64,000 bases of DNA from Alphaproteobacteria bacterium (GTDB taxonomy: Bacteria; Pseudomonadota; Alphaproteobacteria; CAAHEQ01; UBA3637), in assembly GCA_017412085.1 (NCBI GenBank), contig JAFPYS010000017.1:2969-66968 (forward strand), read 5' to 3'. The notes under the pieces are model-generated. The model searched no databases. It saw nothing but the letters and a program-made list of their open reading frames with translations, and was not told where the DNA came from. The translations under genes and the position numbers were made by a program. How positions within the stretch are numbered: position 1 is the first letter of the stretch; the number at the start of each line of letters is the position of its first letter. Positions 1 through 64,000 of this stretch are shown one piece after another.

Positions 1-359
1 CCGGTGCTTTTGAAAGATATAAAGATAAAGAAGAAATATTGTCAGAGGAATATGAAATATTTAACAACAAAGCACACAATGAGGCGGAAAAATTACATAT
101 ATCACTATCTGAAATGCAGGCAAATTCTGATTTCTGGTTTGTTTTTGATTTATCAATGAATATGGGGTATGTATTGGATGGGATGACCACTAACGCAAGT
201 ATTAGTAAGTGTTTGGTTGATAACGATTGCACAGACGCTGAAGAACAATTGGATTGTTACAGTGGAAGCGCAGATTGTGTGCGGCTGGAGGAAGGGGATA
301 TCGATGCATATATTGAAAACAATACCAGAGAGGGTACATTGGAATACACGATTCCATAG
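1..359 (+). CDS. 3' end of an unknown protein. The frame is open to the window edge, so the TTG at 39 in the ORF track is probably not the start.
   Basis: Frame 3 has no stop from nt 3 to the TAG at 357-359. The C-terminal tail is Cys-spaced and Asp-rich (CLVDNDCTDAEEQLDCYSGSADC). A hairpin terminator follows. Confidence 0.4.
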   Translation, partial: GAFERYKDKEEILSEEYEIFNNKAHNEAEKLHISLSEMQANSDFWFVFDLSMNMGYVLDGMTTNASISKCLVDNDCTDAEEQLDCYSGSADCVRLEEGDIDAYIENNTREGTLEYTIP

Positions 360-360
360 T

Positions 361-390
361 AAAACAAGCCCCGAGGAATCGGGGCTTTAA
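361..390. terminator. Bidirectional rho-independent terminator between the convergent unknown ORF and pepN
   Basis: Stem AGCCCCG (367-373) pairs with CGGGGCT (380-386). An A-run lies upstream and a short T-run downstream. Confidence 0.6.
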
Positions 391-405
391 AATAGCAATT
401 AAAAT

Positions 406-2898
406 TTAGGCGATGATTTTTTGGACAAGCTCGGTTGTTTGTGCGGATAACTTTTGCGCCAACAAATCCTTTAACACCTGTTCAGCGTGAGCGCGGCGGA
501 ACGCATCCATCTTTTTATAAATGCTAAACGCTTGTACCAAACGAGCGGCCATATGTGGATTGACTTTATCCAATTTGGCCACATAATCAGCTAACAGATG
601 ATATCCATCTTCTTGATGAAAAGCCGGCATATTCATACAGAATACTCCCAAAACAGCTCGAACCCGATTTGGATTTAACAGGTCAAATTTTGGATGTTTC
701 AAAAGTTTTTTTACCACATCAATGGTTTCTGTTTTGGGCGTGCTTGCTTGAACAGAAAACCAACGATTTAATGCCAAATCATCTTTTTCATATTTAATGA
801 AAAAATCCGCCAAAGCGTCTGTTTTGTGGGGTAAATTGTTATGCACCAGCGTGACCAGGGCTTCAATTAAATCGGTAAAATTATCTGCGTGTTTATATTG
901 TGTCCAAGCCCGATCGTCATCATTGGTCAGAGCCAAATAAGACAGTGCGACATTTTTTAATGCGCGTTTGTTCGCTTGTTCTGGTACAGGCGCATAAGGT
1001 TCGTGCACGATATTACTTTCATAAATTCGAGCCAATTTATCGTGATAAGTTGTGGCAATGGCTTTGCGGACGGCAGCACGTTTATGCATTACCTTTTCCA
1101 GGTCAACAGTTGTCAGGGTATTTGTAATTTCCGACAGTGTTGGTAATTGCAGCGCCGCCGCCACAAAAGCGGGATGCTTTGAGTCATTTAAATAAGCCTC
1201 AACAATATCTAATAACTCGGTGGGGATATCTTTGTCATATTGCACCATATCAACCAGCGTATCCAGCAAGTATTGATGTCCAACGCGATGACGATTGAAC
1301 AAATCGGAATCATATTTAATCAAGTGCAATTTTTCGTTTTGTGTGTACTTAATTTCTAAATCTACAAGTGCAGAAAAATGACGATTGATGGATAAAACGG
1401 GTTCTTGAGCAACATCAAAGGACCAATCTTGTCGTGGTTTGTCCAAAATCAACGTATCGGTTAATATATCTTTTCCGTCGGGCCCAACAAGACCGAAGGC
1501 CAAAGGAATAACAAAAGGATCGTTGGTGCGTTTGTGGGATTGCTCCGCGTGAATTGTGAACACATGATCGCCGTAATGCGTTTGAACCAAAACTTTCGGT
1601 CGTCCAGGAATATGATACCATTGACAAAATTGTGTTAAATCCACACCGCTTGCATCTTCAATGGCACGCACAAAATCTTGAATTGTAACCGCTTGTCCAT
1701 CATGACGTTTGAAATAGAGAGCACATCCTTTCATAAAATTTTTGCGCCCCACTACTTCGCGCATCATACGAATAACCTCCGCTCCCTTTTCATAGATGGT
1801 GTCCGTGTAAAAATTATCCACAGACTCGGCTTCATCTAATAAAACAGGATGCGCTAAAGGTCCGTCATCTTCAACGAATTGAGAAGCACGTAACAAGTCT
1901 ACATCTTCGATGCGGCCCATTTCTTTTGTGCGAACGTCAGCGCCAAATTCAGTGTGACGGAAAACAGTAAAGCCTTCTTTTAAGGATAGATGAAACCAGT
2001 CGCGCAAAGTGACGCGATCGCCGCTGTAATTGTGAAAATATTCATGCCCAACGGTTGTTTCAATGGCAGCATAGGTCCAATCTGTTGCGGTCATAGGGCT
2101 GGCCAACAATAAAGAATCATTGAAGATATTCAACGACTTATTTTCCATGGCGCCGGCATTAAAATGAGATACGGCAACAATGGAAAAACGATTAAGATCA
2201 TATTCTAAACCAAAAGTGTCCTCATCCCATTTCATTGCTCTTTTTAGTGATTCCATGGCAAAGGTTAAACGCTCTTTTTTTCCGGGCTCGCAGTAAAGAT
2301 ATAAGTCAACTTTTTTGCCGGATTTTGTGGTATAGGTGTCAGTCAGGACATCCAACTTTCCCGCAACCAAAGCGAACAGATAACATGGTTTGGGGTAAGG
2401 ATCATGATAGATAATGGAAGTAGAATTTTCTTTAACTACATTCCCATTGGACAAGCGAACAGGATACGTTTTTTGATTGGCCTTAATCGTGACGGTATAA
2501 GTGCTTAAAACATCGGGATGATCTGGGTAATAGGTGATGCGACGAAAACCTTGAGGTTCATTTTGTGTTGTAAACAAACCGTTGGACATATAAAGTCCCG
2601 CCAAACAAGTATTATCTTTTGGATTGATTTCAACGATTGTTTTAAGGCTAAAATTTTTCTTTTTAGGGGCCAGCGTCAAGGTCCCTTTTCCTTGTTTATA
2701 TTCACAAGGCTTTTCATCCAATAAGACCTCTTTTAAAGTTAAGTCGATTCCATCCAGGATAAGAGGCTTGTCCGTTTGATAATCTTCAAAGTGAAGTGTA
2801 GCCTCCACAAGAGTCTTTGTGGGATTGAGTGTAAAGGTTAACTCAGTCTTTGGTAGTCGATAATGCGGCGCAATATAATCATCACGATGGAAAGTCAT
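406..2898 (-). CDS. pepN: Aminopeptidase N (M1 family)
   Basis: 830 aa with a GAMEN exopeptidase motif (NAGAMENKSL) and the zinc motif HEYFHNYSG...x18...E (HExxH-E). Confidence 0.93.
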   Translation of the reverse strand: MTFHRDDYIAPHYRLPKTELTFTLNPTKTLVEATLHFEDYQTDKPLILDGIDLTLKEVLLDEKPCEYKQGKGTLTLAPKKKNFSLKTIVEINPKDNTCLAGLYMSNGLFTTQNEPQGFRRITYYPDHPDVLSTYTVTIKANQKTYPVRLSNGNVVKENSTSIIYHDPYPKPCYLFALVAGKLDVLTDTYTTKSGKKVDLYLYCEPGKKERLTFAMESLKRAMKWDEDTFGLEYDLNRFSIVAVSHFNAGAMENKSLNIFNDSLLLASPMTATDWTYAAIETTVGHEYFHNYSGDRVTLRDWFHLSLKEGFTVFRHTEFGADVRTKEMGRIEDVDLLRASQFVEDDGPLAHPVLLDEAESVDNFYTDTIYEKGAEVIRMMREVVGRKNFMKGCALYFKRHDGQAVTIQDFVRAIEDASGVDLTQFCQWYHIPGRPKVLVQTHYGDHVFTIHAEQSHKRTNDPFVIPLAFGLVGPDGKDILTDTLILDKPRQDWSFDVAQEPVLSINRHFSALVDLEIKYTQNEKLHLIKYDSDLFNRHRVGHQYLLDTLVDMVQYDKDIPTELLDIVEAYLNDSKHPAFVAAALQLPTLSEITNTLTTVDLEKVMHKRAAVRKAIATTYHDKLARIYESNIVHEPYAPVPEQANKRALKNVALSYLALTNDDDRAWTQYKHADNFTDLIEALVTLVHNNLPHKTDALADFFIKYEKDDLALNRWFSVQASTPKTETIDVVKKLLKHPKFDLLNPNRVRAVLGVFCMNMPAFHQEDGYHLLADYVAKLDKVNPHMAARLVQAFSIYKKMDAFRRAHAEQVLKDLLAQKLSAQTTELVQKIIA

Positions 2899-3398
2899 TT
2901 GTGCCGTCTAATCCTTTTCATCCAATAAGCATGTTTATCTGGGTCGATATCTCGATAAATATTAGCCAAGCTTTTCATGGCATTTAAGTGGCCCTGTCTG
3001 GCCGCAGCTTCATACATAGGAAGGACCAAATCCTGGCTTGAAGCACCAAAATATTTGCGTTCAGCCCAAACGGCCATTACATATTGTGCATCGGCCAAGT
3101 TAGCTTGTTCTGCTTTTTGAAGCCAATAAATGGCGCGTTCTCTGTTTTCAGGAACACGATCTCCCACATCATACAGCAAGGCCAATTTATAGGCGGCTTC
3201 CATGTCGCCATTTTGTGCTTTAGCCAATAAGTCTTGTTCGACAATTGGACCACACCTAACATAATCTGGATGATGAACGTCCACTTCGCCAGAAAGACAA
3301 CGTCTTGGTTCAACGACTTGACGAACATAAACAACAGCTGCAACAGCAATAACAGAAAGGATAATGAGGAACAAGAATAATTTTTTCAAAATACGCAT
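2895..3398 (-). CDS. Membrane-anchored Sel1-repeat (SLR/TPR-like) protein
   Basis: Start chosen at MRILKKLFLFLIILSVIAVAAVVYV, with GGAG 8 nt upstream. Sel1-like repeats are present (AAYKLALLYDVGDRVPENRERAIYWLQKAEQANLADAQY...). Its stop overlaps the pepN start (ATGA). Confidence 0.8.
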   Translation of the reverse strand: MRILKKLFLFLIILSVIAVAAVVYVRQVVEPRRCLSGEVDVHHPDYVRCGPIVEQDLLAKAQNGDMEAAYKLALLYDVGDRVPENRERAIYWLQKAEQANLADAQYVMAVWAERKYFGASSQDLVLPMYEAAARQGHLNAMKSLANIYRDIDPDKHAYWMKRIRRHK

Positions 3399-3732
3399 TT
3401 TTACTCCTTTACAACTCCTCAACAATTTTATAATATAAAGGATATTTACAAAAATCAAGAAAAAATGTAAAGTTTTTGTTTTTGATTTAAAACCGACATA
3501 AATGTCCGTTTTTGTTGCAGGGTAAAAGGGGGAAGTGTAAAAATGATAAAAAATGTAAATTATATAATATAATCAATAAATAAGACAAAAAAATGACGAA
3601 ATTTTAAAAATCAACAAAAACCTGTTGACTTTAAAGGGACGTTTATGTATGTTGGAAAAGTAGTCTGAAAAAGTTTGTTAACAAAGGCGGGGAGGAGGAC
3701 TACATCCTCCCTTGCATTTGAAAGGAATTAAA

Positions 3733-4101
3733 ATGAAAAATACAGAATCTGGCCGTTCAATGGTCGAAATGTTGGGTGTGTTAGCCATTATCGGTGTGTT
3801 ATCCGTTGGTGGTATCGCTGGCTATACAATGGCTATGCGCAAATACAAAGCCAATGAGGCAATTAATGTGTTGTTAACCGCTTCTATTATGTGTCAATCA
3901 GGACAAACCATCGACGCAAATTCCTTAGACCGCACAGGCATTATCACAGATGTTGCTTGTAATAATAGTGAGGCAGGAGAAGGTGGTGTTCAAGGAACAC
4001 TGGATAACTCCGTTAGTACAAGTAGCATTGCTGATAGTCTTGACGGCTATAAATATCGCAATGCTGATGGTCAGACCGTTTATATTAACACATTGTGCTA
4101 G
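3733..4101 (+). CDS. Prepilin-type (class III signal peptide) N-terminal domain protein, pilin/pseudopilin-like
   Basis: MKNTESG|RSMVEMLGVLAIIGVLSVGG aligns with the G-F-T-L-I-E-L-M-I-V-V-A-I-I-G type IV pilin motif (Glu at +5, Arg at +1). AAGGA RBS upstream. Paralog at 50091-50561. Confidence 0.7.
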   Translation: MKNTESGRSMVEMLGVLAIIGVLSVGGIAGYTMAMRKYKANEAINVLLTASIMCQSGQTIDANSLDRTGIITDVACNNSEAGEGGVQGTLDNSVSTSSIADSLDGYKYRNADGQTVYINTLC

Positions 4102-4119
4102 GTGTTAATCCAATTAAAA

Positions 4120-4150
4120 CCTCTCCATTTGAAGTGGAGAGGTTTTTTTT
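4120..4150 (+). terminator. Rho-independent terminator of the pilin-like gene
   Basis: Stem CCTCTCCA (4120-4127) pairs with TGGAGAGG (4135-4142), followed by 8 T. Confidence 0.85.
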
Positions 4151-4331
4151 ATTTTTTCTTTTTAGATTTGGGCTTTTTCTTTAACCCCTCAAAATGCGTG
4201 ATTTTCACTTTCTTAATACGCCGCGAATCAACATCCACAACTTGAAACTTTAAACCGCTGGCGTGTCAAATACCACCGAACCAATTAAAAGTTTTTGTAG
4301 TTCCTTGGCATCAGGAAACACGCTCGGAGAT
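4149..4331 (-). pseudogene. Remnant of a CorC/TlyC-type (CBS-domain hemolysin) gene; only the C-terminal CorC_HlyC part remains, and it is frameshifted
   Basis: The minus strand reads ...SGLKFQVVDVDSRRIKKVKITHFEGLKKKPKSKKKK*, which matches the G-x-F-x-V-x-D-x-D-x-RRI-x-x-V CorC_HlyC signature. A TGA sits just upstream in this frame. A different frame reads SPSVFPDAKELQKLLIGSVVFDTPAV*. Confidence 0.4.
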
Positions 4332-4375
4332 TATACAATTGTAACTTGCTGTTAATCTTGCTACATTATAAAAAA

Positions 4376-4408
4376 TCTCTCCATGTCAGTAAAGTGGGGA
4401 GGTTTTTT
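4376..4408 (+). terminator. Orphan terminator-like hairpin, similar in sequence to the one at 4120-4150
   Basis: TCTCTCCA (4376-4383) pairs with TGGGGAGG (4395-4402, two G-U pairs), followed by 6 T. No intact upstream gene on this strand. Confidence 0.45.
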
Positions 4409-4427
4409 ATTGTTTTTTATAAAATTC

Positions 4428-4456
4428 TTGCATTTTATTTTTGAAATAGGTACAAT
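4428..4456 (+). promoter_or_regulatory. Sigma70-like promoter of ssb
   Basis: TTGCAT (4428-4433), 17 nt spacer, TACAAT (4451-4456). Confidence 0.5.
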
Positions 4457-4491
4457 AGTTGTATAAGTTAAATTTAACGAAAGGATTCGAT

Positions 4492-4959
4492 ATGGCAGGT
4501 AGTATTAATAAAGTGATTTTGGTTGGTAATTTGGGGCGTGATCCAGAGGTGCGTCACACCGCGGCCGGTGCAAAAATTGTGCATTTATCCGTGGCAACAT
4601 CTGATGTTTGGAAGGACAAAAATGGTGAACGCCAAGAAAAAACAGAATGGCATCGCGTTGTTATTTTTAATCCTAATTTGGCAGATTTTGCGGAACGTAC
4701 GTTGAAGAAAGGTTCCAAAGTATACGTCGAAGGTTCTTTGCAGACCCGCAAATTTCAAGATGCCAGCGGACAAGACAAATTTTCAACAGAAATTATCTTG
4801 GGTTCCTACCGCGGAGAATTAGTGGTATTAGAAGGACGCGCTGATGGCGTGGCTGCCGGCGATTCGACAGCAGACGGATCCGAACCAACACCTGATGCAG
4901 GCTGGGATTCTGCTCCAACAGGTGGCAACGAAACCTTTAACGATGAAATTCCGTTCTAA
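4492..4959 (+). CDS. ssb: Single-stranded DNA-binding protein
   Basis: MAGSINKVILVGNLGRDPEVR...EWHRVV OB-fold signature, a Gly/Asp-rich linker and the acidic tail NDEIPF. AAAGGA RBS. Confidence 0.93.
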   Translation: MAGSINKVILVGNLGRDPEVRHTAAGAKIVHLSVATSDVWKDKNGERQEKTEWHRVVIFNPNLADFAERTLKKGSKVYVEGSLQTRKFQDASGQDKFSTEIILGSYRGELVVLEGRADGVAAGDSTADGSEPTPDAGWDSAPTGGNETFNDEIPF

Positions 4960-4961
4960 TC

Positions 4962-5324
4962 ATGTCTATTTCATATCAAGTTGGTGATTCGGACACACGC
5001 CCCTGGGGAACATGGGAGGTGTTGGCCGTTGGCGACAATTATATTGTCAAGCGCATCCAGGTTTTACCCCATAAAAAGTTATCTTTACAGTCACATCATT
5101 TTCGCTCGGAACATTGGGTAATGGTTGACGGTATTGGGCAAGTTACATTGGATGAAACGGTACGCGAAGTCCATACAAACGAATCTGTTTACATTGAAAA
5201 AGAGCAAAAACACCGCATGGAAAATGCTTCAGATAATCCGTTAACATTTATTGAAGTTCAAGCGGGAGAAACACTTGATGAATCTGATATTGTCAGATAT
5301 CAGGATGATTACGGACGATCGTAA
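4962..5324 (+). CDS. Cupin protein resembling the C-terminal domain of type II mannose-6-phosphate isomerase
   Basis: RPWGTWEVL...YIVKRIQVLPHKKLSLQSHHFRSEHWVMVDG...IEVQAGETLDESDIVRYQDDYGR matches the ManC C-terminal cupin signature. Confidence 0.75.
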   Translation: MSISYQVGDSDTRPWGTWEVLAVGDNYIVKRIQVLPHKKLSLQSHHFRSEHWVMVDGIGQVTLDETVREVHTNESVYIEKEQKHRMENASDNPLTFIEVQAGETLDESDIVRYQDDYGRS

Positions 5325-5330
5325 AAACAG

Positions 5331-5359
5331 TTGACAAAAAAGCGTTTTTATGCTACAAT
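5331..5359 (+). promoter_or_regulatory. Near-consensus sigma70 promoter
   Basis: TTGACA (5331-5336), 17 nt spacer, TACAAT (5354-5359). The TTG used as ORF start in the track is the -35 box. Confidence 0.65.
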
Positions 5360-5387
5360 GGAGCCTATTGGCAACATAAGGAGCAAA

Positions 5388-6218
5388 ATGCGTAAAAATA
5401 CAATGAGAGACAATCTGATTTCTAATACAAATTTAGACAGACAAGATATTGATAATTTAGGGTCTGGTTTCCGTACACGTATGGACGCAGTTCGGCGCCA
5501 AATGCGCAAGTGGAACGAACGGGGTTACTCTTTCCGTCGCGTAATGAGCTGGGGTCAAGAAAAACACAACGACGAATCAAAACTTCCGATGCGTGAAGTC
5601 AAAAGGTTTTGGCGTGAAGTAGATTTGTTGAAAGGCGTTATTTTGTTGGCTGAATTTTGCAAAGCTAATGGATTAGATACTCAAAAGGAACTCGAAAAGA
5701 ATGTTATTGAAAATCGTCGCGAAGCCGCTTTAAATAGAATGCTTGAAAAATACGCTGAAGTAGGTGTCAGCTGTGAAATGCTTGAACCATTTTTATCATC
5801 CCAAAAGATGCTAGCCAGTGAATTGCCGCCCGAGGTATTGGATGGTGTCGGTGAACTAATTGCTAACCGTGCTGTGGGTAAAGTGCTTAAAAGACGTTGG
5901 ATGGAAGAGCATCCTGAAACCAATCGACGGAGGCTATCGTATTTGGAGGAAACAAGAACCCATCTTTATGCAAAGCTGATGCAGTCCGAAAACGCACATA
6001 AAATTTTGCCGACGCAAGAAAGAGCTATGCATTTAGAATACTGGGCTCTTGAAGCGCAAGTTAAGCGCGAAATGGCCGCTGCTGACTTGATGAAATTGCG
6101 CGAAAGGGTTAAAATATTAAAAAAACGAAAAGGCAAGACGTTTACCAATTGGGAAAGAAAGCACAAAAAACAAGAGGCTCCCGTGGTTTACGAAAGACGC
6201 AATATGTTTTTGTATTGA
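5388..6218 (+). CDS. Hypothetical protein, charged and probably helical, no recognisable family
   Basis: ATG at 5388 preceded by AAGGAG. 276 aa. A terminator follows. Confidence 0.6.
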   Translation: MRKNTMRDNLISNTNLDRQDIDNLGSGFRTRMDAVRRQMRKWNERGYSFRRVMSWGQEKHNDESKLPMREVKRFWREVDLLKGVILLAEFCKANGLDTQKELEKNVIENRREAALNRMLEKYAEVGVSCEMLEPFLSSQKMLASELPPEVLDGVGELIANRAVGKVLKRRWMEEHPETNRRRLSYLEETRTHLYAKLMQSENAHKILPTQERAMHLEYWALEAQVKREMAAADLMKLRERVKILKKRKGKTFTNWERKHKKQEAPVVYERRNMFLY

Positions 6219-6250
6219 TTGGTAAAATTGCAATAAAAACACTGACTTAA

Positions 6251-6282
6251 ACACCCCCGTGAAACGGGGTGTTTATTTTTTT
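6251..6282 (+). terminator. Rho-independent terminator
   Basis: ACACCCC(C)G pairs with CGGGGTGT, followed by a T-rich run. Confidence 0.7.
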
Positions 6283-6380
6283 CAAAAAAATCATCTTTTT
6301 TCCATCTTTTTTCTTGCATTTCATCTTAGAAAATGCTAGGCTGAATCCACTAAGAAATTAATGCTCAAAGTGAGGTACAA

Positions 6381-9188
6381 ATGACCGAAGAAATGAAAAG
6401 CGAAACAGCCCTGTCCAGTGGCACCATTGTAAACGATATTATGCAAACGGCGATCGAAGAGGAAATGCGCAAATCCTATTTGGATTACGCGATGAGTGTG
6501 ATTGTCGCACGCGCCCTTCCCGATGTGCGTGATGGCTTGAAGCCTGTACATCGCAGAATTTTGTTCAGCATGTACGAAAATGGCTATGATTACAACAAGC
6601 CTTTCAGAAAATCAGCCCGTATCGTTGGTGATGTTATGGGTAAATATCACCCACATGGTGACAGCTCGATTTACGAAGCTATGGTGCGTATGGCTCAAGA
6701 CTTTTCTATGCGCGTTCCTTTGATTAGCCCACAGGGTAACTTTGGTTCCATGGACGGCGATAAAGCCGCTGCTATGCGTTATACGGAAGCAAGATTGGCT
6801 CAATCCGCTCACTGGTTACTTGAAGACATTGATCGTGACACAGTGGACTTTATGCCAAACTACGATGAATCTTGCCAAGAACCTGTTGTTTTGCCGGCCA
6901 GATTCCCAAACATTTTGGTAAACGGTTCGGGTGGTATCGCCGTTGGTATGGCCACCAATATGCCTCCTCACAATATGGCCGAAGTCCTGTCTGCCTGTAT
7001 TGCAACAATTGACAATCCAGAAATTACGGTGGACGAACTGATTGGTTATGTGCCAGCGCCAGATTTTCCAACAGGTGGTGTAATTTTGGGCCGTGGTGGC
7101 GCTCGTTCCGCTTATGAAACTGGTCGCGGTTCCGTGATTATTCGTGGACGCTGTTCCATTGAAGAAATCAAGAAAGACAAAACAGCTATTGTCGTGACTG
7201 AGATTCCATATCAGGTCAACAAAGCCGAAATGATCATGAAAATTGCGCAATTGGTAAAAGATAAAGTCATTGATGGCATTTCTGATTTACGTGATGAATC
7301 CGATCGCCAGGGCGTGCGCGTTGTGATTGAGCTGAAAAAAGATGCTTTCCCTGATGTGATTTTGAATCAGTTGTACAAATACACCCCATTACAATCAAGT
7401 TTTGGTATGAATATGCTAGCTTTGAACAACGGCCGCCCAGAGCTAATGAACTTAAAACAAATTATTTCTGCGTTCTTGGATTTCCGCGAAGAAGTTGTGC
7501 GCAGACGTACAGCATTTGATTTAAACAAAGCACGTGATCGCGCCCATGTATTGGTTGGCTTGGCAATTGCTGTGGCCAATTTGGACAAAGTGGTAGAGAT
7601 GATCAAAACCGCACCAGATCCAAACGTGGCAAAAGATCAATTAATGGCTGAACGTTGGGCCGCAAAAGACGTAGAAGCTTTGATTCAATTAATCGACGAA
7701 CCAGATCGCAAAGTGGAAAACGGCATTTACATGATGTCCGAAGCCCAAGCCAAAGCAATTTTGGAATTAAAACTCAGCCGTTTGACCGGTTTGGAACGTG
7801 ACAAAATTCATGCCGAAGTTGGCGAATTGGCTGCTTTAATTAAAGGCTATTTGGAAACACTGTCCAGCCGCGAAAAGATTTTGGCTATTATTCGTGAAGA
7901 ATTGGAAGCCGTGAAAGCGCAATTCCCAGAAGGACGCCGCACAACCATTGAAGATGCTGAATTTGAACAAGATATGGAAGATTTAATTCCACGCGAACAA
8001 ATGGTTGTGACAACAACAAATACAGGCTACATCAAACGCGTGAACTTGAACACCTATCGTGCACAACATCGTGGTGGCAAGGGACGCGCTGGCATGTCAA
8101 CACGTGATGAAGATACAGTGACGAATTTGTTTGTTGCTTGCACACACAGTCCGTTGTTGTTCTTCTCAACACGCGGCATTGTGTACAAGATGAAGACTTA
8201 TCGTTTGCCAGAGGGCAGCCCCCAAAGTTTGGGTAAAGCACTCATCAATTTGTTACCATTGCAACAGGGTGAAACAATTTCCACAATCATGACTCTGCCC
8301 GAAACAGAAGAAGAATGCGAAAAACTGACCGTCATGTTTGCAACGGCCGCGGGTACTGTGCGTCGTAATAAATTATCAGATTTCTGGCGTGTCAACCAAA
8401 ATGGTAAAATTGCCATGAAGTTGGATGAAGGTGACAAACTGGTCGGCGTCGCTATCTGTGATGACAACCAAGATATCTTACTGTCCGCCAAAAATGGTAA
8501 ATGTGTACGCTTCCCGGTAGAAGATGTGCGTGTGTTTGCCTCTCGTGCATCAACGGGTGTCCGCGGCATGAAGTTGGCCAAGGGTGACGAAGTGATGTCT
8601 ATGTCTGTTTTGAAACATGCTAAGGCCGAAATTGACAAGCGCGATGCTTACTTAAAAGAAGCCGCTGCTCGTCGTCGTGCTGCTGGTTTAGCCAATGATG
8701 ATGATGTGGTCGAAACAGAGTCCACAACGAACACCCTCTTAACACCAGAGGAAATTGAGAAGATGGCTGCGGATGAAGAATTCGTGTTGACGTTAACCTC
8801 TGCCGGTTATGGTAAACGTACCAGCGCTTATGAATATCGTATTACATCGCGCGGCACACAAGGTGTAACCAATATCAAAACAGATGAAGGTAAACGTGCT
8901 GCGGATGTGATTGCATCTATGCCCGTGAAATCTGGGGACCACTTAATGTTGGTGACTGATGGTGGTCAATTAATTCGCACACGTGTGGATGATATTCGAA
9001 TCGCCGGACGCGCCACAATGGGTGTGATCGTATTCCGTCTAGGTAAAGACGAAAAAGTGGTCTCTGCCACTTGTGTAGCCGACATGGGTGATGAAGAAGA
9101 AACAGATGGTCCAGAAATTGCGGAAGAAGATACCGAAACGACCACTTCCGTTGTGGAAGAACCAAAACAACCAACAAAGGAGGAATAA
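6381..9188 (+). CDS. gyrA: DNA gyrase subunit A
   Basis: 935 aa with [18 protein letters not shown], the active-site region AAMRYTE and the QRDR-like [17 protein letters not shown]. The C-terminal tail is acidic. Confidence 0.97.
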
Positions 9189-10181
9189 ATGCGCATCCAA
9201 AATGAGAAAGAGAGTACACATTGGTATAGTGCTATTGTTAGAATGGAAAGCCGTGCAATTCCGGGGAGCTCCGACCGAGTTGAATTAAAACCTGTTTACG
9301 GCTATCGTCTAAGTTTTTTTGCAACCGGATGTACTCCAGATGAACGATTGTACGCTCAAAAAAAATGGGAAAATCGCGGTGTTAAAGGCGAATTAAAGGT
9401 AATGGATCACAGCGAAGAAGGATTGCCCAAAGGGGAATATTTCTTGGAAGTCTCTGATCCCAAAAGCATAGCGAATTTGGAAGCATATTTTTCCAGCGCT
9501 TATAAGATGGATTTAGATGTAAATCGCTTTACCGAATTGGCCGGAAAAAGCTTTCCAGTTCTCTCAACCCCAACAAAGGATATTTCTAACAAAATTGAAG
9601 AGCATACAGCGCTATATTACAAAGTACAACAAGATTGGGATGAGATTTTGTTACAAAACGGCAAAAGGGCATTACGCATTAATCTGGATAGGATGGCCGA
9701 AGAAGATGTCCACAAAATGATTGATCGTTTACGGGCTCTTGGGATAGATGAAAAATACCTAAAACCCCGAATTGCCACCGCGAATTCTGGACATGTAAAA
9801 GCTGGAGACAGAACGATTAGGATTCAAGGCGCCGCCAATCTAGAGCGGATGACTGTGTTATTCAATCATGCTCAAAGACCTAATGAGAAATGGGAATGGA
9901 GAAACTTAAACAATTGGCACACACAAAACGTAATGACTCCAGATGGAAAAAAACACCCCAGATTACTGTTTAATTTGGAAAATTTAACAGAAGTTCAACG
10001 TCAGCATATGCTAAGTGTGTTAGACGATTTATCTGTTGTTTATGAAGGGCACAAAAAAACAGAAGGATTTCCCTTCGAACACTTAACTGTAACAGGAAAG
10101 GAATCTGTTGAAGCGCTAAAAGAATTTACCAAACATTGGACGCGTTCAACCAATGGAAGAAACTTTAGTAGAGGAGAATAG
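9189..10181 (+). CDS. Hypothetical protein translationally coupled to gyrA
   Basis: The ATG follows the gyrA TAA directly (9186-9191). AAGGAGG lies at 9177-9183, inside the gyrA 3' end. 330 aa with no family recognised. Confidence 0.65.
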   Translation: MRIQNEKESTHWYSAIVRMESRAIPGSSDRVELKPVYGYRLSFFATGCTPDERLYAQKKWENRGVKGELKVMDHSEEGLPKGEYFLEVSDPKSIANLEAYFSSAYKMDLDVNRFTELAGKSFPVLSTPTKDISNKIEEHTALYYKVQQDWDEILLQNGKRALRINLDRMAEEDVHKMIDRLRALGIDEKYLKPRIATANSGHVKAGDRTIRIQGAANLERMTVLFNHAQRPNEKWEWRNLNNWHTQNVMTPDGKKHPRLLFNLENLTEVQRQHMLSVLDDLSVVYEGHKKTEGFPFEHLTVTGKESVEALKEFTKHWTRSTNGRNFSRGE

Positions 10182-10185
10182 TCAG

Positions 10186-10404
10186 ATGTGTCCATGTCCA
10201 TTTTGCACTGGTGTTTTGTTACTTTTATGTCCATTGCTATTGTTTAAAAAAACACGCACCTGGTTAAAAAACAAAATCAAGCGACATCATAAACATTGTG
10301 AAACTTGTCAGCATGCCGAACATGAACATTGCAAGGAAGAACACATTAAATGTACATGCGAACAATGTAAACACAAACAACAAAAAAATAAAAAAAGAAA
10401 ATAA
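10186..10404 (+). CDS. Small Cys/His-rich membrane-anchored protein (72 aa)
   Basis: MCPCPFCTGVLLLLCPLLLF is followed by a basic tail with CETCQHAEHEHCKEEHIKCTCEQCKH (10 Cys and 8 His in total). GAGGAG lies 9 nt upstream. A terminator follows. Confidence 0.55.
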   Translation: MCPCPFCTGVLLLLCPLLLFKKTRTWLKNKIKRHHKHCETCQHAEHEHCKEEHIKCTCEQCKHKQQKNKKRK

Positions 10405-10432
10405 AAAAAGCCCGAGCAATCGGGCTTTTAAT
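10403..10432. terminator. Bidirectional rho-independent terminator
   Basis: AGCCCG (10409-10414) pairs with CGGGCT (10421-10426), flanked by an A-run and a T-run. Confidence 0.8.
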
Positions 10433-10433
10433 T

Positions 10434-10688
10434 TTATTCGGCCATTCCTAAAAGCTTTTTATATTCATCCCTTAAAAACTCTGTTTCGGCGCGATCGGCG
10501 GGATCCATCTTCCTAAGGCGCAACACTTGACGCATTACTTTGACATCAAATCCGGCCCCTTTTGCTTCGGCAAAAACCTCCCGAATATCTGCCGCCAATT
10601 CACTTTTTTCTTGTTCTAATCGCTCAATACGATCAATAAATGTGTTCAGCTTTCCCGCATCATTCGTGACGTTTTGTTCTTCAGACAT
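10434..10688 (-). CDS. gapR: DUF2312/UPF0335 nucleoid-associated protein (GapR family)
   Basis: 84 aa. L..FIDRIERLEQEKSELAADIREVFAEAKGAGFDVKVMRQVLRLRK closely resembles Caulobacter GapR. Confidence 0.85.
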   Translation of the reverse strand: MSEEQNVTNDAGKLNTFIDRIERLEQEKSELAADIREVFAEAKGAGFDVKVMRQVLRLRKMDPADRAETEFLRDEYKKLLGMAE

Positions 10689-10706
10689 TCTCTCCCCCTT
10701 TAATCT

Positions 10707-11234
10707 TTATTTTTTAATTGTCTTAACCGCAACGGCCACAGCTGCATTCAAATCTGTTTCGGAACACAACCCTAATGTTACCGGGTTGCGTGCTTGAATA
10801 TTGTGATAATTTTTGTGTGTCTTTTCACGAATCGCCACAATTGTCGGCTTCGTTGTTTTTAACAACTTAACAATCTGGGCATCAGACAATTCAGGATGGT
10901 TTTTAACCAGCCACAAAATACCGGATGGACGATCCAATCTTTTGGATTGAGACACATAACGAGATCCCTTGCTAAGCAACTTTTCAATCTCGGGATGCTC
11001 GGACAAGCACAACCCCATCTCGGGATTCGCCTCACAACGCTTAATTTCTTCCATTGTTAATTGTTCATTCGCAATCGGATCTAAGCCACGGATGTTTGTC
11101 GCCACATCGCCATCGGCAATTGCCTGAACTTCCAATGTGTGCATTCCACAAAAATCAGCAATCTGTTTAAACGTCAAACTTGTATTTTCAACCAACCAAA
11201 CGGCTGTTGCTTTGGGCATTAAAGGTAAAGTCAT
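10707..11234 (-). CDS. DUF1013 family protein, alphaproteobacterial; annotated in some databases as cell-cycle regulator TrcR
   Basis: MTLPLMPKATAVWLVENTSLTFKQIADFCGMH is the characteristic DUF1013 N-terminus. I prefer the ATG at 11234 over the GTG at 11243. Confidence 0.8.
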   Translation of the reverse strand: MTLPLMPKATAVWLVENTSLTFKQIADFCGMHTLEVQAIADGDVATNIRGLDPIANEQLTMEEIKRCEANPEMGLCLSEHPEIEKLLSKGSRYVSQSKRLDRPSGILWLVKNHPELSDAQIVKLLKTTKPTIVAIREKTHKNYHNIQARNPVTLGLCSETDLNAAVAVAVKTIKK

Positions 11235-11370
11235 TTTATACACCTTTCGTTAGGATTGAACTGGCCGCAGTATAGCTCTTTTACGCTTAAAAGTCAAGGA
11301 AAAATTATCTGCGTGACAAATCTTATTTAATATGTTATGCTAAAATCAGATTTAATAAAAAGGAGGAAAA

Positions 11371-11904
11371 ATGAAAAAAACACTTTTAGCTTTATTTGCT
11401 TTACTTGCTTGCTCTGCTGCCCACGCAGAATTTTATGTTGGTGCGGGTTATGGCCTGTCTGTCAATCATGGCTCAGTTATAGAAGACGGTTTTAAAACAA
11501 AATATAAAGATTCTGCGGCCTATTCTTTGTCCGGCGGACTTGTGATGCCACTTCCATTGTTTGATTTTCGCACAGAGTTGGAATACTTCCACACACGGCC
11601 TGAAACAAAATCTCTGGGCACAAAAAAATTGAATGCGGTTATGGTTAATGCCACCGGGGTTATTCCTTTGATTCCCTTTATCGATCCATACGTTGGAATG
11701 GGTGTCGGTTATGGACGCTATGACCACAACAATTCTTCAGCTTGGCAATTATTGGCTGGTGTTGAATACAACTTTTTATCAAACCCGTTTGTTATTGGTG
11801 CAGAATATCGCTTCTTTAACTTGACAGAAGACGGCGGAAAGGGGTCGGATAAATCCAAATATTCTACACACGGTGTAATGCTTAAGTTGAAATATACTTT
11901 TTAA
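11371..11904 (+). CDS. Small outer-membrane beta-barrel protein
   Basis: Signal peptide MKKTLLALFALLACSAAHA, alternating aromatic/Gly strands and a C-terminal ...LKLKYTF. AAGGAGG RBS. Confidence 0.75.
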   Translation: MKKTLLALFALLACSAAHAEFYVGAGYGLSVNHGSVIEDGFKTKYKDSAAYSLSGGLVMPLPLFDFRTELEYFHTRPETKSLGTKKLNAVMVNATGVIPLIPFIDPYVGMGVGYGRYDHNNSSAWQLLAGVEYNFLSNPFVIGAEYRFFNLTEDGGKGSDKSKYSTHGVMLKLKYTF

Positions 11905-12266
11905 GCTTTTAAGTTTTTATCAATTGTTGCAAAAAACGATGCGATTGCGATCGGTTTTGGGATGTAATCATCGCAACCTGCGTTCAGGGCTTTGTCTGCA
12001 TCTTGCTTTAATGCAAACGCAGAAACAGCTATAATTTTAGGCTGAGAAATAGAGCTCATTTTTCGGATTCGCTGAGTTACCTCCAATCCAGAAATCGTTG
12101 GCAATTGAATATCCATTAACACCAAATCCGGTTGCTTACTTTCTATCATTTTTAATGCAGAAGGTCCGTCGGTTGCCTCTAAAACAACATACCCTTTTGC
12201 GTTTAACAAATCCACAAAAAGACGACGATTCAGCTCATTATCTTCCACAACCAATATCGTGCTCAT
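11901..12266 (-). CDS. divK: Single-domain CheY-like response regulator, DivK-like
   Basis: ILVVEDNELNRRLFVDLLNAKGY...PDLVLMDIQLPTISGLEV...YIPKPI is very similar to Caulobacter DivK. Confidence 0.65.
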   Translation of the reverse strand: MSTILVVEDNELNRRLFVDLLNAKGYVVLEATDGPSALKMIESKQPDLVLMDIQLPTISGLEVTQRIRKMSSISQPKIIAVSAFALKQDADKALNAGCDDYIPKPIAIASFFATIDKNLKA

Positions 12267-13012
12267 TTTCTTTTCCTTCTGTGTCTGTCTTTTCCAAAAA
12301 ATTCTTCTTCAGAAACTTTTACTTCTTGCAATTGCCACTGTTCTTGGCGTGGAAAATGCGTCTTAATCATCTCATCTTTATCCGTGAAAAACCACGTATC
12401 TGTTACCATTCTATTCCTTGGTTCATATGTTTTTTTATTACGCATGCGTTTGCGCAATTCGGATTTATATCGCACGTTGCCATACACATCCGAAAAGACG
12501 GGTTTAGCAGTTTCTCCCAGCGCCCAGGTGGGATCCAAATATTCCCATGTATCCGCAATTTTAATAACCAGCCAACGGTGTCCAATATTCGCTTTTTTCT
12601 TGCGTGATTGATCCATATTGGTCCATCCATCCACTGCCTGTACATTCAGCCCTGCCCTCAAAGCCATTTCTTGATATAAATTGGCAATATCTTCACACAC
12701 GCCCACTCGCGTTTCCAGTATATGCCCCGACTCCGGTAACTGCGCCAAGCGTCCCTTTAACCGAGGATTTTCCAATAATTTGGCTTTGTATGCATCATAA
12801 TCTATATTTTGCACAATCCACGCATAAATAGACCGCGCTTTATCAATGTCATTATGATATGGCTTCGTTAAATATTCGACTAATACATTCATATCTTTTT
12901 CCGATTTTATTTGTGGCGCCTTAAATGCATAGGCATCAATTCCCTCATAGTTTACAGCAAAAACTGAGGTCGCCCAACAAAGCATAGCTAAAAAAAATAT
13001 AAAGCGTTTCAT
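12263..13012 (-). CDS. Secreted transglutaminase-like cysteine protease superfamily protein
   Basis: Start at MKRFIFFLAMLCWATSVFA (signal peptide). The core contains GVCEDIANLY...GHRWLVIKI...YLDPTW (Cys-His-Asp). Its stop overlaps the divK start (ATGA). Confidence 0.7.
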   Translation of the reverse strand: MKRFIFFLAMLCWATSVFAVNYEGIDAYAFKAPQIKSEKDMNVLVEYLTKPYHNDIDKARSIYAWIVQNIDYDAYKAKLLENPRLKGRLAQLPESGHILETRVGVCEDIANLYQEMALRAGLNVQAVDGWTNMDQSRKKKANIGHRWLVIKIADTWEYLDPTWALGETAKPVFSDVYGNVRYKSELRKRMRNKKTYEPRNRMVTDTWFFTDKDEMIKTHFPRQEQWQLQEVKVSEEEFFGKDRHRRKRK

Positions 13013-13233
13013 CAGGACAACAATAGCGTCCTTTTTCAAAAAACGCAAGCAAAAATTCTTTTTGAAAAATACCTTGCTATTTATTTTTTTTCTACCTATA
13101 ATGACCTTGTCTTTGACAAAAGACGACCTATAGGTTTTTGATAAAAGACATCTTTTATTAATTGGCCTTGAAGGCGGTACTGTCGAATTTAATAGCCGAT
13201 GATAAGGCAAATTAATAAAGGAGTATAGACAAC

Positions 13234-13437
13234 ATGTTGTCAGGAAAAGTTAAATGGTTTAATTACAAAAAAGGTTATGGATTCATTACCCCAGACGAAG
13301 GTGAAAAAGATGTGTTCGTGCATATCACAGCCGTTCATGAAGCTGGGTTACGTGGTTTAGACGAAGGTCAAGCTATTTCTTATGAATTAAAAGAAGAAAA
13401 TGGCAAAACCTGCGCCACAAACTTAACCTTGAAGTAA
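13234..13437 (+). CDS. cspA: Cold-shock domain protein
   Basis: GKVKWFNYKKGYGFITPDEGEKDVFVH carries the RNP1/RNP2 motifs. 67 aa. Confidence 0.9.
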   Translation: MLSGKVKWFNYKKGYGFITPDEGEKDVFVHITAVHEAGLRGLDEGQAISYELKEENGKTCATNLTLK

Positions 13438-13456
13438 AAAATCAAACTTTAAAGTT

Positions 13457-13488
13457 ACCCCGCCAATTAAGACGGGGTTTCTTTTTTT
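13457..13488. terminator. Terminator shared by cspA (+) and the small ORF (-)
   Basis: ACCCCG (13457-13462) pairs with CGGGGT (13473-13478), followed by a T-rich run. Confidence 0.7.
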
Positions 13489-13564
13489 ATTTTTTGCTGT
13501 CTTTTGGTTTCCCTGGCTTCTTGGTGCCACAACCACAACCGCATCCATCCAAATTCATACGCAT
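13487..13564 (-). CDS. Unannotated 25-aa Cys-rich basic peptide MRMNLDGCGCGCGTKKPGKPKDSKK
   Basis: Translated by hand; too short for the ORF track. AAAGGAG lies 7 nt upstream of the ATG. It has its own TTGACA-17-TATATA promoter, and its stop abuts the cspA terminator. Confidence 0.4.
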   Translation of the reverse strand: MRMNLDGCGCGCGTKKPGKPKDSKK

Positions 13565-13579
13565 TTTAAGCTCCTTTCA

Positions 13580-13594
13580 GACACATTCTGTGTC
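13580..13594. promoter_or_regulatory. Perfect 6-3-6 palindrome GACACAttcTGTGTC between the promoter and RBS of the 25-aa ORF; candidate operator or 5' hairpin
   Basis: Seen directly. It lies about at the predicted transcription start of the minus-strand promoter. Confidence 0.3.
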
Positions 13595-13600
13595 GTTTGT

Positions 13601-13629
13601 TATATAAAAACAGATAAAAAGCTTGTCAA
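13601..13629 (-). promoter_or_regulatory. Sigma70-like promoter for the 25-aa ORF
   Basis: On the minus strand: TTGACA (13629-13624), 17 nt spacer, TATATA (13606-13601). Confidence 0.5.
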
Positions 13630-13651
13630 TCTAGACTTTTTTTGCTATCTT
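13623..13651 (+). promoter_or_regulatory. Candidate promoter giving a leaderless lipoprotein mRNA
   Basis: TTGTCA (13623-13628), 17 nt spacer, TATCTT (13646-13651), then 7 nt to the ATG at 13659 with no SD. Its -35 box overlaps the divergent -35 box. Confidence 0.35.
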
Positions 13652-13658
13652 AAAGTCT

Positions 13659-14036
13659 ATGAGAAAAATAAGTATTTTGACTTTATTGTTAGTAAGCGCT
13701 TGTGCCTATCATAATCCATTGGACAAGGCTGATTTTCGTTTCCAAACACTCAATACACCTCCCTACGTTTTGTCCGGTTGGTACCGTGTGGATAAGCCCG
13801 GAGAACCTTTAACTGTTTATGTTGAAAAAGAACAAATGGACACCGAACAAAGAGAGGCTGCCGTTAAAGATAAATCATCCAATGTTGCTTATTTGGGGCG
13901 CCCCTGTCAGTATTTTGAGACAGATGTTTGTAAAGAAAAACAAGACGCGACCAAGCAAACAAAAGCCATCAAAAAAGGTATTACACAATTACAAAAAAAG
14001 GCCGCAACAAATACCGTTGTTGTGAAAGGATTTTAA
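13659..14036 (+). CDS. Small lipoprotein; resembles only the N-terminal part of an alpha/beta-hydrolase-like lipoprotein family
   Basis: Lipobox LLLVSAC. 125 aa. Contains NVAYLGRPCQY. No GxSxG nucleophile motif. Confidence 0.6.
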   Translation: MRKISILTLLLVSACAYHNPLDKADFRFQTLNTPPYVLSGWYRVDKPGEPLTVYVEKEQMDTEQREAAVKDKSSNVAYLGRPCQYFETDVCKEKQDATKQTKAIKKGITQLQKKAATNTVVVKGF

Positions 14037-14984
14037 ATGAAAGTATGGATTTTAGCGGATGATCGCGCGGGTAATGTCAATCAATTATTGGGCATTGCCG
14101 AAGCATTGGGCCATCCTTATGAACGCAAGGACATTCGGTATAACAAATGGATTCGCTTGCCAAACTGGTTGCGCGGACGCACCTTTATTGGGTTAGATTC
14201 TAAGTACAAAAAAGATCTGCTTTCTCATTTTCCAGATGTTGTTTTAAGTGCCGGCCGGCGCAGTTTTCCGATTGCGAGAGCTATTAAGCGTTTAAGTAAA
14301 GGAAAAACAAAAATCGTACAGTTGATGAATCCTTTAAATGGTGCGAAAGATGCAGATTTAATCGTCTTACCCCTTCATGATAATTATAAAGGACATGCAA
14401 AAAATGTTATCCAGGTTCTTGGTACCCCTCATCGCATCACAGAAGCCCGCTTAAAAAAAGAAAAAGAAAAGTGGGCAAAAAAATTAGGGCAATTTCCTAA
14501 ACCTCGTGTTGCCTTATTAGTGGGCGGCACAACAAAAGGCAAAGAATTTACGATCGAAATGGGAAATGCTTTGATTCAATCTGTCACCGCGCTAAAGCCA
14601 GGCAGCGTAATTACAACAACATCACGTCGCACCCCCAAAAAAATTGTGGAATTATTACAAAAGAAATTGCCAAAAAATAAATTTTTCTATCGTTTTGGCG
14701 ATAAAGCAGAAAACCCCTATTTCGGATTATTGGCTTGGGCAGATATGATTGTGGTAACAGGCGATTCCATGTCCATGTGTTCGGAATGTTGCGGCACAAA
14801 CAAACCCGTTTACATTTTTACGCCGGAAGGGATGGTCAGCGAAAAGCACGCTCGTTTCCATAAATTACTGTATAAAGGCGGGTATGCCATGGATGCATTG
14901 AAGCCCGGCAAAATAAAACCCAAATACTTGAATCCAGCGCCAGATATCGCACAAAAGATACAAATGCTGGTACATTTAAACTGA
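14037..14984 (+). CDS. ELM1/DUF1022 family protein (mitochondrial fission ELM1-like)
   Basis: MKVWILADDRAGNVNQLLGIAEALG is the typical family N-terminus. 315 aa. The ATG abuts the upstream TAA. Confidence 0.8.
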   Translation: MKVWILADDRAGNVNQLLGIAEALGHPYERKDIRYNKWIRLPNWLRGRTFIGLDSKYKKDLLSHFPDVVLSAGRRSFPIARAIKRLSKGKTKIVQLMNPLNGAKDADLIVLPLHDNYKGHAKNVIQVLGTPHRITEARLKKEKEKWAKKLGQFPKPRVALLVGGTTKGKEFTIEMGNALIQSVTALKPGSVITTTSRRTPKKIVELLQKKLPKNKFFYRFGDKAENPYFGLLAWADMIVVTGDSMSMCSECCGTNKPVYIFTPEGMVSEKHARFHKLLYKGGYAMDALKPGKIKPKYLNPAPDIAQKIQMLVHLN

Positions 14985-14991
14985 AAAACCC

Positions 14992-15020
14992 TTGATTTTT
15001 TTGGCTTTTTGAGGTATAAT
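14992..15020 (+). promoter_or_regulatory. Sigma70-like promoter of tRNA-Arg
   Basis: TTGATT (14992-14997), 17 nt spacer, TATAAT (15015-15020). The tRNA starts 13 nt downstream. Confidence 0.55.
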
Positions 15021-15032
15021 ATCTTCCATCAA

Positions 15033-15109
15033 GCGCCTGTAGCTCAGCTGGATAGAGTGTTGCCCTCCGAAGGCAAAGGTCGTGAGTTCGAATCTCGCCA
15101 GGCGCGCCA
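15033..15109 (+). tRNA. tRNA-Arg (anticodon CCG), with encoded CCA
   Basis: Cloverleaf folded by hand. Acceptor GCGCCTG pairs with CAGGCGC, anticodon loop CTCCGAA, T-loop GGTTCGAATC-type, 3' GCCA. Confidence 0.95.
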
Positions 15110-15128
15110 CTTTTATAAAGGAGGCCTT

Positions 15129-15455
15129 ATGACCGAAAATACTCAAATGCAAAACGAAGAAATGGCTGTTGCGGAAGTTAAATTTTTATTTGCCCGCGAA
15201 GAGGCTAGAAAACACGGACACGAGTTTTCAAACGCAGAGGACGAAAAAACTGCAACAGAAAGATTTGATTGCCTCTCCCCCGAAGACAAACGTTACTGGT
15301 TGGATCATGTTTTCGAAATAGAAAGGAAAATGGTCAAATTTGGCACGAGAGATCTTCGAATTTTTTATCCAAATAACGCCCGCAAAACAATATCTCCAGT
15401 CTCCAAGGCACAACAAATGACGCGCAATTTTCGGCGTCGGGGCTCCCGCGGTTAA
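15129..15455 (+). CDS. Hypothetical 108-aa protein between two tRNA genes
   Basis: ATG at 15129 preceded by AAAGGAGG. The longer ORF-track version (15009) runs through the tRNA and is rejected. Confidence 0.55.
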   Translation: MTENTQMQNEEMAVAEVKFLFAREEARKHGHEFSNAEDEKTATERFDCLSPEDKRYWLDHVFEIERKMVKFGTRDLRIFYPNNARKTISPVSKAQQMTRNFRRRGSRG

Positions 15456-15472
15456 ACCACTCAAAATATCTC

Positions 15473-15501
15473 TTGCATTTTGGGGCAAAATCTGCTAGAA
15501 T
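15473..15501 (+). promoter_or_regulatory. Sigma70-like promoter of tRNA-Gln
   Basis: TTGCAT (15473-15478), 17 nt spacer, TAGAAT (15496-15501). Confidence 0.5.
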
Positions 15502-15523
15502 ATCTTTTATCCAATCAGATAAT

Positions 15524-15598
15524 TGGGGTGTCGCCAAGTGGTAAGGCAACGGTTTTTGATACCGTCATTCGTTGGTTCGAATCCAGCCACCCCAGCCA
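15524..15598 (+). tRNA. tRNA-Gln (anticodon TTG), with encoded CCA
   Basis: Nearly colinear with E. coli tRNA-Gln (TGGGGTGTCGCCAAGTGGTAAGGCA...TTTTGAT...GGTTCGAATCC...CCCCAGCCA). Confidence 0.95.
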
Positions 15599-15607
15599 AG
15601 TCCTAGA

Positions 15608-15636
15608 AGTCGTCAAAATTGACGACTTTTTCTTTT
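15608..15636 (+). terminator. Rho-independent terminator after tRNA-Gln
   Basis: AGTCGTC (15608-15614) pairs with GACGACT (15621-15627), followed by a T-run. Confidence 0.85.
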
Positions 15637-15813
15637 AAAACCAAAATTATTCATGTTTGCGTATAATCATCCAAAAATAAAATCTTATATCAATATTTAA
15701 TTCTAAAAAAGATTGCAATAAATTTCATTCTAGCATAGGTTAAATACAGAAAGGTGTGATACATAATGACAAGCCCCAGAATCGTACTAAAACAACTTTC
15801 AAAGACTTACTGA

Positions 15814-16290
15814 GTGCGCTGTCTAAAGGATGAGGATATTCCAGAGATCTTAGAACCAGCCAAAACAAACCCTCTTTATTATAAACACAATCCACCGAAT
15901 CCAAGCGCAAAAACAATAAAAAAAGATATGTTAGATTTGCCTCCGGGATCCACCCAAAAAGATAAATATTTTATTGGATTTTTTGATGAAGATAAGTTAA
16001 TTGCTATCTTGGATTTAATTTTACATTATCCCAATCCCCAAAGTTGTTTTATCGGGCTGTTTATGGTGCATAAAAAATACCAAAGGAAGGGCCTGGGAAC
16101 ACAAATTATTCAAGACTGCCTATCTTATCTGGGAAAATTCTATTCTGTGGCACGTTTAGGATATATATCCACCAACAAGCAATCCAAAAACTTTTGGCTT
16201 AAAAATGGATTTTACCAGACAGGAGAAAAGTATCAACATCCAAAGTATTTAGTAGAAGTAATGGAAAAAACTTTAGTCCACAAGATGTGA
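15814..16290 (+). CDS. GNAT family N-acetyltransferase; the 5' end is interrupted by an in-frame TGA (possible pseudogene or GTG restart)
   Basis: Motif A is present: HKKYQRKGLGTQIIQDCLSYL. An in-frame 15-codon ORF (ATG 15766, with RBS) ends at the TGA at 15811-15813, immediately before the GTG at 15814. Confidence 0.6.
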   Translation: MRCLKDEDIPEILEPAKTNPLYYKHNPPNPSAKTIKKDMLDLPPGSTQKDKYFIGFFDEDKLIAILDLILHYPNPQSCFIGLFMVHKKYQRKGLGTQIIQDCLSYLGKFYSVARLGYISTNKQSKNFWLKNGFYQTGEKYQHPKYLVEVMEKTLVHKM

Positions 16291-16308
16291 ACAAAAATCC
16301 GGATTTAA

Positions 16309-17265
16309 TTATCCCATTTTCCACGCGATAAATTTACGAATTCCCTCTTTAAAAGAAGTATGGGGATGATATCCCAGTAAATTTTGAGCTTTTGATATAT
16401 CCGAAATCGTTTTATCCACATCGCCGGGTTGCATAGGTAATTGATTGATTGTGGCCTTCTTGCCCAACACATCTTCAATCGTTTCTATCATTTGTTTCAA
16501 GGTAACAGGACTGCCGCCACCCAGATTAAAAATTTCATACCCCGTCTGATGATAATTTAACGAGGCAACAATGCCATCTGTAATATCATCAATATACGTG
16601 TAATCACGCATTGTTGAGCCATCGCCATACATATCTATCGGTTTATCATTCATAATTAAATTTGTAAATTTATTGATAGCCAAATCGGGGCGCTGCCTTG
16701 GGCCGAACACAGTAAAAAATCTTAGCATATAAATTTCCAAACCATATAAATGATGATAAGTATAGCAAATTTGCTCATCTGCCGATTTTGTGGCCGCATA
16801 AGGTGAAATTGGCTCACGAATATTTAAATCTTCAGAAAACTTATCTGCTTTACAGTTACCATAAACCGAAGAAGACGAGGCCATGCTCATGCGCTTGACA
16901 TTATATTTTTTCATCATTTCCAAGATGTTTATTGTCCCAATGATATTCGTCATTGCATACGCTAAAGGAGCTTCTATCGACGGGCGCACACCGGCCCGAG
17001 CGGCCAGATGAACAATCGCATCCATTTTATTTTGTGAAAAGACCTTTTCCAAATCATCCATGCTTTCAATATCGCCTTTATAAAGCGCATAGTTTTTATT
17101 TTGCAAGGCTTGTTCTACATTTTTCTGTTTAATCGCTGGATCGTAATAATCGTTAAAATTATCAAACACGATAACCCGGTGTCCTAAAGCCAACAATTTA
17201 TCCGCCAAAGACGAGCCAATAAATCCTGCTCCTCCCGTGATTAAAATGGTTGATATTTCCGACAT
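16309..17265 (-). CDS. NAD-dependent sugar-nucleotide epimerase/dehydratase (SDR; like UDP-glucuronate or UDP-sugar 4-epimerase)
   Basis: TGGAGFIGS Rossmann motif and the YAATKSADE (YxxxK) catalytic motif. 318 aa. Confidence 0.88.
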   Translation of the reverse strand: MSEISTILITGGAGFIGSSLADKLLALGHRVIVFDNFNDYYDPAIKQKNVEQALQNKNYALYKGDIESMDDLEKVFSQNKMDAIVHLAARAGVRPSIEAPLAYAMTNIIGTINILEMMKKYNVKRMSMASSSSVYGNCKADKFSEDLNIREPISPYAATKSADEQICYTYHHLYGLEIYMLRFFTVFGPRQRPDLAINKFTNLIMNDKPIDMYGDGSTMRDYTYIDDITDGIVASLNYHQTGYEIFNLGGGSPVTLKQMIETIEDVLGKKATINQLPMQPGDVDKTISDISKAQNLLGYHPHTSFKEGIRKFIAWKMG

Positions 17266-17374
17266 ATTATTCTCCTTTGGTTCTGATTTATTTTTGTGTA
17301 TCTATGCGGCATTATTCTAGCACACACCCGTGCTTTGTCAAGGAATCATATTTTTAAAATATAACGGATCCCCC

Positions 17375-17403
17375 TTGACATTTTTTTGAAAATTTAATAT
17401 TAT
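17375..17403 (+). promoter_or_regulatory. Sigma70-like promoter of the DUF4167 gene
   Basis: TTGACA (17375-17380), 17 nt spacer, TATTAT (17398-17403). Confidence 0.5.
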
Positions 17404-17485
17404 ATCTAGGTAATCCATCAAGGGATTAATTAAATCCTGTTATATGATTTTGGGATGGATCTTATTTTACAAACATTGAGGGCAT

Positions 17486-17926
17486 ATGAAACAGAACAAT
17501 CATAATCGTCAAAATAGACGTTTTAACAATAGAAATAATCGTCCAACTCAAACTATTTATCGCAATACCTGTCTGGATTCTTCTGGACCCGCTGGTAAAT
17601 TAAGGGGGACCCCTTTGCAACTGAATGAAAAATATGCAGCCTTGGCAAAAGATGCTTCCACTGCGAATGATATGATTTTGGCCGAACAATATCGTCAATA
17701 TGCGGATCATTACATGCGTCTTCAAAATCTTGCCATTGAGAATGAAAACGCACTACGCGCCTCAAAAGAAGCTCAACGAATGAACGAAGTTCCTGAAGCA
17801 AACGTTGAAAACGTTTCTGAAACAGCTGAAGAACCCATTCAAGAGGAAGAAACTATTTCCGCAGATCTGTCTGTTCCCGTTCAACAAATGAACGAACAAG
17901 CGGAAACTAATCCCGCGACAGAATAA
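17486..17926 (+). CDS. DUF4167 domain protein (alphaproteobacterial)
   Basis: Asn/Arg-rich N-terminus followed by KLRGTPLQLNEKYAALAKDASTANDMILAEQYRQYADHYMRL, which is typical of DUF4167. Confidence 0.8.
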   Translation: MKQNNHNRQNRRFNNRNNRPTQTIYRNTCLDSSGPAGKLRGTPLQLNEKYAALAKDASTANDMILAEQYRQYADHYMRLQNLAIENENALRASKEAQRMNEVPEANVENVSETAEEPIQEEETISADLSVPVQQMNEQAETNPATE

Positions 17927-18296
17927 CCACGGCACCAGCCAATTTATCATCCGCCAACGAAACCGATATTTTAACATCGTCCCCAAATTTATGTTTCAAG
18001 CGAGTCTTCATTTTGGGGGATAATTTCAAATCTGGACATCCTTTTTTATCATGCACAACGGTGATATCTTTGAAACCGACAAACTTACCGATACCTGTTC
18101 CACAAGCTTTTGCAAAAGCTTCCTTTACCGCGTACCGTTTAGCGCCAAAGTTAATTTGTCTTACAGTAGACATCGCCTGAACTTCTTTAAGTTCCATTGG
18201 AGTTAAAATCTTTTTATAAAAAGCCACTCCGCCCTTTTCGATAATCTTTTTAAAGTGAGCAATATCCACTAAATCCAATCCAACTCCGACGATCAT
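17907..18296 (-). CDS. acpS: Holo-[acyl-carrier-protein] synthase
   Basis: MIVGVGLDLVDIAHF...AKRYAVKEAFAKA. 129 aa. Its start overlaps the spoT stop. Confidence 0.9.
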   Translation of the reverse strand: MIVGVGLDLVDIAHFKKIIEKGGVAFYKKILTPMELKEVQAMSTVRQINFGAKRYAVKEAFAKACGTGIGKFVGFKDITVVHDKKGCPDLKLSPKMKTRLKHKFGDDVKISVSLADDKLAGAVVILSRD

Positions 18297-20218
18297 CCAT
18301 TTTCCCTTTCTTGGTAAACCGTCTGAACAAACTCACTCGTGCGCAAAGCATCCAAAACATCCAACAAATGATCTTTATTTTTGACACGAATATTCGCTTG
18401 AACCCGCGTCTTTTTGTGCTCTTGATCCAAAATTACAAATGAATCTATACTTGCTTTCATTTTATTTAATATATTGACAACACGCCCCATGCTCTCTGGG
18501 CCTGTTTTCCAAATAACAGTCAAAGAAACCGCCTGAGTATTACGCCTTTTTCCTTCTGTATTCCACTCAACGCTGTACCAACGATCCGTTTGGGTCACAT
18601 ATTTCTTTAATTCTGGGCATGTCCGTTTGTGAATAACAATCTCCCCCTTCTCCTCAATGCCCACAATAGCATCTTTTGCCGTTGGGTGGCAATTTGGATC
18701 TAATTGATACGCCATACCATTTGGGATTCCCAAAATATTAGATGTTTTTTCTTTCCTGTGGAAAAAGCGACTGAACCAAGAAGACTTCTGTTCTGTTGTT
18801 GGAACCTCTGTAAAATGTGCTTCCAAAAGAGTTTTAGCATGAGCGGTTGTCACAACTTTTAACCAGCGTTTATCTGCAACAATCTTAGAAGTCAATTTAA
18901 ATTTTACCTTATCGCCATCTTGCAAAACTTGTTTGAGTTCTGCGGGTTCTTCATTTATCTCAACCCCCACACATTTTAATGCAACTTTTGAGCCTTGATA
19001 ACAAGCAAAATCTAACGCTGTTGCCCCTTGTGGCAAAGAATAAAGCATGCCTTTATCATCAAAACAAAACAACTTGTCTGTGTACATATGTAATTTGGCG
19101 CGAGACAAAAATTCCGAGGGGCTTTTCGATTTTGAAATAAGTTCCAAAAACTCTTTCATCCATGGTAAATTGCGGCCATCATATTTAACCCCTTGTTTGT
19201 AAGACCAATGGGCCGCAATACCAAACATAGCCTCTTCTTCCATTTCTTCGGTTCTAATCTGGATTTCCAGAGGCAACCCCTTGGGCGTAATCACACTGGT
19301 CTGCAAAGAACGATAACCGCTGTCTTTTGGCGTAGAGATATAGTCTTTAAAGCGCCCAGGAACAGCCCGATACATCCCATGTATAAGGCCCAAGACTCGA
19401 TAACAATCTGGAATATTAGTTACAATAATTCTGAAACCCAAAACATCAAAAATAGACGACATCATATTCTGATGTGTTTGCAACTTTCTCCACAGGGAAT
19501 ATGGCATTTTAACACGACCGATAACGCGTCCTTTAATATGTTCTTTCTTCAGCAAATTTTCCAGCTGTTTAATTTCTGCAACAATCATCCCTTTTTGTTT
19601 TGATCCAACAAGTTTTAAACGCTGCATGATATTCGCGTATGCGGTTGGATTCAGTATTTTGAATGAAATATCTTCCAATTCATTTTTAATTCTGTGCAAT
19701 CCCAATCTTTCTGCCAATGGCACATAAATATCCATTGTTTCTTGTGCTTTCCGACGTCTCTTTTCCGCTGAGCATACATCCAATGTCCTCATATTATGTA
19801 ATCTGTCGGCTAACTTAATCAGCAAAATTCGCATATCCTTGCTGGATGCCAGAATGAGTTTTTGAAAATTTTCCGCCTGATCAGATGTGATAGATTGAAG
19901 TTGATATGTCTCCAATTTTGTTAACCCCTGCACCAAGTTGGCGACATCTTTGCCGAACAAGGCACACACCGAGTCGTATGAAGCCGGCGTATCTTCCACC
20001 GTATCGTGCAATAGGGCGGCCATAATCGATGTGCTATCTAATTTATATTCCAGTAAAATTTCGGCCACAGCCAAGGGATGGCTTAAATATTTCTCGCCAC
20101 TTTCACGTCGCTGATCATGATGCATTTTTTCGGCAAACATACAGGCGCGCCGCAACGCAGCCACATCCGCCTTCTTATCATACTTTCTGACCGCACTAAT
20201 AATTTCATCCGGTCGCAT
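18293..20218 (-). CDS. spoT: Bifunctional (p)ppGpp synthetase/hydrolase (RelA/SpoT homolog)
   Basis: HD domain (HPLAVAEIL...LHDTVEDT), synthetase motifs (DVLGFRIIV, EIQIRTEEM), then TGS and ACT-like C-terminal regions. Confidence 0.92.
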   Translation of the reverse strand: MRPDEIISAVRKYDKKADVAALRRACMFAEKMHHDQRRESGEKYLSHPLAVAEILLEYKLDSTSIMAALLHDTVEDTPASYDSVCALFGKDVANLVQGLTKLETYQLQSITSDQAENFQKLILASSKDMRILLIKLADRLHNMRTLDVCSAEKRRRKAQETMDIYVPLAERLGLHRIKNELEDISFKILNPTAYANIMQRLKLVGSKQKGMIVAEIKQLENLLKKEHIKGRVIGRVKMPYSLWRKLQTHQNMMSSIFDVLGFRIIVTNIPDCYRVLGLIHGMYRAVPGRFKDYISTPKDSGYRSLQTSVITPKGLPLEIQIRTEEMEEEAMFGIAAHWSYKQGVKYDGRNLPWMKEFLELISKSKSPSEFLSRAKLHMYTDKLFCFDDKGMLYSLPQGATALDFACYQGSKVALKCVGVEINEEPAELKQVLQDGDKVKFKLTSKIVADKRWLKVVTTAHAKTLLEAHFTEVPTTEQKSSWFSRFFHRKEKTSNILGIPNGMAYQLDPNCHPTAKDAIVGIEEKGEIVIHKRTCPELKKYVTQTDRWYSVEWNTEGKRRNTQAVSLTVIWKTGPESMGRVVNILNKMKASIDSFVILDQEHKKTRVQANIRVKNKDHLLDVLDALRTSEFVQTVYQERENG

Positions 20219-20248
20219 GAGCCCCTCCCCATATTAAGTGTTGGACAC

Positions 20249-20620
20249 TTAGGCTTCTGTCCCTTCGACTACTTGAAAAGATTCAGATTCTACAAATTCA
20301 TTATCTGCATATAAGGCATCTTCTGTCGTTGTCCCCGCCAATTCAGATTCAACCTCTTTCAATTCTTCCGCATCAGAATCACCTTCTGAGGCCACAGCAT
20401 AACGTTGCAAGCTAGACACAACACCTTCATGCAATAACTTTAAATCAACAGCATCTTGTCCAATCTCACGCAAAGCCACAACAGGATTTTTATCTCCTTC
20501 ACGGGGAACCATTGGGTCTGCACCCGCTTCCAATGATTTTGCGCGGCCTGCGGCCAACAAAACCAACTCAAAGTGATTAGGAACTCTTTGGATACAATCT
20601 TCTACTGTTCTACGCGCCAT
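20249..20620 (-). CDS. rpoZ: RNA polymerase omega subunit
   Basis: MARRTVEDCIQRVPNHFELVLLAAGRAKSL is the RpoZ signature. The rpoZ-spoT-acpS order is typical. Confidence 0.9.
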   Translation of the reverse strand: MARRTVEDCIQRVPNHFELVLLAAGRAKSLEAGADPMVPREGDKNPVVALREIGQDAVDLKLLHEGVVSSLQRYAVASEGDSDAEELKEVESELAGTTTEDALYADNEFVESESFQVVEGTEA

Positions 20621-20771
20621 TTTTTTAATCCTTTCCAGTAATTTTCAAACTTGTTTAAGAGTATATCCTATTTTTTTGCAAAAATCAAGTTTTTAATAAA
20701 AAAACATTCTTGCACTTTCATTTTGTTTTAGATATAATGGAGAAAAGTGTATAATTTTTTAAGGATTTACT

Positions 20772-22469
20772 ATGACTAAAAAGAAATATTTAATCACTTC
20801 TGCTTTGACCTATATCAATGGGCTTCCGCACATTGGACACCTTGCTGGCGCTATGTTGAATGCGGATATTTATGCGCGTTTTTTACGCGCCAAAGGCGAG
20901 GATGTTTTGTTTGTGGGCGGCACAGATGTGCATGGCACAAAAATTGAGGTCGCCGCACAGCAAGAGGGATTATCTATCAAAGAATACATCCAAAAATATC
21001 ATGATGCACACACCAAAATTTATGAAGGGTTTAACCTTTCTTTTGATGCCTATGGTCATACTGATTCCGAAGCAAACAAAGAATTAACTTATCGCATTTT
21101 CAATGGCCTAGAAAAAAACGACTTTATTTTGGAAAAAACAACAAAACGTCCTTTCTGTCCTGATGACAACCAATTTTTGGCCGACAGCCAAGTGGGCGGA
21201 ACGTGTCCTTACTGTGGTTACGAAAAAGCCAAGGGCGATCAATGTGAAAATTGCACAAAATTGTTGGAACCAGAAGAATTAAAAAATCCATACAGCACTG
21301 TTTCTGGCAGTCATAACATCGTTTTCCAAGAAACAAACAACCTGTTTATTCGCTTGGACAAGATGCAAGAACAAATCACTCAGTGGATTGAAAGCAAGAA
21401 GGGTATTTGGACAGATATTGCTTACACAACCGCCAAGAAATGGTTAAAAGAAGGATTGCAGCCCCGTGCCATTACTCGCGACTTAAAAAATGGTTTTGCC
21501 GTGCCAAAACCGGGTTATGATGACAAGGTGTTTTATTGTTGGTTTGATGCCCCTATCGGTTATATTGGCATTACAAAGGAATGGGCTGATAAAGATCCCG
21601 CCAATCGCCACTGGGAAGATTGGTGGTTAAATCCCGATGAAGTAACACATACCGAATTTATTGGCAAAGACAATATTCCATTCCACGCCATTTTCTTTCC
21701 GGGCATGTTGTTTGGTTCAAAAGAAAATTGGACACAAGTGTCTTTCTTAAAGGCGACCAGTTGGTTAAACTTTATTGGCGGTAAAATTTCTAAATCTGAA
21801 CATCGTGGTGTCTTTTTGGATGAGGCGTTGGAAGAATTTCCTGCGGATTATTGGCGCTATTGGATTCCCGCCAACAGCCCAGAATCCGACGACTCTTTCT
21901 TTGGCTTTGATTCTTTCCAATCTGTAATTAATAAAGATTTGAACGATGTGTTGGGTAATTTTGTGAATCGCGTGTTAAAAATGACTCAGGCCAACTTTGG
22001 CGATGTCATTCCTTCGCCGGGTCCTATTACCGACAAGGAAAAAGAATTATACAACACTTTGGATGATTTAATTCATAAGTACACCGAACAAATGGATGCG
22101 ATTGAGTTTAGAAAATCCTTGGCGCTTTTACGTGAAATCTGGACAACGGGTAACAACTATATTGCCCAAACGGAACCTTGGAAAGTGGTAAAAGAAAACA
22201 AAGAATATGCTGCGACTATTTTGTATACCGCCTTAAATTTGATTCGCTTGTTTGCGCATTTAAGTTCTCCCGTTATGCCAACAACGGCCGCAAAGATGCT
22301 GAGCATTTTTGGAAAAGAAACAACCTTTTCATGGCCTACCGACACGGCGGAAAATCTGTTAAAAACTTTACAGGCTGGTGATCGCTTCCAGACCATTGAT
22401 CCATTATTCAGAAAAATTCTGGATGAAGAAAAGGAAGCTTTAAAACAAAAACATCATGAAGGGGTTTGA
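20772..22469 (+). CDS. metG: Methionine--tRNA ligase
   Basis: The HIGH motif reads PHIGHL, the KMSKS motif reads KISKS, and a zinc knuckle is present (CPYCGYEKAKGDQCENC). Confidence 0.95.
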   Translation: MTKKKYLITSALTYINGLPHIGHLAGAMLNADIYARFLRAKGEDVLFVGGTDVHGTKIEVAAQQEGLSIKEYIQKYHDAHTKIYEGFNLSFDAYGHTDSEANKELTYRIFNGLEKNDFILEKTTKRPFCPDDNQFLADSQVGGTCPYCGYEKAKGDQCENCTKLLEPEELKNPYSTVSGSHNIVFQETNNLFIRLDKMQEQITQWIESKKGIWTDIAYTTAKKWLKEGLQPRAITRDLKNGFAVPKPGYDDKVFYCWFDAPIGYIGITKEWADKDPANRHWEDWWLNPDEVTHTEFIGKDNIPFHAIFFPGMLFGSKENWTQVSFLKATSWLNFIGGKISKSEHRGVFLDEALEEFPADYWRYWIPANSPESDDSFFGFDSFQSVINKDLNDVLGNFVNRVLKMTQANFGDVIPSPGPITDKEKELYNTLDDLIHKYTEQMDAIEFRKSLALLREIWTTGNNYIAQTEPWKVVKENKEYAATILYTALNLIRLFAHLSSPVMPTTAAKMLSIFGKETTFSWPTDTAENLLKTLQAGDRFQTIDPLFRKILDEEKEALKQKHHEGV

Positions 22470-22471
22470 AC

Positions 22472-23767
22472 ATGGAAAAATCACGTAATACTGGTAATTT
22501 TTTGTTTATAATTTTTTGGTGGGTGGTTCAACACGTTAATGTTCGTTGGGCGCATAAGTTGCTTTATTGGGGATTACGCGATGGATCGTTTCCAACGGGA
22601 CACGTCTCTGACCCTATTTTAGGATTTGATATGTTTGGCCGCCACTTTACATCCCCGGTTGGCCTGTCGGATGGTATTGACAAACGCGGCAACACATTGG
22701 ATCAATTAATGCAAATGGGATATAGCTTTGGTACATTTGGTCCATACACCTTGGAAAAAGAAATGCCCCCTCAAGAAAAATATTTCTTCAAAAATGATCG
22801 CGCCATTATTATGCAATGTACGGGATACAGAAACCCTGGTTTATTAAAAATGTTGCCTTGGTTTGTAAAGCGGCGCTATTTACCCCACTTTGTTGGAATT
22901 GACGTTGCCATTCCGGCAGAAAACGAAGAAAGCAACATTAAGCAAGGACGCCACTTTGCCTATGTGGATGAATTTGTGCTTATGGCCCAACGCTCTGCAC
23001 CTTATTGTGATTTCCTGACGCTTGATTTTTCCCATCCAAATTCCGAGCTGTGTCTTTTAATGGTGGATGCATCAACCATCCTGCCCATTATTCGCGCCGT
23101 TAAGGAAACTGTGACTCAGGCGGCTCCTATTCGGCCACCCAAAGTATTTGTTAAGATTCCTTTAGATCTAAACATGATGGAAATTCCTCTTGTCGCCCAA
23201 ACTTTACTATCTAGCGGTGCGGATGGTGTTGTGGTTGCTGGACCGATGTCTTTAGCAAAGAATATGCGTTTGCGTCTTCAAGGGGCAAAGGAACATCAAA
23301 TGTCCGGCATGTTAATCGGCAAGCCAACACACGAATATGCCAATGAGTTAATTCGTCATTTATACACTCAATTACAAAATCGTCTTCCGATTATCGCTTG
23401 CGGCGGTATCTTTGACGGAAAAACAGCCTTTGACCATATTGCTGCAGGCGCTACGTTTATTGCTCTGGATGAATCAAGTTTAATTTATGAAGGGCCCGGC
23501 GTTTTACATAAAATTCTCAGAGAATTAACAGAAATTCTGCACCATAAAAATTTCAATTCCATTACTGATGCCATTGGTTCTGATTCTCGGGATACAAAAA
23601 CATCAAACAGCCCCCAGAATACACCTCAACAACCGACAACAACTCAAGTATCTACTGTATCGGAGAATGTGCAAACTTCGGAACACATTTCTCGTCAGAT
23701 ACCCGAGCCACCTATGACCGCAGATAACCAAAACAATCAAACAGATTCTATTCCTCCTCAGATTTGA
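22472..23767 (+). CDS. Divergent dihydroorotate-dehydrogenase-like (PyrD-like) TIM-barrel flavoprotein with a Q/T/P-rich tail
   Basis: Colinear with class-2 PyrD blocks (FTSPVGLSDGIDKRG; LPIIACGGIFDG...AAGATFIAL), but several signature positions differ. The last 65 aa or so are low-complexity. Confidence 0.6.
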   Translation: MEKSRNTGNFLFIIFWWVVQHVNVRWAHKLLYWGLRDGSFPTGHVSDPILGFDMFGRHFTSPVGLSDGIDKRGNTLDQLMQMGYSFGTFGPYTLEKEMPPQEKYFFKNDRAIIMQCTGYRNPGLLKMLPWFVKRRYLPHFVGIDVAIPAENEESNIKQGRHFAYVDEFVLMAQRSAPYCDFLTLDFSHPNSELCLLMVDASTILPIIRAVKETVTQAAPIRPPKVFVKIPLDLNMMEIPLVAQTLLSSGADGVVVAGPMSLAKNMRLRLQGAKEHQMSGMLIGKPTHEYANELIRHLYTQLQNRLPIIACGGIFDGKTAFDHIAAGATFIALDESSLIYEGPGVLHKILRELTEILHHKNFNSITDAIGSDSRDTKTSNSPQNTPQQPTTTQVSTVSENVQTSEHISRQIPEPPMTADNQNNQTDSIPPQI

Positions 23768-23799
23768 TAATACAAAACAGGGGGAAGAAGGGGGAGATT

Positions 23800-25368
23800 A
23801 TGGATTCTTTTGAAAAGATTTTAGATCTGTGGGAAGAAGCCAGGCCTTTGATTCAAGAAGCATATCATGTCTTGGACAAAGTACTCGTTCTTGGATTGCC
23901 CGCTTCATGTATGCCCCCTGAATCCGAAAACAAAGACACAGGTATCGGATCGCCCTATGGGGAAGGTGCTTCGCGCGTATGGAAATTTTGGCACGGCATC
24001 ATCCAAAAAATGATGATTGGTCCCATCGGCAAAACAGATGCAAAAACATGGCATTCACCTTATTTGGCTAGTTGGGACTATAACCCTTTTTTTTTGGATT
24101 TAGAAAACCTGGTTCAAAAACGTTTAATCAGGCGTGAGACTTTACAAAAAATTTATACTCATCCCAAAAAAGAAGCTTATATTGATTTCAAGCAAGTGGA
24201 ACGTGATTATCTTTGTGCCCTCCAAGAGGCTTATAAAAAAGCCAAAACGTCCTTGTCTTTCACAGCATTTTGCAACCAATTAGTGCGTGAACAAATGCAA
24301 AAATCCGCTTTCACATACATTGGTGACGTCCCCATTAACATACCCAATCGAGTACATGATCGTCATCCGGAATGGTTTTTAAAAGATTGGAGTATGGGCG
24401 CACCACCAGATCAATATTCTGATAAGCCGCAAGTGTGGGGATTTCCGATTTTAAATCCTCAGGCCCTATTCACAGGAAATCCAAAGCAACCTTTGGGACC
24501 TGCTGGACGTATGTTTAAACGATTACTACGTTTTTACTTGTCAGGAAACAAAGGCGGCATTCGTATTGACCACTTTATCGGGTGGATTGATCCCTATTGT
24601 TTTTACACAGGAAAAGGCCGCCACAAAAATGGACGTCTTTATTCTTCACCGCACCATCCTCTATTAAAAGAATACTATATTAAAGATAAAACAAAATTTC
24701 GGCAAATGACGGCGGAGTTTTTATTGCCATTTTTTAACGAGTTTAAGCTTTCCAGTATGGATATTTATCCGGAAGATTTGGGTGTTCGACCAAAGCTAAT
24801 GGATTCTGTGTTAAAGGCTTTTCATTTGGGGCGCATGTTACCCGTTCAATTCAATGAACCCGATCAACCTGAACACATGTATCATCTGACCAACGCCGAT
24901 GAACGAGATATTGCCGTCCTTGATACTCACGACAATCCCGCGCTATTAGATTTTTTTACAGCGCTTTCGCCAGAAAAACGCCGCTGCTTTGCTCAACAAT
25001 TGGCTGAGGATTTGCGTTTTAATTACACAGAAGATTTGTGTGATCCTGTTTGGCTCTACCGCATGCAGTGGGGAGCAGCTTTGGCCTCTCCGGCGCGACG
25101 CATTATGGTCTTTTTCACTTCATTAATGGGGCAAAAGGGCCGTTACAACACGCCCGGCACACTGGATTCTTGGCATTTAAGATGCCGAACTCATTTTGAT
25201 TTAGAATACTTCCAAGCCCTGCGTCAAGGAAAGGCCTATAATCCTTTTGAAGCAATTTGTTTCGCAATTTTTGCACGGGGCGACCATTTTTATCATGCCC
25301 ATGAAGATTTGGTGCGAAAACTACGGGCCATGGAACAACGCTTGTTCGAGGCATTGCAACAATTATAA
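23800..25368 (+). CDS. GH77-like 4-alpha-glucanotransferase (divergent amylomaltase)
   Basis: The catalytic-triad contexts are present: IRIDHFIGW, PEDLGV, LDTHDNP. GGGGAG RBS before the ATG at 23800. Confidence 0.6.
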   Translation: MDSFEKILDLWEEARPLIQEAYHVLDKVLVLGLPASCMPPESENKDTGIGSPYGEGASRVWKFWHGIIQKMMIGPIGKTDAKTWHSPYLASWDYNPFFLDLENLVQKRLIRRETLQKIYTHPKKEAYIDFKQVERDYLCALQEAYKKAKTSLSFTAFCNQLVREQMQKSAFTYIGDVPINIPNRVHDRHPEWFLKDWSMGAPPDQYSDKPQVWGFPILNPQALFTGNPKQPLGPAGRMFKRLLRFYLSGNKGGIRIDHFIGWIDPYCFYTGKGRHKNGRLYSSPHHPLLKEYYIKDKTKFRQMTAEFLLPFFNEFKLSSMDIYPEDLGVRPKLMDSVLKAFHLGRMLPVQFNEPDQPEHMYHLTNADERDIAVLDTHDNPALLDFFTALSPEKRRCFAQQLAEDLRFNYTEDLCDPVWLYRMQWGAALASPARRIMVFFTSLMGQKGRYNTPGTLDSWHLRCRTHFDLEYFQALRQGKAYNPFEAICFAIFARGDHFYHAHEDLVRKLRAMEQRLFEALQQL

Positions 25369-25429
25369 ATTTACTTGACAAGTAAATGTTAAACGCGCTA
25401 TGCTGACAGACAGAAAAGGAGTTATTATG

Positions 25430-26200
25430 TCAAAGGTCGCTGTCATTATTCCAACTCGTTTAAATTCTACGCGTTTACCAAACAAACCATTGGCCGTTGT
25501 TAATGGCAAGACCGTCATCCAACACGTTTATGAACATGCCATTCAAGTTCATCCAAAAGAGGATGTTTATATTGCTGCTGGAGATCCCGAGATTGTGGAA
25601 GAAGCAAAAAAATTTAACGCCCAGTGCGTGTTGACACCTGCCAGCTTGCCTTCTGGCACAGATCGTATTGTTTGTGCCCTCAAAACAATTGATTCGGATG
25701 GCTCCAAATATGATACCGTTGTTAATTTCCAGGGCGATGGCATTAATGTGGATCCAAAACTAAACACACGCCTTGTGGAGCTGTTAGAAAAAACCGGCGC
25801 CGACTGGGTAACTGTTGGTAAAAAAATAACCACCCCGGAAGAAATCCAAAATCCAAACTATGTAAAAATTGCCATGGGATTAAAAGAAGGAGAAGATTTT
25901 GGGCGCGCGCTTTACTTTTCACGCAGTCCTGTTCCGTTTAATCGCGATAAAGATCCTGTAAAAGATTTTGCTTATTGGCATATTGGCATTTATGTTTATC
26001 GTACAGAGGCCTTAAAGCGTTTTGTGGCTTGCCCTGTCGGTGTATTAGAAGCCACAGAAAAATTGGAACAATTACGCGCTTTGGAAAACGGCATGACAAT
26101 TTATGCTTTGATTGTTCCAAGCATTAAGTTAATTGAGGAAGCGCCAACAGATATCAACACGCCAGAGGAGTTGGCTGAAGCACAAAAATTTGCATTTTAA
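25430..26200 (+). CDS. kdsB: 3-deoxy-manno-octulosonate cytidylyltransferase
   Basis: VAVIIPTRLNSTRLPNKPL...NFQGD. 256 aa. AAGGAG RBS. Confidence 0.9.
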   Translation, partial: SKVAVIIPTRLNSTRLPNKPLAVVNGKTVIQHVYEHAIQVHPKEDVYIAAGDPEIVEEAKKFNAQCVLTPASLPSGTDRIVCALKTIDSDGSKYDTVVNFQGDGINVDPKLNTRLVELLEKTGADWVTVGKKITTPEEIQNPNYVKIAMGLKEGEDFGRALYFSRSPVPFNRDKDPVKDFAYWHIGIYVYRTEALKRFVACPVGVLEATEKLEQLRALENGMTIYALIVPSIKLIEEAPTDINTPEELAEAQKFAF

Positions 26201-26212
26201 AAAAGGGGATGT

Positions 26213-28192
26213 ATGTTTTATTTAACGGGTTTTCATTTAACAAGTGCACATACGAACAGATTGGCCAAATTGACCTCTTCTGCACCGTGGCCCGATAAAA
26301 ATAAGCCCCTGTTAAATCCCCAAAACATGCAAAAATTGCCTTTAAACACAGCGGTTTTGATTAAGGCGCCCTCGGAACAAGATCTTCAACAAATTTCTGC
26401 TTTGAATCCTGCCGCCATTGTTGATGCCAACGCACTTGACAGTTCTGTGCGCGACTTTTTGAAAAAAATGGACGGGTTAAAAAGCAAAAACAAATTGGGA
26501 TTTTTGTTAACCTGCCCCGTGATTTATGCTTGTAATGTAGCCCAAAACATTACGCGGGCCCTGCAACAATTTATTATACTGCCCGCCGAACAACAAGAAA
26601 GCATCCACTTTGCACTCCACGAATCCATTGTAAATGGGCTTATTCATGGTAATTTACAATTAAACAGTTCTATGCGTCAATCAGCGCGAGACTTTATTGA
26701 ATACGCACGCCTTTTACACGATCGTTTGAATGATCCAAGTTACGCACAAAAATCCATCAGCATCATTGCTGTTTGGAACACGAAAAAATTAGAAGTCAAA
26801 ATTCGCGATGAAGGCGCTGGTTACGGCGCAACCTCTGCGACAATTAAACAATCCTCAACGATGCAACATAAAACCGGGCGTGGAATTCGCATTATTGCTG
26901 GCGCGGCGGATTCATGTACTATTGAAGACTTTGGACGAGAAATTACATTGTCTTTCTTGTTGCAGGATCATCCTATTCAACGTTGGACGGACGGCTATAA
27001 AGAAGATGCAACATCTCAGTCCACGCTCATGTTGTCAAAAGACCTATCAACTTCAAAAGTGTTGGTGATAGAAGATAATCCAAGCACGCAAACAGTTCTG
27101 GGACGATTATTGAATTTAATTAATATTACTGATATCGCCTTTGCTTCCGATGGTGTGGAAGGGCTTAAACAGGCACAAGAAATGAAGCCGGATTTAATTA
27201 TTCTGGACATCACAATGCCAAGAATGGATGGATATGAAGTGATCCAACATCTTAAGGACAACAAAGAAACGGCGTCCATTCCCGTGCTCATTCAAACCGC
27301 TTCCGACAACCGAGAAACACGCGAAAAAACATTCCGCGCAGGTGCAACAGACTTTATTACAAAACCCATCAACCCGTTGGAATTTTTCTCTCGCGTACGT
27401 GTTCATTTGGAAAATCGTTTGCTGGTTCGTAACCTATCCAATCAATTAAATCAAATTGAGACCGAATTGCATGCCGCGCGCCGTATGCAGGTTGACATGT
27501 TACCTAAAGACAAAATGTTGAATGCTATCCGTGAAAATTATCATTTAAACATTGCGCATTATTTCGCCCCGTCTTCTTTGTTGGGGGGCGATTTTTGGCA
27601 GGTTATTCCCCTTTCATCCAACAAGATTGCCTTTTATATTTGCGACTTTTCCGGTCACGGAGTTGCCAGCGCTTTAAATACTTTCCGTCTGCATGCCCTC
27701 GTCAGCCAAAACAACAAGCGATTAACTTCACCCGCAGAATTTTTGGCGCAATTAAATTACCAAATGCATTTGTTATTGCCTCGCGGACAATTTGCTACCA
27801 TGTTCTTGGGTATCTATGATAAAAGGAAAAGAACATTGGTATACGCCGGCGCAGGAGCTCCAAATCCGATGCTCATCCATCGAAAAAAACAAACACTACT
27901 TGGCGCGGAAGGCATGCCTTTAGGTATCTTACCCAAACCCGTTTATCATGATAACACACTTAAACTTTCCAAAGGGGATTCATTGCTTTTGTACAGTGAT
28001 GCATTAACGGAATCTGTAACAACAAAAGGACAGCGGTTGGGTTTCCCGACATTTAAACGTATGGCCATTAAACGAATTTCCTCTGGCGATCCCACGGAAG
28101 GGTTGAACACTCTTTTGCAAGACTTTTTCAAACTTGTTCCTCCTCCACCACCCGATGATGTAACTGCTGTTTTGCTGCGGTGGGAGGGATAA
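26213..28192 (+). CDS. Multidomain signalling protein: unknown N-terminus, then an RsbW/SpoIIAB-type HATPase-like domain, a receiver (REC) domain and a PP2C (SpoIIE) phosphatase domain
   Basis: N-box-like ALHESIVNGLIHGN, G1-like IRDEGAGYG, G2-like GRGIRII. REC: KVLVIEDN...DLIILDITMPRMDG...FITKPI. SpoIIE: GGDFWQV...FYICDFSGHGVASAL...LYSDALTE. Confidence 0.8.
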   Translation: MFYLTGFHLTSAHTNRLAKLTSSAPWPDKNKPLLNPQNMQKLPLNTAVLIKAPSEQDLQQISALNPAAIVDANALDSSVRDFLKKMDGLKSKNKLGFLLTCPVIYACNVAQNITRALQQFIILPAEQQESIHFALHESIVNGLIHGNLQLNSSMRQSARDFIEYARLLHDRLNDPSYAQKSISIIAVWNTKKLEVKIRDEGAGYGATSATIKQSSTMQHKTGRGIRIIAGAADSCTIEDFGREITLSFLLQDHPIQRWTDGYKEDATSQSTLMLSKDLSTSKVLVIEDNPSTQTVLGRLLNLINITDIAFASDGVEGLKQAQEMKPDLIILDITMPRMDGYEVIQHLKDNKETASIPVLIQTASDNRETREKTFRAGATDFITKPINPLEFFSRVRVHLENRLLVRNLSNQLNQIETELHAARRMQVDMLPKDKMLNAIRENYHLNIAHYFAPSSLLGGDFWQVIPLSSNKIAFYICDFSGHGVASALNTFRLHALVSQNNKRLTSPAEFLAQLNYQMHLLLPRGQFATMFLGIYDKRKRTLVYAGAGAPNPMLIHRKKQTLLGAEGMPLGILPKPVYHDNTLKLSKGDSLLLYSDALTESVTTKGQRLGFPTFKRMAIKRISSGDPTEGLNTLLQDFFKLVPPPPPDDVTAVLLRWEG

Positions 28193-28890
28193 TGATTCGA
28201 TTGTTCGTGCAATCTCCTTTGAAAACTGGGGTGCGTGTTGTTTTGGATGAAAAATCCTCGCATTATTTAGTACATGTTATGCGATGTCACAGCAACGATG
28301 AACTATTGTGTTTTAATGGGATGGATGGCGAATGGTTGTGTCAACTTGAACTTCCCGCGAAAAAACAGGGCGTTCTAAGTATAAAAAAGCAAATACGCAA
28401 ACAAGAACCAACGCCATTTTGCGCACTATGCCCCGCTTTAATAAAAAAAGACAACATGGATCTGGTTTTTCAAAAAGCCACTGAATTGGGGGTTAGCGAT
28501 ATATATCCTCTGATCACAGACCATACTGTTCATTCCCATTTGAATCGCTCCCACGCGGAAAGTATAATAAAGGAAGCAGCAGAACAATGCGAACGCTTGT
28601 CATTACCAATTCTGCATGAACCCACAACGATAAAAGATTTAAAAAAGAGTCTTCCAAAAGATTGTGAAATTTGCTGCCTGTCGGAACGCGAGGGTTCAAT
28701 ATCTTGCCTGCCAACCGATAAAAAAATGGCTTTTGTAATTGGTCCAGAGGGCGGTTGGAGTACTAAAGAAAAAGCTTTTTTCCGCGATCAGAAATTTATG
28801 TTATTTCATTCTGATGTTGGCATTCTTAGGGCCGAAACAGCATCTATTGCTATCTTGGCACATTGGCAATTTTTAAAACATAAAAAATAG
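28192..28890 (+). CDS. rsmE: 16S rRNA (uracil1498-N3)-methyltransferase
   Basis: MIRLFV...HYLVHVMR at the N-terminus and a C-terminal SPOUT region (FVIGPEGGWS..E....LG..ILRAETA). Confidence 0.85.
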   Translation: MIRLFVQSPLKTGVRVVLDEKSSHYLVHVMRCHSNDELLCFNGMDGEWLCQLELPAKKQGVLSIKKQIRKQEPTPFCALCPALIKKDNMDLVFQKATELGVSDIYPLITDHTVHSHLNRSHAESIIKEAAEQCERLSLPILHEPTTIKDLKKSLPKDCEICCLSEREGSISCLPTDKKMAFVIGPEGGWSTKEKAFFRDQKFMLFHSDVGILRAETASIAILAHWQFLKHKK

Positions 28891-28938
28891 CTTGCTTTTT
28901 TGTTTTTCAATTGCTACTATGATTTTATAGGAAACGTT

Positions 28939-29817
28939 ATGGTAATAAAACACATTTTATTTTTAGGATTAGCACTGTTGATTGGCGGAACTTTTACTCC
29001 CGCACAGGCGGAGTTGTATATCTGTCAAAAAGGGCGCTGCGATTATACGCCAGAGGATGCATCTATCCGTCCGTGGCTTCATAAACTATATGCTTTTTTC
29101 AAAACACCCGATGCACGCATAGATTTTTGCGAAGCCAATCCCAAAATACACTCCTGCTTGACAGATGGACTAAAATGGACGGCCCAATCTCCAGCGGCCA
29201 CTGTTAATTTTGCCATCCCCGTGGCTCGCACATTGCCACAAAAAAATACATTGTTGATGGATTATTTAGTGACAGCAAATGCCTTCATGCCTTCTTGCAG
29301 TTTCAGCACAACAACGTTTGAAGAGGCCGAGAACAAAACCGTGCGCATGGTGTCGCGTGCCTTTGAATGTCAAATGACGGGTATTTCAAAAATCAAATTA
29401 CAAAATACATTCTTTATTGATTTTATCGACTTTGATAACTCTGTCATTGGGGCACAATACACCATTCAAACACACGGCGAACTTGGTGGCAACTCTGCCG
29501 GTTATACTTTAATGAAATTCCGGGATGGAAATACATTGTTGCCGTTGGTGCCGCAACCGTATTATGGCGAAATGCCCGATGCGCCAGATGCCTATCAAGC
29601 AAAGAAGATGGCAGACACATTAAATACTCCACCTATCACAGAGGAGCCCAGCGCTTTCGATGGATTTGTAGGCGGCGTCAAAGATTGGTGGACAAAGTTG
29701 AAAGAATCCTTTAATTTAGATAAACCAAAACGCCGTTCTTCACATGAAGAACCCAGTTGGTGGAACAAATTTTCAGATACCTTTATGAAGGTTATCTATT
29801 TAGAGCCGTTGGAGTAA
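28939..29817 (+). CDS. Secreted hypothetical protein
   Basis: Signal peptide MVIKHILFLGLALLIGGTFTPAQA|E. Several spaced Cys. No family recognised. Confidence 0.6.
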   Translation: MVIKHILFLGLALLIGGTFTPAQAELYICQKGRCDYTPEDASIRPWLHKLYAFFKTPDARIDFCEANPKIHSCLTDGLKWTAQSPAATVNFAIPVARTLPQKNTLLMDYLVTANAFMPSCSFSTTTFEEAENKTVRMVSRAFECQMTGISKIKLQNTFFIDFIDFDNSVIGAQYTIQTHGELGGNSAGYTLMKFRDGNTLLPLVPQPYYGEMPDAPDAYQAKKMADTLNTPPITEEPSAFDGFVGGVKDWWTKLKESFNLDKPKRRSSHEEPSWWNKFSDTFMKVIYLEPLE

Positions 29818-29824
29818 GATCTTC

Positions 29825-31090
29825 ATGTCACGTGATGTTATCATTTCTCGACTGTCTAATGGGATTCGCGTTATTACAGATACTCAACCTACTTTGGATT
29901 CTGTTACCCTAGGGGTATGGGTTGGCGTTGGTTCTCGGTTTGAAAAAAAATCTGAAAGTGGTATTTCTCATTTTTTGGAACATATGGCCTTTAAGGGGAC
30001 AACGACGCGTTCTGCCCTGCAAATTGCAAAAGAAATTGAACAGGTTGGTGGTTTCATTAATGCCTATACAGGTCAAGATGTTACCGCTTATCATGCTCGC
30101 ATGCTGAAAAAGGACATGGATATTGGGCTTAATATTATTGCGGATATAACTCAACATGCAATCATGGATGAAAAAGAGCTGAACACAGAAAAGGGTGTCA
30201 TCATCCAAGAAATTAATATGTATAAAGATCAACCTCACTACATGGCAGAGGTAAACTTTGACGCAACTGCATATCCCAATCAACCCTTGGGCAGAGAAGT
30301 GGCTGGAGATCCCGAAGTTATTCGTCAAATGACTCCCCAGAAAATGTTGGATTATGTTCATTCCCACTACGCCATGGATCGTATCGTTATCAGTGCTGTC
30401 GGCCCCATTCAGCATGATTCCTTTGTCAAAAAATGCGAAAGATTATTCTGCGATTTTACTTTAAAGAAAACACCAATATCAGAACCTGCACACTATCAAG
30501 GTGGATTTAAATATGTTAAAAAGCCGCATGAACAGGTTAATTTGATTGTTGGCTTTGAAGGTGAATCTTACACCTCTCCGGATATTTGGAAGGCGAAGTT
30601 ATTGGCCGCCATTTTGGGGGGCGGTATGACAAGCCGTTTATTCCAAGAAATTCGCGAAAAACGCGGCCTTGTTTATACCATTCATGCCTATGCTTCTGCG
30701 GAAACAGATACGGGTATTTGGGGCATTTATGCCGGCACTGGAGAAAAAGAATTACAAGTATTAATGCCGGTTTTGGTGGATGAGCTGAAAAAAGCGACGC
30801 ATAAAATTACAAAAGAAGAGGTTCAACAAGCACAAACACGTTTAGAGGCTGCTTTGTTAATGCGCAATGAAGATTTGCCCGAACATGCAGATACGAACGC
30901 CATTGAATTTTTGCGATATGGAAGAGTTCGTTCAAAAGCATCCTTGATAAAGGCAATTCGCGCCGTAACACCAAAAGAAATTCAACAATATGCCTCTCGC
31001 ATTTTTGCCACAAAACCAACGCTTTCCTGTCTGGGACCAATCAAACACATGATGTCCTATGATGATGTCATCAAACAACTGAGAAGTTAA
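29825..31090 (+). CDS. M16 (pitrilysin/MPP-like) zinc peptidase
   Basis: Inverted zinc motif HFLEHMAFKG plus a downstream Glu block EKGVIIQEI. 421 aa. Confidence 0.88.
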   Translation: MSRDVIISRLSNGIRVITDTQPTLDSVTLGVWVGVGSRFEKKSESGISHFLEHMAFKGTTTRSALQIAKEIEQVGGFINAYTGQDVTAYHARMLKKDMDIGLNIIADITQHAIMDEKELNTEKGVIIQEINMYKDQPHYMAEVNFDATAYPNQPLGREVAGDPEVIRQMTPQKMLDYVHSHYAMDRIVISAVGPIQHDSFVKKCERLFCDFTLKKTPISEPAHYQGGFKYVKKPHEQVNLIVGFEGESYTSPDIWKAKLLAAILGGGMTSRLFQEIREKRGLVYTIHAYASAETDTGIWGIYAGTGEKELQVLMPVLVDELKKATHKITKEEVQQAQTRLEAALLMRNEDLPEHADTNAIEFLRYGRVRSKASLIKAIRAVTPKEIQQYASRIFATKPTLSCLGPIKHMMSYDDVIKQLRS

Positions 31091-31092
31091 AT

Positions 31093-31713
31093 ATGCCCGA
31101 TTTTTCACATGAAAAAGAATGCCGTTCAAATGGTCTTGTTTTTGGCATAGACGAGGCCGGTCGTGGACCTTGGTGTGGCCCCGTTGTTGCGGCTTGTGTT
31201 TGTTTTCCAAATTACACCATCGCCCCGGAATTGGCCGCACAAATTAATGATTCCAAAAAATTATCATCCTCAAAACGTGAAAAATTATTCCCTTTAATTA
31301 TGAATTCAGGCGCCTATGTCGGCATTGGTCAAGCCAGCGCCGAGGAAATTGACGAATTGAATATTTTACAAGCAACCTTCCTTGCGATGCACAGAGCATT
31401 ACAGGATGCGCAACAACATGGGTACAAGGCGGATTTTGCCTTGATTGATGGTAATCGGCTTCCCAAATGGGATATCCCCTGTCGTTGTTTAATTAAGGGA
31501 GATTCGTTAAGCCTTTCCATTGCCGCGGCCAGCATTGTGGCAAAAGTAACTCGAGACCACATCATGCAAAAATTGGCCAAAGAATATCCCCAATATGGGT
31601 GGGAAAAGAATGCGGGCTATGGAACGGCGGATCATATCGCCGCCTTAAAACAATATGGCGTCACACCACATCATCGCAAAACTTATAAACCCATTAAAGA
31701 ATTATTAGGGTAA
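31093..31713 (+). CDS. rnhB: Ribonuclease HII
   Basis: GIDEAGRGPWCGPVV...DSKKLS...IDG...IAAASIVAKVTRD. Confidence 0.93.
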   Translation: MPDFSHEKECRSNGLVFGIDEAGRGPWCGPVVAACVCFPNYTIAPELAAQINDSKKLSSSKREKLFPLIMNSGAYVGIGQASAEEIDELNILQATFLAMHRALQDAQQHGYKADFALIDGNRLPKWDIPCRCLIKGDSLSLSIAAASIVAKVTRDHIMQKLAKEYPQYGWEKNAGYGTADHIAALKQYGVTPHHRKTYKPIKELLG

Positions 31714-31714
31714 A

Positions 31715-34700
31715 TTAAGGGGTGTAACTTGTTTGCGTTGGCACAACTGTCACATTCTTTTTCGCACTATTCACACAAGCTACTATACATTTTTTACCAT
31801 TACCATTAGAGATTGAGAATGTACATTTATTTCCATCGCCCACAAAAGTAACGTCGTCATCACGGGTCATCTTTGTTGCGCGAGCGCAATCTTTTCCATC
31901 ACCCTGTCCATCTCCATCACAAGCTGTGTTTTGTTCGGGTGTCCGGCAATAATTGTTTGGATCGTTATCCGGATCGCTATCTCGTGTTTCTGAAATATTG
32001 GAACACCATTTCTTCGTTCTTATATAGCTTGTAGAATCACTCTTTTTTGGTAAAATCGATCCCTCACATGTAAACTGCGCCCAGTCCCCCGCAATAAGGT
32101 CTCCATCAAATTTCAACTTATATCTCATCCCATTAACCGTCGTAAAGCTGAACAAGTTTCGTGTTTGACACGCTTGTTTATTGCAATTCGTCGTGACGTT
32201 TGAAGCAATACTGCTGACTTTGGCATCAACACACCGGCCGTTAACAACACCGTATCCCGATTTACACACGCACTTACCATTGTTATAAGTCGAATTCGCA
32301 TCACATGTCACGCATTTCTTTTGGCTAACATCATAGGTTGGTTTGGTGGAATCCGCCTCCGCACAAGTCTTACATTGCCCGTTATGGCATACTGGCGTTG
32401 CTTGAGGACACTTGCCATCACCATTCTTTTTGGAAGAGTCGTAATTAGCACTGCACGTACAAGTACCATCCTTACATAATGGTTTTGTTGCCGCACATGT
32501 TGTGCCAGACGAAGCGCCGTTGTTTGCAGTGCATTCAAGACAGCGACCAGTCTGGGAATCATAATTTGGTCTTTTTGTTGGACATTTGCATATTTTTTCT
32601 CCATTGTCGGACAAACATTCCTTCTCTCCAATGCAATGGGAATTTTCCGCACACACAACACATTTTCCATCGCCACTTGTATTAGTAACAGCACCTCTTG
32701 AATCTTTTACCAACCCAACAGAACATACTCTTCTTCCTTGCTTTTGAAATTCTGTTTTGGCCTTTTGGCGCGGCGAATAATTGTATGGAGAATTATCTTC
32801 CGTGTGTCCACTTCTGTCTTTATCTTCCTGCTCCACCTTGTTACACCCAAAATCCGTCCACGAGCCTGATACCGAATTATAGCAATTTACACATTTATTG
32901 TGATAGATATCCCAAACTTTAGCACCGGGGCATTTACAATCACCCGTCTCTTTGTCATATTCATTTGCGCCACAGTTTCGACCACATTCTCCCGTTGTTA
33001 ATTGACAATACGGCTTGGCATCCAGCTTGCAATCTTGGCTAGATCTACACTCTGAACACAAAAGCGTGTTTCCCGTACCCAAAACACAGTATGGTTTTTG
33101 AACACCATTTTCTGTTACATTTTCACACCCATGATTGGAGTTTATTTCTTTCCCATCCTCAATACAGCGGACGCAGCTATAATTGTTCAGATCACATACC
33201 TTTCCTTCCGCGCAATGGCTATCCGCCAAACATTCATAGCACACGCCATCTTTATAATGTGGTGTGCTGCCGCTGCAACTGACGCAACCGTCATCTGTAC
33301 ATATCTTACTTTCGGCCGCACAACTTTCAGCCGTACATGCCACGCAACGATTTTCGCCAGAACTATTAATCTCACAATATGGTTTTAAGGCATCGCTGCA
33401 ATGTGCATTCGTCCAACAAGATGCACAAACCCCTTCTTCATTAGTGTATTGTCCGTTTAGACAGCCACAGTAACCATGAACCTGTGCTTCGGATATTTCT
33501 TCCAACACATCCTTTGTGTAATCTGTGATATGATAATCCCCATCTGAAATATCGCAGCAAACATATCCTGCGGGAATGTTGCTTGTTACGTCTTCAGCTT
33601 TCACTTTTTTAGGCACGGCTCCCGATGGACAACCACACGCACGGATGCCATTTGATACATCTTCATCGCTGTCCCCCATGCCATAGTATTGTCCACGATT
33701 ATTGTTGTCGCAACACACGGTTAAAGACAACCCGCTGGCATCACTATATGTTCTTACGCTATACCCCACCGGGCACACATTACAATGTTCCGGATCTACC
33801 ACATTATACTCTTCATCGTCCTCGCTCCACGCATATCCTGTTGTTTTGTTACAGCAAATACCATTTAAAACTTCTACAGTGTCGTCTCCGTCTTGCGGGC
33901 AGCTGTTACACACAGATGGATTAAAAATTCTTACCCATTCCGTTTCTTGTTGAATATATTCATACCCGCCTTCACAACAAACAAATCCGTCTTCCGTTTC
34001 AACCGGCTCTGCATCGTCAGGGCACTCAATACAGGGATCTTCTTGACATTGGTCGCCACACCAGTGTCCGCCCGCGGTCGTGCAGTCTCCGCTGTTTCCA
34101 CAGGCCTCTGGATGGGTTGCCGAACATGTGGCCACACATTGATCATCTGCATCAAAAGCATATCCATCTTGACATTCGCAATCGTTCCATTCTAAGCTTG
34201 CACCACCTGGTTGCAACAAACGATTTCGCGCACAACATCTGAGACTATTCGTAGTTGACTTATCACGCACCTTCCATGTTTCTCCGTTATATGTAAAGGT
34301 TGGAGGGCAAGCACACAATGCATCATCTGATTCAGATATTTCAACACCAGATCCATCTAAACGTGTTGCCACGCTTTTGTGTCCCGAACAACACGCCCAC
34401 TCTCCATTCTCATTTGTGTTAAACGAAGTAACATAACCCGGGCATCCGCATTGCGGCAACAATACATAACTTTCAAAATCAGAACCATCCGATTTTGCTG
34501 GATGACCGTCCGAATTACAACAAGTTTGAACAGATCCAAACTCAACCCACGATCCGCCTAATGTTGTGCAATCAACTGCTGTTACCCCTCTGGTCGCGGA
34601 CGCAGACAACATTTTAGGCGTAAAAAGAAGATCAGATTCCTCTTCCGCTGCCGCCTCTTCTTCCTGCATCATTTCTTCTTCGGGATCTGTCAAGGTGCCA

Positions 34701-34876
34701 TCCGGCTCAACAATGGGCGTTATTAAGGCGCGTTCTGTCACGGGTAAAGTTGTGTATATATCCTGTATGGAACCATCTTGCCCAATACGAAAGGCAATAG
34801 ATTCCACTTCCGCCATCGCAAAGCGAGGCGACAACAACCCCAAACAAGCCATTAAAATAACAATTTTTATGCGCAT
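31715..34876 (-). CDS. Very large secreted cysteine-rich repeat protein (1053 aa, about 99 Cys)
   Basis: Signal peptide, then an acidic linker. Six to seven CxCP...CC modules are followed by CxxC-x-[HD]C-type repeats. The C-terminal domain is Cys-poor and carries a TSP3-like Asp-rich motif. Confidence 0.8.
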   Translation of the reverse strand: MRIKIVILMACLGLLSPRFAMAEVESIAFRIGQDGSIQDIYTTLPVTERALITPIVEPDGTLTDPEEEMMQEEEAAAEEESDLLFTPKMLSASATRGVTAVDCTTLGGSWVEFGSVQTCCNSDGHPAKSDGSDFESYVLLPQCGCPGYVTSFNTNENGEWACCSGHKSVATRLDGSGVEISESDDALCACPPTFTYNGETWKVRDKSTTNSLRCCARNRLLQPGGASLEWNDCECQDGYAFDADDQCVATCSATHPEACGNSGDCTTAGGHWCGDQCQEDPCIECPDDAEPVETEDGFVCCEGGYEYIQQETEWVRIFNPSVCNSCPQDGDDTVEVLNGICCNKTTGYAWSEDDEEYNVVDPEHCNVCPVGYSVRTYSDASGLSLTVCCDNNNRGQYYGMGDSDEDVSNGIRACGCPSGAVPKKVKAEDVTSNIPAGYVCCDISDGDYHITDYTKDVLEEISEAQVHGYCGCLNGQYTNEEGVCASCWTNAHCSDALKPYCEINSSGENRCVACTAESCAAESKICTDDGCVSCSGSTPHYKDGVCYECLADSHCAEGKVCDLNNYSCVRCIEDGKEINSNHGCENVTENGVQKPYCVLGTGNTLLCSECRSSQDCKLDAKPYCQLTTGECGRNCGANEYDKETGDCKCPGAKVWDIYHNKCVNCYNSVSGSWTDFGCNKVEQEDKDRSGHTEDNSPYNYSPRQKAKTEFQKQGRRVCSVGLVKDSRGAVTNTSGDGKCVVCAENSHCIGEKECLSDNGEKICKCPTKRPNYDSQTGRCLECTANNGASSGTTCAATKPLCKDGTCTCSANYDSSKKNGDGKCPQATPVCHNGQCKTCAEADSTKPTYDVSQKKCVTCDANSTYNNGKCVCKSGYGVVNGRCVDAKVSSIASNVTTNCNKQACQTRNLFSFTTVNGMRYKLKFDGDLIAGDWAQFTCEGSILPKKSDSTSYIRTKKWCSNISETRDSDPDNDPNNYCRTPEQNTACDGDGQGDGKDCARATKMTRDDDVTFVGDGNKCTFSISNGNGKKCIVACVNSAKKNVTVVPTQTSYTP

Positions 34877-34882
34877 ACTTTT

Positions 34883-34910
34883 ATTTTAACAGAACAGACG
34901 CAAAATGCAA
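34883..34910 (-). promoter_or_regulatory. Candidate promoter giving a leaderless mRNA for the Cys-rich gene
   Basis: On the minus strand: TTGCAT (34910-34905), 16 nt spacer, TAAAAT (34888-34883), then 6 nt to the ATG at 34876. No SD. Confidence 0.35.
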
Positions 34911-34918
34911 CAAAAAAA

Positions 34919-36046
34919 TTAACCCGTGCACAACGCCAACAAAATGCCGGCGGCAATGGCAGAGCCAATACTTCCCGCCACGTTAGCCCCCATCGCATGC
35001 ATAAGCAGATGGTTGTTTGGATTTTCTTCTTGCCCTAACTTCTCACTAACCCGCGCCGCCATTGGAATAGCGCTGACTCCAGCAGAACCTATCAACGGAT
35101 TAATTTTGTTCTTTGTGAACAGATTCAATAACCGCGCCATCAACACGCCGCTTGCCGTGCCAATACAAAATGCCACCACGCCCAGGGCCAAAACAATAAG
35201 CGTTTGTGTGCGCAAAAACAACTCTGCCGACAATTTTGAGCCAACAGAAATTCCCAACAAAATTGTAACAATATTCATCATTTCATTACTGGCGCCTTTT
35301 GCCAATCTGTCCGCCACACCGGATTCTTTCAACAGGTTACCAAACATCAACATACCAATCAAAGGAATCGCCAATGGGATAAACAAAGCCGTCAACACAA
35401 TCACCATAACTGGGAAAACAATTTTCTCCGCTTTGCTGACTTCACGAAGCTGCTGCATTTGAATGGCGCGTTGTTTTTTGGGGGTACAAAGGCGCATGAT
35501 CGGCGGCTGAATCACGGGCACCAACGCCATATAAGAATAAGCCGCTACTGCGATAGCCCCCAACAATTCTGGAGCCAACTTACCCGCCAAAAAGATGGAT
35601 GTCGGTCCATCTGCGCCGCCAATAATCGCAATACTGGCCGCCTGTTTTAATGTTAATGCCACATCCGGAAACAGACGCCCAATGGAAAGGGCGCCCAAAA
35701 ATGTCCCAAAAATGGCAAACTGCGCCGCGCCGCCTAAAAGTGCCGTTTTCGGATTTGCAAGCATCGGACCAAAGTCGATCATTGCGCCAACGCCCATAAA
35801 AATCAACAATGGGAAAATGCCCGTTTCAATGCCGGCATGATACATGTAATATAAAAGCCCGCCTTCTTCCGTCATTCCAGCCCCCGGGCAATTAGAAAGA
35901 ATTCCGCCAATCGCAATCGGAATCAACAAAAGTGGCTCAAACTGTTTTTTAATTCCTAAATACAGCAATACAAAACAAATCAGCATCATAATGCTTTGTC
36001 CCACCGTAATGTGCATTAAACCTAAGCTATCAATAATTGCGCCCAT
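34919..36046 (-). CDS. oadB: Oxaloacetate decarboxylase (Na+-pumping) beta subunit
   Basis: 375-aa polytopic membrane protein. The N-terminus ...[26 protein letters not shown] is typical of OadB/GcdB/MmdB. Confidence 0.9.
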
Positions 36047-36047
36047 A

Positions 36048-37316
36048 TTATTCTCCCTTCAACCACTTACAAATAGTTTTGTATGTCGGCGTTTTACATT
36101 TTGGTCCCATAATCACCACGGTCGGCACCACAGAAAACATCTTTTTTGCCACACGCTTTACATCTTTTAATGTCACAGATTTGTATCCTTTTACCATTTC
36201 TTCTGGCTGGATTATTCGACCAAATGTACCTAATTGATCCGCCATATTTCTTGCCCCAGCAGATAAATTATCTTCCCCGGAAGCTAACCCGACCAAATAT
36301 TCTTTTTTGACACGATTTAATTCTTCTTCGGAAACATCCGACTGAACTTTTTGACATTCTTTACAAATTAACTCTAATACCTCCGTTGTGTCTTGGGGTT
36401 TATTTTTCACCGAAATGCCCCAAAACCCAAAGGTTGGATAAATATTCTTATGTGACCAAATAGAATATGCTAAGCCTCTGTCCTCACGAATTTTAAACCA
36501 CAAACGCGAACTTGATCCTGTCGCCAAAATACCCATCAATAGAGTTTTTGCGTAATAGTCTTTTTCAGCACTTCCCTCATAGGGGAAAACAACTGTTTGC
36601 CAAATTTGGCTTTGCTTTTCTTCTATTTTTTTCTTCAATCCGCTAGCCGCATCAAAATGGTATTTCTTCGTTTTTTGTTTCTTTTGTAAAAAGGTTGAAA
36701 ACTGTTTTTCACAAAGTGATACAAATTTTTGATGAGTAATTCCTCCCCGTGCCGCAAGAATAATTTTATCAGTTGTATATTCGTGGCGCCAATATTTTCT
36801 CAAATCATCAGCTTTCAATCCTTTAATAATTTTCTCTGTTCCAAGCCCATCTAATGCAAGGGGTGTATTAGGATAAATTGATTCCATTACAAACCGAAAA
36901 TATTTACGATTAATATTGTCGGGTGCTTGTTTAATTTCATTAATCACAACACCTTTTTCAATCTCAAATCCTTTTTCTTCAAAGGCGGGCCGTGTTAACA
37001 TATTTGAAAACAAACGACATCCTTTTTCTAAATCCGTTTTTAATACGTTAATATAATAGTCTGTAAAAACACCACCCGTGCCGCCATTATGATAAATCCC
37101 CAGGTCTGCAAATGCCTTGCGCAATTTTTCGGAATTCATTTCCTTGGTTCCACGAAACATCATGTGCTCAATAAAATGCGCAATCCCTTTTTGATTTAAT
37201 GGCTCATCTTTACTGCCTGTTTGCACATACATATCAACAGACACCATTTTAGCGCCCTTGCGCTCGTCCGTTAAAACACGAATGCCATTTTTAAGAGTTG
37301 TGAGTTTAATTGTCAC
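36048..37316 (-). CDS. M16 (pitrilysin/MPP-like) zinc peptidase encoded between oadA and oadB
   Basis: [10 protein letters not shown] plus EKGVVINEI. The GTG start abuts the oadA TAA, with GGAGG 5 nt upstream. Its stop lies 1 nt from the oadB ATG. Confidence 0.88.
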
Positions 37317-39098
37317 TTATACCTCCGCGACTTTATCGCCCGTCTTGATGTTATCGCCCTTCTTCACGAACAGACGTTTTACTGTTCCTGCCGACGTTGC
37401 TTTAATGGGGGTTTCCATTTTCATTACTTCCACCACAACCAAAGTATCTCCCGTCTTCACAACTTGCCCTTCGGACACCAATACTTGCGTGACCATGCCT
37501 GGCATAGGTGCTAAAATCACACCACCGACGCTTGCCTTTGCTTCATTTTCTGTACCCTTGGGTGCTTCAATCTTCTCTTCACTAATTGTATATTCCTTCC
37601 CGTTGACAATCGCTTTGGATCCATCGAATTTTACTTCAAACTTCTCACCATTGATCGTGATAACAGAATCATTCGCTTTCGGTGCTGTCTTTGACTCACT
37701 CAATCGCACAGACACCTTTCCTTTACCAAGTAAGAAATCTATACCTTTCTGCCCACAAGCGGCCGCAATAAAAATATTCTCGTTTGTTGCCGGCAATCCC
37801 GCTTCCTTCAGCTGTTGCATATAATGTTTCTTTGACTTATTTGGATTCTTGTCATTGATGGCAAGCACCGTTTCCGTGGTGGGTTTTAATCCCAACTGTT
37901 CTGCCGCAATTTTTACCACCTTTGCGTCCGGCACAACGGGCGTTTTGCCAAAATATCCAAGCACCATCTTGCCATAACCTTCGGCCATCTTTTTCCACTT
38001 GCCATACATCACATTGTTGAAAGCTTGTTGAAAATAAAATTGGCTAACCGGTGTCACAGAGGTGCCAAAACCACCCTTTTGAACAACTTCCTGCATGGCG
38101 TCGATAATGGCGTTATATTTGTCCATAATATTGTTGTCGCGCAACATTTGTGTGTTCGCTGTTAAGGCGCCACCCGGCATGGGCGAAAAAGGAATTCTAG
38201 GATCCACATGTAAAGCTTCCGGTGGCAAATAGTATTTACTCAATGCGTCTTTTAAATCTTCTTCTACCTGCATCACCTTATCCACATCACATATAAGCTC
38301 ATACGGTTTACCACGCAGAGCGTGCCACATCGTTGCCACATCTGGCTGACACGTCCCCCCAGACACAGGTGCCAAAGATAAATCCACCGTATCTGCACCC
38401 GCTTCAATCGCCGCTAAATAACACGCCAAACCTGTTCCCGCCGTTTCGTGCGAGTGATAAGTAATCGGGCATCTTGGACCCACAATCTTACGCGCCTCAC
38501 GAATCGTTTCATATACCGTTTGCGGTGTTCCCGTGCCACTGGCATCTTTAAATGCCAGCGAATCAAATGGAATTTTGGCTTTGACAAAGGCCTTTAAGCG
38601 GTTGGCATAAAATTCGGCTGTGTGTGCCCCCGTCAATTTGGGCGGCAAACTCATCATCGCAATAGCCAACTGATGTTTCATGCCCGCCCTTTTAATGCAT
38701 TCGGCACTGTATTTTAAATTGTTGGGATCATTCAACGCATCAAAATTCCGAACCGTTGTCACGCCATGTTTTTTGAATAACTCTGCATGCAATTTAATCA
38801 AATCCGAACTCATAGAATCTAGCGCCACCACATTAACACCACGCGCCAACGTTTGCAGATTCGCCTTTGGACCAGCGGCTTTACGAAAAGCATCCATCAC
38901 ATCAAAAGCGTTTTCATTCAAATAGAAAAAGGCAGATTGAAATGCTGCACCACCGCCCGACTCCAAATAAGTTAAACCCGCCTTCACTGCTTCCGACACA
39001 ACGGGCAAGTAATCTTTACTTTGGACGCGCATTCCAAAAACCGATTGGAAACCATCGCGAAAAGCTGTACACATGATATTAATTTTTTTTGTTTTCAT
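37317..39098 (-). CDS. oadA: Oxaloacetate decarboxylase alpha subunit (carboxyltransferase plus biotinyl domain)
   Basis: N-terminus MKTKKINIMCTAFRDGFQS (TIM-barrel carboxyltransferase) and a C-terminal biotin site VVVEVMKMETPI. The start was chosen at the ATGA overlap with oadG. Confidence 0.9.
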   Translation of the reverse strand: MKTKKINIMCTAFRDGFQSVFGMRVQSKDYLPVVSEAVKAGLTYLESGGGAAFQSAFFYLNENAFDVMDAFRKAAGPKANLQTLARGVNVVALDSMSSDLIKLHAELFKKHGVTTVRNFDALNDPNNLKYSAECIKRAGMKHQLAIAMMSLPPKLTGAHTAEFYANRLKAFVKAKIPFDSLAFKDASGTGTPQTVYETIREARKIVGPRCPITYHSHETAGTGLACYLAAIEAGADTVDLSLAPVSGGTCQPDVATMWHALRGKPYELICDVDKVMQVEEDLKDALSKYYLPPEALHVDPRIPFSPMPGGALTANTQMLRDNNIMDKYNAIIDAMQEVVQKGGFGTSVTPVSQFYFQQAFNNVMYGKWKKMAEGYGKMVLGYFGKTPVVPDAKVVKIAAEQLGLKPTTETVLAINDKNPNKSKKHYMQQLKEAGLPATNENIFIAAACGQKGIDFLLGKGKVSVRLSESKTAPKANDSVITINGEKFEVKFDGSKAIVNGKEYTISEEKIEAPKGTENEAKASVGGVILAPMPGMVTQVLVSEGQVVKTGDTLVVVEVMKMETPIKATSAGTVKRLFVKKGDNIKTGDKVAEV

Positions 39099-39256
39099 TT
39101 GCCTCTCCTCGCACATGCAATAGCCACGGCCACTTTATCCAGCGACTCATCTTCTTTTACTGTAAATGCAAGCAATTTCATGGCACCAATTAATAACATC
39201 AAAAAGGCAAATACGCCCCCCATTCCTGCAATTGTGATAAATAATGCTTGATTCAT
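39095..39256 (-). CDS. oadG: Oxaloacetate decarboxylase gamma subunit (53 aa, single TM)
   Basis: Translated by hand: MNQALFITIAGMGGVFAFLMLLIGAMKLLAFTVKEDESLDKVAVAIACARRGK. GGGGGAG RBS. The position and size fit OadG. Absent from the ORF track because it is under 60 aa. Confidence 0.7.
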   Translation of the reverse strand: MNQALFITIAGMGGVFAFLMLLIGAMKLLAFTVKEDESLDKVAVAIACARRGK

Positions 39257-39305
39257 AGCTCCCCCTTAATACCAAAAGTTTAAGCTTTGATTCATCAAAA
39301 GTCAA

Positions 39306-40442
39306 TTATTTTGTTAAACAAAAACCGGTTAAAATAATCAAAAAGAAAAAGTTAAATGCAAAGAAAGTCTTTAAATAACTTTTTGTCTTATGTGGATAGC
39401 GTTTTGTATATTCTCTAAATGTAATTAAACTTGCCAAGGAAGCCACTAAGGTTCCTACCCCGCCGATATTGACTCCCACCAACAAATCGGGATAATTTTG
39501 TGTAAAGCGCGACAACAAAATGGCCGATGGCACGTTACTGATAAATTGACAAGAAATCACACTGACCAACAAAACGCTATATGACAAAATATGATCGAAG
39601 AATGCATGAACACTTTCCATTTGCGATATATTCCCTGCAAAAATAAAAAAACAAGAGAACGTACCTAATAATGGATAATCCAGTTTTTTTAATGCCCTTT
39701 TGTCCGTCATCCAAAGACATGCCGCAATGACAACAATGCCCATCACATATGGCACAATACGGAACACAATCGCAATAGCAAACGTAAATAACATAAGATA
39801 AAAGGTTGTTCTGCCCGGTGGCAATTTGATTTTTCTTTTTGGCAATTGCATCTTTTCTTTTTTTACAAAAATCCAACAACAAACAAAAATCAAGCTGACA
39901 GACACGGCAAATGGCGCAAACATAATCTTTATAAATTCATCGTTTGGAATATTAAAATATGAGTACAAAAACAAGTTTTGTGGATTTCCGAAGGGAGTTA
40001 ACATACCTCCTAAATTCGCTGCAATATTTTGCATCACAAAAGTAAAAGCCATATATTTTTCTTTTTTAGTAGAGGACAGCACAACAAAACCTAAAGGCAA
40101 AAAAGTGATTAATGCCATATCATTTGCAATAAGCATCGATCCAATAAATGTGATACAAACCAACGTGATGACGGCCGTTCTTGTATCCCCGGTTTTGGCA
40201 ATAATCCAACGTGCAATGCTTTTAAAAAAACGAATATTACGCAATGCCCCAATAACAGCCAATGTACCGAACAAACAGCCAATAGTGCGTCCATCCACAT
40301 AATTTAAATAGTTTACATTCGGCGGCACAAACAGACAACTGATGATAGCAGCAACGAAAGCCACTACAAAAACTACGTTTTTTTTCGCAAATGATTTCAG
40401 CCTCATACCTCGCATCATATACAAATATTCATCATAAATCAA
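39306..40442 (-). CDS. Anion permease of the ArsB/NhaD/citrate-transporter-like superfamily (start uncertain)
   Basis: About 10-12 hydrophobic segments and a two-fold repeat architecture. The first codon in the track is TTG. Internal Met codons at 40418 and 40406 are alternative starts. Confidence 0.7.
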
Positions 40443-40520
40443 GGCATTTTAAGCACACAAAATAATCGCTTGCTTTTCATGTGTTTTTATTTTATATTCT
40501 CGGTAAAGGGGGAACAACAA

Positions 40521-42329
40521 ATGATACAAAAATTACCAACAAAAAATAAAAAAGTTTTAGATTGGGTCAAGGAAATGGCCACTTTGTGCCAACCGGACAA
40601 CATTTATTGGTGTGATGGAACACAACAAGAATATTCTCGGCTGTGCAATGACTTAGTTAAAAGAGGCACCTTTATTAAATTAAATCCGAAGAAGCGTCCG
40701 AACTCATTTTTAGCGCGCTCTAATCCAAAGGATGTGGCTCGTGTTGAAGCTAGAACTTTTATTTGTTGTAAAAAAGAAATTGATGCCGGACCAACCAACC
40801 ATTGGGCCGATCCTCAAAAGATGAAAGCCACTTTAAAAAAGCTGATGAAGGGCTGTATGAAAGGACGCACAATGTACATTGTTCCTTTCTCTATGGGCCC
40901 TCTTGGTAGCCCCATTGCAAAAATTGGCATTGAAATTACAGACAGCGCTTACGTTGTTGCCAACATGCGCATCATGACCCGCATGGGAGCAAAAGTTTGG
41001 CCCGTTTTAGGCAACAAAGATTTCGTTAAATGTTTCCATTCTGTGGGCGCGCCCCTTAAAAAAGGTGAAAAGGACGTGGCTTGGCCATGCAATCCGGACA
41101 ACACTTATATCACTCACTTCCCAGAAACACGTGAAATTATTTCATTCGGCTCTGGTTATGGCGGCAATGCCTTGCTTGGCAAAAAATGTTTAGCCTTGCG
41201 CATCGCAAGCACGATGGCGCGTGATGAAGGTTGGTTTTCTGAACACATGTTGATTGCTGGCTTCGAAAATAAAAAAGAAAAAATGAAGGCTTATGTGGCG
41301 GCGGCATTTCCATCTGCTTGTGGCAAAACAAACATGGCCATGTTGATTCCACCAAAATCCATGCCTGATTGGAAAGTCACCACAGTTGGTGATGATATCG
41401 CCTGGATTAAACCAGATAAAAATGGCGTATTGCATGCAATTAACCCGGAAGCAGGATTCTTTGGCGTAGCACCTGGAACAAATCCAGAGACAAACAAAAA
41501 TGCTATTGAATCTTGCCGTGCCAATACCATTTTTACAAATGTCGCCTTAACTGACGATGGAGATGTGTGGTGGGAAGGGCTGACAAAAGTACCACCCAAA
41601 CATTTAATTGATTGGCAAGGTAATGATTGGACACCAAAGTCCACAACACCTGCAGCGCACCCGAATTCACGCTTTACGGCCCCCGCCAAACAATGTCCAT
41701 GCATTGACAAAGATTGGGAAAATCCAGCTGGCGTTCCCATCAGCGCATTTGTATTTGGTGGTCGTTTAGCAACAAACACGCCTCTTGTCTATCAGGCATT
41801 CAACTGGCAACATGGCGTATATTTGGCCAGCACAATGGGGTCAGAAAAAACAGCAGCCGCCGAAGGAAAAATGGGCGAAATTCGCCGCGATCCATTTGCC
41901 ATGCTTCCGTTCTGTGGATACAATATGGGTGATTATTGGAAACATTGGTTAGACATGTTTGGTCGCATTAAACAACATCCTTTATTCTTCCGCGTAAACT
42001 GGTTCCGCAAAGACAAAAAAGGTAAATTTATGTGGCCCGGTTTTGGCGACAACATGCGTGTCGTTGAATGGATTGTGCGCAGAACTTATAATAAAGTTGG
42101 CGCCAAAGAGACTGTGTTAGGTTGGATGCCAAACTATAAAGATATGACTTGGCGCGGTCTTAAAATGACGGAAAAACAATTTGATGATTTGATGGCTGTG
42201 GATAAAAAATTGGCATTACAAGATGTCAATGCTCAAGGTGAATATTTCGAACAATTTTTGCCAGGCGACAGATTGCCATCGGACATGGATGCCGAGTTGG
42301 TGTTATTAGCCGACCGATTGAACCGTTAA
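40521..42329 (+). CDS. pckG: Phosphoenolpyruvate carboxykinase (GTP)
   Basis: Start at [10 protein letters not shown] after AAGGGGGA. Kinase-1a motif FPSACGKTN. Conserved blocks GDDIAW and NSRFT. 602 aa. Confidence 0.95.
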
Positions 42330-42336
42330 AAAAATA

Positions 42337-42366
42337 AATCCCGCCCAGATGGACGGGATTTTTTTA
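42337..42366. terminator. Bidirectional terminator between pckG and the NYN-like gene
   Basis: AATCCCG (42337-42343) pairs with CGGGATT (42354-42360), followed by a T-run. Confidence 0.8.
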
Positions 42367-43935
42367 TTTTCCGTATGTGCCACGACTCTTAGTTATAATT
42401 TTGTGGGCAAGACGTTTATGCTTAACGCGTTTTTGACCCCAGCGCTCCTCCTTGCTAGGCCTCTTCGGAACAAAACCCGCATATGCTTCCTCTTCATCTT
42501 CCGCCTCCATACGTGCACTGTTACGTCTTTCTTGTTGAAGCCGTCTTAACCGCTCATGCTTTTCCTTTTCATTTTGTTTTCGAACGGCGGCTTTTTCTTC
42601 ATGTCGTGAGGTTAATTTTCCTAAATCAACAGGTATTTGCAGCACGTCTTCTACGCCTCGTTCCAATCGTACAGATAACCATTGAGAGTTTTCTTCCAAA
42701 CACAGTAAAGAAACAGATAATCCCGCACGCCTCGCTTGTTCAACAGAATGTACAAAATCACCATCTGTTGACAACAAATATACACGATTTATCATTGGAT
42801 TTATTCTGGCTAACGCCATATCGTATGCAATACGATCGTCCACATCATATTGGCGAAAGTTTGATACAAAATCTTCTTTCAAACGCGCCCTTGGATGAAC
42901 AAACCATTTTTCTTTTTTCAAAATCGCTGGAAAATTCTTATCCAATTGTGTTTTGCCCAAACTAAAACGTACTCCAGGAAATGACGCCCCTTTGCTCAAG
43001 TCAAATTCAAAAGGTCTTTCATCGGACACCCAAACGCTATTGCGTGCATTTTCTGTTGGAATGGTCGCATGATAAAGAATGGTTTGAGTAGCTTTTTCCG
43101 GCAAAAAATCTTGAATTTGATGCACTAGTTTTTCCACATTTTGCACACTCATGCGTAATTCGCGTCTGTGCAAATATTGCCGCACACTACCCATATCCAT
43201 CATCAACAGTGCCTCTTGATCCTCGTTTTCCATTACCCCGCGCAATAACCCAAGACAACGCGATAAGGTTTCTCCACGTGCCCACGGCTGCCGCAAAGAT
43301 TCAGAAACTTCTTCCAAAATATTTTTTGAACAAACAACGGGATTTCCCTCTTGAGAAAACTCGCAAATATACGGATTCTTTCCATCAAACAATACTTGGC
43401 TAATGGGCATTCCCAAACCATTGGTCGTTGCTAACGCGTATGTCATATCGTCCGCATCGCCATACACAAACAAGCGATTTTCGCGGTGACACACGGCCTT
43501 TTCCGCCATTTCATCTACTAATTGCGTCAATAACCCCTTTGGTTGTTCATTTAAAGAAAAATCTCTGTCTTCCAGTTTTGTTTTATTATAACTGGTCGGG
43601 TTCATCACCCACGCCTGATCAAAAGGATAATATACCCGACTCCAATGCGTTTTTAATTCTGAATTTGGTAAAGTCGCCAAACGCATATTCTCTTTTATAT
43701 CCACATCTGGATATCGCTCACCCGATACAGGCATCACGGCATCATCCACCGCGCAAACACCATAGTAATCAACGCCAATATCCGTGTTGGGAAACTTTTG
43801 CCGAATCTCGGATACCATATAATACAAATATTTTAACACAGTTTGGGAGCTGTGTTGTTCTCCCTGACTCAATATATGTCGTTTCAAAACTTCCCCATCC
43901 ACCAAAAGGGATGCTTTCTGCTTTTTAATCTCCAT
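42364..43935 (-). CDS. Hypothetical protein with NYN/LabA-like (PIN-like nuclease) motifs and a basic C-terminal tail
   Basis: Residues 400-440 read DDRIAYDMALARINPMINRVYLLSTDGDFVHSVEQARRAGLSVSLL, which fits LabA/NYN. A second, weaker set lies N-terminal (ASLLVDGEVL...LFVYGDADDM). The ATG lies 9 nt after the rho stop. Confidence 0.6.
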   Translation of the reverse strand: MEIKKQKASLLVDGEVLKRHILSQGEQHSSQTVLKYLYYMVSEIRQKFPNTDIGVDYYGVCAVDDAVMPVSGERYPDVDIKENMRLATLPNSELKTHWSRVYYPFDQAWVMNPTSYNKTKLEDRDFSLNEQPKGLLTQLVDEMAEKAVCHRENRLFVYGDADDMTYALATTNGLGMPISQVLFDGKNPYICEFSQEGNPVVCSKNILEEVSESLRQPWARGETLSRCLGLLRGVMENEDQEALLMMDMGSVRQYLHRRELRMSVQNVEKLVHQIQDFLPEKATQTILYHATIPTENARNSVWVSDERPFEFDLSKGASFPGVRFSLGKTQLDKNFPAILKKEKWFVHPRARLKEDFVSNFRQYDVDDRIAYDMALARINPMINRVYLLSTDGDFVHSVEQARRAGLSVSLLCLEENSQWLSVRLERGVEDVLQIPVDLGKLTSRHEEKAAVRKQNEKEKHERLRRLQQERRNSARMEAEDEEEAYAGFVPKRPSKEERWGQKRVKHKRLAHKIITKSRGTYGK

Positions 43936-43944
43936 GTTAGCCTC

Positions 43945-45213
43945 TTATTGATTCATCTTATCAAAAAAGTCATCGTTCGTTTTTGTGGCTTTTAACTTTT
44001 CAATCAAAAATTCCATTGCATCTGTCACGCCCATTGGCATCAACACGCGACGCAACATCCACATTTTTGGAAGGCGATCTTTTCCCACCAATAATTCTTC
44101 CTTACGTGTACCAGATTTCGTAATATCGATGGCCGGGAAAATACGCTTATCAGAAACCTTGCGGTCCAAGATAATTTCGCTGTTACCCGTTCCTTTAAAT
44201 TCTTCAAAAATCACTTCATCCATACGCGATCCCGTGTCGATTAAGGCGGTACCAAAGATAGTCAAAGAGCCTCCTTCTTCAATATTACGGGCTGCACCGA
44301 AGAAACGTTTAGGACGTTGTAGAGCATTCGCATCCACGCCCCCCGTTAACACCTTACCACTGGATGGCACAACTGTGTTATAAGCACGGGCTAAACGCGT
44401 AATGGAATCCAACAAAATGATAACATCCTTTTTATGTTCCACCAAACGTTTTGCCTTTTCAATCACCATTTCAGCCACTTGGACGTGACGCGTTGCTGGC
44501 TCATCAAATGTGGAAGAAATCACTTCCCCCTTAACCGAACGCACCATGTCTGTCACTTCCTCTGGACGTTCGTCAATCAGCAACACAATCAAGTGAGCTT
44601 CCGGATAATTGGCGGAAATCGCATGGGCAATATTTTGCAACATCACTGTTTTACCTGTTCTAGGCGGCGCAACCACCAGTGAGCGTTGTCCAAAACCTTG
44701 CGGACAAATAAGGTCTATAATGCGCGCCGTCAAATCTTTGTCGTCTTCGTTGCCAGTTGGTTCGTGTTCCATTTTGATGTTTTGTTCAGGATAAAGCGGT
44801 GTCAAATCATCAAAATTAATACGATATTTTAATTCTTCTGGCTTAACAAAATTTACTGTATTGATTTTTTCCAAAGCAAAATAGCGTTCATTGTTTTTGG
44901 GCGGCACAATCTCACCGGAAATTGTATCTCCTGTGCGAAGTCCCCAACGCTTAATATGTGTAGGTGCCACATAAATATCATCTGGCCCCGCCAAATAGTT
45001 TGCCTCCGGAGAACGCAAGAATCCAAATCCATCTTGCATGACCTCCAAAACACCCTCGCCATATAACGTGTTGTTTTCTGTTTCTGTCAGCTTCTTTAAA
45101 ATGGCATACATCAAATCTTGCGTGCGCAAACTGGCCGCATTTTCAACGTTTAATTCTTCAGCATAACGTAACAATTCTGCCGGAGATTTTTGTTTCAAAT
45201 CCTGTAATTGCAT
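43945..45213 (-). CDS. rho: Transcription termination factor Rho
   Basis: Start at [15 protein letters not shown] (AAAGGA RBS). Contains the RNA-binding CSD region GFGFLR, Walker A PPRTGKT and the C-terminus ...[10 protein letters not shown]. Confidence 0.96.
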
Positions 45214-45304
45214 ATTCGTCCTTTGGAAAATTTTATAAGAATGTGATCGACCGACCACGCTATATATTGTAGCACAAACTTTTTATTTGTCAAGTCATTT
45301 TGTT

Positions 45305-46339
45305 TTATCTTGCTGAACGGCCTTTTGAACGTTTAGGCTCACCCATGCCCAATTCATACTGAACCGTCTTGTTTTTGCCCATTTTCGCATTTAATAACGC
45401 TATTTCCGCTTCCCGGAAAAATAATTTATCCCAATTCTCCTCATTCTCAAAACTCGTCCGTGAAACACCAATGCTGAAACTGAATGGAGGAAGTCTGTCC
45501 GCATTCTTTTTTTGTATTTCACCAATTTTTTTACGGATTCTATCCGAAACAATCTCCGCCTGTGTTGCACGAATCCCCGTTAAAAATAACAAAAATTCAT
45601 CGCCCCCACGACGCCCCAAAATATCCGTCTTTCTTGTTCCCGATCTAACACCTTCGGTCAATTCCTTAAGCAACTCGTCGACCACATCTTCGCCATATTT
45701 CCTGTTTAGACCGTGTAAATTATCCACATCAAAGAACATCAAAACCGCTGGTGTGCCGGGGTGCAGCATACGAAATTCCTGTACTTTTCTTTCAAAACCA
45801 CGGCGATTCAATATCCCCGTCAAATAATCATGATCTTTTTCCTTTGCATATTGTTTAAGCAACTCATCATCCTCGCGACCATATACATCCACCGGAAAAT
45901 CGGATGGAACAAGCACATCTTGTTCCCGTCTGCGGTCAAACATTTTTGCCTTCACTTCACTGACCGGCAATATGCGGCGCGTTCTGCCTTTGTCAACACA
46001 AAACAAACTCACCACATCCAACTTTGGGGGCAAACGATCTTTGCTTAATTTTGCATGCTGTTTTGTGAAAGTCACCTGATCGAAAAAATAGAGTCCATTG
46101 TTTTGAGGTTTGTCGGTATCCTCAAAGGGACTAATCCGGACTTCGTCCCCAAATATTTTTTTTAAATTTCCAGCCAAGAAAACTTTCATCTCATCTGGTA
46201 AATCTGGTTGATATTTAATTTCCGAAAGTGCTATCTTTTTCTCACGCAGTGCCAAACACGTCGCTACCGCACGCACATACATTGATCGTTGCCAGCGAAC
46301 ATCATCACTATACCGACGAACACATGATAAAAAAATCAT
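45305..46339 (-). CDS. Diguanylate cyclase (GGDEF) with an uncharacterised N-terminal domain of about 170 aa
   Basis: YLTGILNRRGF...FFDVDNLHGLNRKYG...RRGGDEFLLFL (intact GGDEF). Confidence 0.85.
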   Translation of the reverse strand: MIFLSCVRRYSDDVRWQRSMYVRAVATCLALREKKIALSEIKYQPDLPDEMKVFLAGNLKKIFGDEVRISPFEDTDKPQNNGLYFFDQVTFTKQHAKLSKDRLPPKLDVVSLFCVDKGRTRRILPVSEVKAKMFDRRREQDVLVPSDFPVDVYGREDDELLKQYAKEKDHDYLTGILNRRGFERKVQEFRMLHPGTPAVLMFFDVDNLHGLNRKYGEDVVDELLKELTEGVRSGTRKTDILGRRGGDEFLLFLTGIRATQAEIVSDRIRKKIGEIQKKNADRLPPFSFSIGVSRTSFENEENWDKLFFREAEIALLNAKMGKNKTVQYELGMGEPKRSKGRSAR

Positions 46340-46455
46340 GAGTATCCTTTCGTTTCACTGCTATCAGACTATTACAAACGAGGACTTATGTCAATCGTTT
46401 TTATGAGTGATCTGACCGTGCTTGTTTTAATTGTGTCGATTAATCTCAATGATAG

Positions 46456-47016
46456 TTAGCCGCCTTGTTGGCTTTCGTGTAATCCGAACAATGCAGTCAG
46501 AAATGAAAACTTTGCCTCATCTTGACATTCTGTTACCGCTCGAATAAGCTTCAATCTTTTTTCATCTTCACACTTTTTAACGGCCGAAAGAATCGCTGCA
46601 CGATATATAATAAGATCGCTTAATGTTTTTGTTTGCGGCACTAGTTTTGAATCATACGGATCAATCTTTCTTCTGTTTCTTCTCAGTGTCGCTTCATCCA
46701 ACAAAACGCCATCCATCTTAACACTTGTTACATCATGTCCAACTTCAATTTTTGTTAGTTTTTGCTGTTTATCACCATACACCCGAACACCTGAGTGATA
46801 AAACAGATCATCAGAGATCTCTACACTACGGCCGCGCACATATCCCCCATCCCACACACACCGAAGCGAATCTGTTTTATCGAGATGAATGACTTTCTTT
46901 ACATATCCTTTGCGCGCGTCTGTGCAGAGCACCCGCATCTTTTGGCCTGCCTCCGTTTTAATGGTTAAGCCACAAAATCTTCCGCGTCCGCTATATTCTC
47001 TTTTAATCTCAATCAT
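46456..47016 (-). CDS. Hypothetical 186-aa protein
   Basis: AAGGAG RBS and its own near-consensus promoter. No family recognised. Confidence 0.6.
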   Translation of the reverse strand: MIEIKREYSGRGRFCGLTIKTEAGQKMRVLCTDARKGYVKKVIHLDKTDSLRCVWDGGYVRGRSVEISDDLFYHSGVRVYGDKQQKLTKIEVGHDVTSVKMDGVLLDEATLRRNRRKIDPYDSKLVPQTKTLSDLIIYRAAILSAVKKCEDEKRLKLIRAVTECQDEAKFSFLTALFGLHESQQGG

Positions 47017-47043
47017 TGAAACTCCTTGAAAAATGTAGGGATT

Positions 47044-47072
47044 ATTCTACCTTATTTGACTGTTTTTGTCAA
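47044..47072 (-). promoter_or_regulatory. Near-consensus sigma70 promoter of the 186-aa ORF
   Basis: On the minus strand: TTGACA (47072-47067), 17 nt spacer, TAGAAT (47049-47044). Confidence 0.6.
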
Positions 47073-47104
47073 GTAATTTTTCACAAACCTTATGTTTGTT
47101 TTAC

Positions 47105-47133
47105 TTGACATTTTTCTGTGTTTTAGGTACATT
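47105..47133 (+). promoter_or_regulatory. Sigma70-like promoter of lgt
   Basis: TTGACA (47105-47110), 17 nt spacer, TACATT (47128-47133). AAGGAGG RBS downstream. Confidence 0.55.
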
Positions 47134-47158
47134 TTATTTTAGTTATTAAGGAGGCTTC

Positions 47159-47977
47159 ATGTATCCAGGTATCCCTTTTCCAGAAATAAATCCAGTCTTA
47201 TTCCAATGGGGATGGTTTGCTGTGCGATGGTATTCACTTGCCTATATTTTTGGCATTTTAGGAGCGTGGTGGCTGGCGCGACAAATGTCAAAAAAATCTA
47301 ATAGCACTTTTTCTGTTTTAAAAATCGACGACTTTTTAATTTGGGCAACGATCGGCATCATTGTTGGCGGTCGTGTTGGATATTGCCTATTTTACAACTT
47401 GCGATATTTTTTGGAATTTCCCGCTCAGATTTTAGCAATCTGGCAAGGAGGGATGTCCTTTCATGGCGGATTATTGGGAGTCATGATTGCAACAATTTTG
47501 TTCGCTTGGAAACGAAGCGTTCCTTTGTTTACAATGGCAGATATCTTAGTTTGCGTTGCGCCTATTGGATTATTTTTGGGGCGGTTAGCCAATTTTGTAA
47601 ACGGAGAATTGTTTGGACGCGTAACTCATACTGTTCCTTGGGCCATGATTTTTCCGATGGGTGGTCCTGAGCCCCGGCACCCCAGTCAATTATACGAAGC
47701 TGGGTTAGAAGGCATTTTAATTTTTTTAATTTTAAATGCATTATGGTGGTTTGCGCCCAGCATTCGTAATCGGCGCGGACTGACCACCGGCATTTTCTTT
47801 GTCATATATGGAATTGGGCGTTTCTTTTTGGAATACACCCGAGAACCAGATGCGCATCTTGGCCTTGTTTGGCAAGGACTTAGCATGGGACAAATTTTAT
47901 GCATCCCCATGGTTCTTTTGGGCATATTTTTTATCCTGTTATCCAAAAAAAATACTGTTTATCACCGGGAGTTTTAG
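47159..47977 (+). CDS. lgt: Prolipoprotein diacylglyceryl transferase
   Basis: ...VRWYSLAYIFGIL...GGRVGYCLFYN...GGMSFHGGLLG...GRLANFVNGELFGR. Confidence 0.93.
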   Translation: MYPGIPFPEINPVLFQWGWFAVRWYSLAYIFGILGAWWLARQMSKKSNSTFSVLKIDDFLIWATIGIIVGGRVGYCLFYNLRYFLEFPAQILAIWQGGMSFHGGLLGVMIATILFAWKRSVPLFTMADILVCVAPIGLFLGRLANFVNGELFGRVTHTVPWAMIFPMGGPEPRHPSQLYEAGLEGILIFLILNALWWFAPSIRNRRGLTTGIFFVIYGIGRFFLEYTREPDAHLGLVWQGLSMGQILCIPMVLLGIFFILLSKKNTVYHREF

Positions 47978-48565
47978 ATGGCAAAAAGGCACACGTGGTT
48001 ACAAAATTTTGGACGCTTATTACGATTGCGTTTAATTGTGCCAATTATTCGTTCGCCACACCCCCCAGAACATACCGCCCGAGGTGTTGCCATTGGTACA
48101 TTGTGGGCAATGACACCTTTGGTTGGCATTCAGATGTGGCTTGTTTCCATGACCTGGTTTTTTTACAAAAAAGTTTTAAAAAGTTCCTTTTCTTTGCCTT
48201 TGGGGTTGGCCTTTACATGGATTACAAACGTATTCACAATGGTTCCGGTTTATTATGTTTTCTATGTAACGGGGCAAATGATGATGGGACATTGGGATTC
48301 CATCAGCGGATACAGCCATTTAAAAAGCATCATTCACCAAACATTTATGTCTGATCTTTCTTTTAAAGACGAATGGATTTTATTTTTTAAGCTGTTATTA
48401 CAAGACTGGGGAATTGCTATGATAATTGGATGTATTCCCTGGATGATTTTGGGGTATTGGTTGGGATATCGTCTCACGTTACAATTTATAAAAGATTATC
48501 ATATTTTACGCACGAAAAGAAAACTTATGAAACAACAAAAACTTTCAAGAAAAAGCCACAAATGA
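47978..48565 (+). CDS. DUF2062 membrane protein
   Basis: RSPHPPEHTARGVAIGTLWAMTPLVGIQMWL is typical of DUF2062. The ATG abuts the lgt stop. Confidence 0.8.
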   Translation: MAKRHTWLQNFGRLLRLRLIVPIIRSPHPPEHTARGVAIGTLWAMTPLVGIQMWLVSMTWFFYKKVLKSSFSLPLGLAFTWITNVFTMVPVYYVFYVTGQMMMGHWDSISGYSHLKSIIHQTFMSDLSFKDEWILFFKLLLQDWGIAMIIGCIPWMILGYWLGYRLTLQFIKDYHILRTKRKLMKQQKLSRKSHK

Positions 48566-49191
48566 TCTCTGTTTTTAATGATTTTCCTTTTATCCATGCG
48601 GCCTTTTGTAATGCAAAAGAAAGTCTTTCCGTTCAAAATCCAATTATAATGAACCAAGTTCATGGGGCCGATGTTTTAATTTTAAATGATACACCAAAAC
48701 ACGCCCCAGATTGTGATGCTTTGGTCACGAATCAAGTGGATTTAAAATTAACCGTTAAAACCGCAGATTGTGCGCCCGTTCTTTTTCTGGATCCTCATGC
48801 AAAAATTATTGCCGCAACACATGCTGGATGGAAAGGAGCCTTTCAAGGCGTTTTGGAAAACACATTACTAACGATGGTTAAATTGGGCGCGTCCGTTGAT
48901 AACATCTGCGCGGCAATTGGCCCTCACTTAACGAAGAAAAGTTTTCAAGTGTCTTCTGATATGAGAGCTCTTTTCCCAGCAACGGAACAACATTTTTTTG
49001 AGTCTGGCTCATCTGGTATTTATTTTGATTTTACTGGCTATATTCAACATCGCTTAAAACGTGTGGGTGTGCAGCGTATAGATACTTTTGATATTGATAC
49101 TTATTCAGATTTAACCTATAATAGTTACCGTCGCGACAAACAAAATCCCGCGCGGCAATATAGTTTTATTCAAATAAATAAAGGAGCTTAA
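48562..49191 (+). CDS. pgeF: YfiH/PgeF family (purine nucleoside phosphorylase / peptidoglycan editing factor), short form
   Basis: QVHGADVLIL...DALVT...KTADCAPVLF...THAGWKG. The start was chosen at the ATGA overlap with the DUF2062 gene. Confidence 0.75.
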   Translation: MISVFNDFPFIHAAFCNAKESLSVQNPIIMNQVHGADVLILNDTPKHAPDCDALVTNQVDLKLTVKTADCAPVLFLDPHAKIIAATHAGWKGAFQGVLENTLLTMVKLGASVDNICAAIGPHLTKKSFQVSSDMRALFPATEQHFFESGSSGIYFDFTGYIQHRLKRVGVQRIDTFDIDTYSDLTYNSYRRDKQNPARQYSFIQINKGA

Positions 49192-49192
49192 C

Positions 49193-50089
49193 ATGTACGA
49201 TAATATCGAGTTCGTTATTGCCGCCGCTGGCGAATGTACACGCAATTTCCCTCATTCCAAAGCAATTGCTCATAAGGCATTATTGCCCATGGGAGATATG
49301 CGCATTATTGATTATACTTTGCAAGACATCGTGCATATAGGCGGGCGGCATATTACATTTGTTTGTTCCAATCAAAAAGTAATCGACGACTTCAAAAGGG
49401 CTTTGTGCACAGATGTCAAAACGGAAGAAAAATTACGCGCCAAAGGGAAAAATGACATTGCCGATGTGTTACATGCAACTTTTTTGCCCGACGATGTGGA
49501 TCTAAAATTCGCAATTCAAGCAGAACCCCTGGGAACGGGCTCTGTTATACATGCGGCGCGTGAAGCAATACAAAATCGTCATGTTGTTTTAATTTTCCCA
49601 GATGATCTAATTATTTCCAAAGATCCTCAGCTTCCTCACATAAAAAAGCTGTTGGATGCTTTTGTGAAAAATCCGAAAATGACTTTATTGACGGGAATTG
49701 AAAAAGAAGACGTCAGCAACAATGCTATTTTGGTGAACAATCGTATCGTAGAAAAACCCAAAAACCCAACCAGCCACATTGCCGGATATTCGCCCGTTGT
49801 TATCCCCGCCGAAGCGGTCCAATTTCTGATTAGTCAAGCAACAAACCGGCTTAAACAAGCGCGTGAAAATCATAAAGAATGGTTATACATGGACTCTATC
49901 AACGATTTTTTAGACGAGAGCGGAGAAGCAGCTGGCTTTGCGGCGGATATGTTCTTAAAATCTGATGAAGATCAGATGTTAGATACTGGCAATTTAGAAC
50001 TTTATGAACAATGCCTTTTGGAGATGCTTTTAAAACACTCAAAATATCAAGACAAAAATTGTCAATTCGCCAAGAAATTACTTGGATAA
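49193..50089 (+). CDS. Sugar-phosphate nucleotidyltransferase family protein (GalU-like, divergent)
   Basis: N-terminus FVIAAAGECTRNFPHSKAIAHKALLPMG resembles the GxGTRxxPxTKxxPKxLLP motif. 298 aa. Confidence 0.65.
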   Translation: MYDNIEFVIAAAGECTRNFPHSKAIAHKALLPMGDMRIIDYTLQDIVHIGGRHITFVCSNQKVIDDFKRALCTDVKTEEKLRAKGKNDIADVLHATFLPDDVDLKFAIQAEPLGTGSVIHAAREAIQNRHVVLIFPDDLIISKDPQLPHIKKLLDAFVKNPKMTLLTGIEKEDVSNNAILVNNRIVEKPKNPTSHIAGYSPVVIPAEAVQFLISQATNRLKQARENHKEWLYMDSINDFLDESGEAAGFAADMFLKSDEDQMLDTGNLELYEQCLLEMLLKHSKYQDKNCQFAKKLLG

Positions 50090-50090
50090 A

Positions 50091-50561
50091 TTATTTAGAG
50101 GTTAATGTTAAACTTCCGTCGTCAGTAGACGTTACCGTCATGTTCGCATATGTCATATTTTTCAGACGCTGAACTGCTAAATACGGTAAACCAGAAATGG
50201 CAATTTCAAATTTTGAACAATCTCTGGCGGGACAAGGCGTAACATTTATTTGACTGCCAAAACGAGACACAAAGCACGCTGACGTAGAAGCACCACTGTT
50301 ACAAATTTGCAAATCAACCAAATCATTGCCCTGAATCGCCTGTTTAAAAGACGTTTCCGGATATCCGCCTGCATTCCAAGAAAACAGGTCAATAACTCCC
50401 TGAGAAAGTTCTTCCACATCATTAAAAGTTGCATTAATTTTATACATATCCACGCCAAAACCAATGCCCGCAATGGCGCCATACATAATCACACCCATGA
50501 TGGCCAAAACGCCCAGCATTTCCAGCATCGTACGGCCGGATTCATTTTTTGCTTTTGTCAT
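50091..50561 (-). CDS. Prepilin-type N-terminal domain protein, paralog of 3733-4101
   Basis: MTKAKNESG|RTMLEMLGVLAIMGVIMYG. GGAG lies 6 nt upstream of this ATG; the upstream ATG at 50567 directly abuts the GGAG. Confidence 0.7.
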   Translation of the reverse strand: MTKAKNESGRTMLEMLGVLAIMGVIMYGAIAGIGFGVDMYKINATFNDVEELSQGVIDLFSWNAGGYPETSFKQAIQGNDLVDLQICNSGASTSACFVSRFGSQINVTPCPARDCSKFEIAISGLPYLAVQRLKNMTYANMTVTSTDDGSLTLTSK

Positions 50562-50575
50562 TTTCATCTCCTTTT

Positions 50576-51352
50576 TTATTTTTTATACTCTGAAAAACCA
50601 AAACTTGCAAGCATTTTTTCCAAACGCTTGTCTAAAATAATTTTCTGCTGTTTTTTTGAAAACTTGATACTCAACAATGCGTCATTTAGCACGCCCAACT
50701 TTTTCATTTTGTTTAATGTTGTTTTGGCGCGCTTTCCGGTGATTATTTGAAACATTTCCTCCCTGCGGCGATCAAGTGACAATGTTGAAATAAACGGCAT
50801 CACAAATGGAATCGCCCGCTTAACATCTGGATCAATATCCCTTTCACCAAATTTTGCCCAAAAACGAAAATATCTTAATAATCTTAAATAATCCTCTTGC
50901 ATCCTTTTTTTCGCGCTACCAATAAACCGCAAATGCCCCGCCTTTAAATCTTCAATGCCGCCCACATAATCATAAATTTTACCATGAACATCTGCATAAA
51001 GGGCATTAACTGTAAAATCCCGCCTTTTGGCATCAACCGCCCACGATTTTGTAAATTTAACAACGGCATGACGACCATCAGTTAAAACATCTTTGCGCAA
51101 GGTTGTAATTTCAAATGGTGTCCCATCAACCTTTGCTATAATTGTCCCGAAAGGACGCCCAATATCCACATGCGGCACATGATGTTTTTCCAACAAATTC
51201 ACCACTTCGTCTGGTGTTAACGGCGTGGCCATATCTCGATCTTGAAAATGTTTATGCAATAAATAATCGCGCACACAGCCGCCAACCAAGCGAACTTTGT
51301 CTCCCAATATTCGATGAAGAAATAATGCTTTTTTATCCCACAACTTTTGCAT
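50576..51352 (-). CDS. tRNA nucleotidyltransferase/poly(A) polymerase family protein, short (258 aa)
   Basis: RLVGGCVRDYLL...DRDMAT...RRDFTVNALY head-domain motifs. The long N-terminal extension in the ORF track overlaps rnd and its promoter and is rejected. Confidence 0.8.
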   Translation of the reverse strand: MQKLWDKKALFLHRILGDKVRLVGGCVRDYLLHKHFQDRDMATPLTPDEVVNLLEKHHVPHVDIGRPFGTIIAKVDGTPFEITTLRKDVLTDGRHAVVKFTKSWAVDAKRRDFTVNALYADVHGKIYDYVGGIEDLKAGHLRFIGSAKKRMQEDYLRLLRYFRFWAKFGERDIDPDVKRAIPFVMPFISTLSLDRRREEMFQIITGKRAKTTLNKMKKLGVLNDALLSIKFSKKQQKIILDKRLEKMLASFGFSEYKK

Positions 51353-51376
51353 AATTTCATGATAAACAAAGATTTC

Positions 51377-51404
51377 TTGCAAATCAAGAGAAAAAAGGTA
51401 TAAT
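51377..51404 (+). promoter_or_regulatory. Promoter giving an apparently leaderless rnd mRNA
   Basis: TTGCAA (51377-51382), 16 nt spacer, TATAAT (51399-51404), then 6 nt to the ATG at 51411. No SD. Confidence 0.45.
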
Positions 51405-51410
51405 GGATCT

Positions 51411-52550
51411 ATGATGATTACAACAACAAAAGAACTCACCGAATTATGTGCACGCTTTGCCAAACATCCGTTTGTCACAGTGGACACCGAGTTCATTCGT
51501 GAAAAAACATATTATCCGCAGGTTTGTTTAATTCAATTAGCTAGCCCTGAAGAAGCTGTTTGCGTGGATCCTTTATCGAAAGATTTAGACTTAAAACCAT
51601 TGTTTGACCTTTTTCAAAATAAACAGGTTATCAAAGTTTTCCATGCCTGTCGTCAAGATATTGAAATTTTTTATCATCTCTCTCATCAAATTCCAGTGCC
51701 TGTTTTTGACACGCAGGTAGGTGCTATGGTGTGTGGTTATGGAGATAATGTCAGCTATCAACAGCTTGTCAATGATTTCGTGGGCATTTCTTTGGATAAA
51801 ACAATGCGTGTGACCGATTGGTCTAACCGCCCGTTGAGTGAGGATCAAATCCAATATGCATTACATGACGTTACGGAATTAAGAACCGTTTACACCAAGA
51901 TGATGGAACGAATCTGTGCTCAAAACAGACTGGATTGGCTGACCGAAGAAATGGCCGACCTGGTTGATCCCAGCACATACGAACCAGATGTTGACACCTT
52001 GTGGAAAAAAGTTAAAGTGCCCCTCAAGAAACCTTTAACCTTGCATATCTTTGCAAAACTTTATGCTTGGCGTGAACGCGCCGCCCAGCAAAAAGATCGC
52101 CCCAAAAAACACTTTATGAAAGATGAGGCCTTGGTTGAATTGGCCATAGCCGCACCCACTTCGGCCGAACAATTTAGCTCATTACGTTCCTTTCCTGCGG
52201 GATACGGTAAAAGTGACCAGGCAAAAGAAATCATTACCATTATTACCAAAGCTATACACGATGATCCCACTACATTTGAACAGCCAGTTCAAACAAAACC
52301 GTTAACGACGAAACAGCATAACTTAGCGGAGATATTACATCTTGTTTTAAATATTTGTGCTGACAATTATGGTGTAGCCCCAAAATTAGTCGCTTCCGTT
52401 AGTGATATTCACAACTTTATCCAAACGGGCGACGCCGCTTTTTTAACTGGATGGCGCAAAAAAGTTTTTGGTGACGCCGCTACAGCTTTGCAACAAGGAA
52501 AGCTCTCCATTGTATATGATCCAATTTTAGGAAAAACTATTTTGCGTTAA
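51411..52550 (+). CDS. rnd: Ribonuclease D
   Basis: DEDD exonuclease motifs (VTVDTEF; HACRQDIE; YALHDV) and an HRDC region. 379 aa. Confidence 0.9.
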   Translation: MMITTTKELTELCARFAKHPFVTVDTEFIREKTYYPQVCLIQLASPEEAVCVDPLSKDLDLKPLFDLFQNKQVIKVFHACRQDIEIFYHLSHQIPVPVFDTQVGAMVCGYGDNVSYQQLVNDFVGISLDKTMRVTDWSNRPLSEDQIQYALHDVTELRTVYTKMMERICAQNRLDWLTEEMADLVDPSTYEPDVDTLWKKVKVPLKKPLTLHIFAKLYAWRERAAQQKDRPKKHFMKDEALVELAIAAPTSAEQFSSLRSFPAGYGKSDQAKEIITIITKAIHDDPTTFEQPVQTKPLTTKQHNLAEILHLVLNICADNYGVAPKLVASVSDIHNFIQTGDAAFLTGWRKKVFGDAATALQQGKLSIVYDPILGKTILR

Positions 52551-53656
52551 CCAAATATTTTACTGACTAGATTTTTAAAATCTTCGCATAATGTGGAATT
52601 CTTTTTGCTTAAATTATCAAATTTCTTTAATAATTCTTTCTGTTCCCCGGTCAAATTGGTTGGTGTCTCCACGCGGAACGTCACATATAAATCACCAAAC
52701 CTGTCGGACTTAAGCACGGGCATTCCTTTCCCTTTAATCTTAACTTGTGTTCCCGACTGTAAGCCCGCTTTCAGGGTATAGTTTTCGCCTTTGCCATCCA
52801 ATGTTGGCACAAATACTTCGCCACCCAACGCCGCTGTTACCATAGGAACGGGCACTGTCACATATAAATTATCTCCTTGGCGCTCGAACAACTTGTGAGG
52901 TTGGACATTAATAAAGACATACATATCACCAGCGCTTCCACCATTAGGCGCCACATCTCCTTCCCCGGCCAAACGCATCCGCACACCCGTATCTACCCCG
53001 GCAGGAATTGTGATTTCCAAATCACGTTTCTTTCGCACGCGCCCAGTTCCAGAACAAGCCTTGCATGGTTTTTTAATGACCTTACCTGTTCCATGGCAAA
53101 CCGGACACGTAGTCTCCATCACAAAGAAGCCTTGGCGCTGGCGCACAACACCCATTCCACCGCAGGTACCACATGTATCCAAACCTTCGCCACCCACACC
53201 ATGACACGCATCACACGCAACATATGTATTGACGTTGATTTTCTTTTTAAGACCGTGATACGCCTCTTCCAGCGTCACATCCAAATCATACCGCACATCT
53301 GCGCCTTGAGCCTTGCCCCCACGAGGTCTACCGCGGCGCATACCGAACATTTCTGCAAACAAATCTTCAAAACCCGCTCCAGAAAAATCAAAACCGCCAA
53401 AACCACCTTGAAATCCACCAGCGCCCCCCATGCCGGCCTTAAACGCCTCATGTCCTACGCGGTCATAGGTCGCACGCTTTTCATCATCTTTTAAAACTTC
53501 ATACGCTTCTGCCAATTCTTTAAATTTCTTTTCGGCTTCAGGATCTCCCGCATGATGATCAGGATGACAACTCATGGCCTTAACGCGAAAAGCCCGTTTG
53601 ATTTCTTCAAACGAGGCCGTTTTTTCTACACCTAAAGTTTCATAATAATCCGCCAT
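52547..53656 (-). CDS. dnaJ: Chaperone DnaJ
   Basis: J domain with HPD, a G/F region and four CxxCxGxG zinc-finger repeats. Confidence 0.96.
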   Translation of the reverse strand: MADYYETLGVEKTASFEEIKRAFRVKAMSCHPDHHAGDPEAEKKFKELAEAYEVLKDDEKRATYDRVGHEAFKAGMGGAGGFQGGFGGFDFSGAGFEDLFAEMFGMRRGRPRGGKAQGADVRYDLDVTLEEAYHGLKKKINVNTYVACDACHGVGGEGLDTCGTCGGMGVVRQRQGFFVMETTCPVCHGTGKVIKKPCKACSGTGRVRKKRDLEITIPAGVDTGVRMRLAGEGDVAPNGGSAGDMYVFINVQPHKLFERQGDNLYVTVPVPMVTAALGGEVFVPTLDGKGENYTLKAGLQSGTQVKIKGKGMPVLKSDRFGDLYVTFRVETPTNLTGEQKELLKKFDNLSKKNSTLCEDFKNLVSKIFG

Positions 53657-53679
53657 TTACATCATCCCTTATGCGCCTA

Positions 53680-53711
53680 AAAACAAGAAAAGGGGCAGAT
53701 TACTCTGCCCC
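53680..53711 (-). terminator. Intra-operon hairpin (attenuator/terminator) between dnaK and dnaJ
   Basis: GGGGCAGA (53692-53699) pairs with TCTGCCCC (53704-53711). On the minus strand it is followed by a T-rich run. Confidence 0.6.
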
Positions 53712-53723
53712 ATGTTCTGAAGT

Positions 53724-55643
53724 TTATTTTTTCACTTCCTCGTAATCGGCATCAACCACTTCTTCGTCAGACTTTGGTTGTTCTGCCCCCGCGGAAGTAT
53801 CTGCTCCGGCTGCCGCATCAGCGCCACCTTGTGCCGCCTGAGCTGCCTTATACATTGCTTCGCCCATCTTCATGCTGGCATTTTGAAGGGCTTCCGTCTT
53901 TTCCTTAATACGTTCTGTATCGTTAGCTTCTGTTGCTTCTTTCAATTCCTTCACGCACGCTTCAATGGCATCTTTATCGGCTTGTCCTATCTTATCACCA
54001 TTTTCTTTCAGCATTTTTTCCGTGCTGGCAATCAAAGCATCCGCATGGTTTTTGGCATCAGCAGCTTCCTTGAATTTCTTATCTTCTTCGGCGTGTGCTT
54101 CTGCGTCTTTTACCATCTTTTCAATATCGGCATCAGACAAACCACCAGAGGATTGAATGCGAATGGATTGTTCTTTGCCGGTTGCTTTATCCTTTGCCGA
54201 CACGTTCACAATGCCATTGGCATCAATATCAAAGCTGACCTCAATTTGTGGCATACCGCGCGGTGCAGGAGGAATTCCTACCAAGTCAAATTGACCCAAC
54301 AATTTATTATCGCGGGCAATTTCACGCTCGCCCTGGAACACACGAATTGTCACGGCCGTTTGACCATCTTCAGCGGTTGAGAACACCTGTGATTTTTTGG
54401 TTGGAATTGTTGTATTCCGATCAATCAAACGCGTAAACACGCCACCCAGTGTTTCAATACCCAAAGAAAGTGGGGTCACATCCAACAACAAGACATCTTT
54501 CACATCACCCTTTAACACACCACCTTGGATGGCAGCACCCATGGCCACCACTTCATCTGGGTTCACACCCTTGTGGGGTTCTTTACCAAAGAAATCTTGA
54601 ACTAATTTTTGAACAGCGGGCATACGGGTCATACCACCCACCAAGATCACTTCGTCAATCTTGTCTTTAGAAAGTCCCGCATCTTTTAATGCTTTTTCCA
54701 TTGGGCCCTTGGTGCGTTCAAGTAAATCTTCGCACAAACTTTCCAATTTGGCACGTGTCATGGAAACATTCAAGTGTTTCGGCCCTGTGGCATCAGCAGT
54801 AATAAACGGCAAGTTAATATCCGTTTGATTGGCGCTAGACAATTCGATCTTGGCCTTTTCTGCCGCTTCTTTTAAGCGTTGTAAAGCCATACGATCTTGA
54901 CGCAAATCAATGCCATTTTCTTTCTTAAACTCATCCGCCAAATAATCCATAATGCGTGCATCAAAATCTTCACCGCCCAAGAAGGTATCACCATTGGTGG
55001 ATTTTACCTCGAACACACCATCGCCGATTTCCAAAATGGACACATCAAATGTACCGCCGCCCAAGTCATACACGGCGATTGTACCAGATTTCTTTTGATC
55101 CATACCGTAGGCCAATGCTGCGGCAGTTGGCTCATTGATAATTCTGAGCACATCCAATCCAGCAATCTTACCAGCATCTTTTGTTGCTTGACGTTGACTA
55201 TCATCAAAGTAGGCTGGCACAGTAATAATAGCTTCTGTAATTTTTTCACCTAAATAAGCTTCTGCATCTTCTTTTAATTTTTGTAACACAAATGCGGACA
55301 CTTGGCTTGGCGCATATTTTTTGCCATCCACTTCCACCCAGGCATCTCCATTTTCGCCAGAAATAATTTTATACGGCACCATTTCCTTATCTTTGGTGAC
55401 CATTTTATCATCATAGCGACGACCAATTAAACGCTTAATGGAATAAAGTGTCCCTTGTGGGTTTGTTACAGCCTGACGCTTTGCAGGCTGTCCAACCAAA
55501 CGTTCTCCCTTGCTTGTAAACGCAACGATAGACGGTGTCGTTCTGGCCCCTTCACGGTTTTCCAGCACCTTGGCATTTTTGCCGTCCATAATTGACATAC
55601 AGGAGTTTGTTGTTCCCAAGTCAATACCTAAAATCTTACTCAT
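53724..55643 (-). CDS. dnaK: Chaperone DnaK (Hsp70)
   Basis: [17 protein letters not shown] and [12 protein letters not shown] motifs. 639 aa. Confidence 0.98.
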
Positions 55644-55695
55644 TTTGTTGTCCTTTCAGTTGTTAATCACGTCAAAAAATTTCCTTGTGACAAAC

Positions 55696-55723
55696 ATATG
55701 GGTCATACAATTGTATTTTGCAA
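55696..55723 (-). promoter_or_regulatory. Sigma32 (RpoH)-type heat-shock promoter of dnaK
   Basis: On the minus strand: TTGCAAA (55723-55717), 14 nt spacer, CCCATAT (55702-55696). The consensus is CTTGAAA-N13-15-CCCCATNT. Confidence 0.5.
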
Positions 55724-55792
55724 CAGGTAAAAGCATTTTTTTCTTTAATTTTTTACTTTTTTTCACTATGATAGTGGAAAAAGGGAGTAAAA

Positions 55793-57379
55793 ATGGAAAA
55801 TTTTATTGATATTTTATTTCAACAGTTAAGCCTATATGGTGTCAGTTTGCTTGGAACTTTTGCTGTGGCGATTGCTTTTAGTGTTTTTTATGGGAAAAAT
55901 ACACAATACAATCGTTTTTATTTAATTAGCCAAGGTTTCTGGATTTTATTTTTTACATTTTTAATTTTAATTGTGGCACCATGTCTCCCCCTATTAAATC
56001 CTGCCATACAAATTCCAACCATTGTTACAGAGGCGTTCATTGCGGTTCTATATGGTGTAGCCAGCGGCTTTTTTATGGCCAGCCTGTTTCCAAGTCTGCC
56101 GCGCAAAATTTTAATTTTCTTATTACCAACATTCTTTACTCTTTTATTCTTTGCAGCCGCATATGGATTATTGTTATTAGACTTAACTTATCTGCCTCCC
56201 TCCCGCATTCCAACGTTGCTATTAGGAGCAACTCTTGTGGTGGCAAGCATGGGCTTTCACGCCATTCCTGCGATCTCACAAAAAGCAATTTTTACCGCAC
56301 CCCGCATTGGATTGTTTACCTTGGGTCTTTATTTTGTTCTGTTTGCGTTCAACTTGATCTCGGAAGCGCCGGCCATTCTTCTGATTCTTTATGGCTTGAT
56401 TGCTATTGTTGTCCTGATTGCCCAACTTAACTTTATGGAATCAACCGCCATCGCTTACCAAGAAGCTTTGGAAGCAGAAAAGAAAAACAAGACTTTATTT
56501 TGGGACGTCGCACCATTTCCTATATTGCTTACAAAGCTTATGGATGATTCCGTTGTTTATATGAACAGCGCCTGTCAATCTGTGTTGGGATTGAATGACG
56601 AACAAAAAAAGAACATGCGTTTCTCCGCCTACTTTGCAAAACCAGAAAAACGATTGGAACTGATTGATCTTACGAAATTAAAACAGGTTGTGGATAATTT
56701 TGAAGTGGAATTAAATGTTCAAAATTCCGAGCAAAAAACTCTTTGGATCACGCTTTCATCGCGCGTGTTTGAAGTGGACGGCGAATTGGTGCTTTACATC
56801 AATTTTACAAATATTACTGCCCAAAAAGAAACCGAACAAGAATTGTTTGTTCAGGCGTCCACAGATACCTTGACCGGCCTTTACAACCGTCGACAATTCT
56901 TTGCACTCTCCGAACAGGCCTTTGCTCTTGCAGCGCGCGAAAAAACATCTTATTGTGCGCTGATGTTAGATATTGATCACTTTAAAAACATTAATGATAC
57001 ATATGGACATGATGCTGGCGATATTGTGTTAAAACATTTGGCCGATATCTTGAAAAAAACACTCAGGAAATCGGATATCGTTGCGCGTTGGGGTGGCGAG
57101 GAATTTATTGTCTTCTTACAAAATACACCACCGAAGAATGGTATTGAGCCCGCGGAAAAGTTGCGCAAGGCCGTTGAAGAAACTGCCGTGAAGGTTGGAG
57201 ACAAGATTATCCGCTTTACCATCAGCTTGGGTGTCTCCTTATCTCAAACGCCAGATGTTGCCTTGATTCAAAAAGAGGCCGATTTAGCGTTGTACCACTC
57301 AAAAGAAAACGGCCGGAATCAAACCACGCTATATAGCCCAGAATTAGAAATGCCAACAGAAGTGGAATCTGATCGCTGA
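55793..57379 (+). CDS. Polytopic membrane sensor diguanylate cyclase (about 7 TM, PAS-like region, GGDEF domain)
   Basis: The N-terminal 210 aa are hydrophobic. The C-terminus reads LTGLYNRRQF...MLDIDHFKNINDTYGH...RWGGEEFIVFL (GGEEF). Confidence 0.85.
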   Translation: MENFIDILFQQLSLYGVSLLGTFAVAIAFSVFYGKNTQYNRFYLISQGFWILFFTFLILIVAPCLPLLNPAIQIPTIVTEAFIAVLYGVASGFFMASLFPSLPRKILIFLLPTFFTLLFFAAAYGLLLLDLTYLPPSRIPTLLLGATLVVASMGFHAIPAISQKAIFTAPRIGLFTLGLYFVLFAFNLISEAPAILLILYGLIAIVVLIAQLNFMESTAIAYQEALEAEKKNKTLFWDVAPFPILLTKLMDDSVVYMNSACQSVLGLNDEQKKNMRFSAYFAKPEKRLELIDLTKLKQVVDNFEVELNVQNSEQKTLWITLSSRVFEVDGELVLYINFTNITAQKETEQELFVQASTDTLTGLYNRRQFFALSEQAFALAAREKTSYCALMLDIDHFKNINDTYGHDAGDIVLKHLADILKKTLRKSDIVARWGGEEFIVFLQNTPPKNGIEPAEKLRKAVEETAVKVGDKIIRFTISLGVSLSQTPDVALIQKEADLALYHSKENGRNQTTLYSPELEMPTEVESDR

Positions 57380-57660
57380 TGCGTTTCCGCCTGTTCCCGA
57401 TATTATGCCTGTTAGTCATCGCCTATTTTTCATACCATACGGTATGGGGAAACAGAGGTTTTTTTAGACTTTTGGAAATCCGCGAACAAATTGCTGAAGC
57501 CAAATCATTGGCTCAAGAAAAGGCCCAAGAAAAAAAGACTTTGCAATACAAAACAAGCGCACTCAAAAACCCAAAGACAATTGATCCGGATATTTTGGAA
57601 GAAGAAGCTTTACGTGTTTTAGGACAAACGCACTCTGATAATTTGGTTATTTTTGATTAG
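57379..57660 (+). CDS. ftsB: Septum formation initiator family protein (FtsB/DivIC-like)
   Basis: 93 aa with an N-terminal TM helix followed by a coiled coil (GNRGFFRLLEIREQIAEAKSL...). The ATG overlaps the upstream TGA by 1 nt. Confidence 0.7.
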   Translation: MRFRLFPILCLLVIAYFSYHTVWGNRGFFRLLEIREQIAEAKSLAQEKAQEKKTLQYKTSALKNPKTIDPDILEEEALRVLGQTHSDNLVIFD

Positions 57661-58891
57661 CTTTTAATCCAATTTTATTGCTCTTAATCATCCACAACGC
57701 CGGCACCATTAACCATCCGGTAAACATAAAGAACAGCGGCCAATCCATTTGATCCGCCAACCAACCACTTGCGCCAGCAAGAATTGACAGAGGCACCATA
57801 TTAATTGCGCTTAAAAAGGCATATTGTGTTGCCGAAAATTTCTTGCTGCAGAAATTGGACAAATAAACAACCCAGACAGCGCCTCCCATACCGGCTAAAA
57901 TATTATCAAATAAAATGACAGCAAAAAACGTTGGTACACTGGGACCAACGAGCGCCAACCATGCAAACGAAACGGATGTTAAAATTTCCAAGCACCCCAA
58001 CCAAAACAGCAAGGGGCGATATTTAAACCTCATCATAACTAAACCACCCAAAAAGACACCCGCCATTGTCACAAACACACCAAAAGTGCCAGAAACAATA
58101 GAAATTTGCTCAGCCGTAAAACCAACTTGGTAATAAAACGGGTAAGCCATTGGTCCCAACATACAGTTGCAAAGCCGATATATGATTACAAACAAACACA
58201 AAGTGCCAAAGTTTGACCTTGACATGATATCTTTCATGGGTTCAATCACAAATTTTTGTAAGGACACAACTGTTTTTTGTGTTTTTTGCTCATGAATTCC
58301 TAAAAATGAAATAAATCCCACAACAATCAAAATCGTCGAAATTTGATAAGCATATTGCCATGCCACATGAGCCGACAACAAAATCATCCCTGCCACAGCG
58401 GCCAATTGCCCCAATCGACATCCCGCCAAATATAACGTTGTCCCTTGCTTTAATTCATCCCCATCCAAGGTGTCAATACGCAAAGCATCTGTCACGATAT
58501 CTTGGGTAGCAGACATAAACGCAATCCCCAAACACAAAACGAAAACATAACCGATTTGTTCTGCAGGATGCGAAATGGACAACAAAAACAAAAAGCCAAT
58601 TATTAACAATTGACAAAGAAGTCCCCACGTTTTTTTGCGTCCTAAATATTTTGCAAGGGGCAGATTGACTTGATCTACCAGGGGGGCCCATAAAAATTTA
58701 ATAGCATAAGGAATTAGCACTAAACTGAACAATCCAATTTTACTTAAATCCACACCTTCTGTGGAAAACCAATATTTTAAAGTGCCTCCAATTAAATTAA
58801 CTGGTGCTTGAGAAGCAATACCCAGCCCCAAAAAAGGCCATACACGTGGATTACACAGAGCTTTTATTAATTTGTTTAAAAACTTCATCAT
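57647..58891 (-). CDS. ampG: AmpG-family MFS muropeptide permease
   Basis: About 12 TM segments. ...IKFLWAPLVDQ... is the AmpG signature. 414 aa. Confidence 0.8.
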   Translation of the reverse strand: MMKFLNKLIKALCNPRVWPFLGLGIASQAPVNLIGGTLKYWFSTEGVDLSKIGLFSLVLIPYAIKFLWAPLVDQVNLPLAKYLGRKKTWGLLCQLLIIGFLFLLSISHPAEQIGYVFVLCLGIAFMSATQDIVTDALRIDTLDGDELKQGTTLYLAGCRLGQLAAVAGMILLSAHVAWQYAYQISTILIVVGFISFLGIHEQKTQKTVVSLQKFVIEPMKDIMSRSNFGTLCLFVIIYRLCNCMLGPMAYPFYYQVGFTAEQISIVSGTFGVFVTMAGVFLGGLVMMRFKYRPLLFWLGCLEILTSVSFAWLALVGPSVPTFFAVILFDNILAGMGGAVWVVYLSNFCSKKFSATQYAFLSAINMVPLSILAGASGWLADQMDWPLFFMFTGWLMVPALWMIKSNKIGLKANQK

Positions 58892-60666
58892 TCCCCCTTA
58901 AATAATGCTGCATACTTCTTTAGCCTCTTATACACTTTTGAATTCGGATTGTCCATCAATTTCTTCGGACTGCCATCTTCCACGATTTTCCCATTCTCAA
59001 GTAACAAGATACGATTGGCGCTTGCAATTTCTGCCGGCACATTGGAAGCAAATACGACCGTTGGTTTGTGACCTTTTACTTTAGATAAATTTTTAATTCC
59101 CATTAAAACTTTTGTTTGAGCGTGCGTATCCAGATTAGCTGTCGGTTCGTCCATAATAATAATCGGCGTATGTCGCAACAGGGCCCGCGCCAAAGACAGA
59201 CGTTGCTTTTGTCCCGCAGACAAAGAACTTACTTTAGAATCAATTCCCTTCTCTTTTTGCGTAATCTCATCCAGCAAATTGGCCGCGCTTAGTGCCTGAT
59301 ATAAGTCCACTTCGGTGGCCTTAGGATTAAACATCAACAAATTTTCTCGAATATTCTTTTGCGCCCAAAACACCGCGTGTTGATTCAAATAACTGATGAT
59401 TGCCTTCAACGATTTTGCACTAACTTTTTGAACATTTTTGCCATTAATAATCACTTCGCCACCTTGCACTTCATAGGCGTGCTGCATCACATTAATCAAT
59501 GTCGATTTACCCATGCCGCTGTTTCCAATAATCGCCACACGATCGCCTTGCTTAATGTTTAATGACAAATCTTTCAAAACAGGTTTGTTGCTGTCGGGGT
59601 AAGAAAAAGTTACCTTTTTCATCTGAATCCGACCACCGCTTGGCATACGTTCACGCCCCACCTTCAAATCCAGTTTGTGATCATATTTCAAACTGTCCAT
59701 TGCCTTGCGATATGCCTTTGTTTGTGATACCACTGTTCCCACAAAAAAGCTAAGCGGCGCCCCTTCAGAAGCCATGGTTCTGGCCATACCCGTTACCAAA
59801 ATAAAACGTCCAACATCGCCCGTTTTAACAGCATCCATAACCGCCAGCAACATAATCACAACATTGCTGACGATGCTGATAAGATAATTGCTAGAACGCA
59901 TGATGTCCGCCTTCATTAAAACCTTAAAAGACCGCCACCTGTTCTCATTTAATTTGTTTTCAACATCACTTAATATTTCTTCTTCGCGGCCAAGAGAACC
60001 GATATTAACCAGATTGTTCAAGTGATCCGTTTGTTCGGCATTAATCTTGATGCGCATTTGATCCAACTCAGCGTCGGGATTATATTTAAACTCAATCCAA
60101 CTTTTAATCCACACGGACAACAACAAAAAGAGCAACAAAATACCCGCGTACGAAGGTTCCTGTTTCAACAAAACAGCTGTTGCAATAATAAAGCTGACAC
60201 CCGCTGAACAGGTTTGACCCAATCGATGCAAAATCGCCTGGATATGATCACGAGCCGTTCCGATAATTGCCACAATTTTATCAGACTGCTCCCCCTCCAA
60301 AGCAAGCTGCGGCCGTTTAAACATATCCTTTAAATTCTCAATTGACATCCGATCGTTGTAAAAGCCAACCAGATGATGATTCACATTCCACGCCAAATCC
60401 CAACACCACCAATGAAATGGACTTAAAAAGGCGCTAAAAACAGTCCAAAAAATAATAATGAGCGTTAATGTTTGCTCGCCAACGTCATTCTGAATTTCGG
60501 TAATCAACTGCGCACTGATCCATGGGATACCAACCCCCATTAAACCCAACAACATCCATATGGCTATTTGGATGAAAAGCAACCACCTGTTCCGTTTTGT
60601 TGTTTCAAACAAAACAGATCTTAAATCATGCAGAACTTGCCCTGTTTCTTTTGGAAATAGATGCAT
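58888..60666 (-). CDS. ABC exporter, fused permease/ATPase
   Basis: N-terminal 6-TM domain. Walker A GNSGMGKST, signature LSAGQKQR, Walker B IIIMDEPT. Confidence 0.88.
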   Translation of the reverse strand: MHLFPKETGQVLHDLRSVLFETTKRNRWLLFIQIAIWMLLGLMGVGIPWISAQLITEIQNDVGEQTLTLIIIFWTVFSAFLSPFHWWCWDLAWNVNHHLVGFYNDRMSIENLKDMFKRPQLALEGEQSDKIVAIIGTARDHIQAILHRLGQTCSAGVSFIIATAVLLKQEPSYAGILLLFLLLSVWIKSWIEFKYNPDAELDQMRIKINAEQTDHLNNLVNIGSLGREEEILSDVENKLNENRWRSFKVLMKADIMRSSNYLISIVSNVVIMLLAVMDAVKTGDVGRFILVTGMARTMASEGAPLSFFVGTVVSQTKAYRKAMDSLKYDHKLDLKVGRERMPSGGRIQMKKVTFSYPDSNKPVLKDLSLNIKQGDRVAIIGNSGMGKSTLINVMQHAYEVQGGEVIINGKNVQKVSAKSLKAIISYLNQHAVFWAQKNIRENLLMFNPKATEVDLYQALSAANLLDEITQKEKGIDSKVSSLSAGQKQRLSLARALLRHTPIIIMDEPTANLDTHAQTKVLMGIKNLSKVKGHKPTVVFASNVPAEIASANRILLLENGKIVEDGSPKKLMDNPNSKVYKRLKKYAALFKGE

Positions 60667-60689
60667 CTTCCCCGCTTATCTGCTAAATA

Positions 60690-60959
60690 TTAGCCTTTCT
60701 TTGTTGTTTTGGCCTTTGAAGCTGCCTTCAATTTTTTCTTGGTTTCATCAGCCTTTGTTAAAGACTTTTTGGACTTTCCAGATGTTGTCACATGGGACAC
60801 GCCTGTTCCAGGAATAGACACCGTCTTGCGTGTTTGGCCATTGGCCATTTTTGTCACGCGGTAACCCGGCAACCCATAGCTAAAGCTGATGCCAGATTTG
60901 CTAAAATTAATTCTGAACAATCCTAACACATCTATTGATTTACGAAAACGAAAACCCAT
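60690..60959 (-). CDS. DUF4236 domain protein
   Basis: MGFRFRKSIDVLGLFRINFSKSGISFSYGLPG is typical of DUF4236. GGGAGG RBS. The longer ORF-track start would overlap typA. Confidence 0.75.
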   Translation of the reverse strand: MGFRFRKSIDVLGLFRINFSKSGISFSYGLPGYRVTKMANGQTRKTVSIPGTGVSHVTTSGKSKKSLTKADETKKKLKAASKAKTTKKG

Positions 60960-60978
60960 TTTTACCTCCCTTTTTTGT

Positions 60979-62796
60979 TTACAATCTACCGCGCTCAAAT
61001 TTGCGACGGTCGTTTAAATCCAGATACTTTTTGCGTAACCGGATATGCTTTGGTGTTACTTCCACCAACTCATCGTCTGCGATATATGCAAGCGCCGCCT
61101 CTAATGACATCTTGATTGGCGGAATTAAGGTCACAGCCTCATCTTTTCCTGCTGCCCGCATATTCGTTAATTTCTTTCCTTTAATTGGATTTACATCTAT
61201 GTCTCCTGGCTTTGCATTAGCCCCGATGATCATCCCCTCATACACATCCACTCCCGCGCCGATAAACAACGGACCACGTTCTTGGATATACCACAATGCA
61301 TACGCCACAGATTCGCCCGCTTCGGTGGAAACCAACACGCCATTACGACGCGCTTGAATTTCGCCTTTATAAGGCTGATAGCTGTCAAAAATACGGTTCA
61401 TCACGCCCGTTCCACAGGTATCTGTTAAAAATTCGCTGTGATAACCAATCAACCCACGCGATGGCGCCAAAAACACCATACGAGTCTTGCCACCACCAGA
61501 CGGTGTCATTTGTGTCATTTCGGCCTTGCGTTGGCTCATTTTTTCCACAACAACACCCGAATAAGCATCATCCACATCAATCACAACTTCTTCCACTGGC
61601 TCCAGTTTTTGGCCATTTTCCTCTTTAAACACGACACGTGGACGAGATACAGATAATTCATATCCTTCGCGACGCATTGTTTCAATCAAAATTCCCAATT
61701 GCAATTCGCCGCGACCAGCCACTTCAAATGCATCTGTTGTGTCCGTTTTGGAAATTTTCAAAGCCACATTACCTTCTGCCTCTTTTTCCAAACGATCCCA
61801 AATCATACGAGACGTCACTTTGTCGCCATCACGCCCCGCCAAAGGACTTGTATTAATGGAAAACGTCATTGCCAAAGTTGGGGGATCAATTGGTTGTGCC
61901 TGAATCGCCTCGGTTACTTCCCCCGCACATAAAGTGTCGGCAACCGTTGCCTTTTGAAAACCAGAGATACTCACAATATCGCCTGCAATTCCTTCGTCAA
62001 TCGCCTGATGTTTAAGACCTCGGAAGGCCAAAATTTTACTCACCCGCGCTGTCTCAATTGTTTGTCCATCGCGGGAAATGGCCTTGATCATTTCATTTGT
62101 TTTTACTTTGCCAGATGTAATACGTCCTGTTAACACGCGTCCCACAAAAGGATCCATGTGCAATGTTGTTACCAACATTTTAAAGGGACCGTTAATATTG
62201 CTTTCTGGCGCCGGCACATGCTCGATAATTTTTTTGAAAAGAGGTTCAATATCTATGCGTTCGTCGTTTAAGTTTTCAACCGCCCAACCATCACGACCCG
62301 ACGCAAACAGTACGGGATAATCCAATTGTTCATCCGTCGCACCTAAATTAGCAAACAAATCAAAAACTTCGTTGTTCACTTCCACAGGACGCGCATCCGA
62401 ACGATCTACTTTGTTAATCACAACGATTGGACGAAGCCCTAATTTTAAAGCCTTTCCTACAACAAATTTTGTTTGAGGCAACGGGCCTTCGGCCGCATCT
62501 ACCAACACAATCACGCCATCCACCATGGACAAAATACGCTCAACTTCACCACCAAAATCAGCGTGTCCCGGTGTATCCACAATGTTAATGCGATAACCAT
62601 GCCATTCCACAGATGTACACTTGGCCAAAATCGTAATACCGCGCTCACGCTCCAGCTCACCAGAATCCATAGCGCAAGTAGCCACCTGTTGATTCTCACG
62701 AAATGCACCTGATTGGCGCAAAAAAGCGTCTACAAAGGTCGTTTTGCCATGGTCCACGTGAGCAATAATGGCAATGTTTCGCATATTCTGACTCAT
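60979..62796 (-). CDS. typA: Translational GTPase TypA/BipA
   Basis: [22 protein letters not shown] and NKVD G-motifs. 605 aa. Confidence 0.96.
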
Positions 62797-62865
62797 TTTA
62801 AACTCTTTTCCCTTACTAAAAATATACGAAATTATAACATAAAATCAGATAAATGTAAAGGGGGC

Positions 62866-62898
62866 GACAAAAAAATCCCCGAGCAAAAAACCCGGGGA
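62866..62898 (-). terminator. Rho-independent terminator after the gyrB-linked membrane ORF
   Basis: TCCCCG (62876-62881) pairs with CGGGGA (62893-62898). On the minus strand it is followed by a T-run. Confidence 0.65.
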
Positions 62899-62913
62899 AT
62901 TATTTCTTGTATC

Positions 62914-63381
62914 TTACTTCCTTCTTCTTTGATTCCATTTCTTATATAAATATTTTACCACATAAAACAAAACTATGGGCGCCAGCCAAATTCCAGCAAT
63001 ACCCATTATCAGCGTTATTAATTGCCATGCAAAATAAATACTGATAATATCAACGCCTCCATGCTCTGCTAATGCAAGTACCAGAATAACACCTAAAAAA
63101 ATTGCAAGAAACATACATGTTATCCACACAGAAAGCACGGTACTCTTTACTGTATTTAAACTAATCATATATTTTTTTGTAATCCAATGAATTTCTACTA
63201 GCACCCAATAACACACAGCAATCAAAATGAATATTGAAGCACCCATTTCCCAATTATGAGGAAGCCTGGGATATGCTATATTCGTGGAAACAGTATAAAA
63301 CATCCATGCCACAAACAACATCAATCCAACCAGGTAGAACACTTGGAGAAATTTAAAAGATTTAATTAAAAAATTCTTCAT
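62914..63381 (-). CDS. Hypothetical 4-TM membrane protein translationally coupled to gyrB
   Basis: The ATG lies 2 nt after the gyrB TAA. There are four hydrophobic helices and a basic C-terminus. Confidence 0.6.
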   Translation of the reverse strand: MKNFLIKSFKFLQVFYLVGLMLFVAWMFYTVSTNIAYPRLPHNWEMGASIFILIAVCYWVLVEIHWITKKYMISLNTVKSTVLSVWITCMFLAIFLGVILVLALAEHGGVDIISIYFAWQLITLIMGIAGIWLAPIVLFYVVKYLYKKWNQRRRK

Positions 63382-63383
63382 TT

Positions 63384-64000
63384 TTACACATCCAAATTCG
63401 CAACGTTCAAGGCATTTTCTTGGATGAAGTCACGACGAGGTTCCACCACATCGCCCATTAAGGTTGAGAACACTTGCTCGGCTTCGTCTTGGTGGGTAAT
63501 TTTTACTTGCAACAAACGACGATTGTTTGGATCCAAGGTTGTTTCCCACAATTGCTCTGGGTTCATTTCGCCCAACCCTTTGTAACGGTTGATGGCCACA
63601 CCCTTCTTGCCAATCTTAAACACTGTTTCGGCTAAAGACACTGGTCCTTGAATTGTGAACTCTTCATCTTTCACCTTCAAAACGGATGGTTTGGCATAAA
63701 ATTCTCTGAGCTCGGCCGCCATTTTATCCAACTGACGCGCCTCAGAGCAATTCATTAATGTTTCATCCACAACATGCTTTTCAGTCACACCACGCAACAC
63801 ACGACGGAACACAAATTCGTTCTTTTCGTTATATTCGCATGTCCAACCACGTTCATATTCTGGCTCCATCATATCCAAACGTTTTGCAAAATCATTATCG
63901 TAAACTTTATTACCGCCAAACATTCCCATGATGGCCATTTGACCGATAATGCGATACGGCACATGACGGGACATTGCCAAAATCAAATTACGAGCCACAC
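63384..64000 (-). CDS. gyrB: DNA gyrase subunit B, C-terminal part (continues beyond the window)
   Basis: ...[30 protein letters not shown]...[25 protein letters not shown]. Confidence 0.93.

Follow-up and report, generated by a model that had tools for sequence, protein, structure and literature searches.

The stretch of DNA that was analyzed (the window) consists of 64,000 nucleotides of a contig from a bacterium of the Alphaproteobacteria. The region under study is occupied by one ORF on the reverse strand that starts with ATG and encodes a giant protein. The translation agrees in full with GenBank MBQ3695975.1, which is annotated as a "hypothetical protein" (II938_03295) of an Alphaproteobacteria MAG. 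The protein is acidic (pI 4.6), has a mass of ~111 kDa, and is 9.4% cysteine, compared to ~1.3% for the neighboring genes (the mean of the other window ORFs of ≥200 aa). The first-pass annotation had counted by hand about 99 Cys in 1053 aa; both this count and its conversions of residue numbers to nucleotide positions are right. At every full-length locus examined, the gene order is oadB, giant gene, rnhB. The giant gene is single-copy and sits in a conserved position. The gap that separates it from oadB is AT-rich and is ~42 nt long at orthologous loci as well. Neither a terminator nor a convincing promoter was found in this gap, and co-transcription with oadB is therefore likely. No secretion gene or partner gene adjoins the giant gene in the window or at orthologous loci. 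The carriers are apparently ruminant-gut Alphaproteobacteria of one narrow lineage. None of 80 loci retrieved by an rnhB-anchored contig scan carried the giant gene, and in the closest reference MAG among them synteny ends directly after rnhB.

Intact orthologues of 935-1135 aa are present in at least seven independent assemblies of different studies, so the ORF is not a pseudogene. In addition to these there is a partial orthologue (L094), and the P0006 orthologue is broken only by a run of N within its scaffold. The codon usage of the gene is native in its GC3, its RSCU, and its choice of Cys codons. The raised GC content of the gene arises at codon position 2 and thus reflects amino-acid composition. 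The protein had been described earlier as eukaryote-like. However, horizontal transfer from a eukaryote was rejected for want of any signal: nothing points to a eukaryotic origin, as codon usage is native and no homologue turned up beyond the conserved oadB-rnhB locus of the lineage.

Table. Features of the giant gene and its upstream gap (window coordinates).
Feature	Residues	Coordinates	Strand	Remark
AT-rich gap, oadB stop codon to ORF start		34877..34918	-	42 nt
Whole ORF including stop codon		31715..34876	-	1053 aa, 99 Cys
Signal peptide, MRIKIVILMACLGLLSPRFAMA	1-22	34811..34876	-	read from sequence
Cys-free conserved N-terminal segment	23-66	34679..34810	-
Acidic low-complexity linker	67-100	34577..34678	-
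CC modules 0-2	101-232	34181..34576	-	module 0 degenerate; canonical 143-187 and 188-232
Eight-Cys insert between module blocks	233-281	34034..34180	-
CC modules 3-6	282-469	33470..34033	-	four canonical
Central CxxC repeats A, C-x2-C-x(3-5)-[HD]-C-x(5-7)-C	470-635	32972..33469	-
Most conserved core of the family	636-720	32717..32971	-
Central repeats B	721-882	32231..32716	-	more CxxC repeats and CxCxxxY hairpins
C-terminal beta-rich domain	883-1053	31718..32230	-	10 Cys; one of three alternative types

The protein begins with a signal-like N-terminus, as had been proposed. A cut by SPase I is predicted after A-M-A, so that MRIKIVILMACLGLLSPRFAMA would be removed and the mature protein would open with EV. 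The A-x-A junction followed by [DE]V is kept in all seven homologues with an intact N-terminus. The signal peptide is the sole hydrophobic segment of the protein (the maximum 19-residue hydropathy beyond it is 0.83), and no conserved lipobox is present because Cys11 is not conserved. The best reading is that the protein is Sec-exported. How would it proceed from the periplasm? No NCBIfam model other than TIGR04201 matched at E≤1, which excludes the MYXO-CTERM, PEP-CTERM, and GlyGly-CTERM sorting tags, and the protein has no autotransporter barrel. As a sorting tag, a barrel, a lipobox, and an adjacent secretion or partner gene are all missing, an outer-membrane route is not identifiable, and the protein could by default remain periplasmic.

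Within the family, only the central core is better conserved than the mature N-terminus, which has a mean pairwise identity of 45% and the motif [DE]V.xIxFRFxxDGxIxDIxTxL...ALxxPIVEPDGxxTDPxEE. This Cys-free segment is a candidate docking or anchoring element. It is followed by the acidic linker noted in the first-pass annotation, whose length is very variable among orthologues (~30 to >100 aa, with 23% identity and 56% gapped). The linker holds a short conserved motif, [ED][ST]D[AL]LF[LT], which reads ESDLLFT in the window protein.

The N-terminal repeat is a module with a vicinal Cys doublet (CC module). Six copies of C-x(1,2)-C-P-x(8,26)-CC were counted against 0.11 expected from composition-preserving shuffles, none of which gave more than 3, and there is one extra degenerate copy (C103...CC119/120). 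Thus, the six clear copies and one degenerate copy recognized earlier by eye are far above chance. Each of modules 3-6 consists of a C-x(1,2)-C-P hairpin that closes in CC and a second hairpin with G-[YH]-x-[WY]. An alignment of 54 module instances from 10 proteins defined a unit of 33-56 residues with four invariant Cys. The number of modules ranges from 5 to 8 among family members. The insert between the two module blocks, which contains CECQDGYAFDADDQC, differs among orthologues in size and in its number of Cys, and this number is always even. AlphaFold2 (AF2) modeled the N-terminal region as beta-hairpins strung one after another, with a mean pLDDT of 82.8 and a pTM of 0.46, a combination that is expected of an elongated, non-globular chain. 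Two beta-hairpins per module were predicted, with a pLDDT of 82-94 in most modules and 87-94 for the hairpins of modules 0-2.

The inability of the first-pass annotation to assign this module to any family is corroborated by sequence and fold searches. Neither Pfam, NCBIfam, nor the sequences of the PDB contain a match to the CC-module region, and the N-terminal repeats have no confident match to any named family. Profiles of the single module, the N-terminal half, the C-terminal half, and the central region found nothing meaningful in the PDB; the best sequence matches, a chemerin fragment (E=0.5) and an antibody CDR (E=1.8), were dismissed. A Foldseek search with the confident N-terminal model found no fold match in the PDB or BFVD. 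The hits (best PDB E=1.7e-3 with a TM of ~0.1; best BFVD E=2.4e-2), all of them to generic beta-repeat proteins, were discarded. When 1.84e9 representatives were searched exhaustively with HMMER, 10 matches emerged, namely nine family members and the marginal P0010 (E=7.5e-4). The CC module is thus practically confined to the orthologue group, as no modules were found outside it beyond P0010, at a database size at which single diverged modules would score below significance. A module profile also had no match in a collection of 5.8e9 clusters, whose index is of limited sensitivity.

The central repeats are of a second, distinct type, as the first-pass annotation had proposed. A comparison of the N-terminal and central repeats by hhalign gave a probability of 2%, which shows that they are unrelated and rules out a single repeat in two variants. 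The pattern C-x2-C-x(3,5)-[HD]-C occurs in four copies compared to 0.24 expected from shuffles, and there are several looser copies. Between the two central blocks lies a core with 48% identity (43% without the Cys columns) and the motif TGxCxCxGxxPVxxIxxxKCVxCYxSxxxxWTDxGC...YxP, in which T644, G645, V654, V663, Y666, S668, W673, T674, D675, G677, Y700, and P702 are invariant. The second block, which includes CVCKSGYGVVNGRC, is 72% identical to that of the closest homologue.

To which family do the central repeats belong? The suggestions of EGF, furin-like, GCC2_GCC3, and VSP repeats found no support, as the window protein has no Pfam match at E≤10. Across eight members, Pfam gave only two chance matches at E≤1, none of them relevant. 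The suggestion of a Myxococcus Cys-rich repeat came close, although the relevant model is TIGR04201 and not TIGR02232. TIGR04201 scored 24.1 bits (E=2.7e-5), 0.9 bit below its curated cutoff of 25, and the best stretch (residues 545-564) covers positions 1-20 of the 22 in the model. Seven of the eight members match this model. P0005 (27.5 bits) and P0007 (29.8 bits) exceed the cutoff, the scores of four others lie at 16.6-21.2 bits, and only P0009 lacks a match. The TIGR04201 repeat has three invariant and two less conserved Cys (PMC3325183), a pattern shared by the central repeats, which are tandem units of ~20-22 residues.

The C-terminal domain has no Pfam or NCBIfam match. A thrombospondin type-3 repeat had been suspected in its acidic stretch, DSDPDNDPNNYC...CDGDGQGDGKDC (residues 966-996). 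The stretch is present, but it has no TSP_3 HMM match (Pfam E≤10) and is not conserved: conservation is poor in the closest homologue, P0001 and P0004 have a shorter version, and P0005 and P0006 lack it through deletion. Foldseek found nothing significant with the low-confidence model of the C-terminal half (pLDDT 50). Owing to this poor model, the idea that the C-terminal domain might be a tip domain draws on sequence patterns only.

The cysteines themselves are strongly conserved. Of the 99 Cys, 97 pair Cys-to-Cys with those of a homologue that is only 46% identical. The mature Cys count is even in 8/8 proteins (range 90-112), and the first Cys of each N-terminal CC doublet occupies an even ordinal position in 8/8 proteins. 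These regularities suggest that the protein is almost certainly fully disulfide-bonded, with ~49 predicted disulfides. The loop topology would be nearest-neighbor, with each CC doublet common to two loops. The habitat is the rumen, which is strongly reducing, and this was counted against a disulfide-bonded stalk.

The sequence between the cysteines is far less stable. In 36 locus pairs, the giant protein was 33-52% identical, a range at which synonymous sites are saturated, compared to 78-99% for rnhB, M16, and oadB. Judged by these identities, it is evolving far faster than its neighboring genes, as is typical of surface recognition and adhesion proteins. The fast divergence could in part reflect weak constraint on the loop residues of a protein with a purely structural role and not diversifying selection. 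The N-terminal segment and the one core motif are most conserved, and the linker, the module surfaces, and the C-terminal domain are most variable. The three types of C-terminal domain are spread as a mosaic across lineages; for example, L094 joins a P0009-like core to a window-type C-terminus. At least three divergent versions coexist within one rumen dataset. A metagenome scan with the family-wide motif found three loci, and no locus was recovered with patterns tailored to the two closest proteins. A word-indexed search of 5.8e9 clusters recovered P0001 only, even with an eight-sequence profile; the other members do lie in this collection, so the result reflects the limited sensitivity of the index and does not speak for their absence. 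The protein had no match in PHROGs or PADLOC and is therefore not classed as phage- or defense-related.

Taken as a whole, the protein has about an even chance of being a disulfide-rigidified, polymorphic extracellular stalk protein that acts as an adhesin or a recognition receptor. The stalk would be elongated and rigid, made first of ~7 two-hairpin CC modules of a novel kind and then of roughly a dozen CxxC repeats that resemble TIGR04201. One end would carry the short conserved N-terminal segment with its variable acidic spacer, and the opposite end the exchangeable beta-rich C-terminal domain. Docking to the cell envelope may occur through the N-terminal end, and the stalk would project the CC-module surfaces and the C-terminal domain, presumably at the cell surface. 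The role of these variable parts would be to bind something that varies in its own right or exerts selection for diversity; examples are glycans or proteins on host or microbial surfaces, kin cells, phage, and antibody. The adhesin or host-interaction factor proposed in the first-pass annotation is a reasonable inference, to which the very fast divergence and domain swapping lend weight, but the host is no likelier as the partner than another microbe, a phage, or kin cells.

Several eukaryotic Cys-rich repeats (EGF and laminin-EGF, TNFR and furin, Giardia VSP, and Dictyostelium Dicty_CTDC) likewise form rods of small disulfide-stapled beta-hairpins. Two segments fit C-x-C-x2-[GP]-[FYW]-x(4,8)-C, the pattern of the PROSITE EGF signatures, against 0.04 expected, and CECQDGYAFDADDQC fits the EGF-signature pattern. 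Weak, non-significant fold matches (E≥0.1) were to the EGF domains of Pfs25 and EMR2, laminin LE, and viral TNFR-like proteins. However, none of these eukaryotic families matched by a Pfam model (E≤10) or by a significant PDB sequence or fold match, and the CC doublet that closes the first hairpin of each CC module is foreign to them. Repeated CC doublets and stacked, disulfide-held beta-hairpins are found in granulin/epithelin modules, as in the CC modules. Granulins have four CC doublets in ~55 residues with hairpin arms of 5-8 residues, whereas the CC module has one CxC and one CC per 33-56 residues, longer arms, and no Pfam match.

In its design, the proposed stalk would work like Myxococcus TraA or the yeast flocculins, without homology to them. 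TIGR04201 was defined on the Cys-rich repeats of M. xanthus TraA, the polymorphic outer-membrane-exchange receptor, and these repeats were proposed to form a stalk that displays the recognition domain (PMC3325183, PMC6372800). Both proteins have a type I signal peptide, a long tract of ~20-residue C-x2-C-x(3-5)-[DH]-C repeats (borderline for TIGR04201 in the window protein), and a variable region thought to be displayed by the stalk, with high allelic or orthologue diversity. The differences are many. The PA14-like N-terminal variable domain of TraA is absent (Pfam E≤10; the N-terminal model has no fold match), as is its MYXO-CTERM tag with an invariant Cys, a TM helix, and an Arg-rich tail; the window protein ends in ...VTVVPTQTSYTP. 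[quoted passage not shown] The polarity is opposite, with the conserved end at the N-terminus and the exchangeable domain at the C-terminus, and TraA lacks the ~7 CC modules. Furthermore, the host is a rumen alphaproteobacterium and not a myxobacterium. The resemblance to TraA is at the level of repeats only and may be convergent. The flocculins Flo1 and Flo5, which take part in polymorphic cell-cell recognition, have a functional architecture similar to that proposed here: a signal sequence, a repeat stalk, and a binding domain that varies. The authors of the TraA work made the same analogy (PMC3325183). The sequences and folds are unrelated, flocculin stalks are Ser/Thr-rich and glycosylated instead of disulfide-rich, and flocculins have a GPI anchor.

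Is a specific ligand needed at all? The protein might instead be a structural part of the envelope or matrix, for example a coat, a scaffold for biofilms, or a strut in the periplasm or on the outer surface, for which a disulfide-stabilized rod would suffice and loop residues would drift freely. Good conservation confined to the Cys scaffold, one core motif, and the N-terminal segment would fit such a part, as would the probable co-transcription with a housekeeping operon, and no recognizable binding domain (PA14, lectin, or Ig) was found. However, exchange of the whole C-terminal domain and variation in module number typify interaction surfaces and not inert scaffolds, few contigs carry the gene, which is single-copy, and the protein has no apparent self-assembly motif. 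A structural role is unlikely. Tandem small Cys-rich modules with hypervariable loops also bring to mind multi-headed inhibitors like tandem Kazal- or antistasin-type protease inhibitors, or decoys that sequester antimicrobial peptides of the host or of protozoa, the receptor-binding proteins of phages, or antibodies. Although rapid evolution fits an arms race, this role is quite improbable: no sequence or fold similarity to any inhibitor family was found, PADLOC and PHROG gave no match, and the conserved end, the spacer, and the exchangeable terminal domain are left unexplained.

A very improbable alternative is a thiol or metal buffer for the anoxic rumen, in which the Cys would be reduced or would bind metal or sulfide as in metallothioneins or zinc ribbons. 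The reducing environment and the 14 CxxC motifs would agree with it, but CxxC is not enriched (9.1 expected from composition shuffles). Several repeats read C-x2-C-x4-H-C and superficially resemble CCHC zinc knuckles; the zinc-knuckle reading was dropped because the His is not conserved among orthologues, in which the His or Asp before the third Cys changes (NAHC to DAFC, DSHC to NEDC). The evenness of the Cys counts without exception, the beta-hairpin architecture of the confident AF2 model, and the predicted export from the cytoplasm also speak against such a buffer. The bare annotation of the ORF, the very small family (singleton clusters on 1-5 contigs each), and the lack of an obvious Shine-Dalgarno sequence might suggest an artefact of annotation or assembly, or a gene in decay. 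This reading is effectively refuted already by intact full-length ORFs at the same position in independent assemblies, the aligned and evenly numbered Cys, native codon usage, and the N gap that accounts for the sole apparent split.

A more specific form of the recognition-receptor reading is itself unlikely. On this view, gut alphaproteobacteria would have a lineage-specific, fast-diversifying recognition system, built on a new domain, whose specificity the protein would determine. The system could serve kin (greenbeard-type), partner, or host recognition, and it would be analogous to TraA but independently evolved, with the exchangeable C-terminal tips setting specificity. As part of this joint reading, the CC modules would represent a hitherto undescribed disulfide-laddered beta-hairpin domain.

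A protein with as many disulfides as predicted here is rare among bacterial proteins. It comes from an anaerobic gut, and half of it is built from a module without a sequence or fold relative, which would add a new domain to the repertoire of extracellular architectures; such rigid, disulfide-locked modules may also interest protein engineers. A fixed genomic position, extreme divergence, swapped ends, and coexisting variants make up the pattern seen in molecules that determine who adheres to whom. Should the protein prove to be a recognition receptor, it would represent a second, independent case of the TraA-type design of a Cys-rich stalk plus a variable domain, and it would offer an entry into the ecology of uncultured ruminant-gut alphaproteobacteria, that is, where they attach, with whom they partner, and what phage pressure they face.

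The giant cysteine-rich protein is encoded exactly where the first-pass annotation had located its ORF, and its 99 cysteines (9.4% of residues; the remaining window ORFs of 200 aa or longer average 1.3%) agree with the approximate count of 99 in 1053 aa (about 9%) reported there. The protein is acidic (pI 4.57). The signal peptide proposed at its N-terminus, MRIKIVILMACLGLLSPRFAMA followed by EV, shows the n-, h- and c-regions typical of type I, is conserved in the family and forms the sole hydrophobic segment of the protein. The sequence is identical to GenBank MBQ3695975.1, a MAG-derived 'hypothetical protein II938_03295 [Alphaproteobacteria bacterium]'. The earlier observation of a Cys-rich repeat ORF is confirmed. 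Its interpretation is partly supported.

The N-terminal repeat (CC module) is defined by the arrangement of its cysteines. The pattern C-x(1,2)-C-P-x(8,26)-CC occurs six times in the window protein, whereas composition-preserving shuffles gave 0.11 on average and three at most. An extra degenerate copy is present at C103...CC119/120; the first-pass annotation had listed six clear copies and one degenerate copy. Plain CC, CxC and CxxC were not above shuffle expectation, which indicates that the signal lies in Cys arrangement and not in Cys density alone. When each CC doublet was extracted together with its upstream CxC or CxxC, 54 canonical module instances aligned with four invariant Cys and usually a Pro. 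Compact copies, for example CGCPEGGKLSQGECCKDGYAWNKTSYSAVNVPA, suggest the consensus C-G-C-P-x-G-G-x(6-20)-CC-x-[DG]-G-[YH]-x-[WY]-...-Y-.... AlphaFold2 modelled residues 98-475 from only eight sequences with a mean pLDDT of 82.8 (82-94 for most modules) and a pTM of 0.46, as expected of an elongated chain. Most canonical modules were modelled as two consecutive beta-hairpins, with the CC doublet in the second strand of the first hairpin.

The first-pass annotation could not assign this module to any family, and neither could the searches. Pfam and NCBIfam models did not match the CC-module region, and PDB sequences matched neither the region profile nor a module profile. A Foldseek search with the region model returned nothing significant (PDB best E=1.7e-3, TM about 0.1; BFVD best E=2.4e-2), and EGF, laminin and TNFR-like entries were found only among the non-significant matches. 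The module profile had no match in the 5.8-billion-cluster collection, although in databases as large as those searched a lone diverged 40-residue module could not reach significance. The CC module appears to be a new domain. An hhalign comparison with the central repeats (probability 2%) showed no relationship, in line with the proposal of two distinct repeat types.

The central repeats have a more familiar counterpart. There are four copies of the pattern C-x2-C-x(3,5)-[HD]-C (0.24 expected in shuffles), and the NCBIfam model TIGR04201 (Myxo_Cys_RPT) scores 24.1 bits on residues 545-564, just under its cutoff of 25. The model matches seven of eight family members, and two of them exceed the cutoff (P0005, 27.5 bits; P0007, 29.8 bits). 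Of the resemblances listed for this repeat in the first-pass annotation, the one to the Myxococcus type came close. EGF, furin-like and VSP models, as well as GCC2_GCC3, had no match at E<=10. The EGF-signature pattern C-x-C-x2-[GP]-[FYW]-x(4,8)-C fits only two segments (0.04 expected). A zinc knuckle (C-x2-C-x4-H-C) was rejected because the His is not conserved. The suggested thrombospondin type-3 stretch fell away, as it has no HMM match and orthologues carry a shorter acidic stretch or none. PHROGs and PADLOC gave no match for the giant protein.

The source of TIGR04201 is Myxococcus xanthus TraA, which carries nine of these Cys-rich repeats (PMC3325183). In TraA, a polymorphic receptor of the cell surface, a signal sequence and a PA14-like variable domain precede the repeats and a MYXO-CTERM tag follows them; its repeats have been proposed to form a rigid stalk displaying the recognition domain (PMC3325183, PMC6372800). 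The giant protein shares with TraA the repeat type and overall design, and nothing more. Unlike TraA, it lacks a PA14 domain, a MYXO-CTERM tag and a traB neighbour, and is therefore not a TraA homologue.

How are the cysteines paired? The mature Cys number (predicted signal peptide removed) is even in all eight proteins compared (90-112), and Cys are thus gained and lost in pairs. The first N-terminal unit carries one Cys and a CC, three Cys in total, or C, CxC and CC, five in total, in P0009 and L094. Because this count is always odd, at least one disulfide would have to join neighbouring modules. Furthermore, the first Cys of each N-terminal CC doublet has an even ordinal among mature Cys in 8/8 proteins, even past inserts that add 8-20 Cys. 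We infer from these counts that the simplest topology would be a nearest-neighbour chain of disulfide-closed loops (1-2, 3-4, ...), in which the predicted pairs would start with C103-C119, C120-C143, C145-C162 and C163-C188. The two Cys of each doublet may face opposite sides, closing two successive hairpins.

A word-indexed search of 5.8 billion clusters returned one homologue, P0001 (1059 aa, 46% identity). When a profile limited to residues 100-472 was run with HMMER exhaustively against 1.84 billion representatives, ten proteins reached E<=1e-3. Besides P0001, the full-length relatives were P0002, P0004, P0005, P0007 and P0009 (935-1135 aa). P0006 (872 aa) has lost its N-terminus to a scaffold gap, and two N-terminal fragments were also recovered, one identical to the window protein. 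The lone match from outside the family was P0010, a marginal, unrelated repeat protein (577 aa, E=7.5e-4). It consists of near-perfect ~45-residue tandem repeats (VHLPVNETPLELSNNHGQIVNVGEIAYCCDDDGNTLNGHLAGRFESVSPP), and its repeat unit has one vicinal CC followed by DG, resembling the '...YCC-x-DG' end of the CC-module hairpin. Two further members, L093 and the incomplete L094, came from scanning metagenomes for the motif that is best conserved in the family. With an eight-sequence profile, the word-indexed search still found P0001 alone, though P0002-P0009 are representatives in that collection. A negative from this index should not count as absence for Cys-rich, fast-evolving proteins.

Each family cluster is a singleton present on 1-5 contigs. 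All members with readable context sit between oadB and rnhB (L094 is readable upstream only); by this fixed position they are positional orthologues, and the gene is single-copy within one narrow lineage. The top rnhB match in the reference genome collection was 'uncultured Alphaproteobacteria bacterium Rumen_Coassembly_mag_2400' (locus L003; 86% identity over the best tblastn segment), and the next matches included several yak, sheep and rumen MAGs and Rhodospirillales. In global alignment, L003 is as close to the window as the gene-bearing genomes are (rnhB 85%, M16 84% identical). A giant-protein homologue is absent from the 12 kb of L003 examined, in which synteny breaks right after rnhB. 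Past rnhB, at L003 positions 10627-12355, the place of the giant gene and oadB is taken by two ORFs (287 and 148 aa) and the 3' end of an EF-Tu-like gene. That genome either lacks the giant gene or carries it elsewhere. The other 79 rnhB-anchored loci do not have the giant gene.

The protein diverges far more than its neighbours. Across all 36 locus pairs it is 33-52% identical, compared with 80-88% for RNase HII, 78-92% for the M16 peptidase and 93-99% for OadB. For example, L086 and L090 share 99% identity in OadB and 89% in M16, but 41% in the giant protein. The Cys framework is conserved: 97 of 99 Cys of the window protein align Cys-to-Cys with P0001, the exceptions being signal-peptide Cys11 and one at an alignment gap, and the Cys fraction is 9.4-11% in 8/8 proteins. 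The best-conserved regions include the Cys-free N-terminal segment at residues 23-66 (45% mean pairwise identity) and the core motif at 636-720 (48%; TGxCxCxGxxPVxxIxxxKCVxCYxSxxxxWTDxGC...YxP). In the least-conserved regions, identity falls to 23% in the acidic linker (56% gapped), to 22-28% at non-Cys positions of the CC modules and to 24% in the C-terminal domain. Within the otherwise unalignable linker, a motif [ED][ST]D[AL]LF[LT] is kept (ETDALFL in P0002, P0006 and L093; MDKLFL in P0004) and may serve in docking or processing.

The number of CC doublets, hence of modules, ranges from 5 to 8 per protein. Three unrelated kinds of C-terminal domain occur: the window type, ending ...TSYxP (window, P0001, P0004, P0005, P0006, L094), a second ending ...KLKD or ...KFSD (P0002, P0009), and a Cys-rich third (P0007, L093). 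Their distribution appears mosaic because L094 combines a P0009-like core with a window-type C-terminus. Three divergent versions (L092-L094, JGI Ga0310690) occur in a single rumen dataset, 3300033463, and presumably come from three related species or strains.

Housekeeping genes flank the giant gene. One flank consists of oadB, an M16 peptidase gene, oadA, and genes for a CitMHS transporter, GTP-dependent PEPCK and rho. The other holds rnhB (convergent, 1 base from the giant-gene stop codon) together with a second M16 peptidase gene, the gene for a secreted hypothetical protein, rsmE and a response-regulator/SpoIIE phosphatase gene. The 42-nt gap between oadB and the giant ORF holds no terminator or convincing promoter, so co-transcription with oadB is likely. 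Codon usage of the giant gene is native (GC3 0.37, neighbours 0.32-0.51; RSCU correlation 0.77, neighbours 0.58-0.93), TGT:TGC is 2:1 as in the rest of the window, and the locally raised GC stems from codon position 2, i.e. from amino-acid composition. Dsb, secretion-system and partner genes were not found in the window or related loci. Dataset 3300033463 is a cow/sheep rumen dataset labelled a metatranscriptome (PMC12149495). It was not taken as evidence of transcription, since its 37-kb contig carries genes on both strands and looks DNA-derived; if truly RNA-derived, it would be evidence that the family is expressed.

Other genes of the window are listed in the table, including alphaproteobacterial markers such as TrcR and the ELM1-like gene. 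ORFs at the position of the 422-aa ORF are annotated as M16 peptidases in L086, L088 and L090, and L093 has one of 419 aa. There is no such ORF in L001 and L083, where oadA directly abuts oadB, suggesting a variable insertion in the oad operon. The lineage's two M16 genes bracket the oadB-giant-rnhB block. The 305-aa protein keeps its synteny in all related loci and is 50-66% identical between them (only 41% for the L003 copy); after the giant protein it is among the fastest-evolving in the block, similar to rsmE (58-69%).

Features of the window with their coordinates
Feature	Position	Strand	Remarks
Sel1-repeat protein	2895-3458		typical alphaproteobacterial gene
295-aa ORF	5331-6218	+	no Pfam match at E<=1e-4
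330-aa ORF	9189-10181	+	no Pfam match at E<=1e-4
TrcR	10707-11243		typical alphaproteobacterial gene
Small OM beta-barrel	11371-11904		typical alphaproteobacterial gene
ELM1-like gene	14037-14984		typical alphaproteobacterial gene
305-aa hypothetical protein	28900-29817	+	hydrophobic N-terminus; no Pfam match
Giant-protein ORF	31715-34876	-	1053 aa, ATG start
Linker motif ESDLLFT	34622-34642	-	residues 79-85 of giant protein
422-aa ORF	36048-37316	-	between oadA and oadB
158-aa ORF	50091-50567	-	no Pfam match at E<=1e-4

What does the protein do? There is about an even chance that it is a polymorphic adhesin or recognition receptor acting like TraA or flocculins. The two ends of the protein differ: one has a conserved N-terminal segment and a variable spacer, the other an exchangeable domain. 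On this reading the protein would be a rod stiffened by disulfides. Docking to the envelope would fall to its conserved N-terminal end and the spanning of surface layers to the acidic spacer, while a partner that is diverse or diversifying would be bound by the variable module surfaces and the C-terminal domain. The weakest link of this reading is the route across the outer membrane, for which neither a sorting tag nor a barrel, a lipobox or a secretion gene can be seen. A structural envelope or matrix protein without a ligand is unlikely. Less probable still is a multi-headed inhibitor or decoy, and a thiol or metal buffer is very improbable. An artefact or decaying ORF is hardly credible.

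Taken as an adhesin or receptor, the giant protein appears to belong to a known class, the Cys-rich-stalk surface proteins, and to hold a seemingly new domain. Its sequence points to an exported protein, hypervariable, dense in disulfides and restricted to one lineage, in which a new repeat module is joined to TraA-type Cys-rich repeats. The find itself is solid, and the recognition hypothesis is testable.

Follow-up and report, generated by a model that had tools for sequence, protein, structure and literature searches.

The oad operon analysed here is, on balance, best read as encoding a biotin-dependent, Na+-exporting oxaloacetate decarboxylase (OAD) which, together with the GTP-dependent PEP carboxykinase (PEPCK) encoded opposite it, would convert PEP to oxaloacetate with formation of GTP, and oxaloacetate to pyruvate with export of Na+. 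The pairing probably serves to recover extra energy from the PEP-to-pyruvate step. OAD is an already known enzyme type, and for Ca. Epulopiscium viviparus a PEPCK-to-OAD route to a sodium-motive force was put forward previously (PMC10756260). Our view of the genome is the 64-kb stretch of DNA that was analysed (the window), the relevant features of which are collected in Table 1.

Table 1. Features of the oad–pckG block and its borders, in window coordinates.
Feature	Coordinates	Strand	Supporting matches and features
Putative own promoter of the giant Cys-rich gene downstream	34883..34910	-	TTGCAT-16-TAAAAT, 6 nt before ATG
oadB, Na+-translocating carboxybiotin decarboxylase, 375 aa	34919..36046	-	PF03977 1.4e-154; TIGR01109 535.6 bits (cut-off 190.6)
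M16b, M16B-type zinc peptidase between oadA and oadB, 422 aa	36048..37316	-	PF00675, PF05193
oadA, carboxyltransferase and biotin carrier, 593 aa	37317..39098	-	HMGL-like, PYC_OADA and Biotin_lipoyl domains
oadG, gamma subunit, short (53 aa), with a single TM helix near the N-terminus	39095..39256	-	PF04277 30.9 bits (cut-off 27)
Sigma-70-like promoter of the oad operon, conserved	39277..39305	-	TTGACT-17-TAAACT; 9/12 in scan
IT-superfamily permease, accessory, 370 aa	39306..40418	-	PF03600 CitMHS 5e-29
pckG, GTP-dependent PEP carboxykinase, 602 aa	40521..42329	+	NF003253 966 bits (cut-off 504); PEPCK_N, PEPCK_GTP
Hairpin terminator between convergent pckG and NYN-domain genes	42336..42361	-	11-pair stem (6 G-C), T-run flanks

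Layout and transcription of the block

The six open reading frames lie on the strands given in the preliminary description, with three start codons slightly corrected. The starts of the longest ORFs lie too far 5′; for oadA, the permease and pckG, both gene calls and homologues point to ATG 39098, ATG 40418 (the 366-aa NCBI version of the permease implies 40406) and ATG 40521, respectively. The divergent spacer between pckG and the permease is therefore ~102–114 nt, and not the ~80 nt first reported. The junctions described earlier were confirmed by direct reading of the sequence: the permease TAA precedes the oadG ATG by 49 nt, oadG and oadA overlap at ATGA (39098–39095), the GTG of the M16 gene abuts the oadA TAA (37317/37316), the M16 TAA is followed after a single nucleotide by the oadB ATG, and 42 nt lie between oadB and the Cys-rich gene. 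At the ATGA, TAA/GTG and 1-nt junctions, Shine-Dalgarno sequences are embedded in the preceding codons, the final oadA codons GCGGAGGTATAA forming that of the M16 gene and the final M16b codons AAGGGAGAATAA that of oadB; oadG is preceded by the Shine-Dalgarno sequence GGGGGAG.

Scanning of the 49-nt and 42-nt gaps revealed neither a terminator-like site nor a significant fold. The description of the 49-nt gap as hairpin-free thus stands, but the gap is not empty, as it contains a conserved promoter with an invariant TTGAC at −35 and a TAAAAT-like −10 in all ten related genomes aligned, whatever the upstream gene. Given the position of this promoter between permease and oadG, the oad operon starts independently, and oadG-oadA-(M16b)-oadB is predicted to be a self-promoted, translationally coupled operon. 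The divergent orientation of pckG precludes its co-transcription with the oad genes.

At the other end, the earlier guess that the Cys-rich gene has a separate leaderless promoter fits a −35/−10 pair lying directly before its ATG, conserved in the window, L003, L004, L008 and L091 and accompanied by no Shine-Dalgarno sequence. As a functional unit, the oad operon ends at this putative promoter, although no terminator lies between oadB and the Cys-rich gene. The strongest terminator-like site in a scan of 31.5–42.6 kb was the hairpin downstream of pckG.

Subunits of the decarboxylase

OadB matches its Salmonella counterpart (6iva) with 455 bits and lacks a ~40-residue insert present there (62–104 of the Salmonella protein). 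The six residues that the Salmonella and Klebsiella enzyme cannot do without are all present, with D146, Y172, N316, G320, S325 and R332 corresponding to D203, Y229, N373, G377, S382 and R389 of the Salmonella protein. Judged by these residues, OadB is a genuine beta subunit of a Na+ pump.

In OadA, comparison with transcarboxylase 5S and pyruvate carboxylase structures showed that the metal ligands D15, K184, H215 and H217 are kept, together with the catalytic T349 and the MKM biotin lysine K560. Its family placement is less clear-cut, with 323 bits to the oadA model and 318 bits to the PycB model, both below cut-off (756.5 for the oadA equivalog), and with best PDB matches in the order 5ks8, the beta subunit of a two-subunit pyruvate carboxylase (213 bits), transcarboxylase 5S (193 bits) and Vibrio OadA (165 bits, a distant match). 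Such scores would also suit a pyruvate carboxylase B subunit or transcarboxylase 5S acting with an unlinked biotin carboxylase; oadG and oadB would then be chance neighbours or partners of a different carboxybiotin protein. We consider this very improbable: translational coupling ties the alpha gene to oadG and, via M16b, to oadB; no biotin carboxylase was found among the 54 window ORFs of at least 150 aa that were scanned, a set that includes all ORFs of 300 aa or more; and a beta subunit whose Na+ and carboxybiotin residues are intact must have a protein to supply it with carboxybiotin. On the question of whether alpha groups with PycB, raised in the preliminary description, OadA is thus equidistant from the OadA and PycB models, while its homologues have oadB immediately after them in 76/80 loci from many phyla and the window's OadB is genuine.

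OadG scores below the TIGR01195 cut-off and has a single hydrophobic segment (residues 5–23). It is unusually short, at 53 aa against ~83 aa for the enterobacterial OAD gamma subunit.

The closest characterised systems are OadGAB of Klebsiella, Salmonella and Vibrio (EC 7.2.4.2; 6iva beta-gamma, 2nx9 alpha), with which the window shares three subunits in gamma-alpha-beta order, the conserved beta residues, and an alpha subunit with a 5S-type carboxyltransferase, its metal site and a C-terminal MKM biotin domain. Unlike them, the window locus lacks a citrate-fermentation context and has an M16 peptidase gene between alpha and beta. Anaerobe-type oadGAB loci (Gastranaerophilales, Spirochaetota, Lentisphaerota, Planctomycetota and Fibrobacter; L011–L082) encode alpha and beta subunits 49–58% and 55–67% identical to the window's and resemble it in that oadA adjoins oadB, but none has an M16 peptidase or window-type permease in the operon. 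The Na+-translocating OAD of gamma, alpha and beta subunits, its tight translational coupling and the opposing GTP-PEPCK that had been proposed are borne out.

Linkage to PEPCK and the proposed route

The comparison set comprised 13 related gut and rumen genomes, in which synonymous sites are saturated (pS 0.63–0.74). In the nine related genomes aligned, pckG is 86–96% identical and always divergent from oadG; despite the saturation, the divergent arrangement recurs in 11/11 related genomes with upstream flank (L003–L009, L083/L084, L091, L092), in each of which a variable accessory slot separates the two genes. Further afield, a Lentisphaerae-like gut genome (L036) has a co-directional pckG-birA-oadG-oadA-oadB, and five spirochaete loci a co-directional oadG-oadA-oadB-pckG. 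Both groups share the PEPCK linkage with the window but not its divergent orientation, nor, in the Lentisphaerae-like case, its lack of birA. Within 8–10 kb of oadGAB, PEPCK was not found in the more distant alphaproteobacterial relatives L002 and L010. Outside the alphaproteobacterial relatives, the PEPCK-OAD linkage is independent and recurrent.

The source is a gut or rumen alphaproteobacterial MAG, in line with the alphaproteobacterium first suggested. The window also carries TrcR and ELM1-like genes, which are typical of Alphaproteobacteria. For two orders of rumen Alphaproteobacteria, RF32 and Rs-D84, a reduced metabolism and a possible dependence on partners have been described (PMC12306168, PMC13196213), and related reduced gut Alphaproteobacteria reportedly lack the TCA cycle and respiration, some retaining F1Fo (PMC12306168).

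For the window's organism we infer that flux would run from PEP to pyruvate. GTP-PEPCK would convert PEP, GDP and CO2 to oxaloacetate and GTP, and OAD would then convert oxaloacetate to pyruvate and CO2. OadA would transfer the oxaloacetate carboxyl to its own biotin, freeing pyruvate; the carboxybiotin would swing over to the membrane subunit OadB, which would decarboxylate it and use the free energy to expel Na+ in vivo, with the short OadG as anchor and stabiliser of the complex. In a CO2-rich gut the two steps could substitute for or supplement pyruvate kinase, so that energy otherwise wasted by that enzyme would be saved as a sodium-motive force, usable for transport or ATP synthesis. In models of Clostridium thermocellum, OAD reportedly acts as a pyruvate-kinase bypass. 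The free-energy change of OAD is ~−34 kJ/mol, with up to 2 Na+ pumped, and PEPCK operates near equilibrium, running in the carboxylating direction in capnophiles (PMC8100219). The route proposed for Ca. Epulopiscium viviparus likewise belongs to a fermentative gut organism without respiration, in which PEPCK yields a nucleoside triphosphate and a Na+-pumping OAD forms pyruvate (PMC10756260); the present case differs in its alphaproteobacterial host and in the physical linkage of a GTP-type PEPCK gene to the oad operon. For PEPCK, the gluconeogenic direction would be equally possible.

In an anaplerotic or gluconeogenic use of the whole pathway, a pre-existing Na+ gradient would drive the carboxylation of pyruvate by OAD running backwards, and PEPCK would go on to form PEP, so that a pyruvate-importing organism obtained both PEP and C4 skeletons. 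Reversal of the OAD Na+ pump in proteoliposomes was reportedly shown by Dimroth and Hilpert in 1984; a net reversal under physiological conditions is not known to occur. The classical role of PEPCK is in gluconeogenesis (PMC8100219), gut CO2 is high, and Rs-D84 genomes reportedly have no upper glycolysis and possibly take up pyruvate (PMC12306168). This use would, however, require another strong primary Na+ pump, of which none was seen in the window, in organisms whose relatives reportedly lack respiration (PMC12306168), and would run against a strongly exergonic decarboxylation (PMC8100219); we regard it as quite improbable.

Accessory genes in a conserved core

Across the related genomes, the conserved core is pckG divergent from oadG-oadA-oadB, with the permease and M16 genes as variable inserts. 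The block as a single conserved unit, as it had been presented, is not supported: the oad genes have their own promoter, and the permease is present in only three of the 11 related genomes with the pckG-oadG interval read. The gene was found only in the window, L005 and L083/L084. A further genome, L093, starts too near oadG for the permease slot to be judged. The AF2 model of the permease (pLDDT 83) gave Pho90, VcINDY, NaDC3, NaS1 and ArsB as best folds, a DASS/ArsB-type fold which, at 11–17% identity to the matched structures, does not tell the substrate. The profile search gave no ArsB match, and NhaD models scored 34 bits only (cut-off 80). The nearest outside relatives are gut Clostridia proteins (60–66% identity). 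The permease is thus best regarded as a lineage-specific accessory gene slotted into the conserved core.

It had been suggested that this permease imports citrate or a C4-dicarboxylate, giving oxaloacetate for OAD after the pattern of the classical citrate and tartrate fermentations, with the permease a functional part of the unit. The CitMHS match, the DASS-type fold common to the permease and the Na+/dicarboxylate carriers VcINDY and NaDC3, its same-strand position 49 nt upstream of oadG, uninterrupted by any terminator, and the service of classical OADs in citrate fermentation (PMC8100219) are all consistent with this. We nevertheless find it unlikely, because the permease is absent from 8/11 related genomes with that interval read, the conserved oad promoter separates it from oadG, the neighbours of its clostridial homologues show no link to citrate or C4 acids, the fold is also that of phosphate, sulfate and arsenite carriers, and citrate lyase, malate dehydrogenase and aspartate aminotransferase were not found in the 64-kb window.

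The statement that all enzymes of the block act on oxaloacetate was borne out for OAD and GTP-PEPCK but does not extend to the M16 peptidase. M16b has HFIEH at 47–51 and E120/E127, and its best PDB matches are 3hdi (bacterial, deposited as ‘Processing protease’; 149 bits) and mitochondrial processing peptidase beta (133 bits). It resembles these M16B peptidases in its ~420 aa, two domains, HxxEH motif and downstream Glu residues, and differs in that its gene lies within an energy-pump operon. M16b occurs in eight genomes, the window included, always in the oadA-oadB slot, and is absent from five, in one of which an ABC transporter occupies the slot; it is accordingly placed as a lineage-specific accessory gene in the conserved core. 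Its evolution is 3–5 times faster than that of oadA and, except for the N-terminal 25 and C-terminal 45 residues, 2–3 times faster than that of the housekeeping paralogue M16a (29825–31090). The insertion of M16b is seamless, and translational coupling to oadB is therefore preserved.

Subunits of the decarboxylase and the PEP carboxykinase

All six ORFs and the junctions claimed for the oxaloacetate decarboxylase (OAD) block in the preliminary description are present in the window sequence. The permease TAA is followed by a 49-nt gap to the oadG ATG, oadG and oadA share an ATGA overlap, the GTG of the M16 peptidase gene (M16b) directly abuts the oadA TAA, 1 nt lies between the M16b TAA and the oadB ATG, and 42 nt separate oadB from a Cys-rich giant gene. 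Gene calls on a public contig identical to the window, and homologues, place the oadA and pckG starts downstream of their earlier positions, as is the case for the permease, so that the divergent pckG/permease spacer measures ~102–114 nt. Rfam and tRNA scans gave no match inside the block. The window proteins belong to an NCBI MAG labelled ‘Alphaproteobacteria bacterium’ (MBQ3695973-82), the nearest relatives of which are MAGs of goat, yak and other rumen/gut samples. TrcR and ELM1-like genes, typical of Alphaproteobacteria, also lie in the window.

Judged from sequence, the assignment of OadB as the Na⁺-pump decarboxylase beta subunit is unambiguous. It scores 535.6 bits against TIGR01109 (cut-off 190.6) and 455 bits against Salmonella OadB (6iva), and alignment to the latter shows that the six residues of Na⁺ binding and carboxybiotin decarboxylation are all conserved (D146, Y172, N316, G320, S325 and R332, corresponding to D203, Y229, N373, G377, S382 and R389 in St/Kp numbering). 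By its model score pckG is a clear GTP-PEPCK (966.4 bits against the equivalog NF003253, cut-off 504). OadG is short, with 53 aa, a single TM helix and a tail of 20 aa; it passes PF04277 (30.9 bits, cut-off 27) but reaches only 19.3 bits against TIGR01195 (cut-off 36).

OadA comprises HMGL-like, PYC_OADA and Biotin_lipoyl domains, and its carboxyltransferase is of the 5S type. Alignment pairs D15, K184, H215 and H217 with the metal ligands of transcarboxylase 5S (Asp, carbamylated Lys, His-x-His) and T349 with the catalytic Thr of pyruvate carboxylase, and the C-terminal Biotin_lipoyl match (2.3e-16) carries EVMKMET at 557–563, with K560 as the biotin site of the MKM motif. Scores against the oadA equivalog TIGR01108 (323.4 bits, cut-off 756.5) and the PycB model NF006761 (318.4 bits, cut-off 402) are equidistant and both sub-cut-off, and the PDB matches are led by the beta subunit of a two-subunit pyruvate carboxylase and by transcarboxylase 5S, with Vibrio OadA behind both. 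A role as PycB of a two-subunit pyruvate carboxylase is nevertheless very improbable, as it is contradicted by gene context. The gene is coupled to oadG and, via M16b, to oadB; among 80 loci spread over many phyla, 76 have oadB next after the alpha-subunit homologue; and a scan of 54 ORFs of the 64-kb window (all ≥150 aa, and covering every one of ≥300 aa) turned up no biotin carboxylase (ATP-grasp). This context settles OadA as the OAD alpha subunit, a member of a divergent subfamily typical of anaerobes.

Conserved core, variable slots and predicted promoters

The block was compared with related loci of species-representative genomes and metagenome contigs. Over the inner clade (10 loci) the pckG, oadA and oadB proteins are 86–96% identical while synonymous sites are saturated (pS 0.63–0.74), which shows that pckG and oadG-oadA-oadB have remained in divergent orientation over a long evolutionary separation. 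The relatives do not bear out the earlier view of the block as one unit; they display a conserved core with variable slots.

The interval between pckG and oadG is a variable accessory slot. The permease is its sole occupant in the window and is joined by an unrelated ORF in L005 and L083/L084; L003, L091 and L092 instead have unrelated ORFs with no Pfam match, and L009 has nothing. These slot ORFs (375–538 aa) differ among relatives: those of L003, L083 and L091 belong to no Pfam family, and that of L092 has no precomputed Pfam hit. The L003 ORF has hydrophobic stretches, and the N-terminus of the L005 ORF is signal-peptide-like.

The junction between oadA and oadB seems to tolerate or attract insertions. 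An M16 peptidase gene occupies it in the window, L003, L005, L083/L084, L091, L092 and L093, an ABC-transporter gene overlapping both neighbours lies exactly there in L009, and L004, L006, L007 and L008 have nothing (0–2 nt). In one relative (L083, also L084) the interval between oadB and the giant gene contains a pair of genes for an N6_N4_Mtase DNA methyltransferase and an IceA-type endonuclease.

Features of the OAD block, the remaining window and the comparison loci (L-numbers denote loci of related gut/rumen genomes, L011–L082 being from other phyla)
Locus	Feature	Coordinates	Strand	Remarks
Window	oadA start	39098	-	moved downstream
Window	permease start	40418	-	moved downstream; 366-aa NCBI version implies 40406
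Window	pckG start	40521	+	moved downstream
Window	oad promoter (predicted)	39305-39277		fills the 49-nt permease-oadG gap; aligned in 10 genomes
Window	giant-gene promoter element	34883-34910		conserved in 5 genomes
Window	giant gene	31715-34876	-	1053 aa, Cys-rich; signal-peptide-like N-terminus
Window	M16a	29825-31090	+	housekeeping paralogue, HFLEH; 5 kb from M16b
Window	hairpin terminator	42336-42361		strong, 11 pairs
Window	NYN-domain gene	42364-43935	-	523 aa; convergent with pckG
Window	multidomain gene	26213-28192	+	659 aa
L003	pckG-oadG slot ORF	6208-7824
L005	pckG-oadG slot ORF	5459-6586
L083	pckG-oadG slot ORF	8490-9866
L091	pckG-oadG slot ORF	4457-5911
L092	pckG-oadG slot ORF	2613-3911
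L009	ABC-transporter gene in oadA-oadB slot	9778-11607		609 aa
L083	methyltransferase/IceA-type pair	15733-17185		between oadB and giant gene
L093	M16a, split	5160-6424		two ORFs, 191 + 230 aa
L036	pckG-birA-oadG-oadA-oadB	4972-11651		UMGS1084; all on one strand

Directly upstream of the oadG ribosome-binding site lies a predicted promoter with an invariant TTGAC -35 and a TAAAAT-like -10 element, found in 10/10 aligned genomes whatever the preceding gene, and thus the oad operon would start on its own. The intergenic gaps of the block revealed no terminator and no significant RNA structure; read-through from the permease into oad is therefore possible, yet unneeded.

The last codons of oadA, GCGGAGGTnTAA, form a Shine-Dalgarno sequence for whichever gene comes next, and those of M16b, AAGGGAGAATAA (encoding ...KGE), recreate one for oadB, so that the insert preserves coupling to oadB.

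Ahead of the giant gene, five genomes share a conserved TTGCAn-16/17-TAAAAT element whose end lies 6 nt from the ATG, and no Shine-Dalgarno sequence is present, which suggests a leaderless transcript and fits the idea of a leaderless promoter put forward in the preliminary description. The giant-gene protein evolves very fast: relatives that are 90–95% identical in their OAD proteins share 29–41% aa identity in this one. On the far side of pckG, the NYN-domain protein is likewise fast-evolving (32–56% identity), and its gene shares the hairpin terminator with pckG.

The permease scores 101.9 bits against PF03600 (CitMHS). The preliminary description had set a clear arsenite or Na⁺/H⁺ carrier against its own proposal; by curated scores the permease is neither NhaD nor ArsB, with 34.2 bits (cut-off 80) and 32.3 bits (cut-off 577) against the NhaD models and no match to ArsB models at E <0.01. 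A sequence search of the PDB gave no match. In Foldseek the AF2 model (pLDDT 83) falls into the IT/DASS/ArsB fold, where phosphate, sulfate, dicarboxylate and arsenite carriers all lie at a similar distance (11–17% identity) and no single substrate stands out. The nearest relatives outside the clade are gut Clostridia proteins, 60–66% identical; the neighbourhoods of two Clostridial homologues offer no metabolic hint, and citrate genes are absent both beside these two and from the window. Such relatives, in such uninformative contexts, suggest that the permease was acquired horizontally.

It had been proposed that an acid imported by this permease, citrate or a C4-dicarboxylate, supplies oxaloacetate for OAD and so a sodium-motive force. 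Three points weaken that model: the permease is an accessory gene, a conserved promoter stands between it and oadG, and oxaloacetate-forming enzymes are lacking nearby. We regard the model as unlikely.

The M16 peptidase gene within the oad operon

M16b matches PF00675 and PF05193 in the two-domain, ~420-aa M16B architecture. It carries HFIEH at 47–51, with E120 and E127 invariant in 5/5 aligned sequences, motifs which point to a probably active M16B peptidase. No signal-peptide-like hydrophobic stretch occurs at the N-terminus, so the protein is probably cytoplasmic.

The family is tiny, with ~11 clusters among 5.8 billion proteins, and in all 8 genomes found with it (window included) the gene sits in the oadA-oadB junction. 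The next matches, at 31–33% identity, are housekeeping M16 genes located elsewhere. One such paralogue, M16a, is 79–86% conserved; the L093 copy is broken into two ORFs beside an intact M16b, and this split could reflect pseudogenisation or an assembly error.

M16b evolves at 3–5x the rate of oadA (dN) and 2–3x that of M16a, although the N-terminal 25 and C-terminal 45 residues hardly vary. The data support a faster-evolving gene at this dN ratio to oadA. A recombining hypervariable cassette was also considered and dropped, because dN/dS is unreliable where synonymous sites are saturated. On a poorly resolved NJ tree of OadA+OadB, carriers of M16b are intermixed with genomes that do not have it; inner-clade support does not exceed 146/200 replicates, so that gains and losses of the gene cannot be counted.

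We read M16b as an accessory gene and a structural link to the pump as a low-probability alternative. In the latter case, M16b would belong to the Na⁺ pump as a lineage-specific component, or serve it as a dedicated processing/assembly factor, and would be made in fixed stoichiometry with OadA/OadB. Confinement to the oadA-oadB junction, translational coupling on both sides and strongly conserved termini allow for this, and the parallel would be the M16 ‘core’/processing-peptidase subunits of the mitochondrial bc1 complex, the alphaproteobacterial host being a relative of the mitochondrial ancestor. The patchy presence of M16b is opposed to such a role, which we hold to be scarcely probable; accessory status is preferred.

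A proposed PEPCK-OAD route from PEP to pyruvate

Linkage of PEPCK and OAD has arisen independently in two other groups outside the window clade. A Lentisphaerae-like human-gut genome has the order pckG-birA-oadG-oadA-oadB, and five spirochaete loci have oadG-oadA-oadB-pckG. The longest oadB ORF of the former locus (L036) bears a 250-aa N-terminal extension. Several spirochaete loci (L024, L032, L073 and L075) show a second, separate biotinyl-domain match between oadA and oadB, which may be an additional biotin carrier gene.

According to the literature (PMC8100219), PEPCK operates close to equilibrium and in the carboxylating direction where CO2 is abundant, and OAD yields ~34 kJ/mol, with up to 2 Na⁺ pumped. 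Taken with the recurrent linkage, these energetics make a two-step route the best-supported reading: PEPCK would convert PEP to oxaloacetate with gain of GTP, and OAD would then decarboxylate oxaloacetate to pyruvate with export of Na⁺. We infer both the direction of flux and the in vivo coupling of OAD to Na⁺. Reverse operation of OAD as a Na⁺-driven carboxylation is improbable, since it requires another Na⁺ pump and none was seen in the window. Recurrence of the linkage in three phyla supports the idea that gut anaerobes commonly save energy by this PEP-to-pyruvate route, a bypass of pyruvate kinase.

Ca. Epulopiscium viviparus is an earlier case for which this route was put forward (PMC10756260). 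Gut Alphaproteobacteria described as reduced and non-respiring (PMC12306168, PMC13196213) would be well served by it; the related orders are reported to be without TCA cycle and respiration (PMC12306168). Literature searches on OAD in RF32, Rs-D84 or Enterousia yielded no statement on the enzyme. If the route operates, these uncultured gut/rumen Alphaproteobacteria gain a primary ion pump, which would explain how some members use a retained ATP synthase or Na⁺-coupled uptake. Dependence on Na⁺ and CO2 is a further prediction, which could guide cultivation attempts. The OAD locus is real and well conserved; its enzyme type and pathway logic are already known, the host is little studied, and its one unusual feature is the lineage-specific M16 peptidase gene inserted in the oad operon.

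Elsewhere in the window, a further gene encodes a protein that combines HATPase_c_2 anti-sigma-kinase-like, response-regulator receiver and SpoIIE/PP2C phosphatase domains.
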